DNA of 64,000 nucleotides from Caldilineaceae bacterium (lineage in GTDB: Bacteria > Chloroflexota > Anaerolineae > Caldilineales > Caldilineaceae). The stretch is from NCBI GenBank assembly GCA_965221145.1, contig OZ244877.1, positions 2,002,743-2,066,742 on the forward strand. Direction: 5' to 3'. A model generated the notes under the pieces. The model worked only from the letters and a program-made list of their open reading frames with translations, did no database searches and was not told the origin of the DNA. Both the position numbers and the translations under genes were made by a program. Shown here in pieces: positions 1-64,000 of this stretch; within the stretch, counting starts at the first letter, position 1; each line of letters starts with the position of its first letter.

Positions 1-153
1 AGCTTGGCGTGGAACTACATAATCCCTTCGAAGGTGAGGCCCAATGACGACCACGAGTCAGAGACGGCCCACGGCTCAAACCGGCGCGGCGGCGCTCTGG
101 CGGGCTACGAAGCTGAACTGTGGCGCGTGGACGACGCCTACGCAGGTGCAGAA

Positions 154-1155
154 CTACTCGCAGCTTCCACTGTCACCACTCTCGCCGGCGTCGGGTTGGT
201 CCTCGCCGAAGAGGGACATGTTGGCGGGCCGCTGCAAAATGGTGCCCATGCGTATGCGGGCGATGACGGCCAACTGGGAATTGCTGTCTGTTGCCAACTG
301 AAACGTCTTCTCAAAGAGATCGATGGCCGCACCGACGTCTCCTTCCACTTCAGCCACAGTACCCAACAGGAAGTAGCCCTGGGGATCGGATGGATCCAAG
401 GCCAGCGCCTCGTTCCCGGCTGTGCATGCCTCTTCCAGGTCGCCAACAGCCAGCCGAATGAAGCCGAGCGTCCACCAATAGTCCACCTGCTGGTTGGACG
501 GCACAAGCGCTTTGGCCTCCGCCAGCGTTTCCTGGACACTTTCACTCTGCCCCAGCTTGTCGCGAATCACCGCCTCCCAGATCAACAGTTCGACGTCCGA
601 CTGCGTGAGTTGCGCTTTGGCCTCTTCGATGACCGCCAGCGCATCCTCCCAGCGCCCCTCGAGGGACAGTTGTCGCACCGCGGTGATCGCTTCGGACGTT
701 ATAACAGCGTTGGGATCCGTCGGAATAACAAACGTGAACAGGGCCCAAACGATCGCCAGCAGTGCGACTACGGTTCCGGCGGTCATACCCAAGCGGCGAA
801 TGAAGCGGCGGCGGGCGGCGGCCACCACCGCGTCTAGGTGCCACCACAGCCCTTGCGCCGGGGGATTGGCTGCGCGCAACTTCTCCAGGCCGCCGGCCAC
901 ATCCAGAACCCGCTTGACACGGTTGGCCTCTCGCCGCAGCTTGCTGTGCAGACTGCCCCAGCGCGTCTGCTCCGGCAGCAGGTCCAGACCGCTGGACTCC
1001 AACTGTGTGAAACGCTCGTCGATGCTGTCCAAGAGTTGCAGGAACGATTCAACGTTGTCCCGCCGCAACTGGATGATTACGCGCTCCGCCTCGGCGAGGT
1101 CTTCCCGCAGACTGGTGGCAAGGCTCTGCCGCTCCTCCCGCACTGAGTAGGCCAT
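154..1155 (-). CDS. TPR-repeat protein with one hydrophobic (membrane-anchor-like) segment
   Basis: 333-aa ORF. ATG at 1155 preceded by a GGGAGA RBS. Hydrophobic stretch AGTVVALLAIVWALFTFVI, then TPR-like helical repeats (e.g. EEACTAGNEALALDPSDPQGYFLLGTVAEVEGDVGAAIDLFEKTFQL). Confidence 0.55.
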   Translation of the reverse strand: MAYSVREERQSLATSLREDLAEAERVIIQLRRDNVESFLQLLDSIDERFTQLESSGLDLLPEQTRWGSLHSKLRREANRVKRVLDVAGGLEKLRAANPPAQGLWWHLDAVVAAARRRFIRRLGMTAGTVVALLAIVWALFTFVIPTDPNAVITSEAITAVRQLSLEGRWEDALAVIEEAKAQLTQSDVELLIWEAVIRDKLGQSESVQETLAEAKALVPSNQQVDYWWTLGFIRLAVGDLEEACTAGNEALALDPSDPQGYFLLGTVAEVEGDVGAAIDLFEKTFQLATDSNSQLAVIARIRMGTILQRPANMSLFGEDQPDAGESGDSGSCE

Positions 1156-1221
1156 TTCTTTTCTCCCATTACACTGTATTCATTTTCATTCGTGGCAGCA
1201 TGCCTGTCGGCACCCCCTATG

Positions 1222-1296
1222 GTGGGTCCCAATGTTTGGACCACAAAACGGGGAAAATAAGGTGCATCAAGATGGATGCGACAGGCTCTGATCAGA
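1222..1296 (-). mobile_element. Solo copy of an IS terminal segment (no transposase attached)
   Basis: 75 bp, ungapped, 67/75 identical by hand count to 16672-16746, which lies immediately 3' of the decayed IS3-family transposase. Contains the imperfect palindrome GTGGGTCCCAATGTTTGGACCAC. Confidence 0.5.
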
Positions 1297-1840
1297 TCGG
1301 CCAGGCCTCGAGCCCGTGTGTGATTCAGAGAGAGGGTACACCGCGCAAGATGTCCTGGTTGTCGCCTGTCCACATGATGAACAAGTTGCGTTTCATGTGT
1401 GCTTTCTCCGTAGTGTGCTATCGATCCGTCCCAAATTGTAAGGTCTTATGATACCTGACCCACCGAATAAATCACTTAGAACGCCTCTCAGAGCCTCGGT
1501 ATTCCGCCCGCAAGCCCAGAATACTAGAAAACGGCCAGACTCGGCTAATTTCGCCCTGTACAACCTCAAAGGGTTCTAACCCCCCTGGGAAACCAGGAAG
1601 CGCCGCCCTCCTGCATTGTGCCCTCACTTAGCCCGCTACTGACCTGATATGTGGTGGTCAGTGCCGAGAGTTCTCGTCCCACAGGCGCCAGCCAGGCTGA
1701 AAGGGCAAAGCCGAGTCAGGGGTTGTACTACGTAGCCCCGACCATCCGTTGCGCAAAAGGAGTTGCATGCTAAGTACTAGCTAACTATAATGATAAAGAC
1801 CAACCGGCTTTTACCCTTGGCGTTGATATGGAGGCTAGGC

Positions 1841-2245
1841 ATGGCAATGGACAAAGAGCAGCAGTACCGGCAAATGGCGGTGAGGGGAAAGTACCAGAGG
1901 CTATACAGCCACCTGTGCGGACTTGCAACGCGGGAGTGGAGAACCAGCTTCAGCGAGATCGAGTCCATCATCGGCTTCGGATTGCCCGCGTCGGCGCGTC
2001 TTCACCGACCCTGGTGGTCCAACCAGACCGGGGGCAACGGCCACAGCCAGGCGTTGGCCTGGGGCGCCGCCGGATGGGAGACCGCGGAGGTGGACATGGA
2101 TGCCGAGACGTTGCTGCTCCGGCGCAAACCAGCGGTTGTCGCCCGCAGACTTTCCCTGGACGAAGCGTGGCCCGTACATTCCGCTGGAGCCTGGCCGGAA
2201 GATCTCAGTCTCAGGCGCGTGGACATCTACGAGGAGAGGACTTAG
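1841..2245 (+). CDS. Putative antitoxin partner of the downstream PIN toxin
   Basis: ATG at 1841 (MAMDKEQQ...) 6 nt after GGAGG; the track ORF from 1790 is probably over-extended. The stop lies 8 nt before the PIN gene start. Motif FSEIESIIGFGLPASARLHRPWWSN recalls a widespread small helical domain. Family call is uncertain. Confidence 0.5.
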   Translation: MAMDKEQQYRQMAVRGKYQRLYSHLCGLATREWRTSFSEIESIIGFGLPASARLHRPWWSNQTGGNGHSQALAWGAAGWETAEVDMDAETLLLRRKPAVVARRLSLDEAWPVHSAGAWPEDLSLRRVDIYEERT

Positions 2246-2253
2246 CCGGCCCT

Positions 2254-2676
2254 ATGTTTGTGGACACCAACGTGCTGGTAAAGGCCCGAATCCTGGAGGC
2301 CCCGGACCACGAAACAGCCAGGGCCAGCCTGGAGAGCGCCCTTGAGAAGCCTGAACCGCTTCGCATCAGCCGCCAAGTCTTGCGGGAGTACCTGGCAGTC
2401 GTCACCCGTCCACAGATCTGGCCGGTGGCCATTGCCCGCGCGGACGCCCTCGACGATGTGGAGCGACTCGCCGCCACCTTCGAGGTGTTGGAGGACGGGC
2501 CCGTGGTAACGGACTGGCTGGTGTCGCTGTGCCGTCAGGTCCCCGTCGGCGGAAGGCAGATTCACGACGCCAACATCGTCGCCACCATGCTGGCGTATGG
2601 GGAGCGCAGGCTGCTGACGTTCAACGTGGCTGACTTCCGACGCTACGCAGACCACATCGAGTTGGTCGCTGGATAA
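2254..2676 (+). CDS. vapC: PIN-domain ribonuclease toxin (VapC-like)
   Basis: 140 aa starting MFVDTNVLV (N-terminal PIN acidic residue), with later QIHDANIVATML and LLTFNVADFRRY. Bicistronic with the upstream small ORF. Confidence 0.8.
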   Translation: MFVDTNVLVKARILEAPDHETARASLESALEKPEPLRISRQVLREYLAVVTRPQIWPVAIARADALDDVERLAATFEVLEDGPVVTDWLVSLCRQVPVGGRQIHDANIVATMLAYGERRLLTFNVADFRRYADHIELVAG

Positions 2677-2709
2677 CTGAAGCCTTCCGCAACCCACAGG
2701 TATAGTCAG

Positions 2710-5700
2710 GGTCTATCCCCGCGTGTGCGGGGGAACCGACAACTGAGAGCGGCTGGTTCTGTTTCGGAATGGTCTATCCCCGCGTGTGCGGGGGAACCCG
2801 CCGCCTGGTACTGACCTGCCGGATTGTAGCCGGTCTATCCCCGCGTGTGCGGGGGAACCTCGTCCGCCCGCTGTTGCATGAACTCCTTATCGGGTCTATC
2901 CCCGCGTGTGCGGGGGAACCCCATCCTTACTGCGTCGCAATGCGGCATGAAACGGTCTATCCCCGCGTGTGCGGGGGAACCCAGCAACCAGGCCAGCGCC
3001 CGCTCATCGTCAAAGGTCTATCCCCGCGTGTGCGGGGGAACCTAGCCAACAGTTCTATTCAGATACACACCGGGAGGTCTATCCCCGCGTGTGCGGGGGA
3101 ACCCGCCGGCAGCCCGTGCAAGCCGGGCCGGGCGGAGGTCTATCCCCGCGTGTGCGGGGGAACCCCTGGCAAGCCAAAGACAACTCAACAGTGGCGAGGT
3201 CTATCCCCGCGTGTGCGGGGGAACCTCAAAAATCACCGAACGGAGCGAATGACCGCAAGGTCTATCCCCGCGTGTGCGGGGGAACCTGTGGACTCGGACG
3301 GCACAATCTACAAGCAGGCGGTCTATCCCCGCGTGTGCGGGGGAACCCAAAACTTGATTATCTGTTCAGATTGATAGTAGGGTCTATCCCCGCGTGTGCG
3401 GGGGAACCGACGGATTGAGCGCCCACAACCGCAGCCGCATAGGTCTATCCCCGCGTGTGCGGGGGAACCCGCCAGAACAGCCCCAAGACCCCCTGCAAGC
3501 GGGGTCTATCCCCGCGTGTGCGGGGGAACCGACCCATCGACCCCATCGGACGCATAGCCCTGAGGTCTATCCCCGCGTGTGCGGGGGAACCGCCGTGTGA
3601 GATCGTTGCGCCCACGTAAGTGACGGTCTATCCCCGCGTGTGCGGGGGAACCCGGCAACCAAAGTCTCTTCTTCATTGCCCATCAGGTCTATCCCCGCGT
3701 GTGCGGGGGAACCTTAGCGGCTGGACAATCGACGGCTACGGCACAAGGTCTATCCCCGCGTGTGCGGGGGAACCAGCTTATCAGGAATACTAAGGGAATA
3801 TCCCTGAGGTCTATCCCCGCGTGTGCGGGGGAACCGGCCGTCCTTGCTGTAGGTCTGCACGTCGTCGGGGTCTATCCCCGCGTGTGCGGGGGAACCCAGA
3901 GCGATGTCGTCGGCGGTGGCGTCTATGAAGGTCTATCCCCGCGTGTGCGGGGGAACCGCTCCGGTCCGGATGGCGACCCAAAGATAGCGGGGTCTATCCC
4001 CGCGTGTGCGGGGGAACCGACGAGCGCGAAGAGGTCGAAGTGATGAACGAGGGTCTATCCCCGCGTGTGCGGGGGAACCTCCGAACCCGCGGGGGTGACG
4101 TGGACAAACACTGGTCTATCCCCGCGTGTGCGGGGGAACCTCAGCGGCTGGACAATCGACGGCTACGGCACGAGGTCTATCCCCGCGTGTGCGGGGGAAC
4201 CGCCTGGGATTGGAAAGGAGGCTGGGAGAGGCGCGGTCTATCCCCGCGTGTGCGGGGGAACCTGCGTTTCCCTCGCCGCCAACGCCTGTGAGCGGGGTCT
4301 ATCCCCGCGTGTGCGGGGGAACCTTTTGCGGATCCAGCGGACGCGAGTCGATATAGGGTCTATCCCCGCGTGTGCGGGGGAACCCCGCACTTGGACGCGG
4401 AGCAATACGAAGAACAAGGTCTATCCCCGCGTGTGCGGGGGAACCCATACGCCAGTCGCCCCTCGCCGTCCTGCAAAAGGTCTATCCCCGCGTGTGCGGG
4501 GGAACCACGCGGCTGCCGGTGATCGGGTGCGGCTTGTGAGGTCTATCCCCGCGTGTGCGGGGGAACCTGGCACCTTGTGGCCTTCGAGGCCATCGGCGAC
4601 GGTCTATCCCTGCGTGTGCGGGGGAACCCGTTCGGGCCACGTGGCGGCAGTGGATAGCCCCGGTCTATCCCCGCGTGTGCGGGGGAACCGAAAAATAACC
4701 AAGCAGCACAGCATATCTAATCGGTCTATCCCCGCGTGTGCGGGGGAACCGTAAACCGTCCGTGGGTCGGGCTGGTTCTTCCCGGTCTATCCCCGCGTGT
4801 GCGGGGGAACCCCGGCCTGTCTGCGGGTCGCGTCTCCGCACCTGGTCTATCCCCGCGTGTGCGGGGGAACCCGCAGCATGGCCTCGTACTCTGCTTTCGT
4901 CATCGGTCTATCCCCGCGTGTGCGGGGGAACCGCCTGGCTATCTCCGCTTTCTTCACCAGCATAGGGTCTATCCCCGCGTGTGCGGGGGAACCGGCAAGA
5001 CGCTGAAGGACGAAGAGGTACTCCACGGTCTATCCCCGCGTGTGCGGGGGAACCCCTTCCTCGATGCGGCGAATAGTCATCGGCATGGGTCTATCCCCGC
5101 GTGTGCGGGGGAACCGTGCAGAAACCAATCATGGCCTTCTAGCCCGAAGGTCTATCCCCGCGTGTGCGGGGGAACCTCGACAGCCTTCCGCGCCGATTTA
5201 GTCATGTAGGGTCTATCCCCGCGTGTGCGGGGGAACCGCCTTGACGTAACGCAGGTCAGCCGAGCGCACGGGTCTATCCCCGCGTGTGCGGGGGAACCGC
5301 TTGGCAGGCGGCGCCGATGCGGCGGGATATGGGTCTATCCCCGCGTGTGCGGGGGAACCCCGTCTATGAAGTCGTACACTGTGCCAAAGATGGGTCTATC
5401 CCCGCGTGTGCGGGGGAACCACACAATGCCTACCTGGAATAATCTGCCATCGAGGTCTATCCCCGCGTGTGCGGGGGAACCAGTAGTCGCCTATTTCGGC
5501 ACCACCTGTGCATGGGTCTATCCCCGCGTGTGCGGGGGAACCGCGGTCGAAAACTTCCTGCATCCCCCCAGGGCCGGTCTATCCCCGCGTGTGCGGGGGA
5601 ACCCTAGACACCCGCCCAGCCAGGCTAGACTGTACCGGTCTATCCCCGCGTGTGCGGGGGAACCGTACCGCTAGCGGGGGGAAGGCACCACGAGAGCGGT

Positions 5701-5908
5701 CTATCCCCGCGTGTGCGGGGGAACCTCTTTTTTGTGTCGAATATGGGACGGGAAGCAGGGTCTATCCCCGCGTGTGCGGGGGAACCAGCTACGGCATGGC
5801 CGCGGACGGGTCTGCGCTAGGTCTATCCCCGCGTGTGCGGGGGAACCTCACGCACAGGCAACCGGGATACGGCGTATTACGGTCTATCCCCGCGTGTGCG
5901 GGGGAACC
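2710..5908 (-). CRISPR. Type I-E CRISPR array, 53 repeats / 52 spacers
   Basis: The 28-nt repeat GGTCTATCCCCGCGTGTGCGGGGGAACC (+ strand) recurs every 61 bp from 2710 to 5881. One interval is 60 bp (4784 to 4844, 32-nt spacer). The reverse complement GGTTCCCCCGCACACGCGGGGATAGACC has the I-E stem-loop CCCCGC-ACAC-GCGGGG and ATAGACC handle, so the array is transcribed on the minus strand like the cas genes. One variant repeat at 4601 (CCCC to CCCT). Confidence 0.97.
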
Positions 5909-5951
5909 CCTAAGCGTTCTTTTTTTGTCGCCTTTGCTGAGGGGCTATGAC
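5909..5951 (-). promoter_or_regulatory. CRISPR leader (only 43 nt of non-coding DNA between the cas2 stop and the first repeat)
   Basis: cas2 stop TAA at 5952-5954; the leader-proximal repeat starts at 5908 on the minus strand. The minus-strand sequence contains CGACAAAAAAAGAACGCTTAGG (A-rich). Confidence 0.5.
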
Positions 5952-6239
5952 TTAATTGTACTTCACCAAGTAGATCCCGTCGGCATCGACGATCTCCTTG
6001 GGCGCCTCGCCAAGAATCCGTATGCGCTGACCGCCTACCGCTGACGGCTCGCGCCAGGTCATAACGATTGACCCTTCCTGCATGTCGCCATACCACCGCG
6101 TAAGAACTTCCCAGACTCGCCCCCTTATGCCGCTTGTCATGTTCGGCGAGGTGTATACGCCGGGCGCTATCTCCAACATGGCCGAAGCAAGAAAACCTCG
6201 ATAACGCGCTGCAACATTTGTCGTGACCACGACTGTCAT
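5952..6239 (-). CDS. cas2: CRISPR-associated endoribonuclease Cas2 (I-E type)
   Basis: 95 aa, MTVVVTTNVAARYRGFLASAMLEIAPGVYT..., co-linear with E. coli-type Cas2. ATG at 6239 with a GGAAAGAG RBS. Sits adjacent to cas1 and the array. Confidence 0.9.
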   Translation of the reverse strand: MTVVVTTNVAARYRGFLASAMLEIAPGVYTSPNMTSGIRGRVWEVLTRWYGDMQEGSIVMTWREPSAVGGQRIRILGEAPKEIVDADGIYLVKYN

Positions 6240-6249
6240 CTCTTTCCCC

Positions 6250-7170
6250 CTAGCTCTCGTCCGGCGAACCGGCTGACGAATCTTGGTCGGGATCGACGCC
6301 CTTGAATAATTTCCTGATGCGGTCGATCATCTTTGAGACCACCCGTTGCGTTCGAAGCATCTCCCCCGTGGTCTTTCTGGTATGTCGCTCGATGTCCAGA
6401 TTCGGGTCGGCCATCACAGCCTTGGCTGATTTGAACGCTGCGGGCAGCAGAACAGTGTCGCGAAAGAGGTCGGCAATGTCCAGCGCAAAGGCGTCGCCGC
6501 TATGCTCGTGTATGAAGCCCAATTGCGGAATCGCACCCACCGCCATGACCGCGATCACCGCCGCAGACGTTACCGCGACCGAAGCATGATTGATCGCCTG
6601 GTTCGGAATGTCTGCCGCCAAGGGCTTGTTGCGGTCGTAGCGGCGGCCATGCCAGACGATGCCGTACCGTTGAGCCAGGTTCTTGTAGGTCTGCCTCATG
6701 CGCGCTCCCTCCATCCCCCGCAGGATGTCGATGTCCTGGTGCGGAAAGATTTCGCCGAGACGCGCCGCGTACATCCTGCGGGCGATGGTGATGCGGCTGC
6801 CGCCGGGGTCCCCCCAAGCGCGCATCTGCCGCCGGGCGATTTCGGACGTATCCGGCATCAGCGGCGGGGCTGTGTAGCATCTGACGCCATCCTCGCCCAC
6901 CGCAACCAGCGCGGTGCCGTGACGCGCCATCAGGCGCAAGGCGTCATGGCTCACTGTCGAGCCTGGCCCCAGAAGAATCATCGAAAGTGTCTGAAACGGA
7001 ATTCCGTAACTCCCGCTTTCCAGCGGGCTTTTTGAATCGGGTGGGCTCTCGCGCTCGAAGCGCAGCGTGCCATCGCGGACCGTGAGCGCGCCGCGGGACA
7101 GCCACAGCAGGCCATGACGGTCCGCGTGCGGAATTCTTGCGGTTTCAAGCCCTAGTCTGCCTCGTAACAT
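6250..7170 (-). CDS. cas1: CRISPR-associated integrase Cas1 (I-E type)
   Basis: 306 aa, MLRGRLGLETARIPHADRHGLLWLSRGALTVRDGTL.... In the conserved position upstream of cas2. ATG at 7170 with a GGAGGG RBS. Confidence 0.9.
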   Translation of the reverse strand: MLRGRLGLETARIPHADRHGLLWLSRGALTVRDGTLRFERESPPDSKSPLESGSYGIPFQTLSMILLGPGSTVSHDALRLMARHGTALVAVGEDGVRCYTAPPLMPDTSEIARRQMRAWGDPGGSRITIARRMYAARLGEIFPHQDIDILRGMEGARMRQTYKNLAQRYGIVWHGRRYDRNKPLAADIPNQAINHASVAVTSAAVIAVMAVGAIPQLGFIHEHSGDAFALDIADLFRDTVLLPAAFKSAKAVMADPNLDIERHTRKTTGEMLRTQRVVSKMIDRIRKLFKGVDPDQDSSAGSPDES

Positions 7171-7179
7171 TTTCCCTCC

Positions 7180-7205
7180 GGTCTATCCCCGCGTGTGCGG
7201 GGAAA
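7180..7205 (-). repeat. Solitary (orphan) CRISPR repeat between cas6e and cas1
   Basis: GGTCTATCCCCGCGTGTGCGGGGAA matches array repeat positions 1-21 exactly, then diverges (one G missing, AG for CC). On the minus strand the hairpin CCCCGCACACGCGGGG and the handle ATAGACC are intact and abut the cas1 RBS: ...GGGGATAGACCGGAGGGAAAATG. Confidence 0.85.
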
Positions 7206-7267
7206 GTTATCCTGAAAGCGGATATTCGATTGTTAAGGTGCCTTTTCAAGCAGAACAATCACATCTG

Positions 7268-8053
7268 TCAGGCCGGCTTCCCCAAGGGGCGCAGCAGCAG
7301 CATGCCGTAGCCATAAGAACGATGCCGCCCCACCCCACGGCCCAATAGCCTTGTGAAATCGTCGGCATCGGTTACCGTAAGCGTTCCCCGCATAAGAGCG
7401 GTTGGCCCCTCGAACGGCCTGCGTCGCAACGCGCGCAGCGAACGGCTCCGCTGGAAGGACGCTAGGCGTGCCGCATCCAGTTCCGCCCCGCCATGGCGTT
7501 GGAACTGCTCCGCCAGCCAATCCGTATAGACCTCCTCGCGGCTGCGCGGCATCGCCCCGGGCGCATAGCGCTCCGCTTCCCGCTGGAAGGCGTCGATCTC
7601 AGCGCCCGGATTCTCGCTTCCGCGCGCGCGGCGCAAAGTGGGGCGGGTGAGAAGCTCGAACCCCAAGCGTGTACCCGCCTTCCACGTCGTCGGCATCGGC
7701 TTGCTATCCAGGCTCGCGCCGGGCAGCGCGCGAGCCTGGAGCGGGTCGGCGAACTGTGCGGCCGCTTCTCGCAAAGCGACGACGTCGACGCGGCCATAGC
7801 CGTAGAGGACGCCCCGTTGGGCGCCCTTGCTCCTGGGAAAGATCAGGCGGAAGGGCTGCGGCGCCAACTCTCCGAATACGCCAGCGAGGAAGCAGTGCAT
7901 CGCGTATCCCTCGTCGAACGCCTGCCGGCTCATCATCCGCCTCGAGCCCGCCCAACGCTGGAATTCCCGCACATCCACGCAGCCGCGGATCATCTGCAAA
8001 GGCTGCGTCGCCACAGCTTTCATTCCGACAGCTCGGGTATCTTGGGTAGTCAT
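7268..8053 (-). CDS. cas6e: CRISPR repeat endoribonuclease Cas6e (CasE/Cse3)
   Basis: Start chosen at MTTQDTR (ATG 8053, GGAGG RBS, ATGA overlap with the cas5 stop); the track ORF to 8353 is an over-extension into cas5. C-terminal GVGRHRSYGYGMLLL is typical of CasE. Position is between cas5 and cas1. Confidence 0.8.
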   Translation of the reverse strand: MTTQDTRAVGMKAVATQPLQMIRGCVDVREFQRWAGSRRMMSRQAFDEGYAMHCFLAGVFGELAPQPFRLIFPRSKGAQRGVLYGYGRVDVVALREAAAQFADPLQARALPGASLDSKPMPTTWKAGTRLGFELLTRPTLRRARGSENPGAEIDAFQREAERYAPGAMPRSREEVYTDWLAEQFQRHGGAELDAARLASFQRSRSLRALRRRPFEGPTALMRGTLTVTDADDFTRLLGRGVGRHRSYGYGMLLLRPLGKPA

Positions 8054-8817
8054 ACGGCTTGTGCCTCCATCGGTTGCGAATCTCCACGATCGGTCGCAGG
8101 GAACCGATCTGCGGGGATGGCGGACTCGCACACGCTGCGACCGCCGCCGTGCAGGCCGGATATCCAATTGCGCTGGTCGGTCAACATATAGGTGCGGTTG
8201 GGATCGACGTGCGCTGCGCCTTCGCCCGCAGGCCACAGTACGCGGATGCCCTCCGCCTGCCCATCCCATATGTGCAAGGGCGCTGCCAGCAGAGCGGCCA
8301 AGACAGTGTCGCTGTCTTGAAAGCCCCGGAATAGCGGCATGGAGGGCAGGCACGGTTTACGACCGATGAACAGGGGGCGGAAGGGCTGCTCCAGCGCCTC
8401 CGCCAATCGCTCCGTCGTCGGTTCGGTCGCGGCCGGCTGGAGGCGCAAAGCGACGGTGACGCGCATATCGGCCAGATAGTCGCGGTAGCGCAGTGTGTTG
8501 GTGTAGCTGCCGCCTTCGCGTCCATCCGCCGCGCCGCGCGTCGTCCATCCACTGTCTTTTTTGGAAATGGCGGCCGTCTGAAAGTCGGTCAGCCGTACGC
8601 CGCCGGCCGGTTCGCGGTCGATGCGGGCGGCGAAGATCAGCCGCTCTTGCAACGCCTGATGTCGGACGGCCTCAGTCCGGCGCCAGCCCAGCGCATTGGC
8701 CAGCAGACCGGTCAGCATCGAGGCGGCGGGAAACGAGCGCACGACGCCGAAGTTGTCGACCGTTTCCCCGCCGAAGGCCATCAACGGCGCTTCCAGCGTG
8801 AGTATCAGATGGCGCAT
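8050..8817 (-). CDS. cas5e: Cascade subunit Cas5e (CasD)
   Basis: Start at MRHLILTLEAPLMAFGGETVDN... (ATG 8817, 1 nt after the cas7 stop). The N-terminal LxLxAPLxSFG-like motif is typical of Cas5. Confidence 0.8.
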   Translation of the reverse strand: MRHLILTLEAPLMAFGGETVDNFGVVRSFPAASMLTGLLANALGWRRTEAVRHQALQERLIFAARIDREPAGGVRLTDFQTAAISKKDSGWTTRGAADGREGGSYTNTLRYRDYLADMRVTVALRLQPAATEPTTERLAEALEQPFRPLFIGRKPCLPSMPLFRGFQDSDTVLAALLAAPLHIWDGQAEGIRVLWPAGEGAAHVDPNRTYMLTDQRNWISGLHGGGRSVCESAIPADRFPATDRGDSQPMEAQAV

Positions 8818-8818
8818 G

Positions 8819-9988
8819 TCAGGCCGCCTCTCCGCTTTTGACGGCGCCCGCAGCCCAGGACGCCAGGTCGTCCAGGCAGAGACGAGCCGCGTTGGGGATG
8901 TCGCAGTCAGCGACCGACATGACCTGCCGGGCTGCATGCACGCCATAGGCGCTGTCGAGTTGGGTCAGGTATGCGGCCAGGGCCGCGGCCGCGTCGGCGG
9001 TCTGCGCGGTGGCCGGGCTGCGGAAAGCGTTGGCCAGGCTGCGCGGTTGCCGCGCCCCGATCTCGATCAGCATCAGATCGGCATAGGCGTAGGGCGCGGT
9101 GGAGCCGAGCTTTGCGCCGGGCGATACGGTGGCGATCAGATGGATGAGATGTTCGACGACCTGTGCGCCCAATGACCGGTCGGCGCCCTGCCACGCTTCG
9201 GCCTTGCACCCCTGCAAGTTCGAGATCAGGCCGGGCACGTCGATGACCACATAACCGTAGAAGAGGCCCGCGGTCAACTCGGTGTCGCCGATATGGGCCG
9301 CGCCGGCATCTTCATCGTCGCGTTGCAAATCGTCGACGACCGAGAAATAGTCGCTTTCGCTTTCTTCGGGATGGACGGTGAAGGCATGGGCCACATGGAC
9401 GGCGGCGTCGATGTTCGCGGCCGGGTCGGACGTGACCATGCGGCCAAAGAGCGCGCTTTCCAGCCCACCGGGGAGGGCGGCCTCCTGGCGGAACGCCTTA
9501 AAGTTGCCGCGTTCCACTTTGCCAAACAGATCTTTCGCGCTCTGCCCGGCACCCTTGGCATCGTGCATGTGTGCGCGGCAGATGGCGTCGGCCTTGTCCC
9601 GCAGGTACGCTACTTCGGGCAGACCGAGCAGCAGCGGCTGACGGCCGCTTTCACTCGTGCCGCTGCTGCCGTACACGCCGACGTTGAATGCCTCTTCCAC
9701 CGCGGACAGAACCTCTTCGTCGATCCCGTCGCCCTCCCGCAGCGGCTGGATCACCTCGCGGTCAATGACATTGCGCGAGCGGATCGCTTTGGCCGCATTG
9801 GGAATATTGTGGATGGCGTAATCGTCGTCAGCCACGCGCCAGTGCCGCTTGAGGCATTGGGATGATATACGGGTGCGCACCGCGCCGCCGAACGGCATGC
9901 GCTTGGCCAGCCCGCTGTCATCGCGGTTGAGCAGCGCGGCCGGGTAGGAATGGAGCGTGTGAATCTGCAAAAATCGTGAAACGGACAT
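8819..9988 (-). CDS. cas7e: Cascade backbone subunit Cas7e (CasC/Cse4)
   Basis: MSVSRFLQIHTLHSYPAALLNRDDSGLAKRMPFGG matches the conserved Cas7e N-terminus. ATG 9988 has an AAGGA RBS. An alternative start at 10030 (ATGA overlap with the cse2 stop) cannot be excluded. Confidence 0.85.
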   Translation of the reverse strand: MSVSRFLQIHTLHSYPAALLNRDDSGLAKRMPFGGAVRTRISSQCLKRHWRVADDDYAIHNIPNAAKAIRSRNVIDREVIQPLREGDGIDEEVLSAVEEAFNVGVYGSSGTSESGRQPLLLGLPEVAYLRDKADAICRAHMHDAKGAGQSAKDLFGKVERGNFKAFRQEAALPGGLESALFGRMVTSDPAANIDAAVHVAHAFTVHPEESESDYFSVVDDLQRDDEDAGAAHIGDTELTAGLFYGYVVIDVPGLISNLQGCKAEAWQGADRSLGAQVVEHLIHLIATVSPGAKLGSTAPYAYADLMLIEIGARQPRSLANAFRSPATAQTADAAAALAAYLTQLDSAYGVHAARQVMSVADCDIPNAARLCLDDLASWAAGAVKSGEAA

Positions 9989-10026
9989 GATGGTCGATCC
10001 TTTCATTGGTGTATGTTCAGACGGTT

Positions 10027-10629
10027 TCATTCTGAAGGAGTGATTTGCCGCTCGGCTCGGTAGTACTCGCGGGCGATGCGGCGACGCGCCTGTTCCGCGG
10101 CCTCTTGGTTGTAGCCTTCGTTGAGGATAAACGAGGCCATTTCGCGCCAGTTGAATGGCTGGCCCGCGGCGGCCATCATGCGGAAGAGCCGGGCCAGCAA
10201 CGTGCGCAGGATCGGCCCGCGCGCGGTCAACAGGCGGTTGAGGCGGGATTCGCTGTAGTAGGCGCTGCTCCGCTGGCTTTCCCCGCCGGAAAAGAGCGCG
10301 CGACCGACCGGCATCATCCCGTCATGCGCTGTACGGCCAACTCCATCGCCGGAGGCGGTAGGTGTCATCAGCGCGATGCCATGCAGGATCAGCGCCCACT
10401 TGTTCTCAACTTGCGCGCTGCCCAGCAGCTCATACCTGGCCAGCAGCCGCCAGACGGCCGCGGCATCCGGCGCGTCCGGGTCCATGCGCCGCAGTTCGGC
10501 CAGGTCGCCGCGCGGAAAGTCGCCGCTGGCCAGTGCGCGGGCCAAAGTCACGGCAATATCTCCCCAACTGGCGGGCCGGCCTTCGTGCGCGGGCGGGCTG
10601 GCCGTGTCAACAGTCTGTGTGCTATTCAT
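10027..10629 (-). CDS. cse2: Cascade small subunit Cse2 (Cas11/CasB)
   Basis: 200-aa helical, Arg-rich ORF in the canonical slot between cas8e and cas7. 4-nt overlaps at both ends. Confidence 0.75.
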   Translation of the reverse strand: MNSTQTVDTASPPAHEGRPASWGDIAVTLARALASGDFPRGDLAELRRMDPDAPDAAAVWRLLARYELLGSAQVENKWALILHGIALMTPTASGDGVGRTAHDGMMPVGRALFSGGESQRSSAYYSESRLNRLLTARGPILRTLLARLFRMMAAAGQPFNWREMASFILNEGYNQEAAEQARRRIAREYYRAERQITPSE

Positions 10630-12212
10630 TCCTCATCTCCCTCCTCTGCGTTGTCAAATAGGGACGGCAATCCTTGCGGCCCTCGGATTCTTGCCTCGAA
10701 CAGGCTCTCGGCGTTGGCGCGGGCGCGGTAGCGGTGGATGGCTGGGCAAGGCAGCGCCTCTTCCGCCTCGCGCAGGATTCTGCGCGCCCGGTTCACGACA
10801 CCGCTTTCGTCATCCAGCAGCCACGCATGACGGATCCGGCTGCGCTCGTCGTTGCTATCGCTCTCAAACTCAGCCTGCAGATCCTCGAAGAAGCGGGCGT
10901 CAACGAATTCGTCGAGCCTGTTGAGCCACGGGCGGGCCAGATTGCGGTGTTCGGCGCTCAAATTCTTGCTGTCCCCCCGCGCCGCGAAGACCTGAATCGC
11001 GTGACTGAGAATGCGCTGGACTGTGCCGATGTTTTCGATGCGAGATTGGGCGATGCTGCCAAGCTCGTTCATGCTCTCGCGCCGCATCAGCGCCCGTTTG
11101 GCTTTATGGCTGATCGGAATGATACGTTCGTAGTAGCCTTCAGTCTTGCCCTGTCCCCGCACCAACGCACGCGCAAGCAGTAACGTTGGCGCCGATGCGT
11201 CCCGCTCCGAGCGGGTCGGTTGCAAGAGCGCAGGCTGCCCCCAATTCGCTGAGGTGAGATATTCGGTCACCCGTCGGTAGGTAAACCCTCCCCTGGCAAG
11301 CGTCAGCGCTTTGCTCTCCTTGCGGTTGATCGGCATCCAAGGGTCGCCCGTTATGCCGTTCAGACTCTTCGCTTCGATGCGCGCCGCCTTGGAGCTTGTT
11401 CTGAGGCTATACAAGCTCCCATCGTGGTTGACGCGCAAGCGAACCCGTCGGCAGACCTCTATATAGTACGGGTTCAGCCGGTGCGGGAGCAGCGCCTCGC
11501 TCTTTGTCCCGTCCCAGGGGAGCGTCCACAGCAGGCCGACGCCATCCTCAGTCATAGGATAATCGGCCACCAGGGAGGCATGCCTCTCGGACAGGCCGAG
11601 CATATCGCGTCGCAGATGCACGCCGGGCCTTGCCGAGGGCGTGAGCGAGAAGGCCGCCCGGCTGCCCAACCCGCCGTTCATCCTTGAGATGCCGTAATTG
11701 CCCGCGCCGCTGAAGCCCTCCATCGTCTGCAGCGTGATCAGCGCCAAGATCCAATCGTCCGCCTCCGCCTGCGCCGCCACAGCCCACTTGATATCGTGAT
11801 TTTTCGAGAGCACCAGCATATCCAAGCCATCGGGGGTCGGCACAGAGGTCTTGTAATCCTTTAGCCTGTCGTCCGATCTGGCTGGCGGCTGCATAAAGGC
11901 CGGGCGCGTGATCTCCTCCACCATCAAGCGCCAAGGCTCGTCCTCCGCGAAATCCGGCGTCAGGCCCCGGAGCAGCAGCAGCCACTGTCCAGCTTCTTCC
12001 GGCGGCTCATTTAGGCCCCCCTTGCGCAGCGCCATTACGCCCAGTTGCACAAGGAAAGCGTGCCAGGCGTGGCGTTGATGGGGCCTGAGCGCGGGGAAGG
12101 CCAGCGCCTGATCCTGCATCAGCAGCGCATACGTCTCCGGCAGCGTGGCCCTGAGGGCGGGGGTTGAGTCGGTGTCGACTCTGATGACTCTCTCCGTCAA
12201 CAAATTGTGCAT
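10626..12212 (-). CDS. cas8e: Cascade large subunit Cas8e (Cse1/CasA)
   Basis: 528 aa, MHNLLTERVIRVDTDS... (Cse1-like N-terminus). In the canonical slot downstream of cas3. Confidence 0.8.
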   Translation of the reverse strand: MHNLLTERVIRVDTDSTPALRATLPETYALLMQDQALAFPALRPHQRHAWHAFLVQLGVMALRKGGLNEPPEEAGQWLLLLRGLTPDFAEDEPWRLMVEEITRPAFMQPPARSDDRLKDYKTSVPTPDGLDMLVLSKNHDIKWAVAAQAEADDWILALITLQTMEGFSGAGNYGISRMNGGLGSRAAFSLTPSARPGVHLRRDMLGLSERHASLVADYPMTEDGVGLLWTLPWDGTKSEALLPHRLNPYYIEVCRRVRLRVNHDGSLYSLRTSSKAARIEAKSLNGITGDPWMPINRKESKALTLARGGFTYRRVTEYLTSANWGQPALLQPTRSERDASAPTLLLARALVRGQGKTEGYYERIIPISHKAKRALMRRESMNELGSIAQSRIENIGTVQRILSHAIQVFAARGDSKNLSAEHRNLARPWLNRLDEFVDARFFEDLQAEFESDSNDERSRIRHAWLLDDESGVVNRARRILREAEEALPCPAIHRYRARANAESLFEARIRGPQGLPSLFDNAEEGDEE

Positions 12213-12297
12213 CGGGCGATTCTCTCCTCATCTGGTAGGAAGGGTGTTTTGATAAAGGTGGGGCGATAGGAGCAACGATTTGTGGAGTGCCTTGCCG

Positions 12298-14979
12298 TTA
12301 GAGCCGCCGCAACCCCAGCCGATCATAGCGGAAGCGCCTCTCGCCAATCGTGAACTCGAATCCACCGTCCCCCGCTATCCAGGGGACCGGCTGCTCCCCC
12401 GTCAATCCACGGGCCATGTGGCCGGGGATCACGATCTTCGCAATGGTGCAGTCGGCGGCAAAGGGGCTGGGGGCCGCCGGTTCCAACGTGATTTCAACGC
12501 CCTCATCGCCCAGCCTGGTGCGAATCTTCGCCTCCACATCGGGGAAGACGACTTTGTCGTTTTCCTCATAGAAGGAACAGTCGCGGCGCACGAGCACCTG
12601 TCGGGCGCTCAGACCGTCAGCGATGAGAGCGCCCTCTATCTCGATGGCATGGTCGCGCCAGTCCTCCCCCATCTCCTCCGTGATCGCGTCCAGCGCTTCG
12701 GGGTGGGTGCTGCGCTCTACCAACTCCCGGTTCATATGTGGAATGGTCCAGGGTGTGCCGTTGGCGGCGTGTTCAGCGATCAATCGCCTGCTGGCCTCCA
12801 GGATGCGCAGATCTTCGTAAACGAAGCCATTCGGCCCCAGGCCGTTTGTTTCCTGTCTGCGCGTCAGCCAAGGGGAGAGGTCGGCATCTGCGGGAGTCAG
12901 AACGAGGCAGGTTGGGCTGCGATAGAGTTCGGGGCGGTCGGCGCGTTGATGCCGGTGGAGCCTGCCAATCCGTTGCAGCAACACATCCATCGGGCACAGA
13001 TCGCAGATCAACAGGTCGGCGTCTATGTCCAGAGACTGCTCCAACGTCTGCGTGCCGACGATGACAAGCCCGCCCGGTCCACGGTTCTTGCCGATCTGCT
13101 CCTCCACGGCCGTGTCCAGGCGCCCGCGGTCCGCGGGGGCGAACCGGCCGTGATGCAGCGTCAGTACACCATTGACCCCGAATAACAACTGCTGTTCATC
13201 GGGCCCGGCCCGCTCCTCCAACGCCTGCTGGGTTCGAACTGCAAAGCCAACCGTATTGCGAACAATCAAGACCTTTGCGCCCGCCCGCGCCGCCTGCAAG
13301 CCACGGTCTGCCAGCGCGGCAAACTCCTCCATCACCGGCAACGTCTCAACCTGAAGCCTCTTGCTTCGGCCACTCTCCCCCACCGCAACCACCTTCTCCC
13401 GCCCCGCGCCGCGCGTGGTGATGGCCGGGTAGCTGGCCTCCCGCGCCTCCTTCAGCGAGATGCCGTCCCCGGCGGCAAGACGGCCCGGCGCAGACAGGCG
13501 CTGGCGCGCAACCGAGCCGAGCGTGGCCGACATCAGGCAGGCATAGCCGCCCGCGCCAAGATGGGCGTCGAGCAGCTGTTCAAGGATTACCCGCATATAC
13601 GGGTCTGAAGCATGCACCTCGTCCACAACCAGCAGATTGCGGGCCAGGCAGGCGGCGCGCATATGGGCGTGCCGCACCGTCAGAGCCGCCATCATCGCCT
13701 GGTCGACCGTCCCCACCGCAATCTGCGCCGCCAAGTAGCGCTTGGCGCTTTCAGCCGCCCACCGACGCCTGATCACCGGATCGGCGGCGCTGTGCTGGTC
13801 TTCCCACCAGACCTCGTAATGCGGCAGGCGCTTGCCCGCCGCCGCGCCGGCCCGCAGATAGCCCGGAACCGCAAGCACAGGTTCAGGTGTGTAGCCCTCC
13901 GGAAACATGGCGTCAATACATCTGGTGACACGGCTGTGTATCTGCGTAGCGGCGGATCGGGTGGGCAGGGCGAAGTAAAGGCCGTCTACCAGCCCCGCTT
14001 CGTACATACGGGCAAAGCGCCACAGAGCCGCCTCGGTCTTGCCGGAGCCGGTTTCCGACTCGATGATGACCAAGGATTCGTCCAGCGGGAGATCGGCAAC
14101 CGCCCGTTGCATGGCGTTGGGCTGGCCGTCGATATCGAACAGCGCGGCGAAGCAGGGCAACTCCGGCAAAGCGTCCCGCTGCCCCGCAAGCTCCAAACCG
14201 ATATCAGAAACCGCCTTGCGGGCGCGTTCTCGCGCCGAATCCATGTAATCGTCTCGGACCCGGTCGCAGAATTCGAAGAACTGTTCATCAGAGCCGAGCC
14301 AGTCCGCCAGCATGCACAGGCCCAGGAACATATGCTGGAAAGCGGGCGCAGACGGCAGGGGCGCTCCTGTGGGTATGTAGGCGGCCGGGAACCAGTCACG
14401 CACGAGTCGCACGATGCGCTTGACACATTGGCGCGGATTGAGGTCGCCGAACGGTCGCCAAGCGGCGGGGTTGGGAGCAAGATTGGCAGACAGATTCAAC
14501 GGCGTGCCATGATGTGAGAAGGCTGCGATCAACAGGCCGCTTGCCGTTGCCCCGTCATCGTTATCCCATTCCATAAAATCAGGCACACCCAGGGTGTCAA
14601 GAAACCAATCCGCCGTCTCTTCGTCTTTGTACTCCAGCACAGGCACGAGGTCCGAGACATGTCCCATACGCGGCGGCTTCTTGCGCCGCGGCGCAAGATC
14701 TTCTTTGCGCCAGATACGGGCCTGAAAACCGATATTCACCTTGCCGATGTCGTGCAGGGCGGCGAAGACACACAGCCGTGCAACCGTTATCTCGTCCAGG
14801 TCATCTCTGTCACCCGCGCGCGCCAACCGCTTGCGGACTGTCGGTTGCTTCAGCAGGGCCTCGAAGCAGGCTGCTACATCGGCAAGGTGGTGTTCCAGAA
14901 GGTGTATTCGCTGATGATCCGATCTGTTTGATTTCGCCCAATGATGTTGGATGTAGATGGGTAGACTTTTGTCTTCCAT
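12298..14979 (-). CDS. cas3: Cas3 HD-nuclease/helicase
   Basis: 893 aa. HD domain (LLEHHLADVAACFEAL, AALHDIGK), helicase Walker A ESETGSGKTEAAL, and DEAH-like VVDEVHASD. ATG 14979 with an AAGGA RBS. Confidence 0.92.
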   Translation of the reverse strand: MEDKSLPIYIQHHWAKSNRSDHQRIHLLEHHLADVAACFEALLKQPTVRKRLARAGDRDDLDEITVARLCVFAALHDIGKVNIGFQARIWRKEDLAPRRKKPPRMGHVSDLVPVLEYKDEETADWFLDTLGVPDFMEWDNDDGATASGLLIAAFSHHGTPLNLSANLAPNPAAWRPFGDLNPRQCVKRIVRLVRDWFPAAYIPTGAPLPSAPAFQHMFLGLCMLADWLGSDEQFFEFCDRVRDDYMDSARERARKAVSDIGLELAGQRDALPELPCFAALFDIDGQPNAMQRAVADLPLDESLVIIESETGSGKTEAALWRFARMYEAGLVDGLYFALPTRSAATQIHSRVTRCIDAMFPEGYTPEPVLAVPGYLRAGAAAGKRLPHYEVWWEDQHSAADPVIRRRWAAESAKRYLAAQIAVGTVDQAMMAALTVRHAHMRAACLARNLLVVDEVHASDPYMRVILEQLLDAHLGAGGYACLMSATLGSVARQRLSAPGRLAAGDGISLKEAREASYPAITTRGAGREKVVAVGESGRSKRLQVETLPVMEEFAALADRGLQAARAGAKVLIVRNTVGFAVRTQQALEERAGPDEQQLLFGVNGVLTLHHGRFAPADRGRLDTAVEEQIGKNRGPGGLVIVGTQTLEQSLDIDADLLICDLCPMDVLLQRIGRLHRHQRADRPELYRSPTCLVLTPADADLSPWLTRRQETNGLGPNGFVYEDLRILEASRRLIAEHAANGTPWTIPHMNRELVERSTHPEALDAITEEMGEDWRDHAIEIEGALIADGLSARQVLVRRDCSFYEENDKVVFPDVEAKIRTRLGDEGVEITLEPAAPSPFAADCTIAKIVIPGHMARGLTGEQPVPWIAGDGGFEFTIGERRFRYDRLGLRRL

Positions 14980-15044
14980 CGTTTATTCCTTCTCCGGTCA
15001 TGTCAAACGAATAGGGTTGCAAGTGGATAAGAACTACGGCAATC

Positions 15045-15076
15045 ATATACATATATACTTATGACTATATGTATAT
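15045..15076. promoter_or_regulatory. AT-rich perfect inverted repeat upstream of cas3 (candidate operator/promoter region)
   Basis: ATATACATATA (15045-15055) and TATATGTATAT (15066-15076), 10-bp spacer. They lie in the only strongly AT-rich stretch between the ATPase stop (15180) and the cas3 ATG (14979). Confidence 0.3.
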
Positions 15077-15179
15077 ATACTGCAATACAATTATTAACAT
15101 CTCCGTGAGAGCGGAAAGGACGGCACGGCCGTTGCTCGGCATTGCGCCTGTCTCTCTCCAGTGCCCGTCAATGACACAC

Positions 15180-16502
15180 TCAGGACATTTCCCAGAGCAG
15201 GCGCAGCGGCACCGCGTAGAGGCCGCCGTCGAAGCGGACGCTCGTTTCGCCATCGTAGAACACCACCCCGCCAACGAAGCGATTGCCTGTGGCAGCCTTG
15301 AGTTTACGCAGGGCGCGGAAATCGGCAGCTGTCACGGTTGCGCCGGCCTTGACCTCTACGCCCGCCAGAGCCTGTGTCCCCCGCTCGATGACGATGTCCA
15401 CTTCGGCGCCGTCCCTGTCGCGGAAGTGGAAAAAGGAGACGGGGTCGGCGTGCCAGCTGGCCTGACGCCGCAGCTCCTGGTAGACGAAGGTTTCCAGCAG
15501 CTGCCCCAGCAAGGTCCGGTCGGCGGCGAGACTGGTTGCGTCTATGCCGAGCAGAGCACAGGCCAGTCCGGTGTCGCCCAGATGGAGCTTGGGTGTTTTG
15601 ATGAGGCGCTTGAGACGATTGCTGTGCCAGGGCGGAAGCTGCTCAAGCAGGAAGACCCGCTCAAGCAAGGTGACGTAATCCCGGATCGTGGGACGGCTGA
15701 CCTGGAACGGCGCGGCAAGCTCGGAGAGGTTGAAGAGCGTAGCCGTCTGCACCGCCGCGTGCGTCAACAGCCGCGGCAGCAGATCGAGGGAGCGGATGCG
15801 GGCGATCTCCGGCACGTCCCTCTGCACCTGCGCATCGAGATAGTTTTGATACCAGTTGGCGCGTCGGCGACCGGCGGGCCGCGCCAGTGCCGCCGGATAC
15901 CCGCCCGCTACGATGCGGTCGATAAGCTCTTTACCCAGGCGCTGCGTGCGGCGGTTCTTGAACCCGCGGCCGAAAAGGACGTCAAGAAAGCCCGCGGGCC
16001 GCCCCACGGTGCCGGGCAGGGCCGAGCTGTTTTGAAGTTCACACTGCGCCAGCGGATGCAGCCTGATCGTTTCCATACGCCCAGCCAGGGAGTCTGATAG
16101 CGCCGGAGTGTGCAGCACGTTACTCGAGCCGGTCAGCAGGAAGCGCCCGGGCCGGCGGCGGCGGTCCACCTCCATCTTCAAAGCGGCAAAGAGCGCGGGC
16201 ACGCGTTGCACTTCGTCGAGGATAACCCGCTCAGGCAGGTCAGCGACGAAGCCGATTGGATCGGCCGCGGCGCCCGCGCGGAAGACCGCATCGTCGAATG
16301 TGAAGTAGGTGTAGTCCCTGGGAATGCCAGACGAAATGTTTGGCGAGAGGTCTGCCCCGGCCCAGCGCTCTGGGGTGTAGACCTGGGCAAGGGTGGTCTT
16401 GCCGCACTGCCGGGGACCCTGGATCAGGACGACCGGCGAGTCCTCAAGCGCCTCGGTTAATCGCTGTTCGATGAAACGGGGGTAAAGGATGTCCTCAGCC
16501 AT
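15180..16502 (-). CDS. AAA+ ATPase with DUF4143-like C-terminal region
   Basis: Start chosen at MAEDILYPRFIEQRLTEAL (ATG 16502). Walker A QGPRQCGKTTLA and Walker B VILDEVQRVP. The architecture is typical of the AAA_14/DUF4143 family. Confidence 0.8.
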   Translation of the reverse strand: MAEDILYPRFIEQRLTEALEDSPVVLIQGPRQCGKTTLAQVYTPERWAGADLSPNISSGIPRDYTYFTFDDAVFRAGAAADPIGFVADLPERVILDEVQRVPALFAALKMEVDRRRRPGRFLLTGSSNVLHTPALSDSLAGRMETIRLHPLAQCELQNSSALPGTVGRPAGFLDVLFGRGFKNRRTQRLGKELIDRIVAGGYPAALARPAGRRRANWYQNYLDAQVQRDVPEIARIRSLDLLPRLLTHAAVQTATLFNLSELAAPFQVSRPTIRDYVTLLERVFLLEQLPPWHSNRLKRLIKTPKLHLGDTGLACALLGIDATSLAADRTLLGQLLETFVYQELRRQASWHADPVSFFHFRDRDGAEVDIVIERGTQALAGVEVKAGATVTAADFRALRKLKAATGNRFVGGVVFYDGETSVRFDGGLYAVPLRLLWEMS

Positions 16503-16671
16503 CGGCTGATTGTAACCTTTTGCTTCGGCTGATTGCAACTTTACCCTACGGCTGATCGAGAGATTTCTCCCTCGATGCTGCTCTTTTGAGATCTTTGAGT
16601 GGCCTCTGGCAGCACTTCCTCGATCCGATGCTGCCTGTATCCAGTGTTTCTCGGACCCAGAAGCATATATA

Positions 16672-16746
16672 GTGGGTCCCAATGTTTGGACCACGGAATG
16701 GGAGAAATAAGGTGCATCCAGACGGATGCGGCCGGCTCTGATCAGA
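16672..16746 (-). mobile_element. IS terminal segment adjoining the transposase 3' end
   Basis: Paralogue of 1222-1296 (67/75 identical). Overlaps the stop region of the rve-domain reading frame. Confidence 0.55.
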
Positions 16747-17170
16747 GCACGAAGTGCTCTTCAGCTGGAGTCCGATAGTTGAGACTTTGATGCGGTCTCT
16801 CATGGTTGTAGAAGTCGAAGTAGTCGCGTAAGCCAGCTTGCAATTGGCGCACCGAGTCATAATGGTTGAGATAGATGTTCTCATACTTGACGCTGCGCCA
16901 TAGGCGTTCGCAGAAGACGTTGTGCGCGGCCACGGCCGTCCATGCTGACCTGAACGTTGGCTGCGAGCAGGCAGGCGGTGAAGGCATCGGCCGTGATTGG
17001 AAAGCTGCCAAGCGAGCACATAGCGGCTGTGCCAGTCGATGACAGCGACCAGATACATGAAGCCACGAAGCATCGAACGCTGGAGATAGGCACGACATGG
17101 TACGGCGCCGCGTGGCAGCGGACCGGCACACCGTCTATTTCAGCGTCATCGACAGCGAGTGGCCCGCCGT
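16742..17170 (-). pseudogene. IS3-family transposase (rve/integrase core), N-terminally truncated and frameshifted
   Basis: DDE-core motifs are spread over three frames: YLVAVIDWHSRYVLAWQLSN, then NVQVSMDGRGRA, then CERLWRSVKYENIYLNHYDSVRQLQAGLRDYFDFYNHERPHQSLNYRTP. No upstream OrfA/HTH part is present. Confidence 0.75.
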
Positions 17171-17245
17171 AAAGAAGCGGCTGCAAGGATTGATGCAAAG
17201 GTGATCCCTTTCGCCCCGCAGCCGCGTTACCCGTTCACCTGCGCT

Positions 17246-17428
17246 TCAATGAAGATCATCCCCCGTGCCGTGATGACAGCACGCCAGGCAGGTTACCCAG
17301 TCCACATGCGCGCCGGCCAGCATCTGCGCCCGCGCCCCGGCGTCGAACTCCTCGCCGCAGATGCTAATGAGCTGCTCGCTCGTGTGGAGGTCGAGATGAA
17401 TCTGGCGGTAGCGGAGTAAGTCGTCCAT
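17246..17428 (-). pseudogene. 5' fragment of a glycoside-hydrolase-like gene (truncated next to the IS)
   Basis: MDDLLRYRQIHLDLHTSEQLISICGEEFDAGARAQMLAGAHVDWVTCLACCHHG then stops. The same N-terminal motif recurs at 18870-19205. The family assignment (GH42-related) is from memory of the YRQFHLDFHTS...CHHG pattern. Confidence 0.45.
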
Positions 17429-17650
17429 TGTGTTCCTGTGCAAAAAGATTGACTTATTTAGCGGGGAGAAACGGCTGCCGAATCGAGTTGTAGTGTATTG
17501 CACTGTACAGTTCGAATCAATTGCCTGGCAGCGATTCGAGTCTGCGGGCTGGCGGGAGAATCCTGATGTAATGGGCAACTGCGATGCGCACTTTCAGAAG
17601 GCGGGAAAAGACACCTTGCATAGGAAACGCCCCGTCGCCTGGCGTCCAGT

Positions 17651-17700
17651 CAATCCATGAATCCTGAAAATCCTGATTCAGACAACGTCTGCCCAAATCA
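17651..17700. repeat. Isolated partial copy of the 171-bp repeat unit found at 30.7-32.0 kb
   Basis: CAATCCATGAATCCTGAAAATCCTGATTCAGACAACGTCTGCCCAAATCA compared with the unit core GAATCCACAAATCCTGAAAATCCTGATTCAGACAACGTTCGCCCAA. Confidence 0.7.
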
Positions 17701-17730
17701 TTCGCATGTACCGGATTCGAGATACAACTC

Positions 17731-17758
17731 TTGACATTTCATCTTTTCTTGGTATAAT
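17731..17758 (+). promoter_or_regulatory. Near-consensus sigma70-type promoter for the DUF3800 gene
   Basis: TTGACA (17731-17736), 16-nt spacer, TGgTATAAT (extended -10; TATAAT at 17753-17758), about 87 nt upstream of the ATG at 17845. Confidence 0.5.
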
Positions 17759-17844
17759 CGAACTGCGTCTGGGAAGAGTCGCCAAGCGTCTCCTATCGGG
17801 GCCAAAGCCCCGAACCCAGTCGCTTTTTTTTATGGAGTCCCCCA

Positions 17845-18744
17845 ATGAACCTTTGCTACATTGACGAATCAGGGACGCCTGACCTGCCGGGCAATACGTC
17901 TCATTTCGTTTTGGCAGGTCTCTCCGTCCCCGATGAGTTTTGGAAGCAGCACAACACCCAACTGGAAAAAATCAAGTTCAGATACGGACTGGGAGATGCC
18001 GAGATTCATGTCGCCTGGATGATGAGGAACTACCTTGAACAAGAGTCGATCCCTGGCTTTCAATCGATGACCCACGAGAGACGCCGGTCAGAAGTGGGCA
18101 AACGCCGCAGGGCAGAGCTTCTTCGCTTACAAAAGGAGAACCGAAAAGGATACAAGCAAACTCGGAAGAACTACAAGAAAACTGAAGCCTATGTGCATCT
18201 CACGCAGTGTGATAGGCGGCAGGCTGTGACAGACATTGCCAAGCTGATTTCAAACTGGGGCGTCGTCCGGTTGTTTGCCGAGTGTATAGACAAAGTGCAT
18301 TTTGACCCTGCGATAACAAACACCACAGTTCACGAACAAGCATTCGAGCAAGTCGTATCCCGCTTTGAGCACTTTCTCCGCAACAATCAATCAGGCTTTG
18401 GGCTTCTCATTCACGACAATAACCAGACTGTCGCCAAAAAACATACCGAACTGATGAAGTCATTCCTGCGCAAGGGGACACTCTGGACACAGATTGAGCA
18501 CATCATTGAAACGCCGATGTTCGTCGATAGCCAATTGAACAGCATGGTTCAGGTGGCTGATCTATGTGCCTACGCCATCCGCCGCTACCTCGAAAATGCA
18601 GAAGAGGATCTCTTCGACCTGATCTTCCAAAGGGCACACAGGGTAGGAGTGACCGCGGTAGGCGTTAGACATTTCACCAGCCCGGGTTGCACGTGCAAGA
18701 TTTGCGCCAACCATGTTTCTCCAACATTAGTAGAAAATCAGTAA
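17845..18744 (+). CDS. DUF3800-family protein
   Basis: 299 aa. N-terminal NLCYIDESGTPDL plus SHFVLAGLSV, and later VQVADLCAYAIRRY, are the hallmark DUF3800 motifs as I recall them. GGAG RBS. It is the only plus-strand gene in this neighbourhood. Confidence 0.7.
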   Translation: MNLCYIDESGTPDLPGNTSHFVLAGLSVPDEFWKQHNTQLEKIKFRYGLGDAEIHVAWMMRNYLEQESIPGFQSMTHERRRSEVGKRRRAELLRLQKENRKGYKQTRKNYKKTEAYVHLTQCDRRQAVTDIAKLISNWGVVRLFAECIDKVHFDPAITNTTVHEQAFEQVVSRFEHFLRNNQSGFGLLIHDNNQTVAKKHTELMKSFLRKGTLWTQIEHIIETPMFVDSQLNSMVQVADLCAYAIRRYLENAEEDLFDLIFQRAHRVGVTAVGVRHFTSPGCTCKICANHVSPTLVENQ

Positions 18745-18869
18745 TTCAAGACGGATCTTGAAGATTGAGAGGCCGCCTCAGTTCATTGAAACAACCTGCT
18801 GCCCTCATTGCACAGCGAGCGTAGAATAGGGCGCAATCAGAGATACATCCGCGCATTGGACACCGCCTC

Positions 18870-19205
18870 TTACCCCCTCTCTCCTAGAATTGCTCCATCC
18901 GTAGCCACCTGCACCCCCAACACCGTCATAAAGATCGGCACGTGGATATCCAGTGCGTGCGCGGCTTCGCTCTGCTCAGCCACCACATTGCGGGCTAGAT
19001 GCGGGTTCCGCCGTTCCCGCTGCGCCTGCGTGTCGCAGAAGACCATGCCGTGATGCCAGCGCGCGAATCAGGTGACCGAGTGCATATGCGCGTCGGCCAC
19101 CATCTGCGCTCACGTGCCGGCGTCGAACTCCCCACCGATGGTGGTGAGCTGCTCGCTCGTGTGGAAGTCGAGGTGAAACTGGCGGTAACGGAGGAAGTCG
19201 TGCAT
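18870..19205 (-). pseudogene. Second, longer decayed 5' fragment of the same glycoside-hydrolase-like gene family
   Basis: Minus-strand reading gives MHDFLRYRQFHLDFHTSEQLTTIGGEFDAGT*AQMVADAHMHSVT*FARWHHGMVF... with two in-frame stops. The DNA is roughly three-quarters identical by eye to 17246-17428. Confidence 0.55.
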
Positions 19206-19529
19206 TGGGTTGGGTGCTCCTGTTGGATGCGTGACAAAACTATGCATTGAAATGGTACCCATAAACTAATACGACAACCGCATTTTCGGTAGATTCGGGA
19301 ATCAGAGGGAAAAGCAGGTGTCGCGATGGCACAAATGCAGGCTGTTGGCTTGGTTTTCTGACTGCTATACAGCGTTTTCTCGCTCTCTTTATTGCCGGAA
19401 AATCACGATTTGCGGTACTGCGGTTGTAGTACTAAGCGCCGTATTGCATCCAATCAGTCGAAGCAACAGACAGACTCAGATGAGAGATTCTCATCAAGAG
19501 TGATTGCAACTACTAGCAGGTTGGCTAGT

Positions 19530-21356
19530 TCAAGGGCTCGGAAGTTGCTGCTCATTGGATTGCAATTCAATCACATAACGGGAAGGCCCCTTTCTCCAAG
19601 TTGTGTTGTGTCCGCCTCTGTACCAGCCGGAGTAAAGCAGGCAAATCGCATCTTTGGCCCGAGTCATACCTACATAGAATAGACGCCTGGCCTCATCAAA
19701 TTCCTCGGCAGTTCTTGCCCTATAACTGGGAAGGCGGCCCTCTTCTAATCCCGGCACAATCACAACTTTGAATTCCAGTCCCTTACTGCTGTGTAGCGAG
19801 GTAAGTACAACTGTATCCGGTCTGCCTCCACACCCAGCGAATCTATCCAAATCTAATCCTGCCAGAGGCTCTCCCTCGCGACAACCCTCAACTATGGACT
19901 CCCAACCTGCTAGATCGTCTGGGTGCGTCCTTCGTGCATTGAGGCACCATGCCAAGTCTAAGGAAGAGTCCAGTCGGTTGAGCCACTCTACGAAAGGCAT
20001 GTTGGGATCTGCGAGGGAATTAAGAGTTTTGAAGAACCTTGTACGAGTACTTAGGTCTCCAATGTTTAACAATATACCCGCCTCTGCACTAAGAACAGCA
20101 TACCGATAGAACAACTCATCAAATTCGGGGCCCAGTTGGCTATCTGGATATAGTGAACACCACGAAGCGACGTTTTCCAACCACCGAGTAAAAGGAGTTC
20201 TCTGGTAGCGCTGGTCGCGCACGCCCGCATATTTGATGCCCGACTCGTCCAGTGCTTTGCGCAGTTCCTTTGCATCCCATTTGTCCAAAAAGAGGATGGC
20301 AATTTGGTCGTGAGAAATGCCTTGTTTTTCCAAATGAGGTATTAGTCGGGTCGCGATGAACTCTGCCTGCTGGCAAAGACCTCCAGGGCACTTCTTGATG
20401 AAGAGCCCTCCATTGGAGCTTTGTCTGGCAGACACGTAATTCCTTGGTTCAACGGGGTCGAGCACCACCTGTGATTTATCGATTATCTGCTGTATGCTTC
20501 GGTAATTCAAATCAAGAGTGACCTTGTGAACAGCTGAATCTTGTGCCAAGCTTCGCAAATACTTGGGACTAGCACCTGCGAAGCCGTAGATGGATTGGTC
20601 GGGGTCTCCCACGGCAAATACATCCATTTGAGTTAAGCGCATTAGACTCCTAACGATCATGTGGAGAGGATAGCCTAAGTCCTGATATTCGTCCACAACC
20701 AGAAAGGGGAAGCGGGCCTCTAGAGCCGAACGGACAAACTCGTGGCGACGTATCAAATTCAAAGCAACAAGAACAAGGTCGTCAAAGTCCAGCATACGGT
20801 CTTGGCGAAGTCTGCTCTCATAGGTTTCAATTAGCTTCGCCAATTGAGCGTTCTCGAACCATTGATCAGTATCTCTCTCAAGATGGGTCCTTCGGTACTT
20901 GCTCAGTTGGTCCCGATAATCTGCAGGACGACCCATTAATCCAATCTCATTCATGGCCTCCTGGAGGGCTAAGTCCTGTTGGCTAGTCCCCGCTACTGAA
21001 AATTCTGTAAGTAGGTCTTTCCGAAACAGCCGACCAAATGGCGTAACGACGCATTCAAGACAGAAGCTATGAACGGTCCCAATGAATAGTCTTCTGTCCG
21101 AGGAGAATCCGATATCTCCAAGCCTGTTTCTCACTTCTCTTACGGCTTCGTTGTTGTATGTAATGCAAGCTACTCCACGTGGGCCCTTGGTTCCCTGTGT
21201 CAATGAGCGTGCTACTTTTGCTACAAGGACTCGCGTCTTTCCGCTTCCTGGTCCAGCTAGAACAACGCAATGTCCGTCGAAATCTAATGCCTCAGTTTGG
21301 TTTGAATTGAGAGTTTCAATTAGAGTGGCAAGAGTAGGCGGGGGGGAAGTGTTCAT
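19530..21356 (-). CDS. gajB: Gabija GajB, UvrD/Rep-like SF1 helicase
   Basis: 608 aa. Walker A AGPGSGKTRVL, VVDEYQDL, and C-terminal SSKGLEFKVVIV and YVGMTRAK. 4-nt overlap with the upstream OLD-family gene. Confidence 0.85.
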   Translation of the reverse strand: MNTSPPPTLATLIETLNSNQTEALDFDGHCVVLAGPGSGKTRVLVAKVARSLTQGTKGPRGVACITYNNEAVREVRNRLGDIGFSSDRRLFIGTVHSFCLECVVTPFGRLFRKDLLTEFSVAGTSQQDLALQEAMNEIGLMGRPADYRDQLSKYRRTHLERDTDQWFENAQLAKLIETYESRLRQDRMLDFDDLVLVALNLIRRHEFVRSALEARFPFLVVDEYQDLGYPLHMIVRSLMRLTQMDVFAVGDPDQSIYGFAGASPKYLRSLAQDSAVHKVTLDLNYRSIQQIIDKSQVVLDPVEPRNYVSARQSSNGGLFIKKCPGGLCQQAEFIATRLIPHLEKQGISHDQIAILFLDKWDAKELRKALDESGIKYAGVRDQRYQRTPFTRWLENVASWCSLYPDSQLGPEFDELFYRYAVLSAEAGILLNIGDLSTRTRFFKTLNSLADPNMPFVEWLNRLDSSLDLAWCLNARRTHPDDLAGWESIVEGCREGEPLAGLDLDRFAGCGGRPDTVVLTSLHSSKGLEFKVVIVPGLEEGRLPSYRARTAEEFDEARRLFYVGMTRAKDAICLLYSGWYRGGHNTTWRKGPSRYVIELQSNEQQLPSP

Positions 21357-23149
21357 TCGGACAAGACCTTTACAATATACCGGATTCCACCTGTGACGTA
21401 AGACGGGGATTTCCCATCGTTGATTCTGCTTGCCAAGCGTTGAGCCACTCTTCCTTTACCAATTCGTGAGATCGTCTTCATCAGATTCGTAGCCTCACTT
21501 CCATCCAATGGTGTGCTCCGATTCACGATTTCTTCTAGTTCCGCCAATTCCCGCTGAGAGGCACTCAACTCTGCAAGTGAGTCAACCATCTCTTGTCGAA
21601 GCCCACTGTCAAAGAGATCTACTTCTAAGGTACGGTTACCAACGAATACCCCTATCTCCTTAGCCGTTTCAATGGTCTGTGACCACAGTCGGGAGTTATA
21701 CATTTCGTTCAACCTGACTGACTCCGGAAGGCCCAAGGCTTGTGCAACAAGGACTGCGCGACGCAGCCCTCTGCTCGCCTTTTCGCCTTCTTTGGTTTTG
21801 TACCAGTCTCCATCGGTCAGGATCACAAATGGAACATCCAAGCCTGTTGGCCCCAACAGCTTGGCGTAAGGAACAAAGTCCACTCCGTGAACACTGCAAA
21901 CAGTGATCCCATGCTGATCCAAAGGCCTGCCCATAGCCTCTGCGATAGCGGGTATCAAGAACATTTCGGTAGCTCCCTCAACTAGGATGACCCCACGGGC
22001 GAAGAGTATTTCTGCTCTTGTAGTATCTAAGTATCTCTCTAGGTCGGCAATCTCTTGGCTTCCTAGGCCTGCTTGTAGGGTTGACCTTCCCTCCGAACCG
22101 CTACCGCGCTGATCATTCCTTAGCAGCACGACACTTTTAAGGGGAGCCACACTTGCAATGTGGGGTGAGTGTGTTGTTAGGAATATGGGAGGTTCCCGTC
22201 GTAGGAAGTCCTTAAAAACTAGGCGTTGAAGGTGAGGATGCAGATGCGACTCTGGCTCTTCAATCGCAAGAATCGTCTTTGCTCTTTCAACCGCAGCCGT
22301 CTTTTTTTCCAGTTCGACTGCCAAGAGCAAGAGATAGAGCAGGTTGTCTATTCCAAGACTCATTTCTCCCAGTGGCCTCTTTCTTTTGCCGTCCCCAAAC
22401 ATTCGCAGAGACCTCGTTAGCCTTTCGGGGGTCGTTGGAGCAAATCCAAGTGTTGGGTCGATTTGGTGAACGCTGCCAACCATCAGTGAAAGGCGCGACT
22501 GGATTTCCTGGTCCAGTTGCTGGACATCGTTTTCGGCTAGCAGTTGAACTGTTGCGTCGTCGATTTTGTTAGCCACTTGGGAGAGAATTTCAGTTGGTAT
22601 GTCCAGGCGCTCTAAGAGGGGCTTAAGGGGTGATTGCCGCCATGAAGCAAGGTCTCTTTCGGCGTCTCTCAAAGCGGGGAGTACTTCCAGTGGAATCCAT
22701 TTGCGGACGTGGAAGTCAATCTTGTTTTTTTCGGCTTCGCCACCAAAGACAACAAATTCGTAGTCTCTGATACTTATGTCCTGACCTGAGGGCAGATTCT
22801 CCTTGGGTCTAAAGCGGTACGTCAAGAGGGCAGTTACTGAGTCTGTATTAATGCAATACTTTTGCAGAACAGTCAATAGATATTCGTCATTTTGGAAGTC
22901 CTGGAATTCAACTGCAACCTCTATGGTTTTTCCACTCTTTACGGGTTCGCTCAAGCCATCCCAGAAGTCTTCTTCTCGCAGTTGTCTGGAGCTGTCTGAG
23001 AGTCTTGGATCAAGAATCAACCTCAGGGCAAAAAGCAAGTTTGTTTTGCCCACGTTGTTTTCACCTACGACAACGCTCTTGGGGCCTAGCCTTACATCGA
23101 GACTGCGGAAATTTCGAAAGTTCCTCACACGAATTCGAGACATGTGCAT
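21353..23149 (-). CDS. gajA: Gabija GajA, OLD-family ABC-ATPase/TOPRIM endonuclease
   Basis: 598 aa. IRVRNFRNFRSL..., Walker A GENNVGKTN, signature/Walker B region ILAIEEPESHLHP, and TOPRIM VILVEGATEMFLIP with FVILTDGDW. Confidence 0.85.
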   Translation of the reverse strand: MHMSRIRVRNFRNFRSLDVRLGPKSVVVGENNVGKTNLLFALRLILDPRLSDSSRQLREEDFWDGLSEPVKSGKTIEVAVEFQDFQNDEYLLTVLQKYCINTDSVTALLTYRFRPKENLPSGQDISIRDYEFVVFGGEAEKNKIDFHVRKWIPLEVLPALRDAERDLASWRQSPLKPLLERLDIPTEILSQVANKIDDATVQLLAENDVQQLDQEIQSRLSLMVGSVHQIDPTLGFAPTTPERLTRSLRMFGDGKRKRPLGEMSLGIDNLLYLLLLAVELEKKTAAVERAKTILAIEEPESHLHPHLQRLVFKDFLRREPPIFLTTHSPHIASVAPLKSVVLLRNDQRGSGSEGRSTLQAGLGSQEIADLERYLDTTRAEILFARGVILVEGATEMFLIPAIAEAMGRPLDQHGITVCSVHGVDFVPYAKLLGPTGLDVPFVILTDGDWYKTKEGEKASRGLRRAVLVAQALGLPESVRLNEMYNSRLWSQTIETAKEIGVFVGNRTLEVDLFDSGLRQEMVDSLAELSASQRELAELEEIVNRSTPLDGSEATNLMKTISRIGKGRVAQRLASRINDGKSPSYVTGGIRYIVKVLSE

Positions 23150-23307
23150 TTTGCGCTCCTGGCAATGTCAAAGTGATTGAAGAAATACGTTCTTGCAGTT
23201 CTGTTTTCCTTTTCAAACGCGCAGTCTCACAATTATTCGGCAATTGGTAGGCTAAATTCGCGTCTTTCCCTAAGAACGGCAGGCCCTCTTTTCACATAAG
23301 ACTGAGT

Positions 23308-23898
23308 TCATGTGGAAAAGTCGAGGGAATACTTGCCTTCTCTTTTCCGAAAGGATATGTTTGTTCGCCCATATTCGATAAGTTTCGTCTTGGTGATTCG
23401 TTCCTCCAATCTGATTCCCAGACGATCTCGAATGTACTTACTAAGAATCTGATAGTTCCCAACGGTAACCAGGAGACGAGAAAGATCGCCTGTCGTCTTC
23501 ATAATCAAGGTTTCGCCATCATCCGTAGTAACGTTAAATGCTTCTTGGGGCTTTGGAAAGAATGACCAGTTCGCCGGTTCAATGAGAATAGCCGCCTGAT
23601 AGTTGTGATAGTGTGGGCTGTGCCCCATGTTCAAGCGGGAACTTTTGGGCACTTGTCCTTGGCGATTTAAGAGGGATATAGTGATCACCTCCCTCTCGTC
23701 TACGAAATTCTGCTCGTCGGTAGTTTCTTGTGAAGAGGGTTTGCCCCCTGAGCCTTCCTGTTCTAGATTTTCCGGTGGCGATTCTTCTGTCAACACGTCG
23801 CCCTGAAGAATCGTCAATACGTCTTGAATTGAAATCGTCAGTTCTACTAGACGACGATTCATTTCAAACAAGGCTAGATAAAGCTGTCGTGTTCCCAT
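23308..23898 (-). CDS. Small protein with a C-terminal B3-like DNA-binding domain (as in PLD-family restriction enzymes) but no nuclease domain
   Basis: Start at MGTRQ (ATG 23898, GGGAGGA RBS). The C-terminal ~120 aa (ISLLNRQGQVPKSSRLNMG..., FNVTTDDGETLIMKTTG..., ILSKYIRDRLGIRLEERITKTKLIEYGRTNISFRKREGKYSLDFS) follows the pattern I recall for the BfiI/NgoFVII C-terminal domain. The N-terminal ~70 aa are coiled-coil/acidic. Needs HMM confirmation. Confidence 0.55.
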   Translation of the reverse strand: MGTRQLYLALFEMNRRLVELTISIQDVLTILQGDVLTEESPPENLEQEGSGGKPSSQETTDEQNFVDEREVITISLLNRQGQVPKSSRLNMGHSPHYHNYQAAILIEPANWSFFPKPQEAFNVTTDDGETLIMKTTGDLSRLLVTVGNYQILSKYIRDRLGIRLEERITKTKLIEYGRTNISFRKREGKYSLDFST

Positions 23899-24037
23899 GA
23901 TTCCTCCCATAGGCTGTATTGCTGACTGTCTGTTGCTATGTCAACATGATAATACCATGGCCCCGTCATCCATTCAAATTTTGACTACATTGTAGCGCAT
24001 TTTGTGCCACACCCCAAAAATATTTCAACACTGTGGA

Positions 24038-24066
24038 ATAGTAACAGAATATTGCGAATCTGTCAA
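24038..24066 (-). promoter_or_regulatory. Candidate promoter for the B3-like ORF/gajA/gajB transcription unit
   Basis: Minus strand: TTGACA (24066-24061), 17 nt, TACTAT (24043-24038), about 140 nt upstream of the ATG at 23898. Confidence 0.3.
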
Positions 24067-24293
24067 ATTGCTAAAGGTTTAGATCTCTTCCTAAGTTCAT
24101 GAATGTGTGTCCATTGCACTGTTGAAGCGAACATGCTGGCTTCGCTCCATCAGGGGCCTGATTGTTGCAGATTGAGAATGAAATGGTAAGTCCTCAAGAG
24201 GGGAAAGTTTCCTTGAGCCGTGGATGTGAGAGGTGAACACAGCTGGAGATTGCGGATTGGCCCAGCCTAGAAACGGAGAGTGGGGCGTAAGAC

Positions 24294-24581
24294 CTAATCT
24301 GAGTTCGTATATCCACCTCCCTCCTGCAAGTTGAGCGCCAGCAACTCCACCAACGCATCCTCCTCCGAAATGTCGGACGGCCAACCATACGCCGCCGCGA
24401 CCGCCGCGTCCAGTGCCGCGTGCGCCTCCGCCAACCACTGCGGAGGCGCATTGTACAGATTCGTCAGTGTGTGCGCCTTCAACGCCTTCGCCGCCGCTTA
24501 GTCGCAGGGAACCGCCCGCCTGAGATACCCCGCCACCGGCTCATCCACCCACTCCACCCATTCCGGCGGGTTGAGCCTGCG
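24294..24581 (-). pseudogene. Detached copy 1 of the MmeI-family gene 3' end (most diverged, frameshifted)
   Basis: RLNPPEWVEWVDEPVAGYLRRAV in one frame, then AHTLTNLYNAPPQWLAEAHAALDAAVAAAYGWPSDISEEDALVELLALNL in another. Homologous to the last ~95 aa of the 27572-30418 gene. Confidence 0.75.
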
Positions 24582-24712
24582 GTCGTGAACAGCAGACGAT
24601 GAGGCGAATAGAATAAATTGTCGCCTAAGGCAGCTACCGGATTGCGACTTTGAGGTTATTGCGACCCCGCTGGCACGCCAGGGCGCGGGATCGCCGTCAG
24701 CAGCAAGTTGCA

Positions 24713-24919
24713 TTAGCGGTGTGGTGACTGTTCGCCAATCAGCGGAGCGACAACGCCCCCCATGCCGATAACGATGTTGGCAAGGTCGCCGATCAGCTTT
24801 TGGGTCTCGGCCAACCCTTTCGTATTGCGGTCCTGCTGTTCGGCAATCCTGTCCAGCGTGGCATCAATGCGATCGTAGCGTCTTTCCCACTCGGGGCGGT
24901 CATCCATCTCTTGCGTCAT
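24713..24919 (-). CDS. Small coiled-coil protein S1 (68 aa), unknown function
   Basis: ATG with an AGGAGG RBS. RIDATLDRIAEQQDRNTKGLAETQKLIGDLANIVIGMGGVVAPLIG. Same architecture as S2-S4 (helical N-terminus, short hydrophobic C-terminus). Confidence 0.5.
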   Translation of the reverse strand: MTQEMDDRPEWERRYDRIDATLDRIAEQQDRNTKGLAETQKLIGDLANIVIGMGGVVAPLIGEQSPHR

Positions 24920-25150
24920 GGTCGGGGGCCTCCTGGTTTGCGTGAGAAGCTATTGGGCTGAAACCACAACGCAATCGTAGCGGCAGCCCATCCCGCTGTC
25001 AAGCGTATCCGCGTTCACTTTGTAAACACACTCTGCCACGTCGGGCGTTAAACGAGACCGCTGTGCCCGAATCACAGCCCATCCCCTAATCACACAAATC
25101 ACAGTTCAGACTATCGGCGCGGAAAGTCTTGCTTTTCAGGAAAATCCACA

Positions 25151-25552
25151 TCAAGAACCCCCCTGCGCCAAATTCAACGCCAACAACTCCCCCAGCGCAT
25201 CCTCCTCCGAAATATCTACCTCCCATCCATACGCCGCCGCCACCGCCGCATCCAGAGCCGCGTGCGCATCCGCCAACCACTGCGGTCGCGCATTGTACAG
25301 ATTCGTCAACGTCCGCGCCTTCAACGCCTTCGCCGCCTTTTCGTCGCGTGCAACCGCCCGCTTTGGATACCCCGCCACCGGCTCGTCCACCCACTCCACC
25401 CACTCCGGCGGATTCAGCCAGCGCTCCCGAAGCTCCACCAGCCCCCGCGCCGCAGCATCCAGTGAACTGCCAAAACGAAACGGTGACTGGCTACTTCTTT
25501 GCCTGCGTAGACGCGTTTGTGTCCTCGCACGAATGCGTAAAGTTTCTGCCAC
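25151..25552 (-). pseudogene. Detached copy 2 of the MmeI-family gene 3' end (reading frame still open, no convincing start)
   Basis: ...SPFRFGSSLDAAARGLVELRERWLNPPEWVEWVDEPVAGYPKRAVARDEKAAKALKARTLTNLYNARPQWLADAHAALDAAVAAAYGWEVDISEEDALGELLALNLAQGGS. Very similar to the intact gene tail. The listed M is a GTG with no RBS. Confidence 0.7.
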
Positions 25553-25620
25553 GGATGGTTGGCGATTCCGTTGCAGCGATATGAGCGCCCCGGTCGGCTT
25601 GCCGGCCGGGGCGTGGGCGG

Positions 25621-25896
25621 TTAGCTATCGTCACGGGCGGGCGGGGTAATGATGGTTGCAATGAAGTTGATCGCGCCGGCGAGCGTGTTGATCTGTTCAG
25701 ATACGTTTTCGATTCGCTTCGTCAAGCGGTCGATCTGTTCAGAGTTGGCGGAGACCTGCTGATCCGTGCGGTCTTGGCGTGCGGCGATCTGTGCAGAGTT
25801 GGCGGCGATTTGTGCAGAGTTGGCGGCGATCTGTTCTGCGTTCTGTTGCAGGATGCTTTCGATGCGGTCAAGGCGGCTGTTGTTTCGTTCTGTCAT
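25621..25896 (-). CDS. Small coiled-coil protein S2 (91 aa)
   Basis: MTERNNSRLDRIESILQQNAEQIAANSAQIAANSAQIAARQDRTDQQVSANSEQIDRLTKRIENVSEQINTLAGAINFIATIITPPARDDS. AAGGA RBS. Close paralogue of S3. Confidence 0.55.
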   Translation of the reverse strand: MTERNNSRLDRIESILQQNAEQIAANSAQIAANSAQIAARQDRTDQQVSANSEQIDRLTKRIENVSEQINTLAGAINFIATIITPPARDDS

Positions 25897-26037
25897 TGGT
25901 CCTTTCCTTTCTGTGATAAGTTACCAATAAAATAAATTGCCGTCCATTTGACCGAACGCAGAAAACGTCAGCATGGCCTGATCTTTCCGAATTGGGAACC
26001 GTTCTATAACGGCCCGCGCGGCTTCTTGGTGCGCGCT

Positions 26038-26128
26038 AAGTAACTGTCCACAAACAACGTAGCGATTTCAACCAAGATCGAACCGATATGTCGAACGAAA
26101 CCGCTAAGTTAAAAGTGGACAATTACTT
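26038..26128. repeat. 91-nt element with terminal inverted repeats (copy E1)
   Basis: AAGTAACTGTCCAC...GTGGACAATTACTT ends. The interior is about 85% identical by eye to 46774-46863. Confidence 0.7.
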
Positions 26129-26138
26129 GGCGGAAGTG

Positions 26139-26372
26139 TCAACGCTCCCATGACGCCCGCTCGTCCTTTAGGTAGGATTCCACCTCCTCCGCAGTCTCGA
26201 AGAGGCGCTGCCCCGGCGCTTCTTTCAGAATCTCAACTGTGGACCGCTGTACAGACCCCAATGAGTGAAGCACCACCACGTTGACAGACTCCCCAACAGG
26301 AAGCTTCTGGTCGACAATTTCAATCCTCCCTCCTGGCAACACCGTTGTTGTTATGTGAAGCGCCTTCTGCAT
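26139..26372 (-). CDS. Small antitoxin-like protein (orphan, no toxin partner seen)
   Basis: 77 aa. ATG with an AAGGGGA RBS. N-terminus ITTTVLPGGRIEIVDQKLPVGESVNVVV (swapped-hairpin/DUF104-like look). C-terminus ILKEAPGQRLFETAEEVESYLKDERASWER. Family call is tentative. Confidence 0.45.
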   Translation of the reverse strand: MQKALHITTTVLPGGRIEIVDQKLPVGESVNVVVLHSLGSVQRSTVEILKEAPGQRLFETAEEVESYLKDERASWER

Positions 26373-26454
26373 TGTCTGTGTCCCCTTTCATGCAATGGTC
26401 GTCCTCGGGGTCGCTCAATTCGTCCACCCTCCCAGTCATCCATGCCAGTATATT

Positions 26455-26491
26455 GCAAGCACGGAATTGCTGGCAAGAATTCCGTGCTTGC
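26455..26491. other. Perfect 14-bp-stem hairpin
   Basis: GCAAGCACGGAATT-gctggcaag-AATTCCGTGCTTGC, about 58 nt downstream (minus sense) of the stop of detached copy 3. No U-tract, so it is not called a terminator. Confidence 0.6.
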
Positions 26492-26548
26492 TCTGTTTCC
26501 CGCCAAGGTGTTTCGGATAAGGCGCACGCAACTGAGAACTGCTTTGAC

Positions 26549-26895
26549 TCAAGACCCGCTCCCCTCCCCCAAATTCAGCGCCAACAACTTCCCCAGCGCC
26601 TCCTCCTCCGAGATGTCCGCAGTCCAGCCGTAGGCAGCCGCGACCGCGGAATCAAGAGCCGCGTGCGCGCCTGCAACGCTTTCGCCGCCGTCCCGTCCCG
26701 TGCCACCGCCCGCTATGGATACCCCGCGACCGGCTCGTCCACCCATGCCGGCGGATTCAGCCAGCGGTCGCGCAGTTCCACCAGCCGCCGCGCCGCAGCA
26801 TCCAGTGAACTGCCAAATCGAAACGGTGACAAGCTACCGCTTTGCCTGCGTAGACGCGTTTGTGTCCTCGCACGAATGCGTAAAGTTGCTGCCAC
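26549..26895 (-). pseudogene. Detached copy 3 of the MmeI-family gene 3' end (internal deletion plus frameshift)
   Basis: SPFRFGSSLDAAARRLVELRDRWLNPPAWVDEPVAGYP in one frame and AHAALDSAVAAAYGWTADISEEEALGKLLALNLGEGSGS in another. The KRAVARDE...QWLAD segment is missing. Confidence 0.75.
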
Positions 26896-26963
26896 GGATG
26901 GTTGGCGATTCCGTTGCAGCGATATGAGCGCCCCGGCCGGCTTGCCGGTCGAGGTGTGGGCGG

Positions 26964-27185
26964 TTAGCTATCGTCACGGGCGGGCGGGGTGATGATGGTT
27001 GCAATGAAGTTGACCGCGCCGGCAAGCGTGTTGACCAGGGCAGACAGGTTTTCGAGACGCTTTGTCAGGCGGTCGATCTGCTCAGAGTTGGCGGCGATCT
27101 GCTGATCCGTGCGCTCTTGGCGTTCGGCGATCTTTTCCAGGATGCTTTCGATGCGGTCTAGGCGGCTGTTGTTTTGCTCTGTCAT
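26964..27185 (-). CDS. Small coiled-coil protein S3 (73 aa)
   Basis: Start at MTEQNNSRLDRIESILEKIAERQERTDQQIAANSEQIDRLTKRLENLSALVNTLAGAVNFIATIITPPARDDS (ATG 27185, AAGGA RBS). The track ORF to 27356 is over-extended. Confidence 0.55.
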   Translation of the reverse strand: MTEQNNSRLDRIESILEKIAERQERTDQQIAANSEQIDRLTKRLENLSALVNTLAGAVNFIATIITPPARDDS

Positions 27186-27213
27186 TGGTCTTTTCCTTTC
27201 ATTTTCAAAAGTA

Positions 27214-27429
27214 TCAATCCTGATGGGCGGGCGGCGTGGACTGTGAGATATGCCCCTGAACGGCGGCGCGTAGGAAACCGATCTCTTGTGAGAGCTTGGC
27301 GATCTGTTCAGAGTTGGCGGCGATCTGTTCCGCGTTGCGGTCCAGTATCCACACAATGCGATCTAAGCGTTCGTCAATGTTGGCGATCTGTTCTGCGTTG
27401 CGGGATTCACGGCTTTTGAACCACTTCAT
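27214..27429 (-). CDS. Small coiled-coil protein S4 (71 aa)
   Basis: Start at MKWFKSRESRNAEQIANIDERLDRIVWILDRNAEQIAANSEQIAKLSQEIGFLRAAVQGHISQSTPPAHQD (ATG 27429, AGGAAA RBS). It lies 28 nt upstream of S3. Confidence 0.5.
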   Translation of the reverse strand: MKWFKSRESRNAEQIANIDERLDRIVWILDRNAEQIAANSEQIAKLSQEIGFLRAAVQGHISQSTPPAHQD

Positions 27430-27571
27430 CTTGTGTTTTCCTTTCCTGTGATAAGTTACCGACAAAAAATAAGTTCCGTCCTTTTAACCGAACGCAGCAA
27501 ACGTCAGTATGGCCTGAACTTTCCGATTTTGGAATCGTTCTATATCGGCCCACGCGGCTTCCTGGTGCGCG

Positions 27572-30418
27572 CTAACTGTCTCCACTTGCCAAATTTAACG
27601 CCAACAAAGCCCCAAGCGCATCCTCCTCCGAAATATCGGCCTCCCACCCATACGCCGCCGCCACCGCCGCGTCCAGAACTGCGTGCGCATCCGCCAACCA
27701 CTGCGGACGCGCATTGTACAAATTCGTCAGCGTCCTTGCCTTCAGCGCCTTCGCCGCCGCCTCGTCACGCGCAACCGCCCGCTTCGGATACACCGCCACC
27801 GGCTCCTCCACCCACACCACCCATTCCGGCGGATTCAGCCAGCGGTCCCGCAGTTCCACCAGCCGCCGCGCCGCCTCCGCAATCGCCACCGCATGCACAT
27901 CCTTCGCATAGTCATCAGCAGGAATGTCGGGAGACAACCCTTGCGGGAAGGGGAACGTCTGAAATGTCGTGGTCGGCGTGTAGCGTGGATCATTGCCTTG
28001 CCCAAGCCATGTGCAGAGCCGCAGCGACCACGCCTCATGAAAGCGGCTGTGCAGGATGCCGAACGTCGTGTCGTCGTCGCGGGCGATGACGATCAATTGG
28101 CAATCAGGGCAGACACGAGGGTCACACCAAATGAAGAGCCGATACTTCGCAACACGCGGTGTGACGATAAATCGCGACAGACCGTTAAGTCTTTGCCATG
28201 TTTTGGGCCCAGGTGTTGCGTGCCGATACCAGAATCTCGCCCGACTTCTGTTGCGACCGCTCAGACGCATCGGTTTAACATGCTCGTCGATGTGGGCGAA
28301 CGGAGCTTCATAAAATGCCGTTTCGGACTCCTCCATCTCAAAGCCAAAGTCGATAATCCACTTGCCAGACGGGCGGCGGGTCAAATCCATGCCGTTCACC
28401 CAAGGCTTGAGGACATCGGAGTTTGGCCTTCCATTTGGATTGGCCGGAAGCCGAAGCCATGCCCGGGCCAATTCCCCTGGGATATCGAACGGGCCATTCT
28501 TTTTGTCACCCATGAACGCTGCGTTCCGATTGCGAGGCAGCTTCTGGGCCAGTGTCAGGTCGGCAGCCTCTGAAGTCAGATCAGCGTTTATGCGAGGCAC
28601 TGATTTTCCATTCAAGTGTGTGGGCAAACCTGCGTCCATGGAAGCAAAGCAAACCAGCGATACCCGCACCGCTGCGCCATCAACCACCCATGGTTCGTCC
28701 GACCAGGCATCGTAGATCAAGCTGTCTTCTACGATGTGGCCTAACACCGCGCGGCTGCGCCCGCCGCGGATCGAATTGGTAGCGACGAGGCCGGCACGGG
28801 CAATCTTGCATTCTGCGACCAGCCGCGCCGCCTTGTCGAACCAGTAACAGACCAAGTCGGCATCTCCGTCAATGCGCGCACCGTAGCGATTCCGCAAAGT
28901 CTCGAAATAAGAATCGCCCAAACTGCGCCTCAGAATCGTGCCCCCCAGAAAGGGCGGATTGCCGATCACCACATCCGCCTCCGGCCACTCCGGTTCCCCC
29001 CCGTCCGCCGCCAATATCGCATCGCGGCACTCAATCGTGTCCAGCGGCTCCAGGATCGGATCGCGCGCCCCGCTGAATCCATTCCGACGCATCCACTGGA
29101 TCTCCCCAATCCATACCGACACCCGCGCCAGTTCAGCCGCATATGGGTTGATCTCGATCCCCTTCACATTCGCCGGGCCGACCGCCGGAAACGCCCGCTG
29201 CAAGCCCATCGACTCCGCCTCCAGCTGCACCCGGTGCTCTACGTCCTTCAGCGCATGAAGCGCCAGATAGAGGAAGTTCCCCGACCCGCACGCCGGATCC
29301 AGCACTGTGAAAGCCCGTAGCCTTTCGAGGAAATTTCGCAGTGTGCTCTCTGCACGACCGCGCTGTCGCGTTCGTCCGGCGCTCGTCGCCGCCACGTCCG
29401 CCCGCTCCAGCCGCAGCGAGATTTCGGCTCTTGTCCGCTCCCACTCTCTTAGCCACGGGCGCATCACCACCGGCTCGATGATCTGCATGATCTTGTCGCG
29501 GTCGGTGTAATGCGCGCCCAACTGCGAACGTTTGGCCGGGTCCAGCCCGCGCTCGAACAGCGTGCCCAGGATCGACGGGTCGATCTCCGACCAGTCCAGC
29601 GCGGCCGCCTTGAGTGTCGTCTCGATCTCGCTCCGCTCCAGTGGCAGCGCGTCATCGCTGTCGAACAACCCGCCGTTGAACCAGGCCACCGTCTCAAACC
29701 CGACCCGTCCCCCCGTCGCCATCGTTCCGAACAGCTCGCCCGCCATCGCCGCGAAATCCTGCGGCCGCCGCCGGGCGTGTTCCAACATGCGCGTGAACAT
29801 TTCGTTCGGCAGCAGACCCACATCCTCGGCGAACATGCAGAAGACCAGCCGGTTGACGAAGTGCGCCACCGCCTGCGGGTCGTGGCCGCGCGCCCGCAGC
29901 GCCTGCGCCAACGCCGCGAAGGCCCTCGCAGCCCGCTCGGTCAGCGCCTGGCGGCTCTCCCCCGGACGCAGCCGCTCCGGGTCCGACATCGCCCACTTGA
30001 GCTTGTCGCGCACCGCCGCGTCCGCCAGCTCTTTCAGCGTAAACTCGTGCCTCTCGCTTACGCTGTTGGTCCAGTTGGTGTAGATGCGGAAGCGCGCCAT
30101 GTCGGAGACCACCAGCAGCGGCGGGTTCTCCAGCGCCAGCGCGTATTGGCGCAACTGGTTGAACGCCGCGTCCAGGTCCTTGTGCTTGCCCTTGTACTCC
30201 CACGCGAAGCAGTGCCGCCTCCACACGTCCGCCCAGCCGGAGCCTCCCGTGTCCTTGCGCGCGCCGCGCTCAAAGCAGTAGCGTTCGCCGGTCGGGTCCT
30301 CCTCCGCCGGTGTCGGCTCGCCCAGCAACCGGCACAGGTCGATGAAATGCTCCTGCGCCGCCGAACGCTCCTTCAACTCCGAAGCCCGCCACTTGGCGAT
30401 AAACTCCTGCGCTCTCAT
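27572..30418 (-). CDS. MmeI-family type IIL (IIG) restriction-modification enzyme: fused PD-(D/E)XK nuclease, N6-adenine methyltransferase and target-recognition region
   Basis: Start at MRAQEFIAKW (ATG 30418, GAGGAG RBS). N-terminal D-X9-E-X-K (WADVWRRHCFAWEYKGK), SAM motif I VLDPACGSGNFL, catalytic motif IV VIGNPPFLGG. 948 aa. No pglZ or brx genes nearby. Confidence 0.8.
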   Translation of the reverse strand: MRAQEFIAKWRASELKERSAAQEHFIDLCRLLGEPTPAEEDPTGERYCFERGARKDTGGSGWADVWRRHCFAWEYKGKHKDLDAAFNQLRQYALALENPPLLVVSDMARFRIYTNWTNSVSERHEFTLKELADAAVRDKLKWAMSDPERLRPGESRQALTERAARAFAALAQALRARGHDPQAVAHFVNRLVFCMFAEDVGLLPNEMFTRMLEHARRRPQDFAAMAGELFGTMATGGRVGFETVAWFNGGLFDSDDALPLERSEIETTLKAAALDWSEIDPSILGTLFERGLDPAKRSQLGAHYTDRDKIMQIIEPVVMRPWLREWERTRAEISLRLERADVAATSAGRTRQRGRAESTLRNFLERLRAFTVLDPACGSGNFLYLALHALKDVEHRVQLEAESMGLQRAFPAVGPANVKGIEINPYAAELARVSVWIGEIQWMRRNGFSGARDPILEPLDTIECRDAILAADGGEPEWPEADVVIGNPPFLGGTILRRSLGDSYFETLRNRYGARIDGDADLVCYWFDKAARLVAECKIARAGLVATNSIRGGRSRAVLGHIVEDSLIYDAWSDEPWVVDGAAVRVSLVCFASMDAGLPTHLNGKSVPRINADLTSEAADLTLAQKLPRNRNAAFMGDKKNGPFDIPGELARAWLRLPANPNGRPNSDVLKPWVNGMDLTRRPSGKWIIDFGFEMEESETAFYEAPFAHIDEHVKPMRLSGRNRSRARFWYRHATPGPKTWQRLNGLSRFIVTPRVAKYRLFIWCDPRVCPDCQLIVIARDDDTTFGILHSRFHEAWSLRLCTWLGQGNDPRYTPTTTFQTFPFPQGLSPDIPADDYAKDVHAVAIAEAARRLVELRDRWLNPPEWVVWVEEPVAVYPKRAVARDEAAAKALKARTLTNLYNARPQWLADAHAVLDAAVAAAYGWEADISEEDALGALLALNLASGDS

Positions 30419-30740
30419 CTCCTCACCAACAACCCTCCGCCCCAACCGGGGCCGTTGAACCAACCTTGCTCGCATCCAGTCTATCCCAACCGGCGCGGCC
30501 AGCCAATCCCTGCGTGGCAGAAGGCACATCTCACTCCGTGCTTGCCCTCCTGCGCGTGCATCCCGGAACTGGAGTTACCCCCCCGCAGTCGCCCATGCCT
30601 CTATCCTTCGTTCCGGCCTGAGGCGACCGCATCTACCGCGCATTTGCCGAAGGCCGGACCCCTTCGTGTCCTTCGTGGATCGCTTCGTAGTTGACCGTAG
30701 GCAATGGAACCTTCCGCTTCAACGGACCACCCCCATATTG

Positions 30741-32022
30741 GGATGCACCCTTCGCCTGCAAACCCCGCGCGCCACCAAATGGCTGCATCCGAAATGATTG
30801 GGTCATTGCGATCTGCCCTTTCAACCGACGAATTTGAAGGTTTCTTGTATTGGCGTTGGCAATAAAAGCCTCTCCGCCAAAAAAATTTCAAAATAGATCC
30901 ACGGAACAAGAATCGGCCCGTCGTCTGTTATCCTGACAATCCTTTTATCCTGAAAATCCTGATTCAGACAACGTTCGCCCAACAATCCTGGATGCACCCC
31001 GAAGGCCGCCGGGTGCATCCCAAATGATTGGGTCGTTGCGATCTGCCCTTTCAACCTTCAAGAAAGATCCACGGAACCAGAATCGGCCCGTCGTCTGTTA
31101 TCCTGCTGAATCCACAAATCCTGAAAATCCTGATTCAGACAACGTTCGCCCTAAAATCCTGGATGCACCCCGAAGGCCGCCGGGTGCATCCCAAATGATT
31201 GGGTCGTTGCGATCTGCCCTTTCAACCTTCAAAATAGATCCACGGAACCAGAATCGGTCCGTCGTCTGTAATCCTGCTGAATCCACAAATCCTGAAAATC
31301 CTGATTCAGACAACGTTCGCCCAACAATCCTGGATGCACCCCGAAGGCCGCCGGGTGCATCCCAAATGATTGGGTCGTTGCGATCTGCCCTTTCAACCTT
31401 CAAAATAGATCCACGGAACCAGAATCGGTCCGTCGTCTGTAATCCTGCTGAATCCACAAATCCTGAAAATCCTGATTCAGACAACGTTCGCCCAACAATC
31501 CTGGATGCACCCCGAAGGCCGCCGGGTGCATCCCAAAAGATTGGGTCGTAGCGATCTGCCCTTTCAACCTTCAAAATAGATCCACGGAACAAGAATCGGC
31601 CCGTCGTCTGTTATCCTGCTGAATCCACACATCCTGAAAATCCTGATTCAGACAACGTTCGCCCAAAAATCCTGGATGCACCCCGAAGGCCGCCGGGTGC
31701 ATCCCAAATGATTGGGTCGTTGCGATCTGCCCTTTCAACCTTCAAAATAGATCCACGGAACAAGAATCGGTCCGTCGTCTGTAATCCTGCTGAATCCACA
31801 AATCCTGAAAATCCTGATTCAGACAACGTTCGCCCAAAAATCCTGGATGCACCCCGAAGGCCGCCGGGTGCATCCCAAATGATTGGGTCGTTGCGATCTG
31901 CCCTTTCAACCTTCAAAATAGATCCACGGAACAAGAATCGGCCCGTCGTCTGTTATCCTGAAAATCCTGATTCAGACAACGTTCGCCCAAAAATCCTGCA
32001 AACGCCACGCGCCACCAAATTG
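30741..32022. repeat. Tandem array of a ~171-bp unit (one long variant unit, five full units and one partial unit)
   Basis: CAAATGATTGGGTC recurs at 31022, 31192, 31363, 31534 (variant), 31705 and 31876. Each unit carries the hairpin GGATGCACCC-cgaaggccgcc-GGGTGCATCC (e.g. 30990-31020, 31161-31191) and the core AATCCTGAAAATCCTGATTCAGACAACGTTCGCCC. Both strands are open by repetition, so it is probably non-coding. Confidence 0.9.
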
Positions 32023-32672
32023 GAGTATGGTATAATAAGAGGCAGCGGTCCAAAAGACCCGAAACCCGGAACAGGGGACAGCCCACCGGCGCTTCCGCCA
32101 TCGGCCTTGCGTCACACGGGATTTCACCTGTAACCTGGCCCTCTCGCCTGCCCTTACGCAATACGGATTACGCAATTCAGGAAAAACAGGTTCTCAATCT
32201 GAACGCACATCTGTACAGTTGAAGGGGGGGGCTTAAACGGCAAACATGGCAGCCGCGGCGCAGTCGGAAAAAGACGTTCAGCCGCCTGCCCCGCATGACA
32301 GTCGATTTCGTATAGACAACACTATTTTTCGTATAGTAATCGAAAGGGGGGGGGGTAAAGCGGACAAAGCGGACATTTTTACTAAATGTTTAGTCAATTC
32401 CCATCCCAATGCCCCGGCCTGCGAAAAGAGCAAATCGCGCTCTTTTCGCCCCCCGCTGCACCGGTTTCCCGCAAATGTCTCGGACCTCCGCCCGCCAGTC
32501 TGGACCGCACAAACCACTTGACCGGTCATCAAACAAAAAGGTCAATTGAGAGTGCAGACATTCCCGTAGCGCCGCGCCGCCCGTCAACATCTATCCAGGC
32601 GCCCGCCGTCCAGCAGATTCCATCTCTGGAAGGCGCTGCCATAGAACAGCCCTGCTCCCGAAAGAAGCTCAC

Positions 32673-33845
32673 ATGAATTCGCCCGTTACCGACCCATTCC
32701 AATTCGACGACCTCCTCACTTCAGCCCAACGCAGCCTGCGCGACCAGGTGCGCGCCTACATGGAGACCGCCGTCAAGCCAGCCATCAACGACTACTGGGA
32801 GCGCGGCGAAATCGCCCTCGACCTGGCGCTCGGCCTGCGCGACCTGCCGATCGTGGGCGGGACGCAGCGCGGCTACGGCTGCGCCGCGCTGGACACAGTG
32901 AGCGACGGCTTGGTCAAGTACGAGATATGCCGCGTCGACGGCTCAATCAGCACCCTTTTCGGCGTCCACTCCGGCCTGGCGATAGGTTCAATTGGGATGC
33001 TTGGTTCGGAGGAGCAGAAGCGGCGCTGGCTGCCCGACATGGCGCGCATGGAAAGGCTCGGCGCGTTCGCCCTCACCGAGCCGCAACGAGGATCCGACGC
33101 GGCCCACGTACAGACGACCGCCCGCCGCGTCGGCCAACAGTACGTCCTCAACGGCCACAAACGCTGGATCGGCAACGGCACAATCGCCGACCTGCTGATC
33201 ATCTGGGCGCGCGACGAGAGCGGGCGCTTCGGCGGCTTCGTGCTGGAAGACCCGGCGCAACAGCCCGGCTTCACCGCCACCGCCATGACCGGCAAAATCT
33301 CCAAGCGCGCCGTGCATCAGGCCGAAATCAAGCTCGAGGATGTCCACGTCCCCGCAGCCAACCGCCTCGAGAACTGCAACAGCTTCCGCGATCTGACCAA
33401 AGTGCTTGCCAATACACGCGCCGGCGTGGCCTGGGAAGCGGTCGGCCTCGCGGCCGGCTGCTACGAGATCGCCCTGCAATACGCCTGCCAGCGCGAACAG
33501 TTCGGCAAACCGATCGCCGCCTTCCAGCTGATCCAAGCCAAGCTGGTCGAAATGGCGTCCGATCTGGTGCAAACACAACTGCTCGTCTGGCGGCTGGCCC
33601 AGTTGATGGAAGAGGGCGCGGTCACCTCCGGTCAACTCTCGCTGGCCAAGCAGACCTGCGCGGCCAAGGCCCGCCGCGCGGCCGCCCTGGCGCGTGAGAT
33701 CCTCGGCGGCAACGGCATCCTGCTCGACAACCACGCTGCCCGCCTCTTCACTGACGCCGAAGCCACCTACACCTACGAAGGCACCAACGAGATCAACCTG
33801 CTCATCGCCGGCCGCGAAATCACCGGCATCGGCGCGTTCGTCTAA
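32673..33845 (+). CDS. Acyl-CoA dehydrogenase (glutaryl-CoA dehydrogenase-like)
   Basis: 390 aa. LGAFALTEPQRGSDA, WIGNGTIADLLIIWA, and C-terminal TYEGTNEINLLIAGREITG. Confidence 0.8.
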   Translation: MNSPVTDPFQFDDLLTSAQRSLRDQVRAYMETAVKPAINDYWERGEIALDLALGLRDLPIVGGTQRGYGCAALDTVSDGLVKYEICRVDGSISTLFGVHSGLAIGSIGMLGSEEQKRRWLPDMARMERLGAFALTEPQRGSDAAHVQTTARRVGQQYVLNGHKRWIGNGTIADLLIIWARDESGRFGGFVLEDPAQQPGFTATAMTGKISKRAVHQAEIKLEDVHVPAANRLENCNSFRDLTKVLANTRAGVAWEAVGLAAGCYEIALQYACQREQFGKPIAAFQLIQAKLVEMASDLVQTQLLVWRLAQLMEEGAVTSGQLSLAKQTCAAKARRAAALAREILGGNGILLDNHAARLFTDAEATYTYEGTNEINLLIAGREITGIGAFV

Positions 33846-34053
33846 CGATTCCCATTGTCAAGCCCGTTCGACACCACGACCCTTTCCTCCACGAATCCAA
33901 TGGAAACGCAATCGGCTCAAGAGCGCTTACGAAATACGAAATACGCAAACATAAGAAGATTGACCAATGCCAGCACAGACACTACAATTTCCCCTGGAGC
34001 GCCCCCACCCCAGCGCCCTCGATCGGCATAGCCCATTTGCAAGGAGCCATCGT

Positions 34054-35676
<1,623 letters not shown>

Positions 35677-35687
35677 GGGATGTCCTA

Positions 35688-36581
35688 TCAATTCGCGGCG
35701 TCCCACGCCTGTCTTAACAACTGAATACTCTTGGGCACAGCCGTGACGGCCTCTTCCGCGCCCTCCATCTCGATCGAACAGTAGCCGCGCCAGCCCGCGT
35801 CCAGCAGTATGCGGAAGACACGGGCATAATCGAGATCGAGCGTATACCACGAGCCGCCGCCGGGGTATGTCTTGGCATGGGCCAGGCGCACGTGGGGCGC
35901 AATGCGCTCCATCGCCGCGTACATATCCTCTTCAAAGATGAAGTTGCCCATATCGAGGATCGCTTGCAGCCAGGGCGAGTCGATCGCTTCGATGATGCGG
36001 GCCATATCCTGCGCGAATGTGGTCAGCCCCCAGTGGTTCTCCAGCAGCAGTAGCACGCCCCGCTGCTCCGCCCGCGGCAGACAGCGCTCAATCGCGTCGA
36101 TCACCCAACCGAAGGCGTCGTCCATCGTGTAGCCTTCCCACGGCTCCACCCAGCCTTTGGCCTTGATCAGATCGTCGAAGCTGCCCTGCTTGCGGAAGCC
36201 GCCGGAGTTGACCCGGATCGACGGAATGCCCATCTCGTGCGCCAAATCAATGCAGCGCAGCGTGTGGTCGATATGCTGTTGGCGCACGTCCGCGTCGTCG
36301 TGGACAAAGTCCTGGTGGATCGACAGGTTGTAGAGATCCAGCCCCAGCGTGAAGGCTTGCCGCTTGAGCTTCTGAATGTACGCGTTCTCTTCCGATTCCA
36401 TCTGCCGGTGCAGGATCTCGACCCCGCTAAGCCCCAGCTCCGCCGCCGCGTCAAGCACGCTTTCGATGGGCGTTTTCTGCTCGGTGAAATGCCAATAAGA
36501 ATAGGTCGACGTACCCAGGCGCAGGCTGCTGCCTTGGGCGATGCTCCCGTTGTTCCTTGACACGCTCTGGGCAACTGTCAT
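35688..36581 (-). CDS. Sugar phosphate isomerase/epimerase (xylose-isomerase-like TIM barrel)
   Basis: 297 aa with the typical LGLSGVEI..., IRVNSGG..., LLLENHWG..., HAKTY pattern. Confidence 0.6.
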   Translation of the reverse strand: MTVAQSVSRNNGSIAQGSSLRLGTSTYSYWHFTEQKTPIESVLDAAAELGLSGVEILHRQMESEENAYIQKLKRQAFTLGLDLYNLSIHQDFVHDDADVRQQHIDHTLRCIDLAHEMGIPSIRVNSGGFRKQGSFDDLIKAKGWVEPWEGYTMDDAFGWVIDAIERCLPRAEQRGVLLLLENHWGLTTFAQDMARIIEAIDSPWLQAILDMGNFIFEEDMYAAMERIAPHVRLAHAKTYPGGGSWYTLDLDYARVFRILLDAGWRGYCSIEMEGAEEAVTAVPKSIQLLRQAWDAAN

Positions 36582-36632
36582 GGGTCTCCTCCTGCGAAAC
36601 TGTCAATGCCATATGGGCCGCTAAGAGGGCGC

Positions 36633-38342
36633 TCAGGCGTCGGTCACGCATCCCTCCGAGGCGTTCGAAACCGTCCTGATGTACTTCCAGAGGACGCCGC
36701 TCTTGGCTTTATACTCCGGCGCGCTCCAAGCGGCGCGGCGGCGCTCAATCTCATCTGCCGCGATCTCCAGCGTGAGCGCGTTGTTCTCGGCGTCGATCGT
36801 GATCGTGTCCCCGCTTTGCGCCAGCGCCAGCAAGCCGCCTTCCTGGGCCTCCGGCGTGATGTGGCCGACCACAAAGCCGTGGCTACCGCCAGAGAAGCGC
36901 CCATCGGTAATCAGCGCAACATCCTTGCCCAGACCCTTGCCCATGATCGCCGCGGTGATGCTCAGCATCTCCCGCATCCCAGGGCCTCCCTTCGGCCCCT
37001 CATAGCGAATGACGACGACGTTGCCCGGCAGCACCTCGTTGCTCTCGATCCCCGCCAGGCAGTCCTCCTCGGAGTCATAGCAGACGGCCGGGCCGCTGAA
37101 AAGGATGCCCTCCTTGCCGGTGATCTTGGCCACCGCGCCGGTCTCAGCCAGGTTGCCGTAGAGGATCTGCAAGTGCCCGGTCTCCTTGATCGGATCGCCC
37201 ACAGGCATGATGATCTTCTGCCCCTCACTCAGGTCGGGGACATCAACCAGATTTTCCGCCAGCGTCTTGCCGGTGACGGTCATGCAGTCGCCGTGCAGAA
37301 AGCCCTCCCGCAGCAGCATCTTCTGCACCGCCGGCACGCCGCCCACTTCGTACAGATCTTCCATCACGAACTGACCGCTGGGCTTCAGGTCGGCCAGCAG
37401 GGGCGTGCGGTCGGAGATCTCCTGGAAATCGTCGATAGACAGCTGCGCGTCTGTCGCCTTGGCGATCGCTATCAGATGCAACACGGCGTTTGTGGAACCG
37501 CCGAGAACAATGGTGACGGTGATGGCGTTCTCGAACGCCTCGCGCGTCAGAATATCCTGCGGCTTCAGGTCCATCTCCAGCAGATTGCGGATCGCCGCGC
37601 CCGCTTCAATGCACTCCTCCAATTTGTCCTCGCTCGTGGCCGGATAGGAGGAACTGTAGGGCAGACTCATCCCCAGCGTCTCAATCGCCGAGGCCATCGT
37701 ATTGGCCGTATACATCCCGCCGCACGCGCCCGCGCCGGGGCAGGCGTTGCGTAGCACCTCCTTCATCTGCTCCTCGTCAATGTCAGCCGCCAAATATTGC
37801 CCATAGGCTTCAAAGGCGGAGATGATGTCCAGCTTCTGCTCTTCCCCGTTTTCCGGCAGCTGCAAATGGCCGGGGCGGATCGTCCCCCCGTAGACCATCA
37901 GACTGGGGCGGTTGAGGCGGGCCATCGCCATCAGCACGCCGGGCATATTCTTGTCGCAGCCGGGCAGCGAAACGTTGGCGTCATACCACTGGGCGCGCAT
38001 AACCGCCTCAATCGAGTCCGCGATGATGTCGCGGCTCAGTAGCGACAGCTTCATCCCCGCCGTGCCCATCGAGATGCCGTCGCTCACGCCGATGGTGTGG
38101 AAGATCAGGCCGACCTGTCCAGCATCCTCCACGCCCTGCTTCACGCGCCGCGCCAGCGCGTTCAAGTGCATGTTGCAGGTGTTGCCTTCCCATCCCATCG
38201 AAGCGATGCCCACTTGGGGTTTATGCATATCCTCGTCGCTCAGACCCACGCCGTAGAGCATCGCCTGCGAGCCGACCTGAGAGATCGTCTGCGTAAGTAC
38301 GCTGCTGTACTTATTGAGTTTGTGATTGGTTGTCACTGCCAT
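36633..38342 (-). CDS. ilvD: Dihydroxy-acid dehydratase
   Basis: Start at [14 protein letters not shown] (ATG 38342). [24 protein letters not shown], and [23 protein letters not shown]. Confidence 0.92.
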
Positions 38343-38463
38343 GAGATTCTCTTTCCTCTTGAAAAGATGGTTGGCCCGCGTTGTCATGTCGCCGCAGAGC
38401 AACGCCTGCTTTCTCTTGCCCGACCCACCTCTGAACTTATCTGGCCCTGGGAAGCTCTGCGCT

Positions 38464-40170
38464 CTAACGGCTCCCTACATGAATCGGCGTCTCTCGCGCA
38501 ACGTCTTGGCCCGGTGACATCGTTGGCCTATTGCTTTCCGTGTTGCTTGCTGTCGTATCAACTCCTTCGAGCTGGTCACAGGTGAGCAAGAAATACTCGA
38601 CCGCATCGAAGATCGCTGTCCAACTTGCTTGGATGATATTCGTGCTGGCCCCGACCGTAGTCCAGTTGCGAACCCCGTCCGAACTAGTGATAAGCACGCG
38701 CACAGACGCGCCGGTGCCCTGATCGCTGTTGAGGATACGCACCTTGTAGTCCAGTAGATGCAAGCGGTCAAGCTGGGGAAAGTGGTGCTGAATAGCCTTG
38801 CGAAGCGCCAACATCAGCGCATTGACCGGTCCGTTGCCCTCCGCCACCTCGTGGTAAATCCGCTCACCCACCTCGACCTTGACGGTCGCCTCCGACGAAA
38901 GTACACGCCCGGCCCGGTTCGCCACCTCCGCCGTGTAGTCGATAAGCGAGAAGCTGGGGCGATACCCTTCCCCCGAGCAGCGCAACATCAGATCGACACT
39001 GGCCTCGGCGCTCCCAAACGCGAACCCGATATTTTCCAGTTCCTTGATCTGCTGGAGCACGGCGCGCTCCTTCTCCCGTGACAGCCCCTCAACGCCAAAC
39101 TCATCCGCCTTGATGGTGATGTTGTCCTTGCCGCTCAGTTCGCTGACCAGCACGCGGGTCTGGTTGCCGATCAACTCCGGCTCAATATGTTGATAGCTGT
39201 CTACGTTCTTCAGAACGGCGTTGGCATCCGTGCCGCCCTTGTGTGCGAAGGCGCTCTGGCCGACAAACGGCTGGTGCGTACTGGGCCGCAGATTCGCCAG
39301 TTCGTTGACATAGTGGCTGAGGTCGGTCAAGTAGCCCATCTTCAACTGCATGTTGGCGATGATGCTCACGAGATTGGCGTTGCCGCAACGCTCGCCGTAG
39401 CCGTTGATCGTGCCCTGGACATGCGTACAGCCATTGCGGATCGCCTCCAGTGAATTGGCGACTGCAGTGTCGCTGTCGTTGTGTGTGTGGATGCCCAGCA
39501 TGACCCCGCCACCCCGTAGCCGCGCGTCCTCCGCTCCGCCATTGCCGTTTTCACCAGATTGGGCCTCTCCGCCGACCCGTTCGCGGCGCACGGTGCGAAC
39601 GATCTCGCCGATCTCCCAGACGAGATTGCCCCCGTTGGTATCACAGAGGACGATGCAGGATGCGCCGCCGGCTATCGCCTCTCTCAGCGTTGCCAGAGCA
39701 TAGTCCGGGCTATCCTTGAAGCTGTCGAAGAAATGCTCGGCATCGTAGATCACCTCTTTGCCGTGCGATGCCAGATAGGCAACCGACGCGCGGATCATGC
39801 GCAGATTCTCTTCCGGCGTAGTCTGCAAGACATCACGCACGTGCAGATCCCAACTCTTGCCGAACAGGGAAATCACCGGTGTTTTGGCTTCCAGCAGTAG
39901 TTGAATCTGCGGGTCATCTTCTGGCTCCGTATCCCGCTTACAGGTCGAGCCGAAAGCCGTAAGCCGCGCCCGTTTCAGCTTCAGTTCCCGCCCCGCCCGG
40001 TCAAAGAACTCCATGTCTTTCGGATTGGAGCCGGGCCAGCCGCCCTCGATATAGTCCACGCCAAACTCATCCAATCGAGCGGCGATGCGTAGTTTGTCGT
40101 CGCAACTGAACGAGACACCTTCAGCCTGCGCGCCATCACGCAATGTCGTATCGAATATCTGAATCTTCAC
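38464..40170 (-). CDS. cimA: Citramalate synthase (LeuA-family, CimA type)
   Basis: GTG start with an AGGAAAG RBS. (M)[71 protein letters not shown]. Carries a Gly/Glu-rich insert ([27 protein letters not shown]). Confidence 0.75.
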
Positions 40171-40252
40171 CTTTCCTGACCCCGTACAATCATAGTCGAT
40201 TTAGAAGGCCCTGTGGCTGCCGCCGTCAAGACCTGAACCATGCTGACGCTCG

Positions 40253-43156
40253 TCAGCCCGTCGCCTGCAAAGCGGCGGCGATTCCGTTGATGGACAGCAG
40301 TATCGCCTGGCGCAATCGCGGGTCTTCCTCGGCAGGCATATCGCCGCCCGAAGAGTCCTCCGCCGTTTGTTCGCTGGCGGTGCGCTGCCTGTGGAGCAAC
40401 GCGACTTGAATATAATTGAGCGGATCGACATACGGGTTGCGCAGGTTAATGCTGCGCTGAAGCCAAGGCTCATTGTCCAGCAGAGCATCTTGCCCGGTAA
40501 TCCCCAATATGATCCGCTCGGTGAGCCGAAACTCCTCCATGATCTTGCCAAAGACCGCACGGCGCGTGTCGGCGTCGGCCAGGGATGCGTACAGCGTTGC
40601 GATCGTCATGTCCGCCCGGCGCATCGAAAGCTGCGCCCGATCGATAACCGTGCGGAAGAAAGGCCAGTCGCGATACATCCTCTGCAAGACCGCCATCCGC
40701 TGCGGCGATTCCGCGCGCAGACCCGTGCCCAAGCCATACCAGCCCGGTAGATTCACCCGACTCTGCGTCCAGGCGAACACCCAGGGAATGGCGCGCAGAT
40801 CGGAGATGTCCGTCGTCTCCCGGCGCTTGGCGGGCCGCGAGCCGATATTCATCTGTGCCAACTGTTCAATCGGCGTGGCCTCGTGAAAATAGCGCAAAAA
40901 GGCGGGATTCTCCACCAGCGTCCGATACTTGCGCTCGGAGCGTTCACTGGCTTCCTCCAGGATCTCCGCCCAATTCTCTTCTAAGGAGCGTGAGGAGTTT
41001 TCTCCCCTTTCTTCACCCTTCCCATTGCCCTCTTCGCCGACGTTCAGCGGTTGACTTTTCTCGCAGCTTGCCAGCAAAACCGCGTTGACCAACTGCTCCA
41101 GATGGCGCTGGGCGATTGCCCGGTTGCTGTAGCGGGCGCTGACTACCTCCCCTTGTTCGGTGATCTTGATTCGCCCCTGTACCGATCCCGGCGGCTGTGC
41201 CAGAATGGCCCGGTTGGCTGGGCCGCCGCCCCGACCGATCGAGCCGCCCCGCCCATGAAAGAGCGTCAACTTTACGCCGTGGTCGCTGCATGTTTCGGCC
41301 AATCGCTTCTGCGCCTGATACAGAGTCCACGTCGACCGCAGGTAGCCACCGTCCTTGTTGGAATCGCTGTACCCGATCATGATCTCCTGGCGATTGTCCC
41401 GTAGCGCCAGGTGTTGCCGGTAGATCTGCGATTCGAACAGCGTTCTCATCACATCGGGCGCGCTGTGCAGATCCTCGATCGTCTCGAACAGGGGCGCAAT
41501 GTCGATCTGCCCGAAAAGACCGGCGTCCTTCGCCAGCAGCAACACCTCCAACACATGGCTGACCGAGGTTGTCATGCTGATGATATAGGCGCCGATTGCC
41601 TCCGGCGCGATTCGCTCATGGGCTTGGCGGATGAGCCGGAAGAGGGCGACCGTCTCATTCGTCTCCTCGCTGTACTGCAAGCGCGCCGTCAGCGGACGCG
41701 GGCTTTCGTTCTCCTCGACCAGGAGTTGCGTCCGCTCCCTCTCCGGCAGCGTCATGTAATCGAAATAGCAATCGCGCGGCTGATTGTAGCGATTTAACAA
41801 CTCCGCCACTGCCTCTCGATGGCGGTCAGAGTGCTGTCGAATATCCATTGATGCCAGATGAAAGCCGAAGATGCGCGCCTGTTGCACGAGCCGGGCGAAC
41901 CGCCCTGACGCCAGTCGACTTCCCTTGTTCTGGCGCAGGCTCCGCTGAATCAGTTCCAGATCGTTTGTGAATTCGCTGGCATTGCGGTAGGCCCAGGGAT
42001 CCGGCCGCTGCGTCTCCCATCTCTCCCTGTTCTGCGCCATGGACGCGCCCAGCCGCCGGTATATCAGGATCATCTTCTGGCGATACGGCTCAAGCGAAAA
42101 ACGCTCAAGCCGGGCTTTGTCGCTCTCGGGCGCCCGCTCCAGGTCCCGTGCCAGGCTGTCGAGAAACTCCTGCGAAAAGCCGCCGCGCGTATGGGCCACG
42201 CTCAGATGACCATACATGCCGACGACCGTGCGCCGGTACAGTTCCAGCGCCTGCTGCTTCTGCTGACGCAAGGCGCCCTCAGTCACATCCTGCGTGACAA
42301 ACGGGTTGCCGTCGCGGTCTCCCCCAATCCAGGAACCGTAACGCAAAAAGGTTGGTAGGTGGCCAGCAGATTCCTCTGCCGCGTCGCCAAAATCCTCGCC
42401 AGGATACACTCTCTCCAAAGACTGATTCAACTCACCGTAGATCTCCGGCAGCAGATCGAAAAGAGTCGTATCAAAATAATTCAGCCCCTCCCGCACCTCA
42501 TCCAACACATCCGGGCGTCGTTCTCGGTTCACGTCACTTTGCCACAACGAGACCACGATTTCCCGGATTTGCTCCCAGGTCGCTTCCTTCTCGCTGGACA
42601 GTAGGACGTTGGCATCCAGGTAACGCAGCATCTTCGCCAGATCAAGCAGTTTGAGCAGAATGGTCCGGCGCTTGGCCTCAGTCGGATGCGCTGTAAAGAC
42701 CGGCTTAATCAACAACTCTTGCAGCAGTTGGCGTAACTCTCTCGGCGGCGTCCCTCCTGCCCGCAGCCCTTCGACCGCCGCTGCGATCGTCTCAGGCATA
42801 GGGCGGCCTTCCTCCTCGGCCCGCGCTCTTCTCTGCCGCACCACCCGGACGCGCTGCTGCTCCTCGGCCAGGTTGACAAGCTGAAAGTAGGTAGTGAATG
42901 CCTTGAGTACGCCCAGCGTCCCTTCCAAGTCATCCACAAGGCGGCTTGTTCGCTGCTCGATGCGTGCGCCCGCGCTCGGATCCCCTTGGCGTTGGCCGCG
43001 GGTCAGGGAGCGCAACTCCTCCACCAATTCGAAGATCGCTTGCCCCTCCTGCTCGACAATCGTTTCGCCCAACAGGTTGCCAAGCTGGCGAACTGTCCAG
43101 CGCAGTCTGGTGTCGGTGTCGGCAGGGGCTGCTATGCTCTCCTGTGGAGTTGCCAC
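40253..43156 (-). CDS. ppc: Phosphoenolpyruvate carboxylase
   Basis: 967 aa, GTG start with a GAGGTGG RBS. VFTAHPTE, MIGYSDSNKDGG, FHGRGGSIGRGGGP, and C-terminal NGIAAALQATG. Confidence 0.93.
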   Translation of the reverse strand: MATPQESIAAPADTDTRLRWTVRQLGNLLGETIVEQEGQAIFELVEELRSLTRGQRQGDPSAGARIEQRTSRLVDDLEGTLGVLKAFTTYFQLVNLAEEQQRVRVVRQRRARAEEEGRPMPETIAAAVEGLRAGGTPPRELRQLLQELLIKPVFTAHPTEAKRRTILLKLLDLAKMLRYLDANVLLSSEKEATWEQIREIVVSLWQSDVNRERRPDVLDEVREGLNYFDTTLFDLLPEIYGELNQSLERVYPGEDFGDAAEESAGHLPTFLRYGSWIGGDRDGNPFVTQDVTEGALRQQKQQALELYRRTVVGMYGHLSVAHTRGGFSQEFLDSLARDLERAPESDKARLERFSLEPYRQKMILIYRRLGASMAQNRERWETQRPDPWAYRNASEFTNDLELIQRSLRQNKGSRLASGRFARLVQQARIFGFHLASMDIRQHSDRHREAVAELLNRYNQPRDCYFDYMTLPERERTQLLVEENESPRPLTARLQYSEETNETVALFRLIRQAHERIAPEAIGAYIISMTTSVSHVLEVLLLAKDAGLFGQIDIAPLFETIEDLHSAPDVMRTLFESQIYRQHLALRDNRQEIMIGYSDSNKDGGYLRSTWTLYQAQKRLAETCSDHGVKLTLFHGRGGSIGRGGGPANRAILAQPPGSVQGRIKITEQGEVVSARYSNRAIAQRHLEQLVNAVLLASCEKSQPLNVGEEGNGKGEERGENSSRSLEENWAEILEEASERSERKYRTLVENPAFLRYFHEATPIEQLAQMNIGSRPAKRRETTDISDLRAIPWVFAWTQSRVNLPGWYGLGTGLRAESPQRMAVLQRMYRDWPFFRTVIDRAQLSMRRADMTIATLYASLADADTRRAVFGKIMEEFRLTERIILGITGQDALLDNEPWLQRSINLRNPYVDPLNYIQVALLHRQRTASEQTAEDSSGGDMPAEEDPRLRQAILLSINGIAAALQATG

Positions 43157-43295
43157 GTCTCAACCACCTCACTCAGATCTTCAGCAAGAGTGCCACTGGC
43201 TATGCCCCAATGCCATTGCCCCTCAAGTAACTTTGCCTCTTCCGTCATACGCAATACGCAAAAAACGAAATTCGCGCCCCCAATGCGATCCCGAT

Positions 43296-44384
43296 CTAGG
43301 ATTCTCGCAACGCCTGCGTAACCAAATCGCCCATCACCTGCGTGCCAGTCGTCTCCGTTCCCTGTTGGGCAATGTCCGGCGTGCGCACACCTTCCGCCAG
43401 GACAGAATCGACAGCTGACTCGACGGCGACCGCCTCATCTTCCAGCCCCAGGCTATGGCGCAGGAGCATGGCGCTGCTCAGAATTGCAGCCAGTGGATTG
43501 GCGATCCCTTGCCCGGCAATATCCGGCGCGCTGCCATGAATCGGCTCGTAGAGGCCCAGGGGTAGGTCGTGCCGATTGCTGATATCGCCCAGGCTGGCCG
43601 AGGGCAGCATGCCCATCGAACCGGCCAGCATCGACGCTTCGTCCGTGAGTATATCGCCGAACAGATTGCCCGCAACGATCACGTCGAAATCGGCCGGTCG
43701 GCGGATCAAGTGCATGGCCATCGCGTCGACAAGAATATGCTCGACCTCCAGTTCGGGATAGTCGGACAACACCTCAGTCGCTACGCTGCGCCACAGGCGG
43801 GAGGAGGCGAGCACGTTGGCCTTGTCCACGCTGGCCAGCCGCTGCCTGCGCTCCATGGCCGAATCCGCGGCAAGCCGCACGACGCGGTCGATCTCCGGCC
43901 TCGTATAGACCATCGTGTCGTAGGCCTCGAAATTGTCGTCAGCTTCTTGGCGCGGGCCGAAATAGATGCCGCCCGTCAACTCGCGCACGACCAGCAGATC
44001 AACGCCCTCCAGCGCCTCTTCCTTGATCGTGCTTGCTGACAAAAGCTGCGGCTGGAGCTTTACTGGGCGCAGATTGGCAAAAAGATCAAGACTCTTGCGC
44101 AGCGCCAGCACGCCTCGCTCCGGCCTGTCGGGCATGCTCGGATCGTCCCATTTCGGCCCCCCGACCGCGCCCAGCAGCATCGCTTCGGCCGCGGCAGCCG
44201 CCTCCACCGTCTCGTCCGGCAGGCTCGTGCCAAACTGATCGATGGAACGTCCGCCAATCATCTGATGATCAAACTCAAGATTGTGGCCGAACCGTTCGGC
44301 TATTGCCGTTAAGATCTTTTTGGCTTCTGTTGTTACTTCCGGGCCGATCCCGTCACCGTCCAAAATGACAATCGTTGCGTCCAT
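43296..44384 (-). CDS. leuB: 3-isopropylmalate dehydrogenase
   Basis: 362 aa. [50 protein letters not shown]. Confidence 0.93.
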
Positions 44385-44497
44385 TCGTGCATTTTCCTTG
44401 TGAAGAGTTGAATCACCATGTACAGCCAGTGTGAAGCTCTATCCCGCCCATCGTGACTCTTACAATGTTTCAGTGTCTCTGGAATGTTCAGCCTGCA

Positions 44498-45352
44498 TCA
44501 AAATTCCCCTGTGAAATCGGACGCTCTTGAGAATTCAGCGACTTCCCCGTCTATCGAAACACTGAACAAATTGCTGCTCATTTTGAAGGTGATTTCTGGT
44601 AACCCCACGGGGGAAGATTCCAGAAGTCGCTGAATTGGAAATTTCACATATTTTTCCAGAAACAAGCTCATAATTCGTCCCGCAGCATCTTCAAGGTGTT
44701 CCCAAGCGGCATCGCCAATATACGCTTCGCCTCCCACGCTCCGAAAACCATCGGCCAGTTCTTCGAGTTTCGGGTTAGGTGTTGGGTCAAACACGATAAG
44801 CACAGGCGTATAATTACTGGCCATACAATCTTTTGGGAAGTCCAATTCCTCCCGCCATCGTCCCTGGCCGGATGAGGCAATCGTGACCCTCATTTTTATT
44901 TCATACGCTAATTTGCTTCTAATGCAATCTACTTGGCGTCCTTTAGATTTGTCATTGTGTCTCCTGACGGGGCTTCTTGCGGCACTGAAAGACACTCCAC
45001 CAATCGCATGAGCGATAATCGGTTCAAACAGATAACCAGTTTCCTGCCCGGATCGATTGTCAATATCGTAAATCCATTTTCTCCATAAGATAAACCCTGC
45101 CAAGGCTCTTGGACTCATCTGTCCAAACTGCAAGAGCGATCTTGGCCCAACCTGGTCCATTGTCGGAATCTGCTGGCATTCAAGAATCCGGACATATTTC
45201 AATCGACTCTTTTGGAGCGTAGCCAAACAAGAAAAAAATGTATCTGCGTCAGGAACGAAAGTGACTAAACGCTCGATTAAGCTCAGAAAGTCAAGATTCT
45301 GTAGCTTGAGTTTCCCCAAAATCGCTCTCTTCGAAAAAATCTGGCAGTTCAA
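44498..45352 (-). CDS. Putative type II restriction endonuclease (PD-(D/E)XK candidate), start uncertain
   Basis: Sits downstream of a C5-MTase. Candidate catalytic VDC...AYEIKMR. The listed start is a TTG right after an in-frame TAG, and the first ATG is at residue ~64. AT-richer than the flanks by eye. Confidence 0.5.
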   Translation of the reverse strand: MNCQIFSKRAILGKLKLQNLDFLSLIERLVTFVPDADTFFSCLATLQKSRLKYVRILECQQIPTMDQVGPRSLLQFGQMSPRALAGFILWRKWIYDIDNRSGQETGYLFEPIIAHAIGGVSFSAARSPVRRHNDKSKGRQVDCIRSKLAYEIKMRVTIASSGQGRWREELDFPKDCMASNYTPVLIVFDPTPNPKLEELADGFRSVGGEAYIGDAAWEHLEDAAGRIMSLFLEKYVKFPIQRLLESSPVGLPEITFKMSSNLFSVSIDGEVAEFSRASDFTGEF

Positions 45353-45512
45353 GATTGCTGACTTCTGGAAACTGGCCCATGAGCCCTAGGTCCCGAACGA
45401 TTGTCGCCACAAGGAAACTGCAAGCCCCATCGCTCAGGCCAACTCCCAACTCCCCGCCCCTAGGTGCTTGCGCCCGTTCGATTAGCGACTTCTGGGACTG
45501 TGTTAAGCCCAT
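45291..45512 (-). CDS. Small ORF translationally coupled to the MTase stop; possibly the detached N-terminus of the endonuclease
   Basis: The ATG at 45512 overlaps the MTase stop (CTATGGGCTTAA). 73 aa, and runs 62 nt into the REase ORF in a frame offset by one. Confidence 0.3.
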   Translation of the reverse strand: MGLTQSQKSLIERAQAPRGGELGVGLSDGACSFLVATIVRDLGLMGQFPEVSNLELPDFFEESDFGETQATES

Positions 45513-46732
45513 AGCTGTAACTGTTCCATTTTTGCAGTCCTGTGCATTCGAAACTTCTCATTGACCGCGGCATATACGTCTTGCAGTGCAGGACTCATTC
45601 CAGAAGATGTAGTGGGGACGAAAGACAGTAGAGCCCCCTCTTGTGTCTTAGAAACACTTTCGTTGACTTCAAGATCATTGCTTAGAGTTTGCGCGACCGC
45701 CTGTGCAAGGGTGGGAGGCACAGCATTTCCAATTTGAAGAATGATTTGCGAAATCGTTCCAGCAAAGAGGTAGTCATCTGGAAAGGTCTGAATTCGGGCA
45801 CATTCTCTCAGCGTCAAGAATCGATTCTCAGAAGGATGTACGAATTCTGAGATTGCGCCGCTGGTAATCGCTTTTGAAGGTTGAACAGCGTTCAATCTTC
45901 TTAGTCCGAATGGCGGCCCGCCCCGACGTTCTGTGGGTGTCCCGTCCTTAACGCGCCTGTACGCGCGACGCTGGTAACTGTCATGCCACAATTCCGAGGG
46001 CAAGTGTTTCATCGACTGCCCAGGCTTCAATAGGGAAAATCTTTTCCTATCTATTTCAGAAATCTCACGAGTGTAGTGCCCCTGGGGGATCCCAGGAGGA
46101 CTCTTCATTGGTGATGGAAACTCCGCTAACACGTCTCCCAAAACCGGGCAGGGAGGAAGACTTCTAAACTCTCTTGATGACCCAGGTGCGCCGAATGCCC
46201 TATGGGTCGGTTCTGGAAACATTGGATCCCATCCAAAACCACCAATTGCTATGACACGTTTGCGATGCTGAGGGACGCCATAGTTGGCTGCATTGATCTT
46301 TCGCAAATGTATGCGGTAGCCGGCCTGAATCAGCGGATTTAGCAGGTCAAATACCCTCTCTCCGCTGCCCGCTGTCAGAAAACCTTCCACATTCTCAAAC
46401 ACAAAGGCTTTGGGCTTGTGCCGCGCAACGAGTTCGGAAAATACTCGAACAAGACTGTTACGCACATCCTCAGCCTGCCGCATTCCCGCCGACGAGAACC
46501 CCTGACAAGGCGGGCCGCCAATGATTACGTCTGTGGGTGTCAATTCGGTTTCCTCGGTAATCTCGTTCCTCAAGACCTGATTCTGTAAGTTGAGTTGGCA
46601 GGTTCTTACTGCTGTTTCATCACTATCAATTGCGCTGACACATCTGAACCCGGACTGTTGAAACCCAAGCGATGTCCCTCCCGCTCCACAGAACAGATCA
46701 ACAAACGTGAACTCAGTTGAAGTCTTCATCAT
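45503..46732 (-). CDS. dcm: DNA (cytosine-5)-methyltransferase
   Basis: 409 aa. Motif I FVDLFCGAGGTSLGF, IV GGPPCQGFS, VI FVFENVEGF, VIII QHRKRVIAIG, X GNAVPPTLA. Confidence 0.9.
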   Translation of the reverse strand: MMKTSTEFTFVDLFCGAGGTSLGFQQSGFRCVSAIDSDETAVRTCQLNLQNQVLRNEITEETELTPTDVIIGGPPCQGFSSAGMRQAEDVRNSLVRVFSELVARHKPKAFVFENVEGFLTAGSGERVFDLLNPLIQAGYRIHLRKINAANYGVPQHRKRVIAIGGFGWDPMFPEPTHRAFGAPGSSREFRSLPPCPVLGDVLAEFPSPMKSPPGIPQGHYTREISEIDRKRFSLLKPGQSMKHLPSELWHDSYQRRAYRRVKDGTPTERRGGPPFGLRRLNAVQPSKAITSGAISEFVHPSENRFLTLRECARIQTFPDDYLFAGTISQIILQIGNAVPPTLAQAVAQTLSNDLEVNESVSKTQEGALLSFVPTTSSGMSPALQDVYAAVNEKFRMHRTAKMEQLQLWA

Positions 46733-46773
46733 ATGTCGCCTTCAATTGCCCCGCCTTGCCAATGAATGCCCTT

Positions 46774-46863
46774 AGTAACTGTCCGCAAACAACGTAGCGA
46801 TTTCAATCAAGCTTGGACTGGTCTGTCGAACGAAACCGTTAAGTTAAAAACGGACAGTTACTT
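46774..46863. repeat. 90-nt element with terminal inverted repeats (copy E2)
   Basis: AGTAACTGTCCG...CGGACAGTTACT ends (12 bp perfect). Interior homologous to 26038-26128. Ends 41 nt upstream of the MTase ATG. Confidence 0.7.
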
Positions 46864-46940
46864 AATGCAATAGAAAATGAGCACAAACCGCCCTTCCCGA
46901 CACGTCCACCGCATCGAAGTCGGGCGCATGAATTGATTGA

Positions 46941-47747
46941 TCAGTCTGCTCTGGCGTCGCTCTTCTGCGGGCGCCTCCCGCCAAAAACGGCCAATTCAAA
47001 TATCTTGAAGAAGCAGTCTACATCCTCATAGCCAGTGTCCCGCAACCAGCTGCACTGCGTCTCCACCGACGCCAGGATGTTTGCCTGTCTGTCCTCACGC
47101 TTGAGATAGGCCAACGCGACCTGGTCACGAGTCTGGGCGTCGCTATCGGTCAGTTGACTTGCCCACAGGCTGTCGATGAAATAGTCGTCATAGAGCGCCT
47201 CGATGCGCGGCGTCGCCGAGGAGACGTGCTCGATGTTGACGAATATGCCGCCCGGCTCCAGCAGATCGAAGATGTCCACGTAGACTTGCCGTTTGACCGA
47301 ATCGGGTTGATGGTGAATCGAAAATCCGGAGACAACCGCGTCGAACGGCGCGTGGGAGGAGATGATGTCGAACCAGGAGGGGTCGGAGTAGTCGACCGAC
47401 GAAACGTGTAGGGACTTACTGTATGCCTGCAAATTGCGAACCGCGGCCTGAATCATCGGCATCGAAAAGTCGACCAGCGTCCCTTTGGCGAGAGGATACT
47501 TTTCCAGAATCATCGCCGCCAGGATGCCGTCGCCGCAGCCCAGATCCAGGAAATTGCGCACCGGTTGCGCGGCCTGCGCGGGCGAGTCCTTTGCTCCGGC
47601 AATCACCCGCATCATCACATCCAACTGAATCTGTGCAAGCGGAACGCCCTTGCGCGCTTGACGCAGATAATTATCGACCAGGCCGGGGTCTTTCCACACC
47701 GCACTTTTGCTATCTGCCGCAGCCGCGTCCGCGGTCATTTGACTCAT
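46941..47747 (-). CDS. Class I SAM-dependent methyltransferase (substrate unknown)
   Basis: 268 aa. SAM motif FLDLGCGDGILAAMI and post-I/II motifs DAVVSGFSIHH, LEPGGIFV. Confidence 0.75.
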   Translation of the reverse strand: MSQMTADAAAADSKSAVWKDPGLVDNYLRQARKGVPLAQIQLDVMMRVIAGAKDSPAQAAQPVRNFLDLGCGDGILAAMILEKYPLAKGTLVDFSMPMIQAAVRNLQAYSKSLHVSSVDYSDPSWFDIISSHAPFDAVVSGFSIHHQPDSVKRQVYVDIFDLLEPGGIFVNIEHVSSATPRIEALYDDYFIDSLWASQLTDSDAQTRDQVALAYLKREDRQANILASVETQCSWLRDTGYEDVDCFFKIFELAVFGGRRPQKSDARAD

Positions 47748-47827
47748 CTCCTTTTGAGTTCTCAGTTCCTAGTTCATCATGACGGGCAACTGATCCGTCG
47801 CAACGCAGCACTAAGAACCAAAACCTG

Positions 47828-48430
47828 TCAAATTGATGCCGCGGCCTCGAAGGCGCTGATCTGCTCCTCCTTATCCAGTAGATAACCCAGATCATCCAGA
47901 CCGCGCAGCAGGCACTGCTTGCGGAACGGGTCAATTTCGAACGACCAAGAGTTTTCAACGTTGCGAATGTCGGGCAGCGTGACGGTCTGGCTTGCCAGAT
48001 CGATGCTGATCGTCGTATGGGGAATCTCCTCGATAAGATCAAGTATCCGGCTAACGGTCTCTTCCGGCAACCAGATAGGAAGCAGGCCGTTTTTTAAGCT
48101 ATTGTTGTAGAAAATGTCAGCAAATGCAGATGAGATCACCGCACGGAAACCGTACTGCGTCAGCGCCCACACCGCATGTTCACGACTTGAACCGATGCCA
48201 AAATTTCGGCCGGCCACCAGCACCTCCGCGCCCTTGAATTGCGCCTGGTTGAGAACAAAATCGGGATTGGGGCTGCCATCGCGATTGTAGCGCCACCATG
48301 AGAACAGCCCATCGCCCATGCCCGCCTGCGTGACCGCCGTCAGGTAGCGCGCCGGGATGATCTGGTCGGTATCAACATTCTCTGTTCGCAAGGGCATCGC
48401 AGTTGACTTCAGCTTGGTGAAGGGTTGCAT
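47828..48430 (-). CDS. leuD: 3-isopropylmalate dehydratase small subunit
   Basis: 200 aa. NVDTDQIIPARYL, NFGIGSSREHAVWAL. 1-nt overlap with leuC. Confidence 0.92.
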   Translation of the reverse strand: MQPFTKLKSTAMPLRTENVDTDQIIPARYLTAVTQAGMGDGLFSWWRYNRDGSPNPDFVLNQAQFKGAEVLVAGRNFGIGSSREHAVWALTQYGFRAVISSAFADIFYNNSLKNGLLPIWLPEETVSRILDLIEEIPHTTISIDLASQTVTLPDIRNVENSWSFEIDPFRKQCLLRGLDDLGYLLDKEEQISAFEAAASI

Positions 48431-49833
48431 TACAGTATCTCCCTCACGTCGATTACGCGCCCATTGATCGCGGCCGCCGCCGCCATGATGGGACTCATCA
48501 GGAGCGAACGGCTGCCCGGCCCCTGCCTTCCCATGAAGTTCCGATTGCTGGTGCTGGCGACGTATTTTCCTTCCCCCGCCTTGTCATCGTTCATCGCCAA
48601 ACACATGCTGCACCCTGCCCCGCGCCATTCAAAGCCGGCCTCGCTGAAGATACGGTCCAGCCCCTCCGCCTCGGCCTGCGCCTTGACCGCTTTCGACCCA
48701 GGCACCACCAGCGCCTCAACGTGATCCGACACGCGTTGTCCCTTAGCGATGGCCGCGGCCGCGCGCAGGTCTTCGATGCGGCTGTTGGTGCAAGAGCCGA
48801 TGAAAACGATATCCACATGCTGGCCCTCGATCGGCTGTCCTTCGGTCAGACCCATGTAGTCCAGCGCGCTCCGTAGACTGCGCTGGTCTGCCGGGTCATC
48901 CAGATCATCCGCTCTGGGCACGCGCTCGGTTACGGCTATGCCCTGGCCGGGGTTGGTGCCATACGTCACCATCGGCGCCAGTGCCGACGCGTCCAGCGTC
49001 AACTCGCGGTCGAACGTGGCATCCTCATCCGTTCGCAACGTCCGCCAGTAGGCGACTGCTCGCTCCCAGGCTTCGCCCTTGGGCGCGTATGTGCGTCCCT
49101 TGATATAGTCGAATGTCGTCTCGTCCGGCGCGATCAGACCGGCGCGCGCCCCGCCTTCGATGCTCATATTGCAGATGGTCATGCGGCTGGCCATATTCAG
49201 CGCCCGTATCGCCGCGCCCCGGTACTCAAAGACGTAGCCAACGCCGCCGCCCGCCCCGTTTTTGGCGATAATCGCCAGAATGATGTCTTTGGCAGTAACA
49301 CCCTTGCCTAGCTCGCCCTCGACGTTGATGGCATATGTTTTGGACTCCTTTTGCATCAGGCACTGGGTCGCCAGCACGTGACCTACTTCGCTTGTGCCAA
49401 TGCCGAACGCCAGCGCGCCGAATGCGCCGTGCGTGCTGGTGTGGCTGTCGCCGCAGACGATCGTCATGCCCGGCTGCGTGACGCCCAACTCCGGGCCGAT
49501 CACATGCACGATGCCCTGAATATCTCCCTCGATGTCGAACAACGGAACGCCAAACTCGGCGCAGTTCTCCCGCAATGTACGAACTTGCGTAGCCGCGTCG
49601 TCCGGCCAGTCGACCTCGACCGCCCCGATGCGCGTGGGAATGGCGTGGTCCATGGTGGCGAAAGTTTTGTCTGGGCAGCGCACGGGCAGCCCCCGCTCCC
49701 GCAGCGTGGCGAATGCCTGGGGGGAAGTCACTTCATGCACCAGATGGGCGTCAATATACAGTACTGCCGGCGCGCCCTCATCCTGCGCGATTACGTGAGC
49801 ATCCCAGATCTTCTCATACATCGTCTTTCCCAT
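48430..49833 (-). CDS. leuC: 3-isopropylmalate dehydratase large subunit
   Basis: 467 aa. [55 protein letters not shown]. Confidence 0.93.
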
Positions 49834-49881
49834 ACTTTATGTCCTTGCGTCTTGCGTACTGGTTCCGGTTTCCGGGATGGA

Positions 49882-51381
49882 CTAAGGCAAACTCGTCTCC
49901 CCCATCAAATAGCGGTCACACTCCCGCGCCGCGCCGCGCCCCTCGTTGATCGCCCACACGACCAGGCTTTGCCCGCGCCGCATGTCGCCCGCCGCGAAGA
50001 CGCCGGGCACGTTGGTGGCGAACTTGCCGTACTCGGCTTGGGCATTGGAGCGGGCATCCCGTTCCACGCCCAACTGTTCCAATACCGGGTTCTCCGGCCC
50101 CCGGAAGCCCATCGCTAGAAAAACCAACTGGCAGGGCCACACCTTTTCGCTGCCCGGAACTTCCCGCAACTGCGGGCGGGCGCCGTTTTCGCTCGGCAGC
50201 CACTCAATCATGACCGTATGCAACTCCTCGAGCCGCCCGTGTCCATCGCCTACAAACCGCTTCGTGCTGACCAGGAAGGTGCGGGGATCCGCGCCGAAGC
50301 GCTCCGCAACCTCGGCATGGCCGTAGTCCACGCGGAAAATGCGCGGCCACTCCGGCCAGGGGTTGTCCGGCGCCCGCTCCGGCGGAGGCTTGGGCATAAT
50401 CTCGAACATATTGACGCTGTTGCAGCCGTGGCGCATCGACGTGCCCAGGCAGTCGTTGCCCGTATCGCCGCCGCCGATGACGATCACATCCTTGCCTTCC
50501 GCAGAGATGAACGGATAACTGAACGCGTCATCCGGCACGCGGCCATACTTGCCATCCAGGAGTTGCTTGGTATTGCCGTGCAAAAACTCCATCGCATAGT
50601 GGACGCCTTCCAGCTCCCGGCCTTCGATCGGCAGGTCGTGTGGATTGGTCGCGCCGCCGCACAGGACTACTGCGCTGTTCTCCTCCAACAGCTTGTCCGC
50701 CGGAATGTCCTTGCCCACCTCGCAGTTGGTGATAAACGTAACACCCTCGGCGCGCATCAGCTCGACCCGCCGCTCGACCCGCTCCTTTTCCAACTTCATG
50801 TTGGGAATGCCGTACATCAGCAGGCCGCCGATGCGGTCCGCCCGTTCATAGACAGTGACCGTGTGGCCGGCCGAGTTGAGTTGCGCGGCGCAGGCCAGCC
50901 CTGCCGGCCCCGAACCGACAACCGCTACTCGTTCCCCGGTGCGCACGGCGGGCGGCTGCGGCACAACCCAGCCCTCTTCAAAGCCGCGGTCGATGATCGC
51001 ACATTCGATGCTCTTGATCGTCACCGGCGGATCGATCAGGCCCAATGTGCAGGAGCCTTCACACGGGGCCGGGCAGACGCGCCCCGTAAATTCGGGAAAG
51101 TTGTTGGTCGCATGAAGACGCGCCAGCGCCTCCCGCCAGCGGCCCTGATATACCAGATCGTTCCACTCCGGGATTAAATTGTTGACCGGGCAGCCGCCCT
51201 CCGGCATCGTACCGGTATGGCAGAATGGGATGCCGCAATCCATGCAGCGAGCGCCCTGACGCTGCAAGTTGTCTATCGACAGATGCAGATGAAACTCATT
51301 CCAATCCTGAATTCGTTCAAGGGGCGGACGTTCCGGGAAGGACTGCCGCTCGAATTCAAGAAAGCCGGTTGGGTTACCCAT
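49882..51381 (-). CDS. gltD: Glutamate synthase (NADPH) small subunit
   Basis: Start at [10 protein letters not shown] (ATG 51381, AGGAG RBS). [42 protein letters not shown]. Confidence 0.9.
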
Positions 51382-51458
51382 AAATGATCTCCTGACAGCG
51401 TATTGCGCAATGCGTATTGATTCGCAATACCGGGCTTGCAACTCCTGTTACGCAATAC

Positions 51459-54400
51459 TCAGTTGCCGCTCACGCGCGCCGCATCCTGACTGTTGCGCTC
51501 GAAAGCGGCCATCAGCGCCTCCGCGCCCTTGAGTCCCGTGGCTTCGACTTCGGCGAGGCATTGCTGCATTCGCTTATAGTCTTTCGGCAACACCTTGACA
51601 AACTTGGTCACGTACTCGTCCCAATTTGAAAGGACCTTTCTTGCGACCTCCGAATTGGTATACGCGTAGTGGCGTTGGATCATCTCCCGCACTTCGGCGC
51701 ACTCCTCCGCGTCTTCCAGCTTTCCCAGTTCGACCATTTCAAGATTGGCGCGTTGACTGAACCATACGCCGTCCACCGGCTCCTCATCCAGTACGTATGC
51801 AATGCCGCCGGACATGCCCGCCGCAAAGTTGCGTCCTGTGCGGCCCAGCACAACTACGCGGCCACCGGTCATGTATTCGCATCCGTGATCGCCGACGCCT
51901 TCGATGACAGCCTGCATACCGGAGTTGCGCACGCAGAAGCGCTCGCCCGCCATGCCCCGAATGTATGCCTCGCCGCTCGTCGCACCGTAAAAGGCCACAT
52001 TGCCGATAATGATATTGTCTTCGGCCTTGAACGTTGAGCCATACGGCGGGTAAGCGATGATCTTGCCGCCGGAGAGTCCCTTGCCGAAATAGTCGTTGCC
52101 GTCGCCCTCCAATTCCAAAGTCATGCCCTTGGGGATGAACGCGCCGAAGCTCTGACCGGCTGCCCCCTGGAATTGCAACTGGATCGTGTCTTCAGGCAGA
52201 CCGCCCGGGCCGAAGCGGCGCGTGATCTCACTGCCCGCAATCGTGCCTACCACGCGGTTGATATTCTGGATTGGCAAGGTCGCCTTCACACGGCGCAACG
52301 AACTTTCGGAGCTGCCATCCTGCTGCGCATCGTTTGCGCGTTGCACATCCTCAACGCGGTTGTCGAGCGCAGGTTTGCATAGTTCCAGCAGCGTGGTATT
52401 GTCCATCGCTTCGTCCAAACCGTGATCCTGACCGATCTGACAGTAGCGCCCCCAATCTTCCGGCACGTCCGGCCGGTGCAAGATGGCGGTCAGGTCGATT
52501 CCCTTCGCTTTCCAGTGATCAATCGCCTTCGGCACCTGTAGCCGGTCCGTGCGCCCGATCATCTCGTTCACAGTGCGGAAACCGAGCTTCGCCATGTACT
52601 CGCGCAACTCTTGGGCGATGAAGCGCATGAAGTTGACCACGTGCTCCGGGTCGCCCGTAAATTTCGCTCGCAATTCCGGATTCTGCGTCGCCACGCCCAC
52701 AGGGCAGGTATCCAGATGACAGACCCGCATCATGATGCAACCCAGGGCCACAAGCGGGCTGGTGGCAAAGCCAAACTCCTCCGCCCCCAGCAGCGCAGCA
52801 ATGGCAAGGTCGCGGCCCGTCTTGAGCTGGCCATCGGTCTCGACGACGACGCGGCTGCGCAGATTGTTGATGAGCAAGGTCTGGTGCGTCTCGGCCACGC
52901 CCAACTCCCAGGGCAGGCCGGCATGTTTGATGCTCGTCTGCGGCGATGCGCCCGTCCCGCCGTCATGCCCGCTGATCAGGATTACGTCGGCGTGACCCTT
53001 GGCGACACCGGCAGCGACTGTGCCCACGCCCACTTCCGACACCAGCTTGACGTTGATGCGGGCGTGATGGTTTGCGTTCTTGAGGTCGTGGATCAACTCG
53101 GCAAGGTCTTCAATCGAATAGATGTCATGGTGGGGCGGCGGTGAGATCAGTCCGACACCCGGCGTTGAGTGCCGCACCTCTGCGATCCAGGGATAGACCT
53201 TCTTGCCGGGCAGCTGTCCGCCTTCCCCCGGCTTGGCCCCCTGCGCCATCTTTATCTGCAACTCTTTTGCGTTGACCAGATAGTTGCTGGTTACACCGAA
53301 GCGTGCCGACGCCACCTGTTTGATGGCGCTGTTTTTCGAATCGCCGTTCTCTTCCAGGAAATAGCGGGCCGGGTCTTCGCCGCCCTCGCCGGTATTGCTG
53401 CGACCGCCGATGCGGTTCATCGCGACCGCCAGCGTTTCATGCGCCTCTTTGCTGATCGAGCCGTAGGACATGGCGCCGCTCTTGAAGCGTTTGCAGATCG
53501 ACTCGACCGGCTCCACCTCTTCGACGGGGATGCTTGGCACGCCGTCGAAATCGAACTCCAGCAGGCCGCGCAGGTTGCACCACTCCTTGTTCATGCGGTC
53601 GATGTCCTGCGTATAGGCCTTGAACGAGGCATAATCCTCAGTGCGCGTCGCCTTCTGCAGCAGGTGAACGGTACGGGGATTGAACAGGTGCAATTCGCCA
53701 TCACTGCGCCATTGGTAGTCGCCGCCGGGGGAAAGCAACTGCCCGCCGCTGCTGCCGTTCCCATTGACTGCTGGCCGGCCTACTTCGGAGACATGGCCGT
53801 TCTGCTCCACCTGCGAGTAGAGTCGCACCGGGTAAGCTCGATCGTGGCGCATCTTCACCTCGGCATAGATCTCCGGCAGATCGATTCCCTCCACCCGGCT
53901 CGCTGTCCAAGTGAAGTATTTGTCGACCAGTCGCTGGCTCAGGCCGAGCGCCTCAAATATCTGCGCGCCGCAGTAGCTCTGGATCGTCGAAATGCCCATC
54001 TTTGACAGCACTTTGACGACACCCTTCATCGCCGCCTTGACGTAGTTGTATACTGCGGTGTCGTGGTCGATGTTGACCAGTAGCCGGTTCTGGATCATCT
54101 GGTCCAGCGTTTCCATCGCCAGATAGGGGTTGACGGCGGTTGCGCCGAAGCCGATCAGCAAAGCCAGGTGATGCACTTCGCGCGGCTCGCCCGATTCGAC
54201 AACCAACGCCACTTGCGTGCGGGTCTCGTTGCGAATCAGGTGGTGATGTAGGCCGGACACTGCCAGCAGAGCGGGGATTGGCGCAACGCCCGGCGCAACG
54301 CCCCGGTCCGAAAGAACAAGGATGTTGAATCCTTCGTCAATCGCCTCTGTCGCAGCTTGGAACAGATCCTCCAAAGCCTGTTCCAGCGCCTCCTCTCCTC

Positions 54401-56270
54401 CACTTATGTCGAAGAGAATCGATAGCGTCTTGGCGCGAAAACGCGGCGCGCCGCTGCGCTCGATGTGGCGGATTTTGGCTAATTCGCTGTTGGTGAGAAT
54501 CGGCTGTGTCAGTTTGAGTTGGCGACAATTTTCCGGCTTGGTTTCAAGAAGGTTCAACTCCGTGCCCATCATCACCTCGGTGGCCGTTATCAGTTCCTCG
54601 CGGATGGCGTCGATGGGCGGGTTTGTCACCTGGGCAAATAGCTGCTTGAAATAGTTGTACAGTAGTTGCGAGTGGTTGGACAGGGCAGCCGCCGGCGTGT
54701 CGTTGCCCATCGCGCCCAGCGCTTCGACGCCGTCTGTCGCCATCGGCGCCAGCAGAATGCGCAACTGCTCAAACGTATAGCCGAAGACCTGTTGCCGTTC
54801 AATTAGCGTACTGTGATCGACGCCCGGCACGTAAACATCCGGCTGCGGAATCTCATCCAGACTGACCATATGCTCGTCGAGCCACTCCCGGTAGGGATGC
54901 GCCGCGGCCATTGTCTCCTTCAACTCCCCATCGGAGATGATGCGGCCCTCGTTCGTATCCACCAGGAACATTCGCCCCGGCTCGAGGCGCGCCTTCTTCA
55001 AGACGCGTTCAGGCTCCATCGGCAGCACGCCCACCTCCGACGCCATCACCACCATGTCGTCCTTGGTGACGCAGTAGCGTGAGGGCCGCAAGCCGTTGCG
55101 GTCAAGCACAGCGCCAACCATCGCGCCATCGGTAAAGACGATCGACGCCGGACCGTCCCAAGGCTCCATCATCGTGCTGTGGTACTCGTAAAACGCCTTC
55201 TTGGCATCGCTCATCGTCTCATGCTGCGACCAAGGCTCCGGGATCATCATCATCATCGCCTGCGGCAATGAGCGCCCCGACAGGTAAAGAAACTCCAGCG
55301 TCTCATCAAATTTGGCCGAGTCGCTGCCATCCTCTTGGATGATTGGCAGCACCTTCTTGATGTCGCCGCCGAACAACTTGCTCTCGAACTGGGACTGGCG
55401 GGCGTGCATCCAGTTCTCGTTGCCGCGCAGCGTGTTGATCTCACCGTTGTGGATCATGTAACGATACGGGTGAGCGCGTTCCCAACTGGGGAACGTATTG
55501 GTGCTGAAACGCGAGTGGACCACAACCAGCGCCGACTCCATATCCTCGTCCAGCAGATCGGGATAAAAACCCTTGACCTGCGGTGACATCAACATTCCCT
55601 TATAGACAACCGTGCGCGATGAGAGACTGGCGACATAGAACGAATTGCCTTCCCGCAGCGGAGAGTAGCGAATCTGGTTCTCGGCCAACTTACGGATCAC
55701 ATACAGTTTGCGCTCGAACGCCAATTCATCATCGCCTGTCAGTCGGTCCGGGCTGCGTCCGATGAAAACCTGACGGACGACCGGTTCGCCCAAGCGGGCG
55801 GTGTGGCCCAACTCCTGATTGGCGGTCGGCACGGTGCGCCAACCAAGAACGGTCTGACCCTCGGAGCGAATTATCTTCTCAAAAAGTTGCTCGCAACGGA
55901 AACGGTAGTCCCCCCTTTGTGGCAGAAAGATCATCCCCACTGCGTACTCGCCTTCCGGCGGCAGTTCGATCCCTTCAGCCGCGGCCTCCTTGCGCATGAA
56001 CTTGTCCGGCGTCTGCATAAGGACGCCTGCGCCATCGCCTGTATTCGGCTCGCATCCGCACGCGCCCCGATGCGCCAGGTTGAGGAGCACCTGCAATCCC
56101 TGTGAAACGATGGAATGGGACTTCTGGCCCTTGATGTTTACCACGAAGCCGACACCGCAAGCGTCGTGCTCGTAGCGCGGATCATAGAGACCCTGTTTTG
56201 GTGGCAGTCCGTTATGCGCGTGGGGAGTAGAATGAAGAGTACAGGAAGGGGTAAGATGAATTTCAGACAT
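51459..56270 (-). CDS. gltB: Glutamate synthase large subunit
   Basis: 1603 aa. Ntn amidotransferase start ...[12 protein letters not shown]/Fe-S domain [12 protein letters not shown], and C-terminal GXGXG-type repeats. Confidence 0.95.
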
Positions 56271-56746
56271 AACGACATCTCCTCAGAAAAGCTTTCAGCT
56301 TCGAATCGTTCGCGCTTTGCGGGCGGCTAATTGGTCCCTTCACAGCAAACGAACAACCGTTACCAACAAGTGATGCGAAGCAGGAGCGTCTGCACAGACC
56401 GGATGACGTCGTTGTCGAAGCGTGCCTACTTTGCCTACAGGCCTAATTTGAGAGAATCCAATCCGAGATCATATCATATAATGTAAACGAATTTGGCAGT
56501 TTCGTCAACTTTTCTCCTCTTGAGTAGCCAAGCAATAGCCGTTGCCGCTTTTGATGACCTCCACGCCAATTTTACTAATTCTATTGGCGCGGAAACCTTA
56601 CGATGAAGGTGTTGATTGGCCAAGAACACGCACTTTATTTTTGCCCGACTGCGGGAATGGGGAAGGGCACTTGGAAATCCTCAAGAAAAGGAAAGAGCGG
56701 CGATTCGAAAAGATCGCAGTCGCCGCTCTCCTGCTCCATTCTCATT

Positions 56747-58522
56747 CTAAATCCCGACCGTAGCCACCCCCGAATCCGCAGCGGCAATCGCGACCGTGGC
56801 GTCATCCGCATCCTCGGCCGCGCACAACTTATTCAGCGCCTGCAAGTACGCCTTTGTGCTGGCGACAATTATATCCGTATCCACGCCGCGGCCACCGAAA
56901 AGCCGCCGTCGCGGCCGGCCCTGTGCCGTCTTACTGTGACCGCGGCTGTCCGGCACCTCGATGCGCACCGTTACATCGCCGTTGGCGTCGATCCCCTCCG
57001 TGACAGCCTGCACCAGAAACTCCGTCAACTCATTGGGCTGCTGCACGATCTTGTCGATACACCGGTAGGCCGCGTCCACCGGGCCTCTGCCGAAGCTGAC
57101 GTCGGTAATCTCCTCGCCGGTCTCATTATTACGCAGCGTCGCCACCGCAGTGGGCGTCATGTTCGTGCCGCACTGTACCTGCACTCCCATCAACTCCCAG
57201 ACCTCGACCGGCTGATACAGTTCATCCGCCACCAGCGCCTCGATGTCGGCGTCAGTGACGCTCTTTTTCTTGTCCGCAAGATCCTTGAAGCGCAGAAATA
57301 CCTCGTTCAGATTCTCTTTGTCCAGATGATAGCCCAACTCTTGCAGCCGCACGCCCAGCGCATGGCGTCCTGAATGCTTGCCCAGCACCAGCCGACTCTG
57401 ATGCAGGCCAATCGTATGCGCGTCCATGATTTCGTACGTGCGCTTGTTCTTCAACATCCCGTCTTGGTGAATTCCTGCCTCGTGCGCGAACGCGTTCGAC
57501 CCCACAATCGCCTTGTTCGGCTGGATCACCATGCCTGTGTAGCGGCTTACCATGTCGCTGCTGCGGTGAATCTCCTGGCTGCGTATGTTTGTGCGCAGGT
57601 CGAAGACCGACTGCCTCGTATACAGCGCCATTACCGTCTCTTCAAGACTGGTGTTGCCGGCGCGTTCGCCAATCCCGTTGATCGTCACTTCGACTTGGCG
57701 CGCCCCGTTCTGGACGCCTGCCAGCGTGTTTGCCGTCGCCAGACCCAGGTCATTGTGGCAGTGAACGCTGAAGATCACGTCCTTGCCGCCGTCAACGTTC
57801 TCTCGCAGATGCCGGATCAGTCCGCCGAACTCTTCCGGCGTCGTGTATCCGACCGTGTCAGGTATGTTCAGCGTCGTCGCCCCCGCTTTGATGGCAACGC
57901 TCAGTACCTCGACCAGGAAATCCGGATCGCTGCGACCGGCGTCTTCAGGGCTGAACTCGACGTTGTCGCACAGGCTGCGGGCGTACTGCACCATGTCGCC
58001 CACCGTTTCCAGCACTTCGCTGGGCGACATGCGCAACTTATGCTGCATGTGAATGTCGCTGGTGGCGAGGAATGTATGGATGCGCGGCCGCACCGCGCCC
58101 TGTACCGCTTCCCATGCCTTGTCGATGTCCTTCTTGTTGGCTCGGGCCAGGCCGGCGATGATGGGCGGCGCGCTGACATTGCTCTCACTGTCGACACGAG
58201 GCGTGCGGCCCACAGTTAAGGCGATCCGCTTGACCGCCGCCAGATCGCCGGGTGAGGCCGCAGGGAATCCTGCTTCCATTATGTCGATGCCCAAGCGCGC
58301 CAACTGGCGGGCGATCTCCAGCTTCTCCTGCTCGTTCAGCGTCGCGCCGGGCGACTGTTCCCCGTCGCGCAGCGTCGTGTCGAACACGAGAATCGTGTTG
58401 CCATGGGCGATGTCCCGCGCCCACTGCTTGACATCGGCCAGACGGAACTGTTCTACATCAATCTCAGAACCGTTGTCCGCGGCCCCGTCGGCCTGTTGTT
58501 GCCCATCAATTGTAGTCGTCAT
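56747..58522 (-). CDS. leuA: 2-isopropylmalate synthase
   Basis: 591 aa. [29 protein letters not shown], and a C-terminal LeuA dimerisation/regulatory domain. Confidence 0.9.
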
Positions 58523-58751
58523 TGCAAGATGTCTCCCGAGGTGATTTGGCTGCCAGCCGACTCGACAACCCGAAACATCGGAGGCTGGGTGCCAAACAGG
58601 TCGAATGATGACGGATTCGCTCTCCCTCGCCGCGGGGGGCAGGGGATGAAGCCACTGTGTGGTGCGACTTGCCTATCCGCATAAGGTCGCTAAGGCCATC
58701 ATCCATGTTCACCACCTCCTTTCCTGATGCGTCATTCCTGCTTCGCAATGC

Positions 58752-59753
58752 TCAGACTTCCTTCGCGTCCAGGAAGGTCATCATCCTGCGCAGTTCCTTG
58801 CCAACGTTTTCCAACTGCTGATTCTGTTCATTCCGGCGCCGTTCGTAATAGATCTTGCCGCCGCCGTGATACTCGTCCATCCACTCCTCAGCGAACGCGC
58901 CCGACTGAATGTCGGCCAATATCTTTCTCATCGACTCCTTCGTTTCGTCCGTGATCACCCGCTGGCCGCTCTTGTAGTCGCCCCATTCGGCCGTGTCGCT
59001 GACACTGTAACGCATGTAGTTCAGCCCGCCCTGGTACATCAGATCGACGATCAATTTCAATTCGTGCAGACACTCGAAGTAGGCGATTTCCGGCTGGTAA
59101 CCTGCGTCGACCAGGACCTCAAATCCGGCCTTGATCAGTTCGCTGACGCCGCCGCACAGCACCGTCTGCTCGCCGAACAAATCGGTCTCCGTCTCCTCGG
59201 CGAACGTGGTCTCCAGGACCCCGGCCCGGGCTGAGCCGATCGCTTTGGCGTAAGCAAGCGCATTGGCCAGGGCATTGCCCGACGCGTCCTGATGAATGGC
59301 AACCAACGCCGGCACGCCCGATCCTTCGACGAAGACCTCCCGCACCCGATGGCCGGGGGCCTTGGGCGCCACCATCGACACGTCTACATCCTCCGGCGCG
59401 ACGATGAAGCCATAACGGATATTGAATCCGTGGGCGAACATCAGTGTATTGCCCGGCGCCAGGTTGGGCGCGATCTCCTCCTCATATACCTTGCCCTGAA
59501 TCGGATCGGGAATCACGACCATAATCATGTCCGCTTCCCGCGCCGCATCAGCCACGCTCACCACCCGCAACCCTTCGGCCTCGGCTTTTGCCTTGCTGCG
59601 GCTCCCTTCGTGCAAGCCGATGCGCACGTCCTGACCGCTGTCCTTCATATTCAACGCGTGGGCGTGGCCTTGGCTGCCGTAGCCGATTACCGCGATCTTC
59701 TTGCCGCTGATCTGGGCTATATCGGCATCATTCTCATAGTAGATCGTCGTCAC
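58752..59753 (-). CDS. ilvC: Ketol-acid reductoisomerase (class I)
   Basis: GTG start at 59753 chosen ((M)[10 protein letters not shown]..., GGAGG RBS 5 nt upstream), giving 333 aa. The track ORF to 59822 adds 23 atypical residues. [14 protein letters not shown]. Confidence 0.9.
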
Positions 59754-59861
59754 TGTATCCTCCGGGATTCTGATTTCGTGTATGTTGTGGTTGCCGCGAC
59801 CGCGCAACCTATAGGCGTCCAACTGGTATAGACGTACAAATGTATGACTTAGTTTCCCATT

Positions 59862-60422
59862 CTACTCCTGATCGTCGTGCCCGCTTCCGTTCAGGCTGGC
59901 GGCGGCCTTGAAAATCGCGGTGGATGGCTTCCTTTGTTTGGGCCGCTCGTCGCCGCGACAGAGCGCCACCCGCCCGGTGCGGACCATCTCTTCAATGCCG
60001 AACGGTCGCATCAGCTCGATCAGCGAATCGACCTTGTCTTCTGTGCCAACCGCCTGTACCACAAGATTCTCTGTGTTGACATCCACGATCTGCGCCCGGT
60101 AAATCTCGGCGAACTGCATGATCTCGCCCCGCGTCGCCGGGGTCGTGCGCACGCGAATCAGCGCCAACTCACGCAGAATGGCCAGCCGCTCTGTAATGTC
60201 ATCCACCGCGGTGACATCCACCACCTTGCGCAACTGTTTGACAACCTGATCCGCCACCCGCTCGTCACCATCCACCACAAAGGTCATGCGGCTGATGCCC
60301 GGTGTCTCGCTGTGACTGACCTGAAGACTGTCGATGTTGAAGTTGCGCCTGCGCAACATGCCGGACACACGATTCAGCACGCCGGGCTTATCACGCATCC
60401 AGGCAACAAGAGTGTATTGCAT
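59862..60422 (-). CDS. ilvN: Acetolactate synthase small (regulatory) subunit
   Basis: 186 aa. ACT domain [31 protein letters not shown]. Confidence 0.88.
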
Positions 60423-60524
60423 TCGTCTCCCCCTGGGATGGCAAGCATCTCGCCTGCACCTTTCAGTTGCTGCCGCAAGCCGGGCAACCGAAGGTAAACT
60501 GACAATCGTTTTGACACGTCAACG

Positions 60525-62315
60525 TTACCAACTCGGCTGAACGCCGCTGTATCCCTGCATCAAGCCCGGTTTGGGCCGCCGGATCAACTCGTCAACAGCC
60601 GCGCCCGGCGCCACCATCGGATAGACGTTCACCTCTTCCTTGACCTGGAAATCGATGAGAAAAGGCCCGTCCGTCGCGTGCGCCTGCTCTAGAACCGCCA
60701 CAACCTCGCTCGGATGGCGTACAACCGCCGCTGGGATGTCGTAGGCGTCAGCCAGCTTCACGTAGTTTGGCGAGAGAATCGGCGTACCCACGTAGCGTTT
60801 GTCGTAGAAGATCTGTTGCCACTGGCGCACCATGCCCAGGAATCCGTTGTTGATGATGGCGATCTTGACCGGCAGCTTCTCCTGCTGAATCGTCGCCAAC
60901 TCTTGCAACGTCATCTGGAAGCCGCCATCCCCGGCCACACACCAGACCAGCGCCTCCGGGTCGGATATCTGCGCGCCGAGAGCCGCCGGCAACGCGTATC
61001 CCATCGTGCCCAGCCCCCCGCTTGTGAGCAGCATCCCCGCCTGTTCGTGGATGTAATACTGGCTCTCCCACATCTGATGCTGGCCGACATCCGTGACCAC
61101 GATCACCCGTTTGTCCGTCTGTTCGGTCGCATGCCACAGTTGGCGGATCACATAAGGCGGAATCAGTTCCTCGACCTCATACTGAATAATGTCCGCTTCA
61201 TCCGTCTCCGCGCGCCATTCGTTCAACGTCTGCACCCAATCCTTGTGTCGCCGCTCCCTGATCAGGGGGAGAAAGGCCGGCAGCGTCTCCGCCAGATCGC
61301 CAACCACCGCCACATCCGGGACAATGTTCTTGCCAACCTCCGCCCTGTCCAACTCGAAATGGAGGATCTTAGCGTTGGCGGCAAAACGGTCCAGGCGGCC
61401 TGTGATGCGGTCGTCGAAGCGCATACCCATGGCAACCAGCACATCGCAGCCCTGGATCGCACGGTTGGCAAACGCCTCGCCGTGCATCCCCCCCATTCCC
61501 AGACTCAGCGGGTGGGTTTCCGGGATATTGCCTGTGCCCAGCAGCGTCGTTACTACGGGGATTCCGGCTTTCTCGACCAGTTGCAACAACTCTCCACTTG
61601 TCTCGGAGAGGTGGACGCCGTGCCCGGCCAGGATCAGCGGGCGCTCGGACTCGTTCAGCAGGTCAGCCGCCGCCTGCACAGCTTCGGTACTGAATTCCGG
61701 CCAGGGTTCAAAGCCTGGGAGATTGATCTCGAAATCATAGCGAAATGTGCCGATCTCATTCTGCACATCCTTGCAGATGTCCACCAATACAACGCCCGGT
61801 CGTCCCTCGCGGGCGATGTAAAAGGCCTCCTTCATGATCAGCGGCAACTCTGCAATATCGGTCACGAGATAGTTGTGCTTGCACACCGGCTGCGTGACGC
61901 CGACGACGTCCGACTCCTGAAATGCGTCAGTCCCCAGCAGATTGGTGGGAACCTGGCCGGTTATGGCAACGATCGGCACGCTGTCCATCTGCGCCGTCGC
62001 CAGCCCCGTGACGAGATTGGTCGCACCCGGCCCGCTTGTGACGATGCAGACGCCCACCCGGCCCGTGGCTCTGGCGTATCCATCGGCCATGTGCGCGGCG
62101 CACTGCTCGTGCCGCACCAGTACGTGATGGATGCGCCCGTCCGCTTGGTATTCGGACAACGCGTCATAGGCCGGCAAAATCGCGCCGCCCGGGTGGCCGA
62201 AGACCAGATCGACCCCTTCCCGAAGAAGGGATTCCCAGATCATCTGCGAACCGCTAAACTGCTGGGGCCCCAGATCGTATCCGCTGTCAATCGGTTCTTT
62301 CTTGGCTAGTGCCAT
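60525..62315 (-). CDS. ilvB: Acetolactate synthase large (catalytic) subunit
   Basis: 596 aa. ThDP motif [15 protein letters not shown]...GDGGFQM...[15 protein letters not shown] 62315 with a GGAGGAG RBS. Confidence 0.93.
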
Positions 62316-62454
62316 CCATCTCCTCCTGCAAACAATCTCAATCTTGGTAGGCTCGTCATTGATAGCGCAATGGGCGCGTATCTGCCACTTGCCATCGCAC
62401 TGCTAAGATGTCCAAACCTGATGCGGTTGCTCTTAAACCAGATTTGACTATAGT

Positions 62455-62484
62455 AAAAAGACCCTTCCCGGTTGGGGAAGGGTC
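62455..62484 (-). terminator. Intrinsic terminator/attenuator between a small Ile/Leu/Val-rich ORF and ilvB
   Basis: Minus strand: GACCCTTCCC-caacc-GGGAAGGGTC followed by TTTTTACTATAG. It lies 28 nt after the small-ORF stop and about 140 nt before the ilvB ATG. Confidence 0.65.
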
Positions 62485-62511
62485 TACACTGACCTGAGCG
62501 AGAAGCCTTAC

Positions 62512-62739
62512 TTACTGGACTTCTTTGCCTTCGCCAACCGTACACGGCCCCAAGCCGCTTACAAGAACGGCTACGAGACCGAGAAGAACGATGACAAGGC
62601 TAAGAATTTGGTTTGCGAAAGGCAAGACGGTCAATTCCAGTAAAGATAGACTGCCAATACAGTGAATGTATCCATGCTTGTAGTCTATTGTACATACATT
62701 TGTAAGATGTGCAACTATCAGATGCGGCAATTTGCACAA
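62512..62739 (-). CDS. Candidate ilv leader peptide (start codon uncertain)
   Basis: The C-terminal part reads ...LTVLPFANQILSLVIVLLGLVAVLVSGLGPCTVGEGKEVQ*, and 14 of the 16 residues ILSLVIVLLGLVAVLV are Ile/Leu/Val. The listed start is TTG; another TTG is at 62634. It could instead be a small membrane peptide. Confidence 0.35.
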   Translation of the reverse strand: MCKLPHLIVAHLTNVCTIDYKHGYIHCIGSLSLLELTVLPFANQILSLVIVLLGLVAVLVSGLGPCTVGEGKEVQ

Positions 62740-62861
62740 CGGCGGGCTAATTCTTTCGACGCGAAATCCACATTGGATCAGGGTCGGTCTAAAATCGAGG
62801 GTATGTGCTATAATCGTCTCAGAATGAGGCCGGCCAGGATAATTTGTGGAGCTCAGAAATC

Positions 62862-63791
62862 ATGGCGAACCGCACACTCATGCTGGAGCAACTTGGCAGC
62901 GTATTTGCCGAAGAACAGGCGGAGGTATTGGCGAAAGTCATTTTCGATTCCTACAACGCTCTCGTGCGCCGTGACGACTTCAACGAACTCAAAGAAATCG
63001 TCCGTGACCTGGCGGAGTCTCAACAGCGCACGGATCAACACGTAGAGTTATTGGCGGAGTCTCAACAGCGCACGGAACAGCGTATGGAATCGTTAGCTGA
63101 GTCTCAACAGCGCACGGAACAGCGTATGGAATCGTTAGCTGAGTCTCAACAGCGCACGGATCAACACGTAGAGTTATTAGCTGAGGCTCAGCAGCGCACG
63201 GATCAACACGTAGAATTATTGGCGGAGTCTCAGCAGCGCACGGATCAACACGTAGAGTTATTGGCTGAGTCTCAACAGCGCACGGAACAGCGTATGGAAT
63301 CGTTAGCTGAGTCTCAACAGCGCACGGATCAACACGTAGAGTTATTGGCGGAGTCTCAACAGCGCACGGAATCCGCACTCCAGCAACTGGCCCGTCAAGT
63401 GGGCGGAATGAGCGACCGCATGGGCGGCGACTTGGAAGATGTGGCCGCCGCCATGATTCACGATCTGCTGGAGCGTGAGTTAGGCTGGCAGGTCGACGAA
63501 CTGGGACGCGTCTGGCAGAAGTGGGACGGAACGGAAGAAGAAATCGATGTCTTCGGCCATGCCCGTGACACGACCCGCCCGGACACATCGCTCTGGATTG
63601 TGGGAGAGGTGAAGTTCAACCTTACGATGCGGGATGTGGAACGTTTTGCCCTGCTGCTGGAGCGCGCCGCCCAGCACCTTGTAGGAGAAATCGTACCGGT
63701 ATGTTTCAGTTACCGCGTGCGCCCTGCCGTGCGAGAGGCTGTGAAAGAAGCTGGTTATCGCCTTGTCCTTTCCAACGGGCGGATGCTGTAG
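62862..63791 (+). CDS. Coiled-coil repeat protein with a C-terminal PD-(D/E)XK-like domain
   Basis: ATG 62862 (MANRTLMLEQ). 8.5 tandem 14-aa units (LAESQQRTDQHVEL / LAESQQRTEQRMES). C-terminus EEIDVFGHARD...LWIVGEVKFNLTMRDVERFA gives a D...E-V-K pattern. Confidence 0.65.
   Translation: MANRTLMLEQLGSVFAEEQAEVLAKVIFDSYNALVRRDDFNELKEIVRDLAESQQRTDQHVELLAESQQRTEQRMESLAESQQRTEQRMESLAESQQRTDQHVELLAEAQQRTDQHVELLAESQQRTDQHVELLAESQQRTEQRMESLAESQQRTDQHVELLAESQQRTESALQQLARQVGGMSDRMGGDLEDVAAAMIHDLLERELGWQVDELGRVWQKWDGTEEEIDVFGHARDTTRPDTSLWIVGEVKFNLTMRDVERFALLLERAAQHLVGEIVPVCFSYRVRPAVREAVKEAGYRLVLSNGRML
63009..63374 (+). repeat. Intragenic 42-bp tandem repeat, 8 full units plus a partial unit, two alternating variants
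   Basis: Unit D is GAGTCTCAACAGCGCACGGATCAACACGTAGAGTTATTGGCG. Unit E is GAGTCTCAACAGCGCACGGAACAGCGTATGGAATCGTTAGCT. Order is D E E D D D E D. Confidence 0.9.
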
Positions 63792-63816
63792 AAAGATGCT
63801 GGCGGCCTCCATCCCT

Positions 63817-64000
63817 TCATGCCGTCAGCAGAGGGTCTTTCACCTTGACTTGCCAACGCGCCAGTTCCCGCTCCAACCGTTCCCGTTCAGCAGTTGCACC
63901 ATCATCCAGCGAAAGATCATTCAACTCCCACGGATCCGACGCAATGTGGAATAACTGTGTGCGGTCGCTGCCCTCGTCTCCATCCTTCCGGTAGCTGATC
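63817..64000 (-). CDS. 3' end of a sulfatase-like gene (5' part outside the window)
   Basis: Hand translation of the minus strand: ISYRKDGDEGSDRTQLFHIASDPWELNDLSLDDGATAERERLERELARWQVKVKDPLLTA*. The LF..xxDPxEL.NL pattern is typical of arylsulfatase C-termini. Not in the ORF track because there is no start in the window. Confidence 0.4.
   Translation of the reverse strand, partial: ISYRKDGDEGSDRTQLFHIASDPWELNDLSLDDGATAERERLERELARWQVKVKDPLLTA

Follow-up and report, generated by a model that had tools for sequence, protein, structure and literature searches.

How an intact restriction-modification (R-M) gene came to be followed by a series of detached copies of its own 3' end is the question raised by a 64-kb stretch of DNA (the window) from a member of the Caldilineaceae (Chloroflexota). 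The gene belongs to the MmeI family, and its last ~100 codons recur three times downstream on the same strand, interspersed with four small paralogous genes for coiled-coil proteins (Table 1). An earlier note on this DNA had ascribed the arrangement to repeated site-specific integration, in which each element brings a replacement 3' end, with tandem duplication followed by decay, or a functional tie between the small proteins and the R-M enzyme, as alternatives.

The Intact Gene and Its Detached Tails

The intact gene encodes the Pfam domains MmeI_N, MmeI_hel, MmeI_Mtase, MmeI_TRD and MmeI_C and is classified by PADLOC as REase_MTase_IIG (E ~1e-299). Since its homologues align from residue 38, the start is likely to be at 30418. 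Orthologues with 66-82% amino-acid identity are found at more than 590 genome loci in many phyla.

The gene ends at 27572, and self-BLAST confirmed that three copies of its end follow with 75-90% identity. Tail 1 (27874-27588) matches tail 3 (25453-25167) at 90% identity (E 6e-109), tail 4 (24584-24327) at 84% (E 7e-77), and tail 2 in two parts (26796-26661 and 26657-26569) at 81% and 75%, all far above chance. The earlier note had tails 2 and 3 start at 26895 and 25552, respectively, but homology to the gene begins at 26796 and 25453, i.e., at codon 886 in both cases, and the 33 upstream codons in their ORFs are non-coding flank. The internal deletion reported for tail 2 is real and is accompanied by further damage (Table 1); in strains L001 and L002, this tail is undamaged. 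Tail 3 is indeed open and very similar to tail 1. It lies within a 133-aa ORF (25552-25151) with a leader encoded by the flank, and its match to Pfam MmeI_C is sub-threshold. Tail 4 was rightly singled out as the most diverged copy but is not frameshifted, as its two ORF pieces lie in one frame and are split by a single in-frame TAA.

The repeated non-coding flanks were recovered as described (87% identity for flankA and 94% for flankB). Tails 2 and 3 have one common junction with flankB, which has no counterpart anywhere in MmeI genes and at most weakly resembles the right ends of integrase islands; flankB copy 1 is a candidate fossil element end. A common 5' boundary is seen for tails 2 and 3 (codons 883-886), but tail 4 departs from it.

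Table 1. Features of the tail array and its surroundings in the window
Feature	Coordinates	Strand	Evidence or remark
MmeI-family type IIL/IIG R-M gene, intact	27572..30529	-	985-aa ORF
Codons 882-887 (AIAEAA) of the intact gene	27869..27886	-	Position equivalent to the attB core in orthologous genes (junction alignment)
Tail 1, last 100 codons of the intact gene (repeated segment)	27575..27874	-	Self-BLAST
flankA copy 1, non-coding	27430..27571	-	Terminator-like hairpin 27494-27477 (terminator scan)
S4 (Sbeta subtype), 71 aa, coiled coil	27214..27429	-	C-terminus FLRAAVQGHISQSTPPAHQD
S3 (Salpha subtype), 73 aa	26964..27185	-	Coiled coil and hydrophobic C-terminus
flankB copy 1, non-coding, abuts tail 2	26797..26963	-	94% identity to 25620-25454
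Tail 2, detached pseudogene copy	26549..26796	-	9-nt deletion, 49-nt deletion, premature TAG
Strain-variable insert	25970..26421	-	77-aa ORF (O77) 26372-26139, promoter-like site upstream (promoter scan)
flankA copy 2	25903..26039	-	26039-25903 vs. 27575-27437, 87% identity
S2, 91 aa, chimera	25621..25896	-	Sbeta-type N-terminus and Salpha-type C-terminus
flankB copy 2	25454..25620	-	94% identity to 26963-26797
Tail 3, detached, still open	25151..25453	-	Self-BLAST; 90% nt identity to tail 1, dN/dS 0.20
S1 (Sgamma subtype), 68 aa	24713..24919	-	Promoter-like site 25002-24974
Tail 4, most diverged detached copy	24294..24590	-	Homology from codon ~892; in-frame TAA 24500-24498
Strain-specific defence cargo	19530..23910	-	NgoFVII_C-like 200-aa protein and Gabija GajA/GajB (Pfam, PADLOC)
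GHL6-family gene, detached 5' fragment	19038..19262	-	Far boundary of the variable cargo

The S Genes

The four paralogous S ORFs of the earlier note were found again, each with a purine-rich RBS-like motif 6-10 nt upstream. Their products are homologous, with a common N-terminus, MTEQNNSRLDRIE, and three C-terminal subtypes. S4 is 100% identical in L001, L002 and L085 and has homologues P0002-P0004 and one in L009, while S3 gave XhlA/holin-like matches, all sub-threshold. At the position of S2, L001 and L002 contain two separate genes, for proteins of 94 and 70 aa, and the S2 chimera was made by a 235-bp deletion in the window. S1 is represented by seven intact copies across strains, with pN/pS values of 0.07-0.47, mostly 0.1-0.3. 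The strain-variable insert with O77, flanked upstream by a palindrome (26491-26455), is absent in L001 and L002 and present in L085, and O77 has a homologue in L009.

In L009 and L152/153, the order is Sgamma-MmeI-Sbeta, without extra tails, the Sgamma homologue lying upstream of the MmeI gene in L009 and L152. Since S genes already flank the MmeI gene in these related Caldilineaceae, they are not independent elements, as the modules had been taken to be, and each module looks as if the gene's own 3' end had been copied together with its downstream neighbours. The S genes are real, conserved and normal flankers of the MmeI gene in Caldilineaceae, and they are passengers of a duplicated segment rather than mobile elements.

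Strain Variation and Substitution Patterns

That module number would vary in related genomes was borne out. The chromosomal site is represented by six assemblies with 97-99% identical flanks; their tails number 3, 4, 4, 4, 6 and at least 4, and their contents differ. In L084, a unit of S1 and tail occurs four times in tandem, with a period of ~912 bp and 92-94% identity; several tails are broken in this strain, and a 60-nt insertion is located exactly at the junction of flankB and tail. Beyond the last tail, L001, L002 and L085 have other genes in place of the cargo of the window. The GHL6 fragment at its far end has a second copy at 17225-17578, and the gene is full-length in L152/153. This cargo is swapped between strains, with the tail and the GHL6 gene fragment as homology arms.

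Could one chance local duplication of a segment comprising tail, flankA, S genes and flankB have sufficed, followed by unequal crossing-over, deletions and decay, without any site-specific step or incoming alleles? Units 1 and 2 have both flanks and the junction in common, the fourfold amplification in L084 shows that tandem duplication takes place, the S genes are native to the gene's neighbourhood, and all tails of the window lineage are each other's closest relatives, with no sign of import from a distant genome. However, dN/dS is 0.20 for tail 1 vs. 3, 1 vs. 2 and 2 vs. 3, i.e., low even between two detached copies, whereas decaying copies should approach 1. The value is 0.33 for tail 2 vs. 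tail 3 of L002 and 0.27-0.35 for orthologous detached tails, and a neutral excess of replacement changes between tails was rejected (p ~0.002, our own estimate). Because the differences are mostly synonymous, each tail once belonged to a working gene, which agrees with the displaced gene ends proposed in the earlier note; the low ratio could alternatively stem from conversion of the tails by the functional gene, or from selection acting on tail ORFs that are expressed. Furthermore, synonymous divergence among the tails (0.25-0.65) is far higher than in the adjoining non-coding flankB, which has diverged by 5-6%, the array terminates in a tail and not in flankB, and the modules are unlike in content (S4 and S3, then O77 and S2, then S1). 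With a boundary that also matches an attB proven elsewhere and an independent junction in L029 (see below), such a duplication is unlikely to be the explanation. Tandem duplication with decay contributes, as in L084, but is insufficient alone.

An Attachment Site in Orthologous Genes

The codons at which tails 2 and 3 start include codons 884-885, which in orthologous genes of other phyla are the attB of defence islands with P4-type tyrosine integrases (core AGCCCTG). In L090, the MmeI body continues at the left as GGCTGT-AGCCCTG-TCCACCAT, the 8.4-kb cargo contains a P4-type integrase, AbiTii and a BsuBI/PstI-type R-M system, and the right end reads TCGGA-AGCCCTG-GAAGCC-tail. An attL and attR with this core were also found in L083, with the same attL as L090 and an 87% identical integrase, and in L138, which contains a complete 4.5-kb element. 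The predicted attB is uninterrupted in intact genes of three phyla (L038, L052, L075), and an attR reading SEALEA(R/Q)RLVEL is common to 17 of the 47 short orphan-tail ORFs. The integrase islands of other phyla truncate the gene (AVAVAL-STI-stop) and do not restore it. Some loci (L088, L089, L136, L138) have an integrase and a tail but no MmeI body at the left, which the simple model leaves unexplained.

Integrase-less loci were found as well. In the alphaproteobacterial L029, the gene is followed by cargo, a 402-aa ORF unrelated to that of the window, and then by an old end from codon 884/885; its two tails are related to each other no more closely than to tails of other phyla. In L050, McrBC cargo precedes an old end from codon 813. 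The boundary in L047 lies at codon 920.

The boundary within two codons of attB and the parallel layout of L029 speak for site-specific integration as put forward earlier, but a crossover at a fixed core fits less well. Identity falls from 90-98% in flankB to 90-94% in the first 100 nt of the tail and 80-92% in the remainder, and this gradual decay is better explained by crossovers inside the tails. Two codons separate the window junction from the class-I core, and AGCCCTG is absent from the present MmeI allele and from the junctions of the window. The window also contains no integrase, as noted before; an IS-type rve fragment (16546-17131) and Cas1 were the only finds.

These results make it doubtful that the units are still-mobile integrase-less cassettes with att-type cores, moved by a tyrosine integrase whose gene lies in another part of the genome or on a visiting island. 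A sharp common 5' boundary adjoining a proven attB, strain differences in module number and order, the insertion precisely at the L084 junction and the frequency of related integrases in these communities would be consistent with such cassettes, but the core is missing, identity across the junction declines gradually instead of stepwise, the window lacks an integrase, and no pair of empty and filled sites with an exact core duplication was seen in the window lineage. Even less probable is a working system, in which the S proteins serve in control, immunity or anti-restriction and the spare tails are silent C-terminal-domain cassettes or stand-alone proteins: S genes have type IIG genes, of the MmeI family or others, as neighbours in at least five contexts (window lineage, L009, L152-154, L155, L156/157) and are under purifying selection, and tail 3 of the window and tail 2 of L001 and L002 are open, with low dN/dS in orthologous detached tails, but neither S genes nor spare tails occur at ~75 of 80 orthologous loci, tails 2 and 4 and several in L084 are broken, swapping tails that are 77-90% identical in amino acids would have little effect, plain synteny within one bacterial family may account for the S linkage, and family and structure searches gave no match suggesting a function for the S proteins.

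Comparison with Known Systems

Tyrosine-integrase islands at the 3' ends of tRNA and tmRNA genes, with a displaced target fragment, have been catalogued by Islander (PMC4383910), and protein genes are also targeted, e.g., dusA (PMC4482086) and, by SGI1, trmE (PMC8409611). Like these, the window shows an intact regenerated target, then cargo, then a displaced gene end that keeps the target's orientation, with several copies in series, and orthologues (L090, L083, L138) have the integrase, the 7-bp core and an uninterrupted attB at this position. Unlike them, the window lacks an integrase and an exact core repeat, its units measure only 0.8-1.4 kb, its repeat is 300 bp long at 78-90% identity, its cargo consists of the gene's own usual neighbours, and the islands in MmeI orthologues truncate their target. 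Moreover, this target is an R-M gene, for which no report as an island target was found in a literature search.

The array also resembles cis-mobilizable elements and the tandem accretion of integrative elements (ICEberg 2.0, PMC6323972; IME review, PMC5704250) in its integrase-less segments, its putative att-derived bounding repeats, and its tandem arrangement at one attachment site with strain-variable number and composition. Here, however, the site-specific route seems no more important than homologous recombination between the long, diverged repeats. As in defence-island hotspots, strain-specific cargo (Gabija, HEPN, BrnT, DUF6414) lies between two conserved anchors, and CRISPR-Cas and R-M genes are among the neighbours, but the anchors are multi-copy gene fragments (the MmeI-family 3' end and the GHL6 5' end) that divide the island into cassettes. 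A large gene followed by detached 3' ends, each with small downstream genes, recalls the orphan C-terminal arrays of CDI and Rhs systems and silent-cassette systems. A cassette array of this type was rejected, since the ends in the window have no functional variability and are broken in several cases, and the small genes do not each go with a C-terminal variant of their own. What defines such arrays, a variable C-terminal domain and its cognate partner, is lacking.

Origin of the Array

It can be held with moderate confidence that the last ~300 bp of the MmeI-family gene are a recombination hotspot and that the array records repeated 3'-end displacement, by a fossil att junction and then by homologous unequal recombination between tails. 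First, a tyrosine-integrase element would have inserted at the linker between the target-recognition and C-terminal domains, at codons ~883-886, leaving a junction of element end and tail, with flankB as the putative remnant of the element end. As flankB only weakly resembles the right ends of integrase islands, this step is a hypothesis for the window lineage. Second, and in agreement with the data, junction-bearing DNA may have recombined with the intact allele via tail homology. Such DNA could be a fragment of another strain's array or a circle released by recombination between tails, and the event would place a new tail with terminator flank, Sbeta and Salpha ahead of the resident tail, which thereby becomes detached. 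In the third step, the demonstrated one, units are gained and lost by unequal crossing-over between tails, whilst deletions fuse or remove genes and the detached tails, which are non-working relics, decay.

Against this reading stand the lack of an integrase in 64 kb and of the core in the present allele, the boundaries that do not all coincide (tail 4, L047, L050 and the two-codon offset), the clustering of the lineage's tails and the integrase-plus-tail loci without an MmeI body. Most likely, the array records repeated recombination at a spot that elsewhere serves as the landing site of integrase-carrying defence islands.

The restriction gene and its displaced ends

Enzymes of the MmeI family combine an N-terminal nuclease, a helical spacer, a gamma-class N6-adenine methyltransferase, a target-recognition domain and a C-terminal domain in one polypeptide. 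The intact gene at the head of the array is predicted to encode such a type IIL/IIG enzyme: in the product of its 985-aa ORF, MmeI_N, MmeI_hel and MmeI_Mtase score above the Pfam cutoff and MmeI_TRD and MmeI_C just below it, and the match to REase_MTase_IIG of PADLOC has an E-value of about 1e-299. Orthologues with 66-82% amino-acid identity were found at >590 loci in a collection of species-representative genomes, spread over Chloroflexota, Latescibacterota, Binatia, Alphaproteobacteria, Gemmatimonadota, Acidimicrobiia and others, with those of Caldilineaceae being the closest to the window gene. The ~70% amino-acid identity across many phyla points to extensive horizontal spread of the gene. 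Record names, from which the habitat was read (SB0661, Poriferisodalis and similar), suggest that sponge symbionts are the likely source of many of the matching MAGs. Several MAGs carry two distant copies of the gene on one chromosome (L016/L020, L018/L037, L049/L061, L060/L071, and L028/L083).

Among the conspecific strains represented by the window, L001 and L085, the target-recognition part of the gene shows 69-78% nucleotide identity, against 93-100% for the rest of the gene and its flanks, which suggests that specificity domains may have been swapped between alleles. Directly upstream of the gene lie tandem repeats of ~171 bp, each with an inverted repeat, whose copy number varies by strain.

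When the window was compared with itself, the last 300 nt of the gene were found three more times downstream, in the same orientation. Thus, an intact gene is followed by three co-oriented copies of its own end (tails 2-4; tail 1 is the end within the gene), and S1-S4, four small paralogous coiled-coil genes, are located between them. Two non-coding segments are repeated as well. FlankA begins immediately beyond the stop codon and has a terminator-like hairpin (two copies, 87% identical), whilst flankB directly precedes tails 2 and 3 (two copies, 94% identical). From these positions, the basic unit can be read as tail-flankA-Sbeta-Salpha-flankB, where Salpha and Sbeta are subtypes of the S genes. 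The array described in the earlier note was thereby recovered with small corrections: the defect in tail 4, noted as a frameshift, is a nonsense codon, and the 5' boundary supposed to be common to all copies is shared by tails 2 and 3, where homology to the gene starts at codon 886, but not by tail 4, where it starts at about codon 892. Units 1 and 2 have one common flankB-tail junction.

Positions of features in the window
Feature	Position	Strand	Remarks
MmeI-family type IIL/IIG R-M gene, 985-aa ORF	30529-27572	minus	Pfam, PADLOC
Target-recognition part, codons about 510-810	28100-29000	minus	
~171-bp tandem repeats	30887-32000		
Tail 1 (gene's own end)	27874-27575	minus	self-comparison
S4	27429-27214	minus	
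S3	27185-26964	minus	
Tail 2	26796-26549	minus	75-81% identical to tail 1; 9-nt and 49-nt deletions, premature TAG
77-aa ORF between tails	26372-26139	minus	
S2	25896-25621	minus	
Tail 3	25453-25151	minus	90% identical to tail 1, still open
S1	24919-24713	minus	
Tail 4	24590-24294	minus	84% identical over 258 nt; one in-frame TAA
Low-G+C cargo (45-50%)	19530-23910		window strain only
GajA	23149-21353		PADLOC 1e-213
GajB	21356-19530		PADLOC 1e-195
GHL6 5' fragment	19038-19262	minus	
DUF3800 gene	17845-18744		
GHL6 5' fragment	17225-17578	minus	
Type I-E CRISPR-Cas	6250-14979		
Cas3	12298-14979		
Cse1-size ORF	10626-12212		
Cas1	6250-7170		
Low-G+C insert	44498-46732		
C5 cytosine methyltransferase	45503-46732		
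284-aa ORF	44498-45352		
315-aa protein	62844-63791	plus	about ten 14-residue repeats

As the earlier note had stated, an integrase is lacking: the ORFs scanned in the 64 kb include no recombinase of the tyrosine or serine type. A tRNA or tmRNA target was found neither in the window nor in six related loci, and known RNA families were not detected in window 23000-32500 at E-values up to 0.1. The spacer before tail 4 was also compared with the 5' end of the MmeI gene for traces of a deleted tandem paralogue, and the local alignment scores did not exceed those of shuffled sequences. FlankB is not a diverged upstream part of the gene, as it showed no similarity to it at the DNA level or in translation. 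The E. coli Chi octamer, GCTGGTGG, opens tails 1-3 (27858-27865, 26780-26787, and 25437-25444, minus strand); it lies in the RLVE codons there and is probably a coincidence of these codons, Chi being the sequence of E. coli and perhaps not of this organism.

Integrase islands in orthologous genes

With the tail-3 ORF as query, thousands of matches were obtained; the 120 best among them were short proteins without exception, perhaps partly as a result of the tool's choice of candidates. In 17 of the 47 short tail proteins inspected, an unrelated leader is followed by SEALEA(R/Q)RLVELRDRW, a common reading that is explained by the genomic contexts of integrase islands. One class of orphan tail ORFs begins with MPAADY (codon 867). 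In the orthologous locus L090 (1526-10030), the similarity to MmeI ends at AVAVAL and is followed by STI and a stop codon; a gene for a P4-type tyrosine integrase is located 113 nt further, and the cargo behind it (8.4 kb, with AbiTii and an R-M system of the BsuBI/PstI type) extends to the detached tail. The insertion truncates the MmeI-family gene. Locus L083 has the same left end (12544) and an integrase that is 87% identical, whilst L138 (2948-7477) contains a complete element of 4.5 kb with both ends present.

The ends of the L090 island read GGCTGT-AGCCCTG-TCCACCAT on the left and TCGGA-AGCCCTG-GAAGCC on the right. Joining of the outer halves yields a predicted attB, GTGGCTGTAGCCCTGGAAGCC, that is in frame and of native length, and this sequence was found uninterrupted in the intact genes of L038 (12545), L052 (12545), and L075 (12599), which belong to three phyla. 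The attP side of the islands reads TCGGA...TCCACCAT, with AGCCCTG as the core and a conserved ACGAGGGRTGYAAYGAGGGGAA motif in the right arm; the sequence of attB is GTGGCTGTAGCCCTGGAAGCCCGACG and that of attP TCGGAAGCCCTGTCCACCAT, to which the arms of L090 are added. As judged from the shared core at attL and attR and from the uninterrupted attB, codons 884-885 of the orthologous genes constitute a genuine attB of a family of P4-type tyrosine-integrase islands.

In several loci with a related integrase and a detached tail at the right end (L088, L089, L136, and L138), no MmeI body is present on the left of the integrase. A PQQ-repeat gene occupies this position in L088 (1744-10348) and L089 (2089-10360) and unrelated sequence in L136 and L138 (upstream of 2948); in L138, the 13-mer AGGTTGTGGAGCG precedes both ends of the element. 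A scan of metagenomes with a 17-nt attL sequence gave 61 matches, three of them with an integrase alongside and none of these three with a MmeI body on the left; the remaining matches are taken as chance.

The junction in the window

The flankB-tail junction in the window is two codons away from the attB codons. No exact core repeat was found in the units of the window, whose common boundary falls at codons 883-886, and no empty site was seen within the window lineage. FlankB shows a weak likeness to the arm region of the integrase islands, with one short motif at a similar distance. In the alphaproteobacterial locus L029, an intact gene is followed by a 402-aa ORF and an old tail, with an independent junction at codon 884/885. 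There is no integrase at this locus, and its two tails are no nearer to each other than to the tails of other phyla. Other displaced ends start at codon 920 (L047) or 813 (L050, with McrBC as cargo), and an IS insertion interrupts codon 952 in L069. The boundaries of displaced ends cluster, but they do not all coincide.

Traces of selection in the tails

If the tails were copies decaying since a local duplication, as the earlier note had offered as an alternative, dN/dS between them should be near 1. By Nei-Gojobori counts over 100 codons, it is 0.20 for tail 1 vs. tail 3, for tail 1 vs. tail 2, and also for the detached tails 2 and 3, 0.33 for the intact tails 2 and 3 of L002, and 0.21 for the pair in L029. 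Moreover, the synonymous divergence between tails (0.25-0.65) is several-fold that of the adjoining non-coding flankB (5-6%). Values of about 0.2 imply that the end copies were once functional, and the two observations together suggest that most of the divergence arose under selection within a gene or was imported from such a gene by gene conversion. Among 90 tails, those of the window lineage are each other's nearest relatives, so the source alleles would be close relatives and not those of distant phyla. Identity drops gradually from flankB into the tail, which fits crossovers within the tails. Duplication is nevertheless part of the picture: head-to-tail units with one junction and varying copy number, including a four-fold amplification in L084, agree with it, and the element of that proposal that does not hold is neutral divergence between the detached copies (0.20-0.33).

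Variation between strains

The chromosomal site of the window was found in five metagenome assemblies. The flanks of L001 and L085 are 97-99% identical to those of the window, and L084 has the same neighbor genes; L002 and L003 are shorter contigs. The comparison of module number at the orthologous locus, suggested in the earlier note, revealed three to six tails.

Tails and terminal cargo at the window's chromosomal site
Assembly	Tails	Remarks	Cargo after last tail
Window (reference)	4	S2 fused	NgoFVII_C-like protein and Gabija
L001	3		HEPN
L002	4	tail 2 intact; separate 94-aa Sbeta and 70-aa Salpha genes	BrnT and others
L003	at least 4	short contig	
L084	6	S1-tail unit x4, period about 912 bp, 92-94% identity	
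L085	4		DUF6414

Beyond the last tail, the cargo differs in every strain compared. In the window, it comprises a complete Gabija system and a 200-aa protein with an NgoFVII C-terminal B3-like DNA-binding domain. In each case, the cargo extends to a 5' fragment detached from a glycoside hydrolase gene of the GHL6 family; this fragment limits the strain-specific cargo in L001, L002, and L085 as well and is itself present twice in the window, bracketing a DUF3800 gene. These fragments mirror the tails on the other side of the island. Thus, the locus is a variable island, whose limits and internal divisions are formed by fragments of two genes. A type I-E CRISPR-Cas locus adjoins it, with an AAA_14/DUF4143 gene and an IS3-type rve fragment (16546-17131) nearby. 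Elsewhere in the window, leu/ilv, ppc and aconitase-family genes form a cluster that is interrupted by a low-G+C insert with a C5 cytosine methyltransferase gene and an unassigned 284-aa ORF, probably another small R-M island.

The S genes

The four S proteins are homologous: they share the N-terminus, differ in the number of heptad-type repeats, and fall into three subtypes by their C-terminus (Salpha, Sbeta, and Sgamma). The S genes are real genes: S1 is intact in all seven copies, with pN/pS mostly 0.1-0.3, and S4 is 100% identical in four strains. The family is rare, with about 45 members among 5.8 billion proteins, and these nearly always adjoin type IIG genes or their remnants. L009 has the order Sgamma-MmeI-Sbeta without spare tails, and so do L152/153, whose MmeI gene is cut down to residues 25-285; in L156/157, orphan tails precede the Sbeta gene, and in L155 an S-like gene adjoins a different type IIG gene. 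Given these contexts, the S genes are usual neighbors of such genes in Caldilineaceae and not the cargo of independent elements. The small modules, which the earlier note had considered as products of repeated integration, look like repeats of the gene's own 3' neighborhood instead.

Searches of Pfam, PADLOC, NCBIfam, PHROGs, and PDB profiles gave no family, defense or structural match for the S proteins; profile matches consisted of coiled-coil noise and sub-threshold, XhlA/holin-like hits for the Salpha type. A 315-aa protein elsewhere in the window, whose 14-residue repeats (LAESQQRTDQHVEL) are accompanied by a DUF3782-like part at the C-terminus, probably resembles them in coiled-coil composition only.

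Origin of the array

We favor a two-stage origin. In the first stage, a site-specific insertion at the linker would have created the junction between an element end and the tail, of which flankB would be the remnant; for the window lineage, this insertion is inferred from where the junction lies and from the parallel with L090, L083, and L138. In the second stage, the 300-bp homology of the tails would have let DNA bearing this junction recombine with intact alleles, of the same or of another strain, by unequal or Campbell-type crossing-over. With each event, the resident tail would have come to lie behind a new tail and the S genes downstream of that new tail. Such an origin would account for the inherited junction and the signature of selection in the detached tails, for the gradual decay of identity across the junction and the ending of the array in a tail, and for the strain differences and the amplification in L084. 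It would also work without a resident integrase; integrases are present in the orthologous loci L090, L083, and L138 but not in the window.

The modules may be active cassettes moved in trans, but they have no core repeat. That S proteins and tails form a functional system is weakly suggested, by their linkage only. Pure local duplication fails, being contradicted by the substitution pattern and by the coincidence of the boundary with attB. Three further comparisons were rejected. All tails represent the same domain (77-95% amino-acid identity), and their variants are not tracked by S subtypes, so that an array of orphan cassettes as in polymorphic toxins, with a cognate S subtype per tail variant, does not apply. 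An integron is not at hand either, as no integrase was found and the inter-module repeats are coding tails of 300 bp and not attC-type imperfect palindromes, and a diversity-generating system would require variable tails and matching enzymes and sites, which are absent.

Known systems and implications

Islands at tRNA genes, and at some protein genes, are well known to leave displaced target fragments and to accrete in tandem (PMC4383910, PMC4482086, PMC6323972, PMC5704250). Here, in contrast, the target is an R-M gene, for which no report was found in the literature searched; the integrase islands truncate it, and the window holds a miniature array without integrase in which the passengers are the gene's own neighbors. 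These three features are new. As regards cis-mobilizable or accreted elements, whose units would stem from an integrative element that lost its mobility genes and could be moved by an integrase in trans, the window shows a weak similarity of flankB to the right ends of the islands.

A more far-reaching reading is put forward tentatively and is rather unlikely as a whole. The linker codon pair of a type IIL gene found across phyla would be a dedicated landing site of tyrosine-integrase defense islands, which, by cutting off the C-terminal domain, would disable or switch the resident restriction; the orphan tails in symbionts and the array in the window would be footprints of repeated rounds in which an island inserts and the gene is mended by allele replacement, and the small S genes would encode partner proteins that belong to the restriction cassette.

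If the array were the result of local duplication and decay only, it would be a marker of strain history without wider consequence. Otherwise, the locus illustrates the turnover of a defense locus: a conserved piece of a restriction gene is used as a portable handle for recombination, and past allele replacements can be read from the ends that were cast off. The S family is a candidate for an accessory function beside type IIG genes. The attB inside the R-M gene (GGCTGT-AGCCCTG-GAAGCC) is concrete, and its use by integrase islands carrying Abi and R-M systems in several phyla means that defense islands would compete by inserting into each other's genes.
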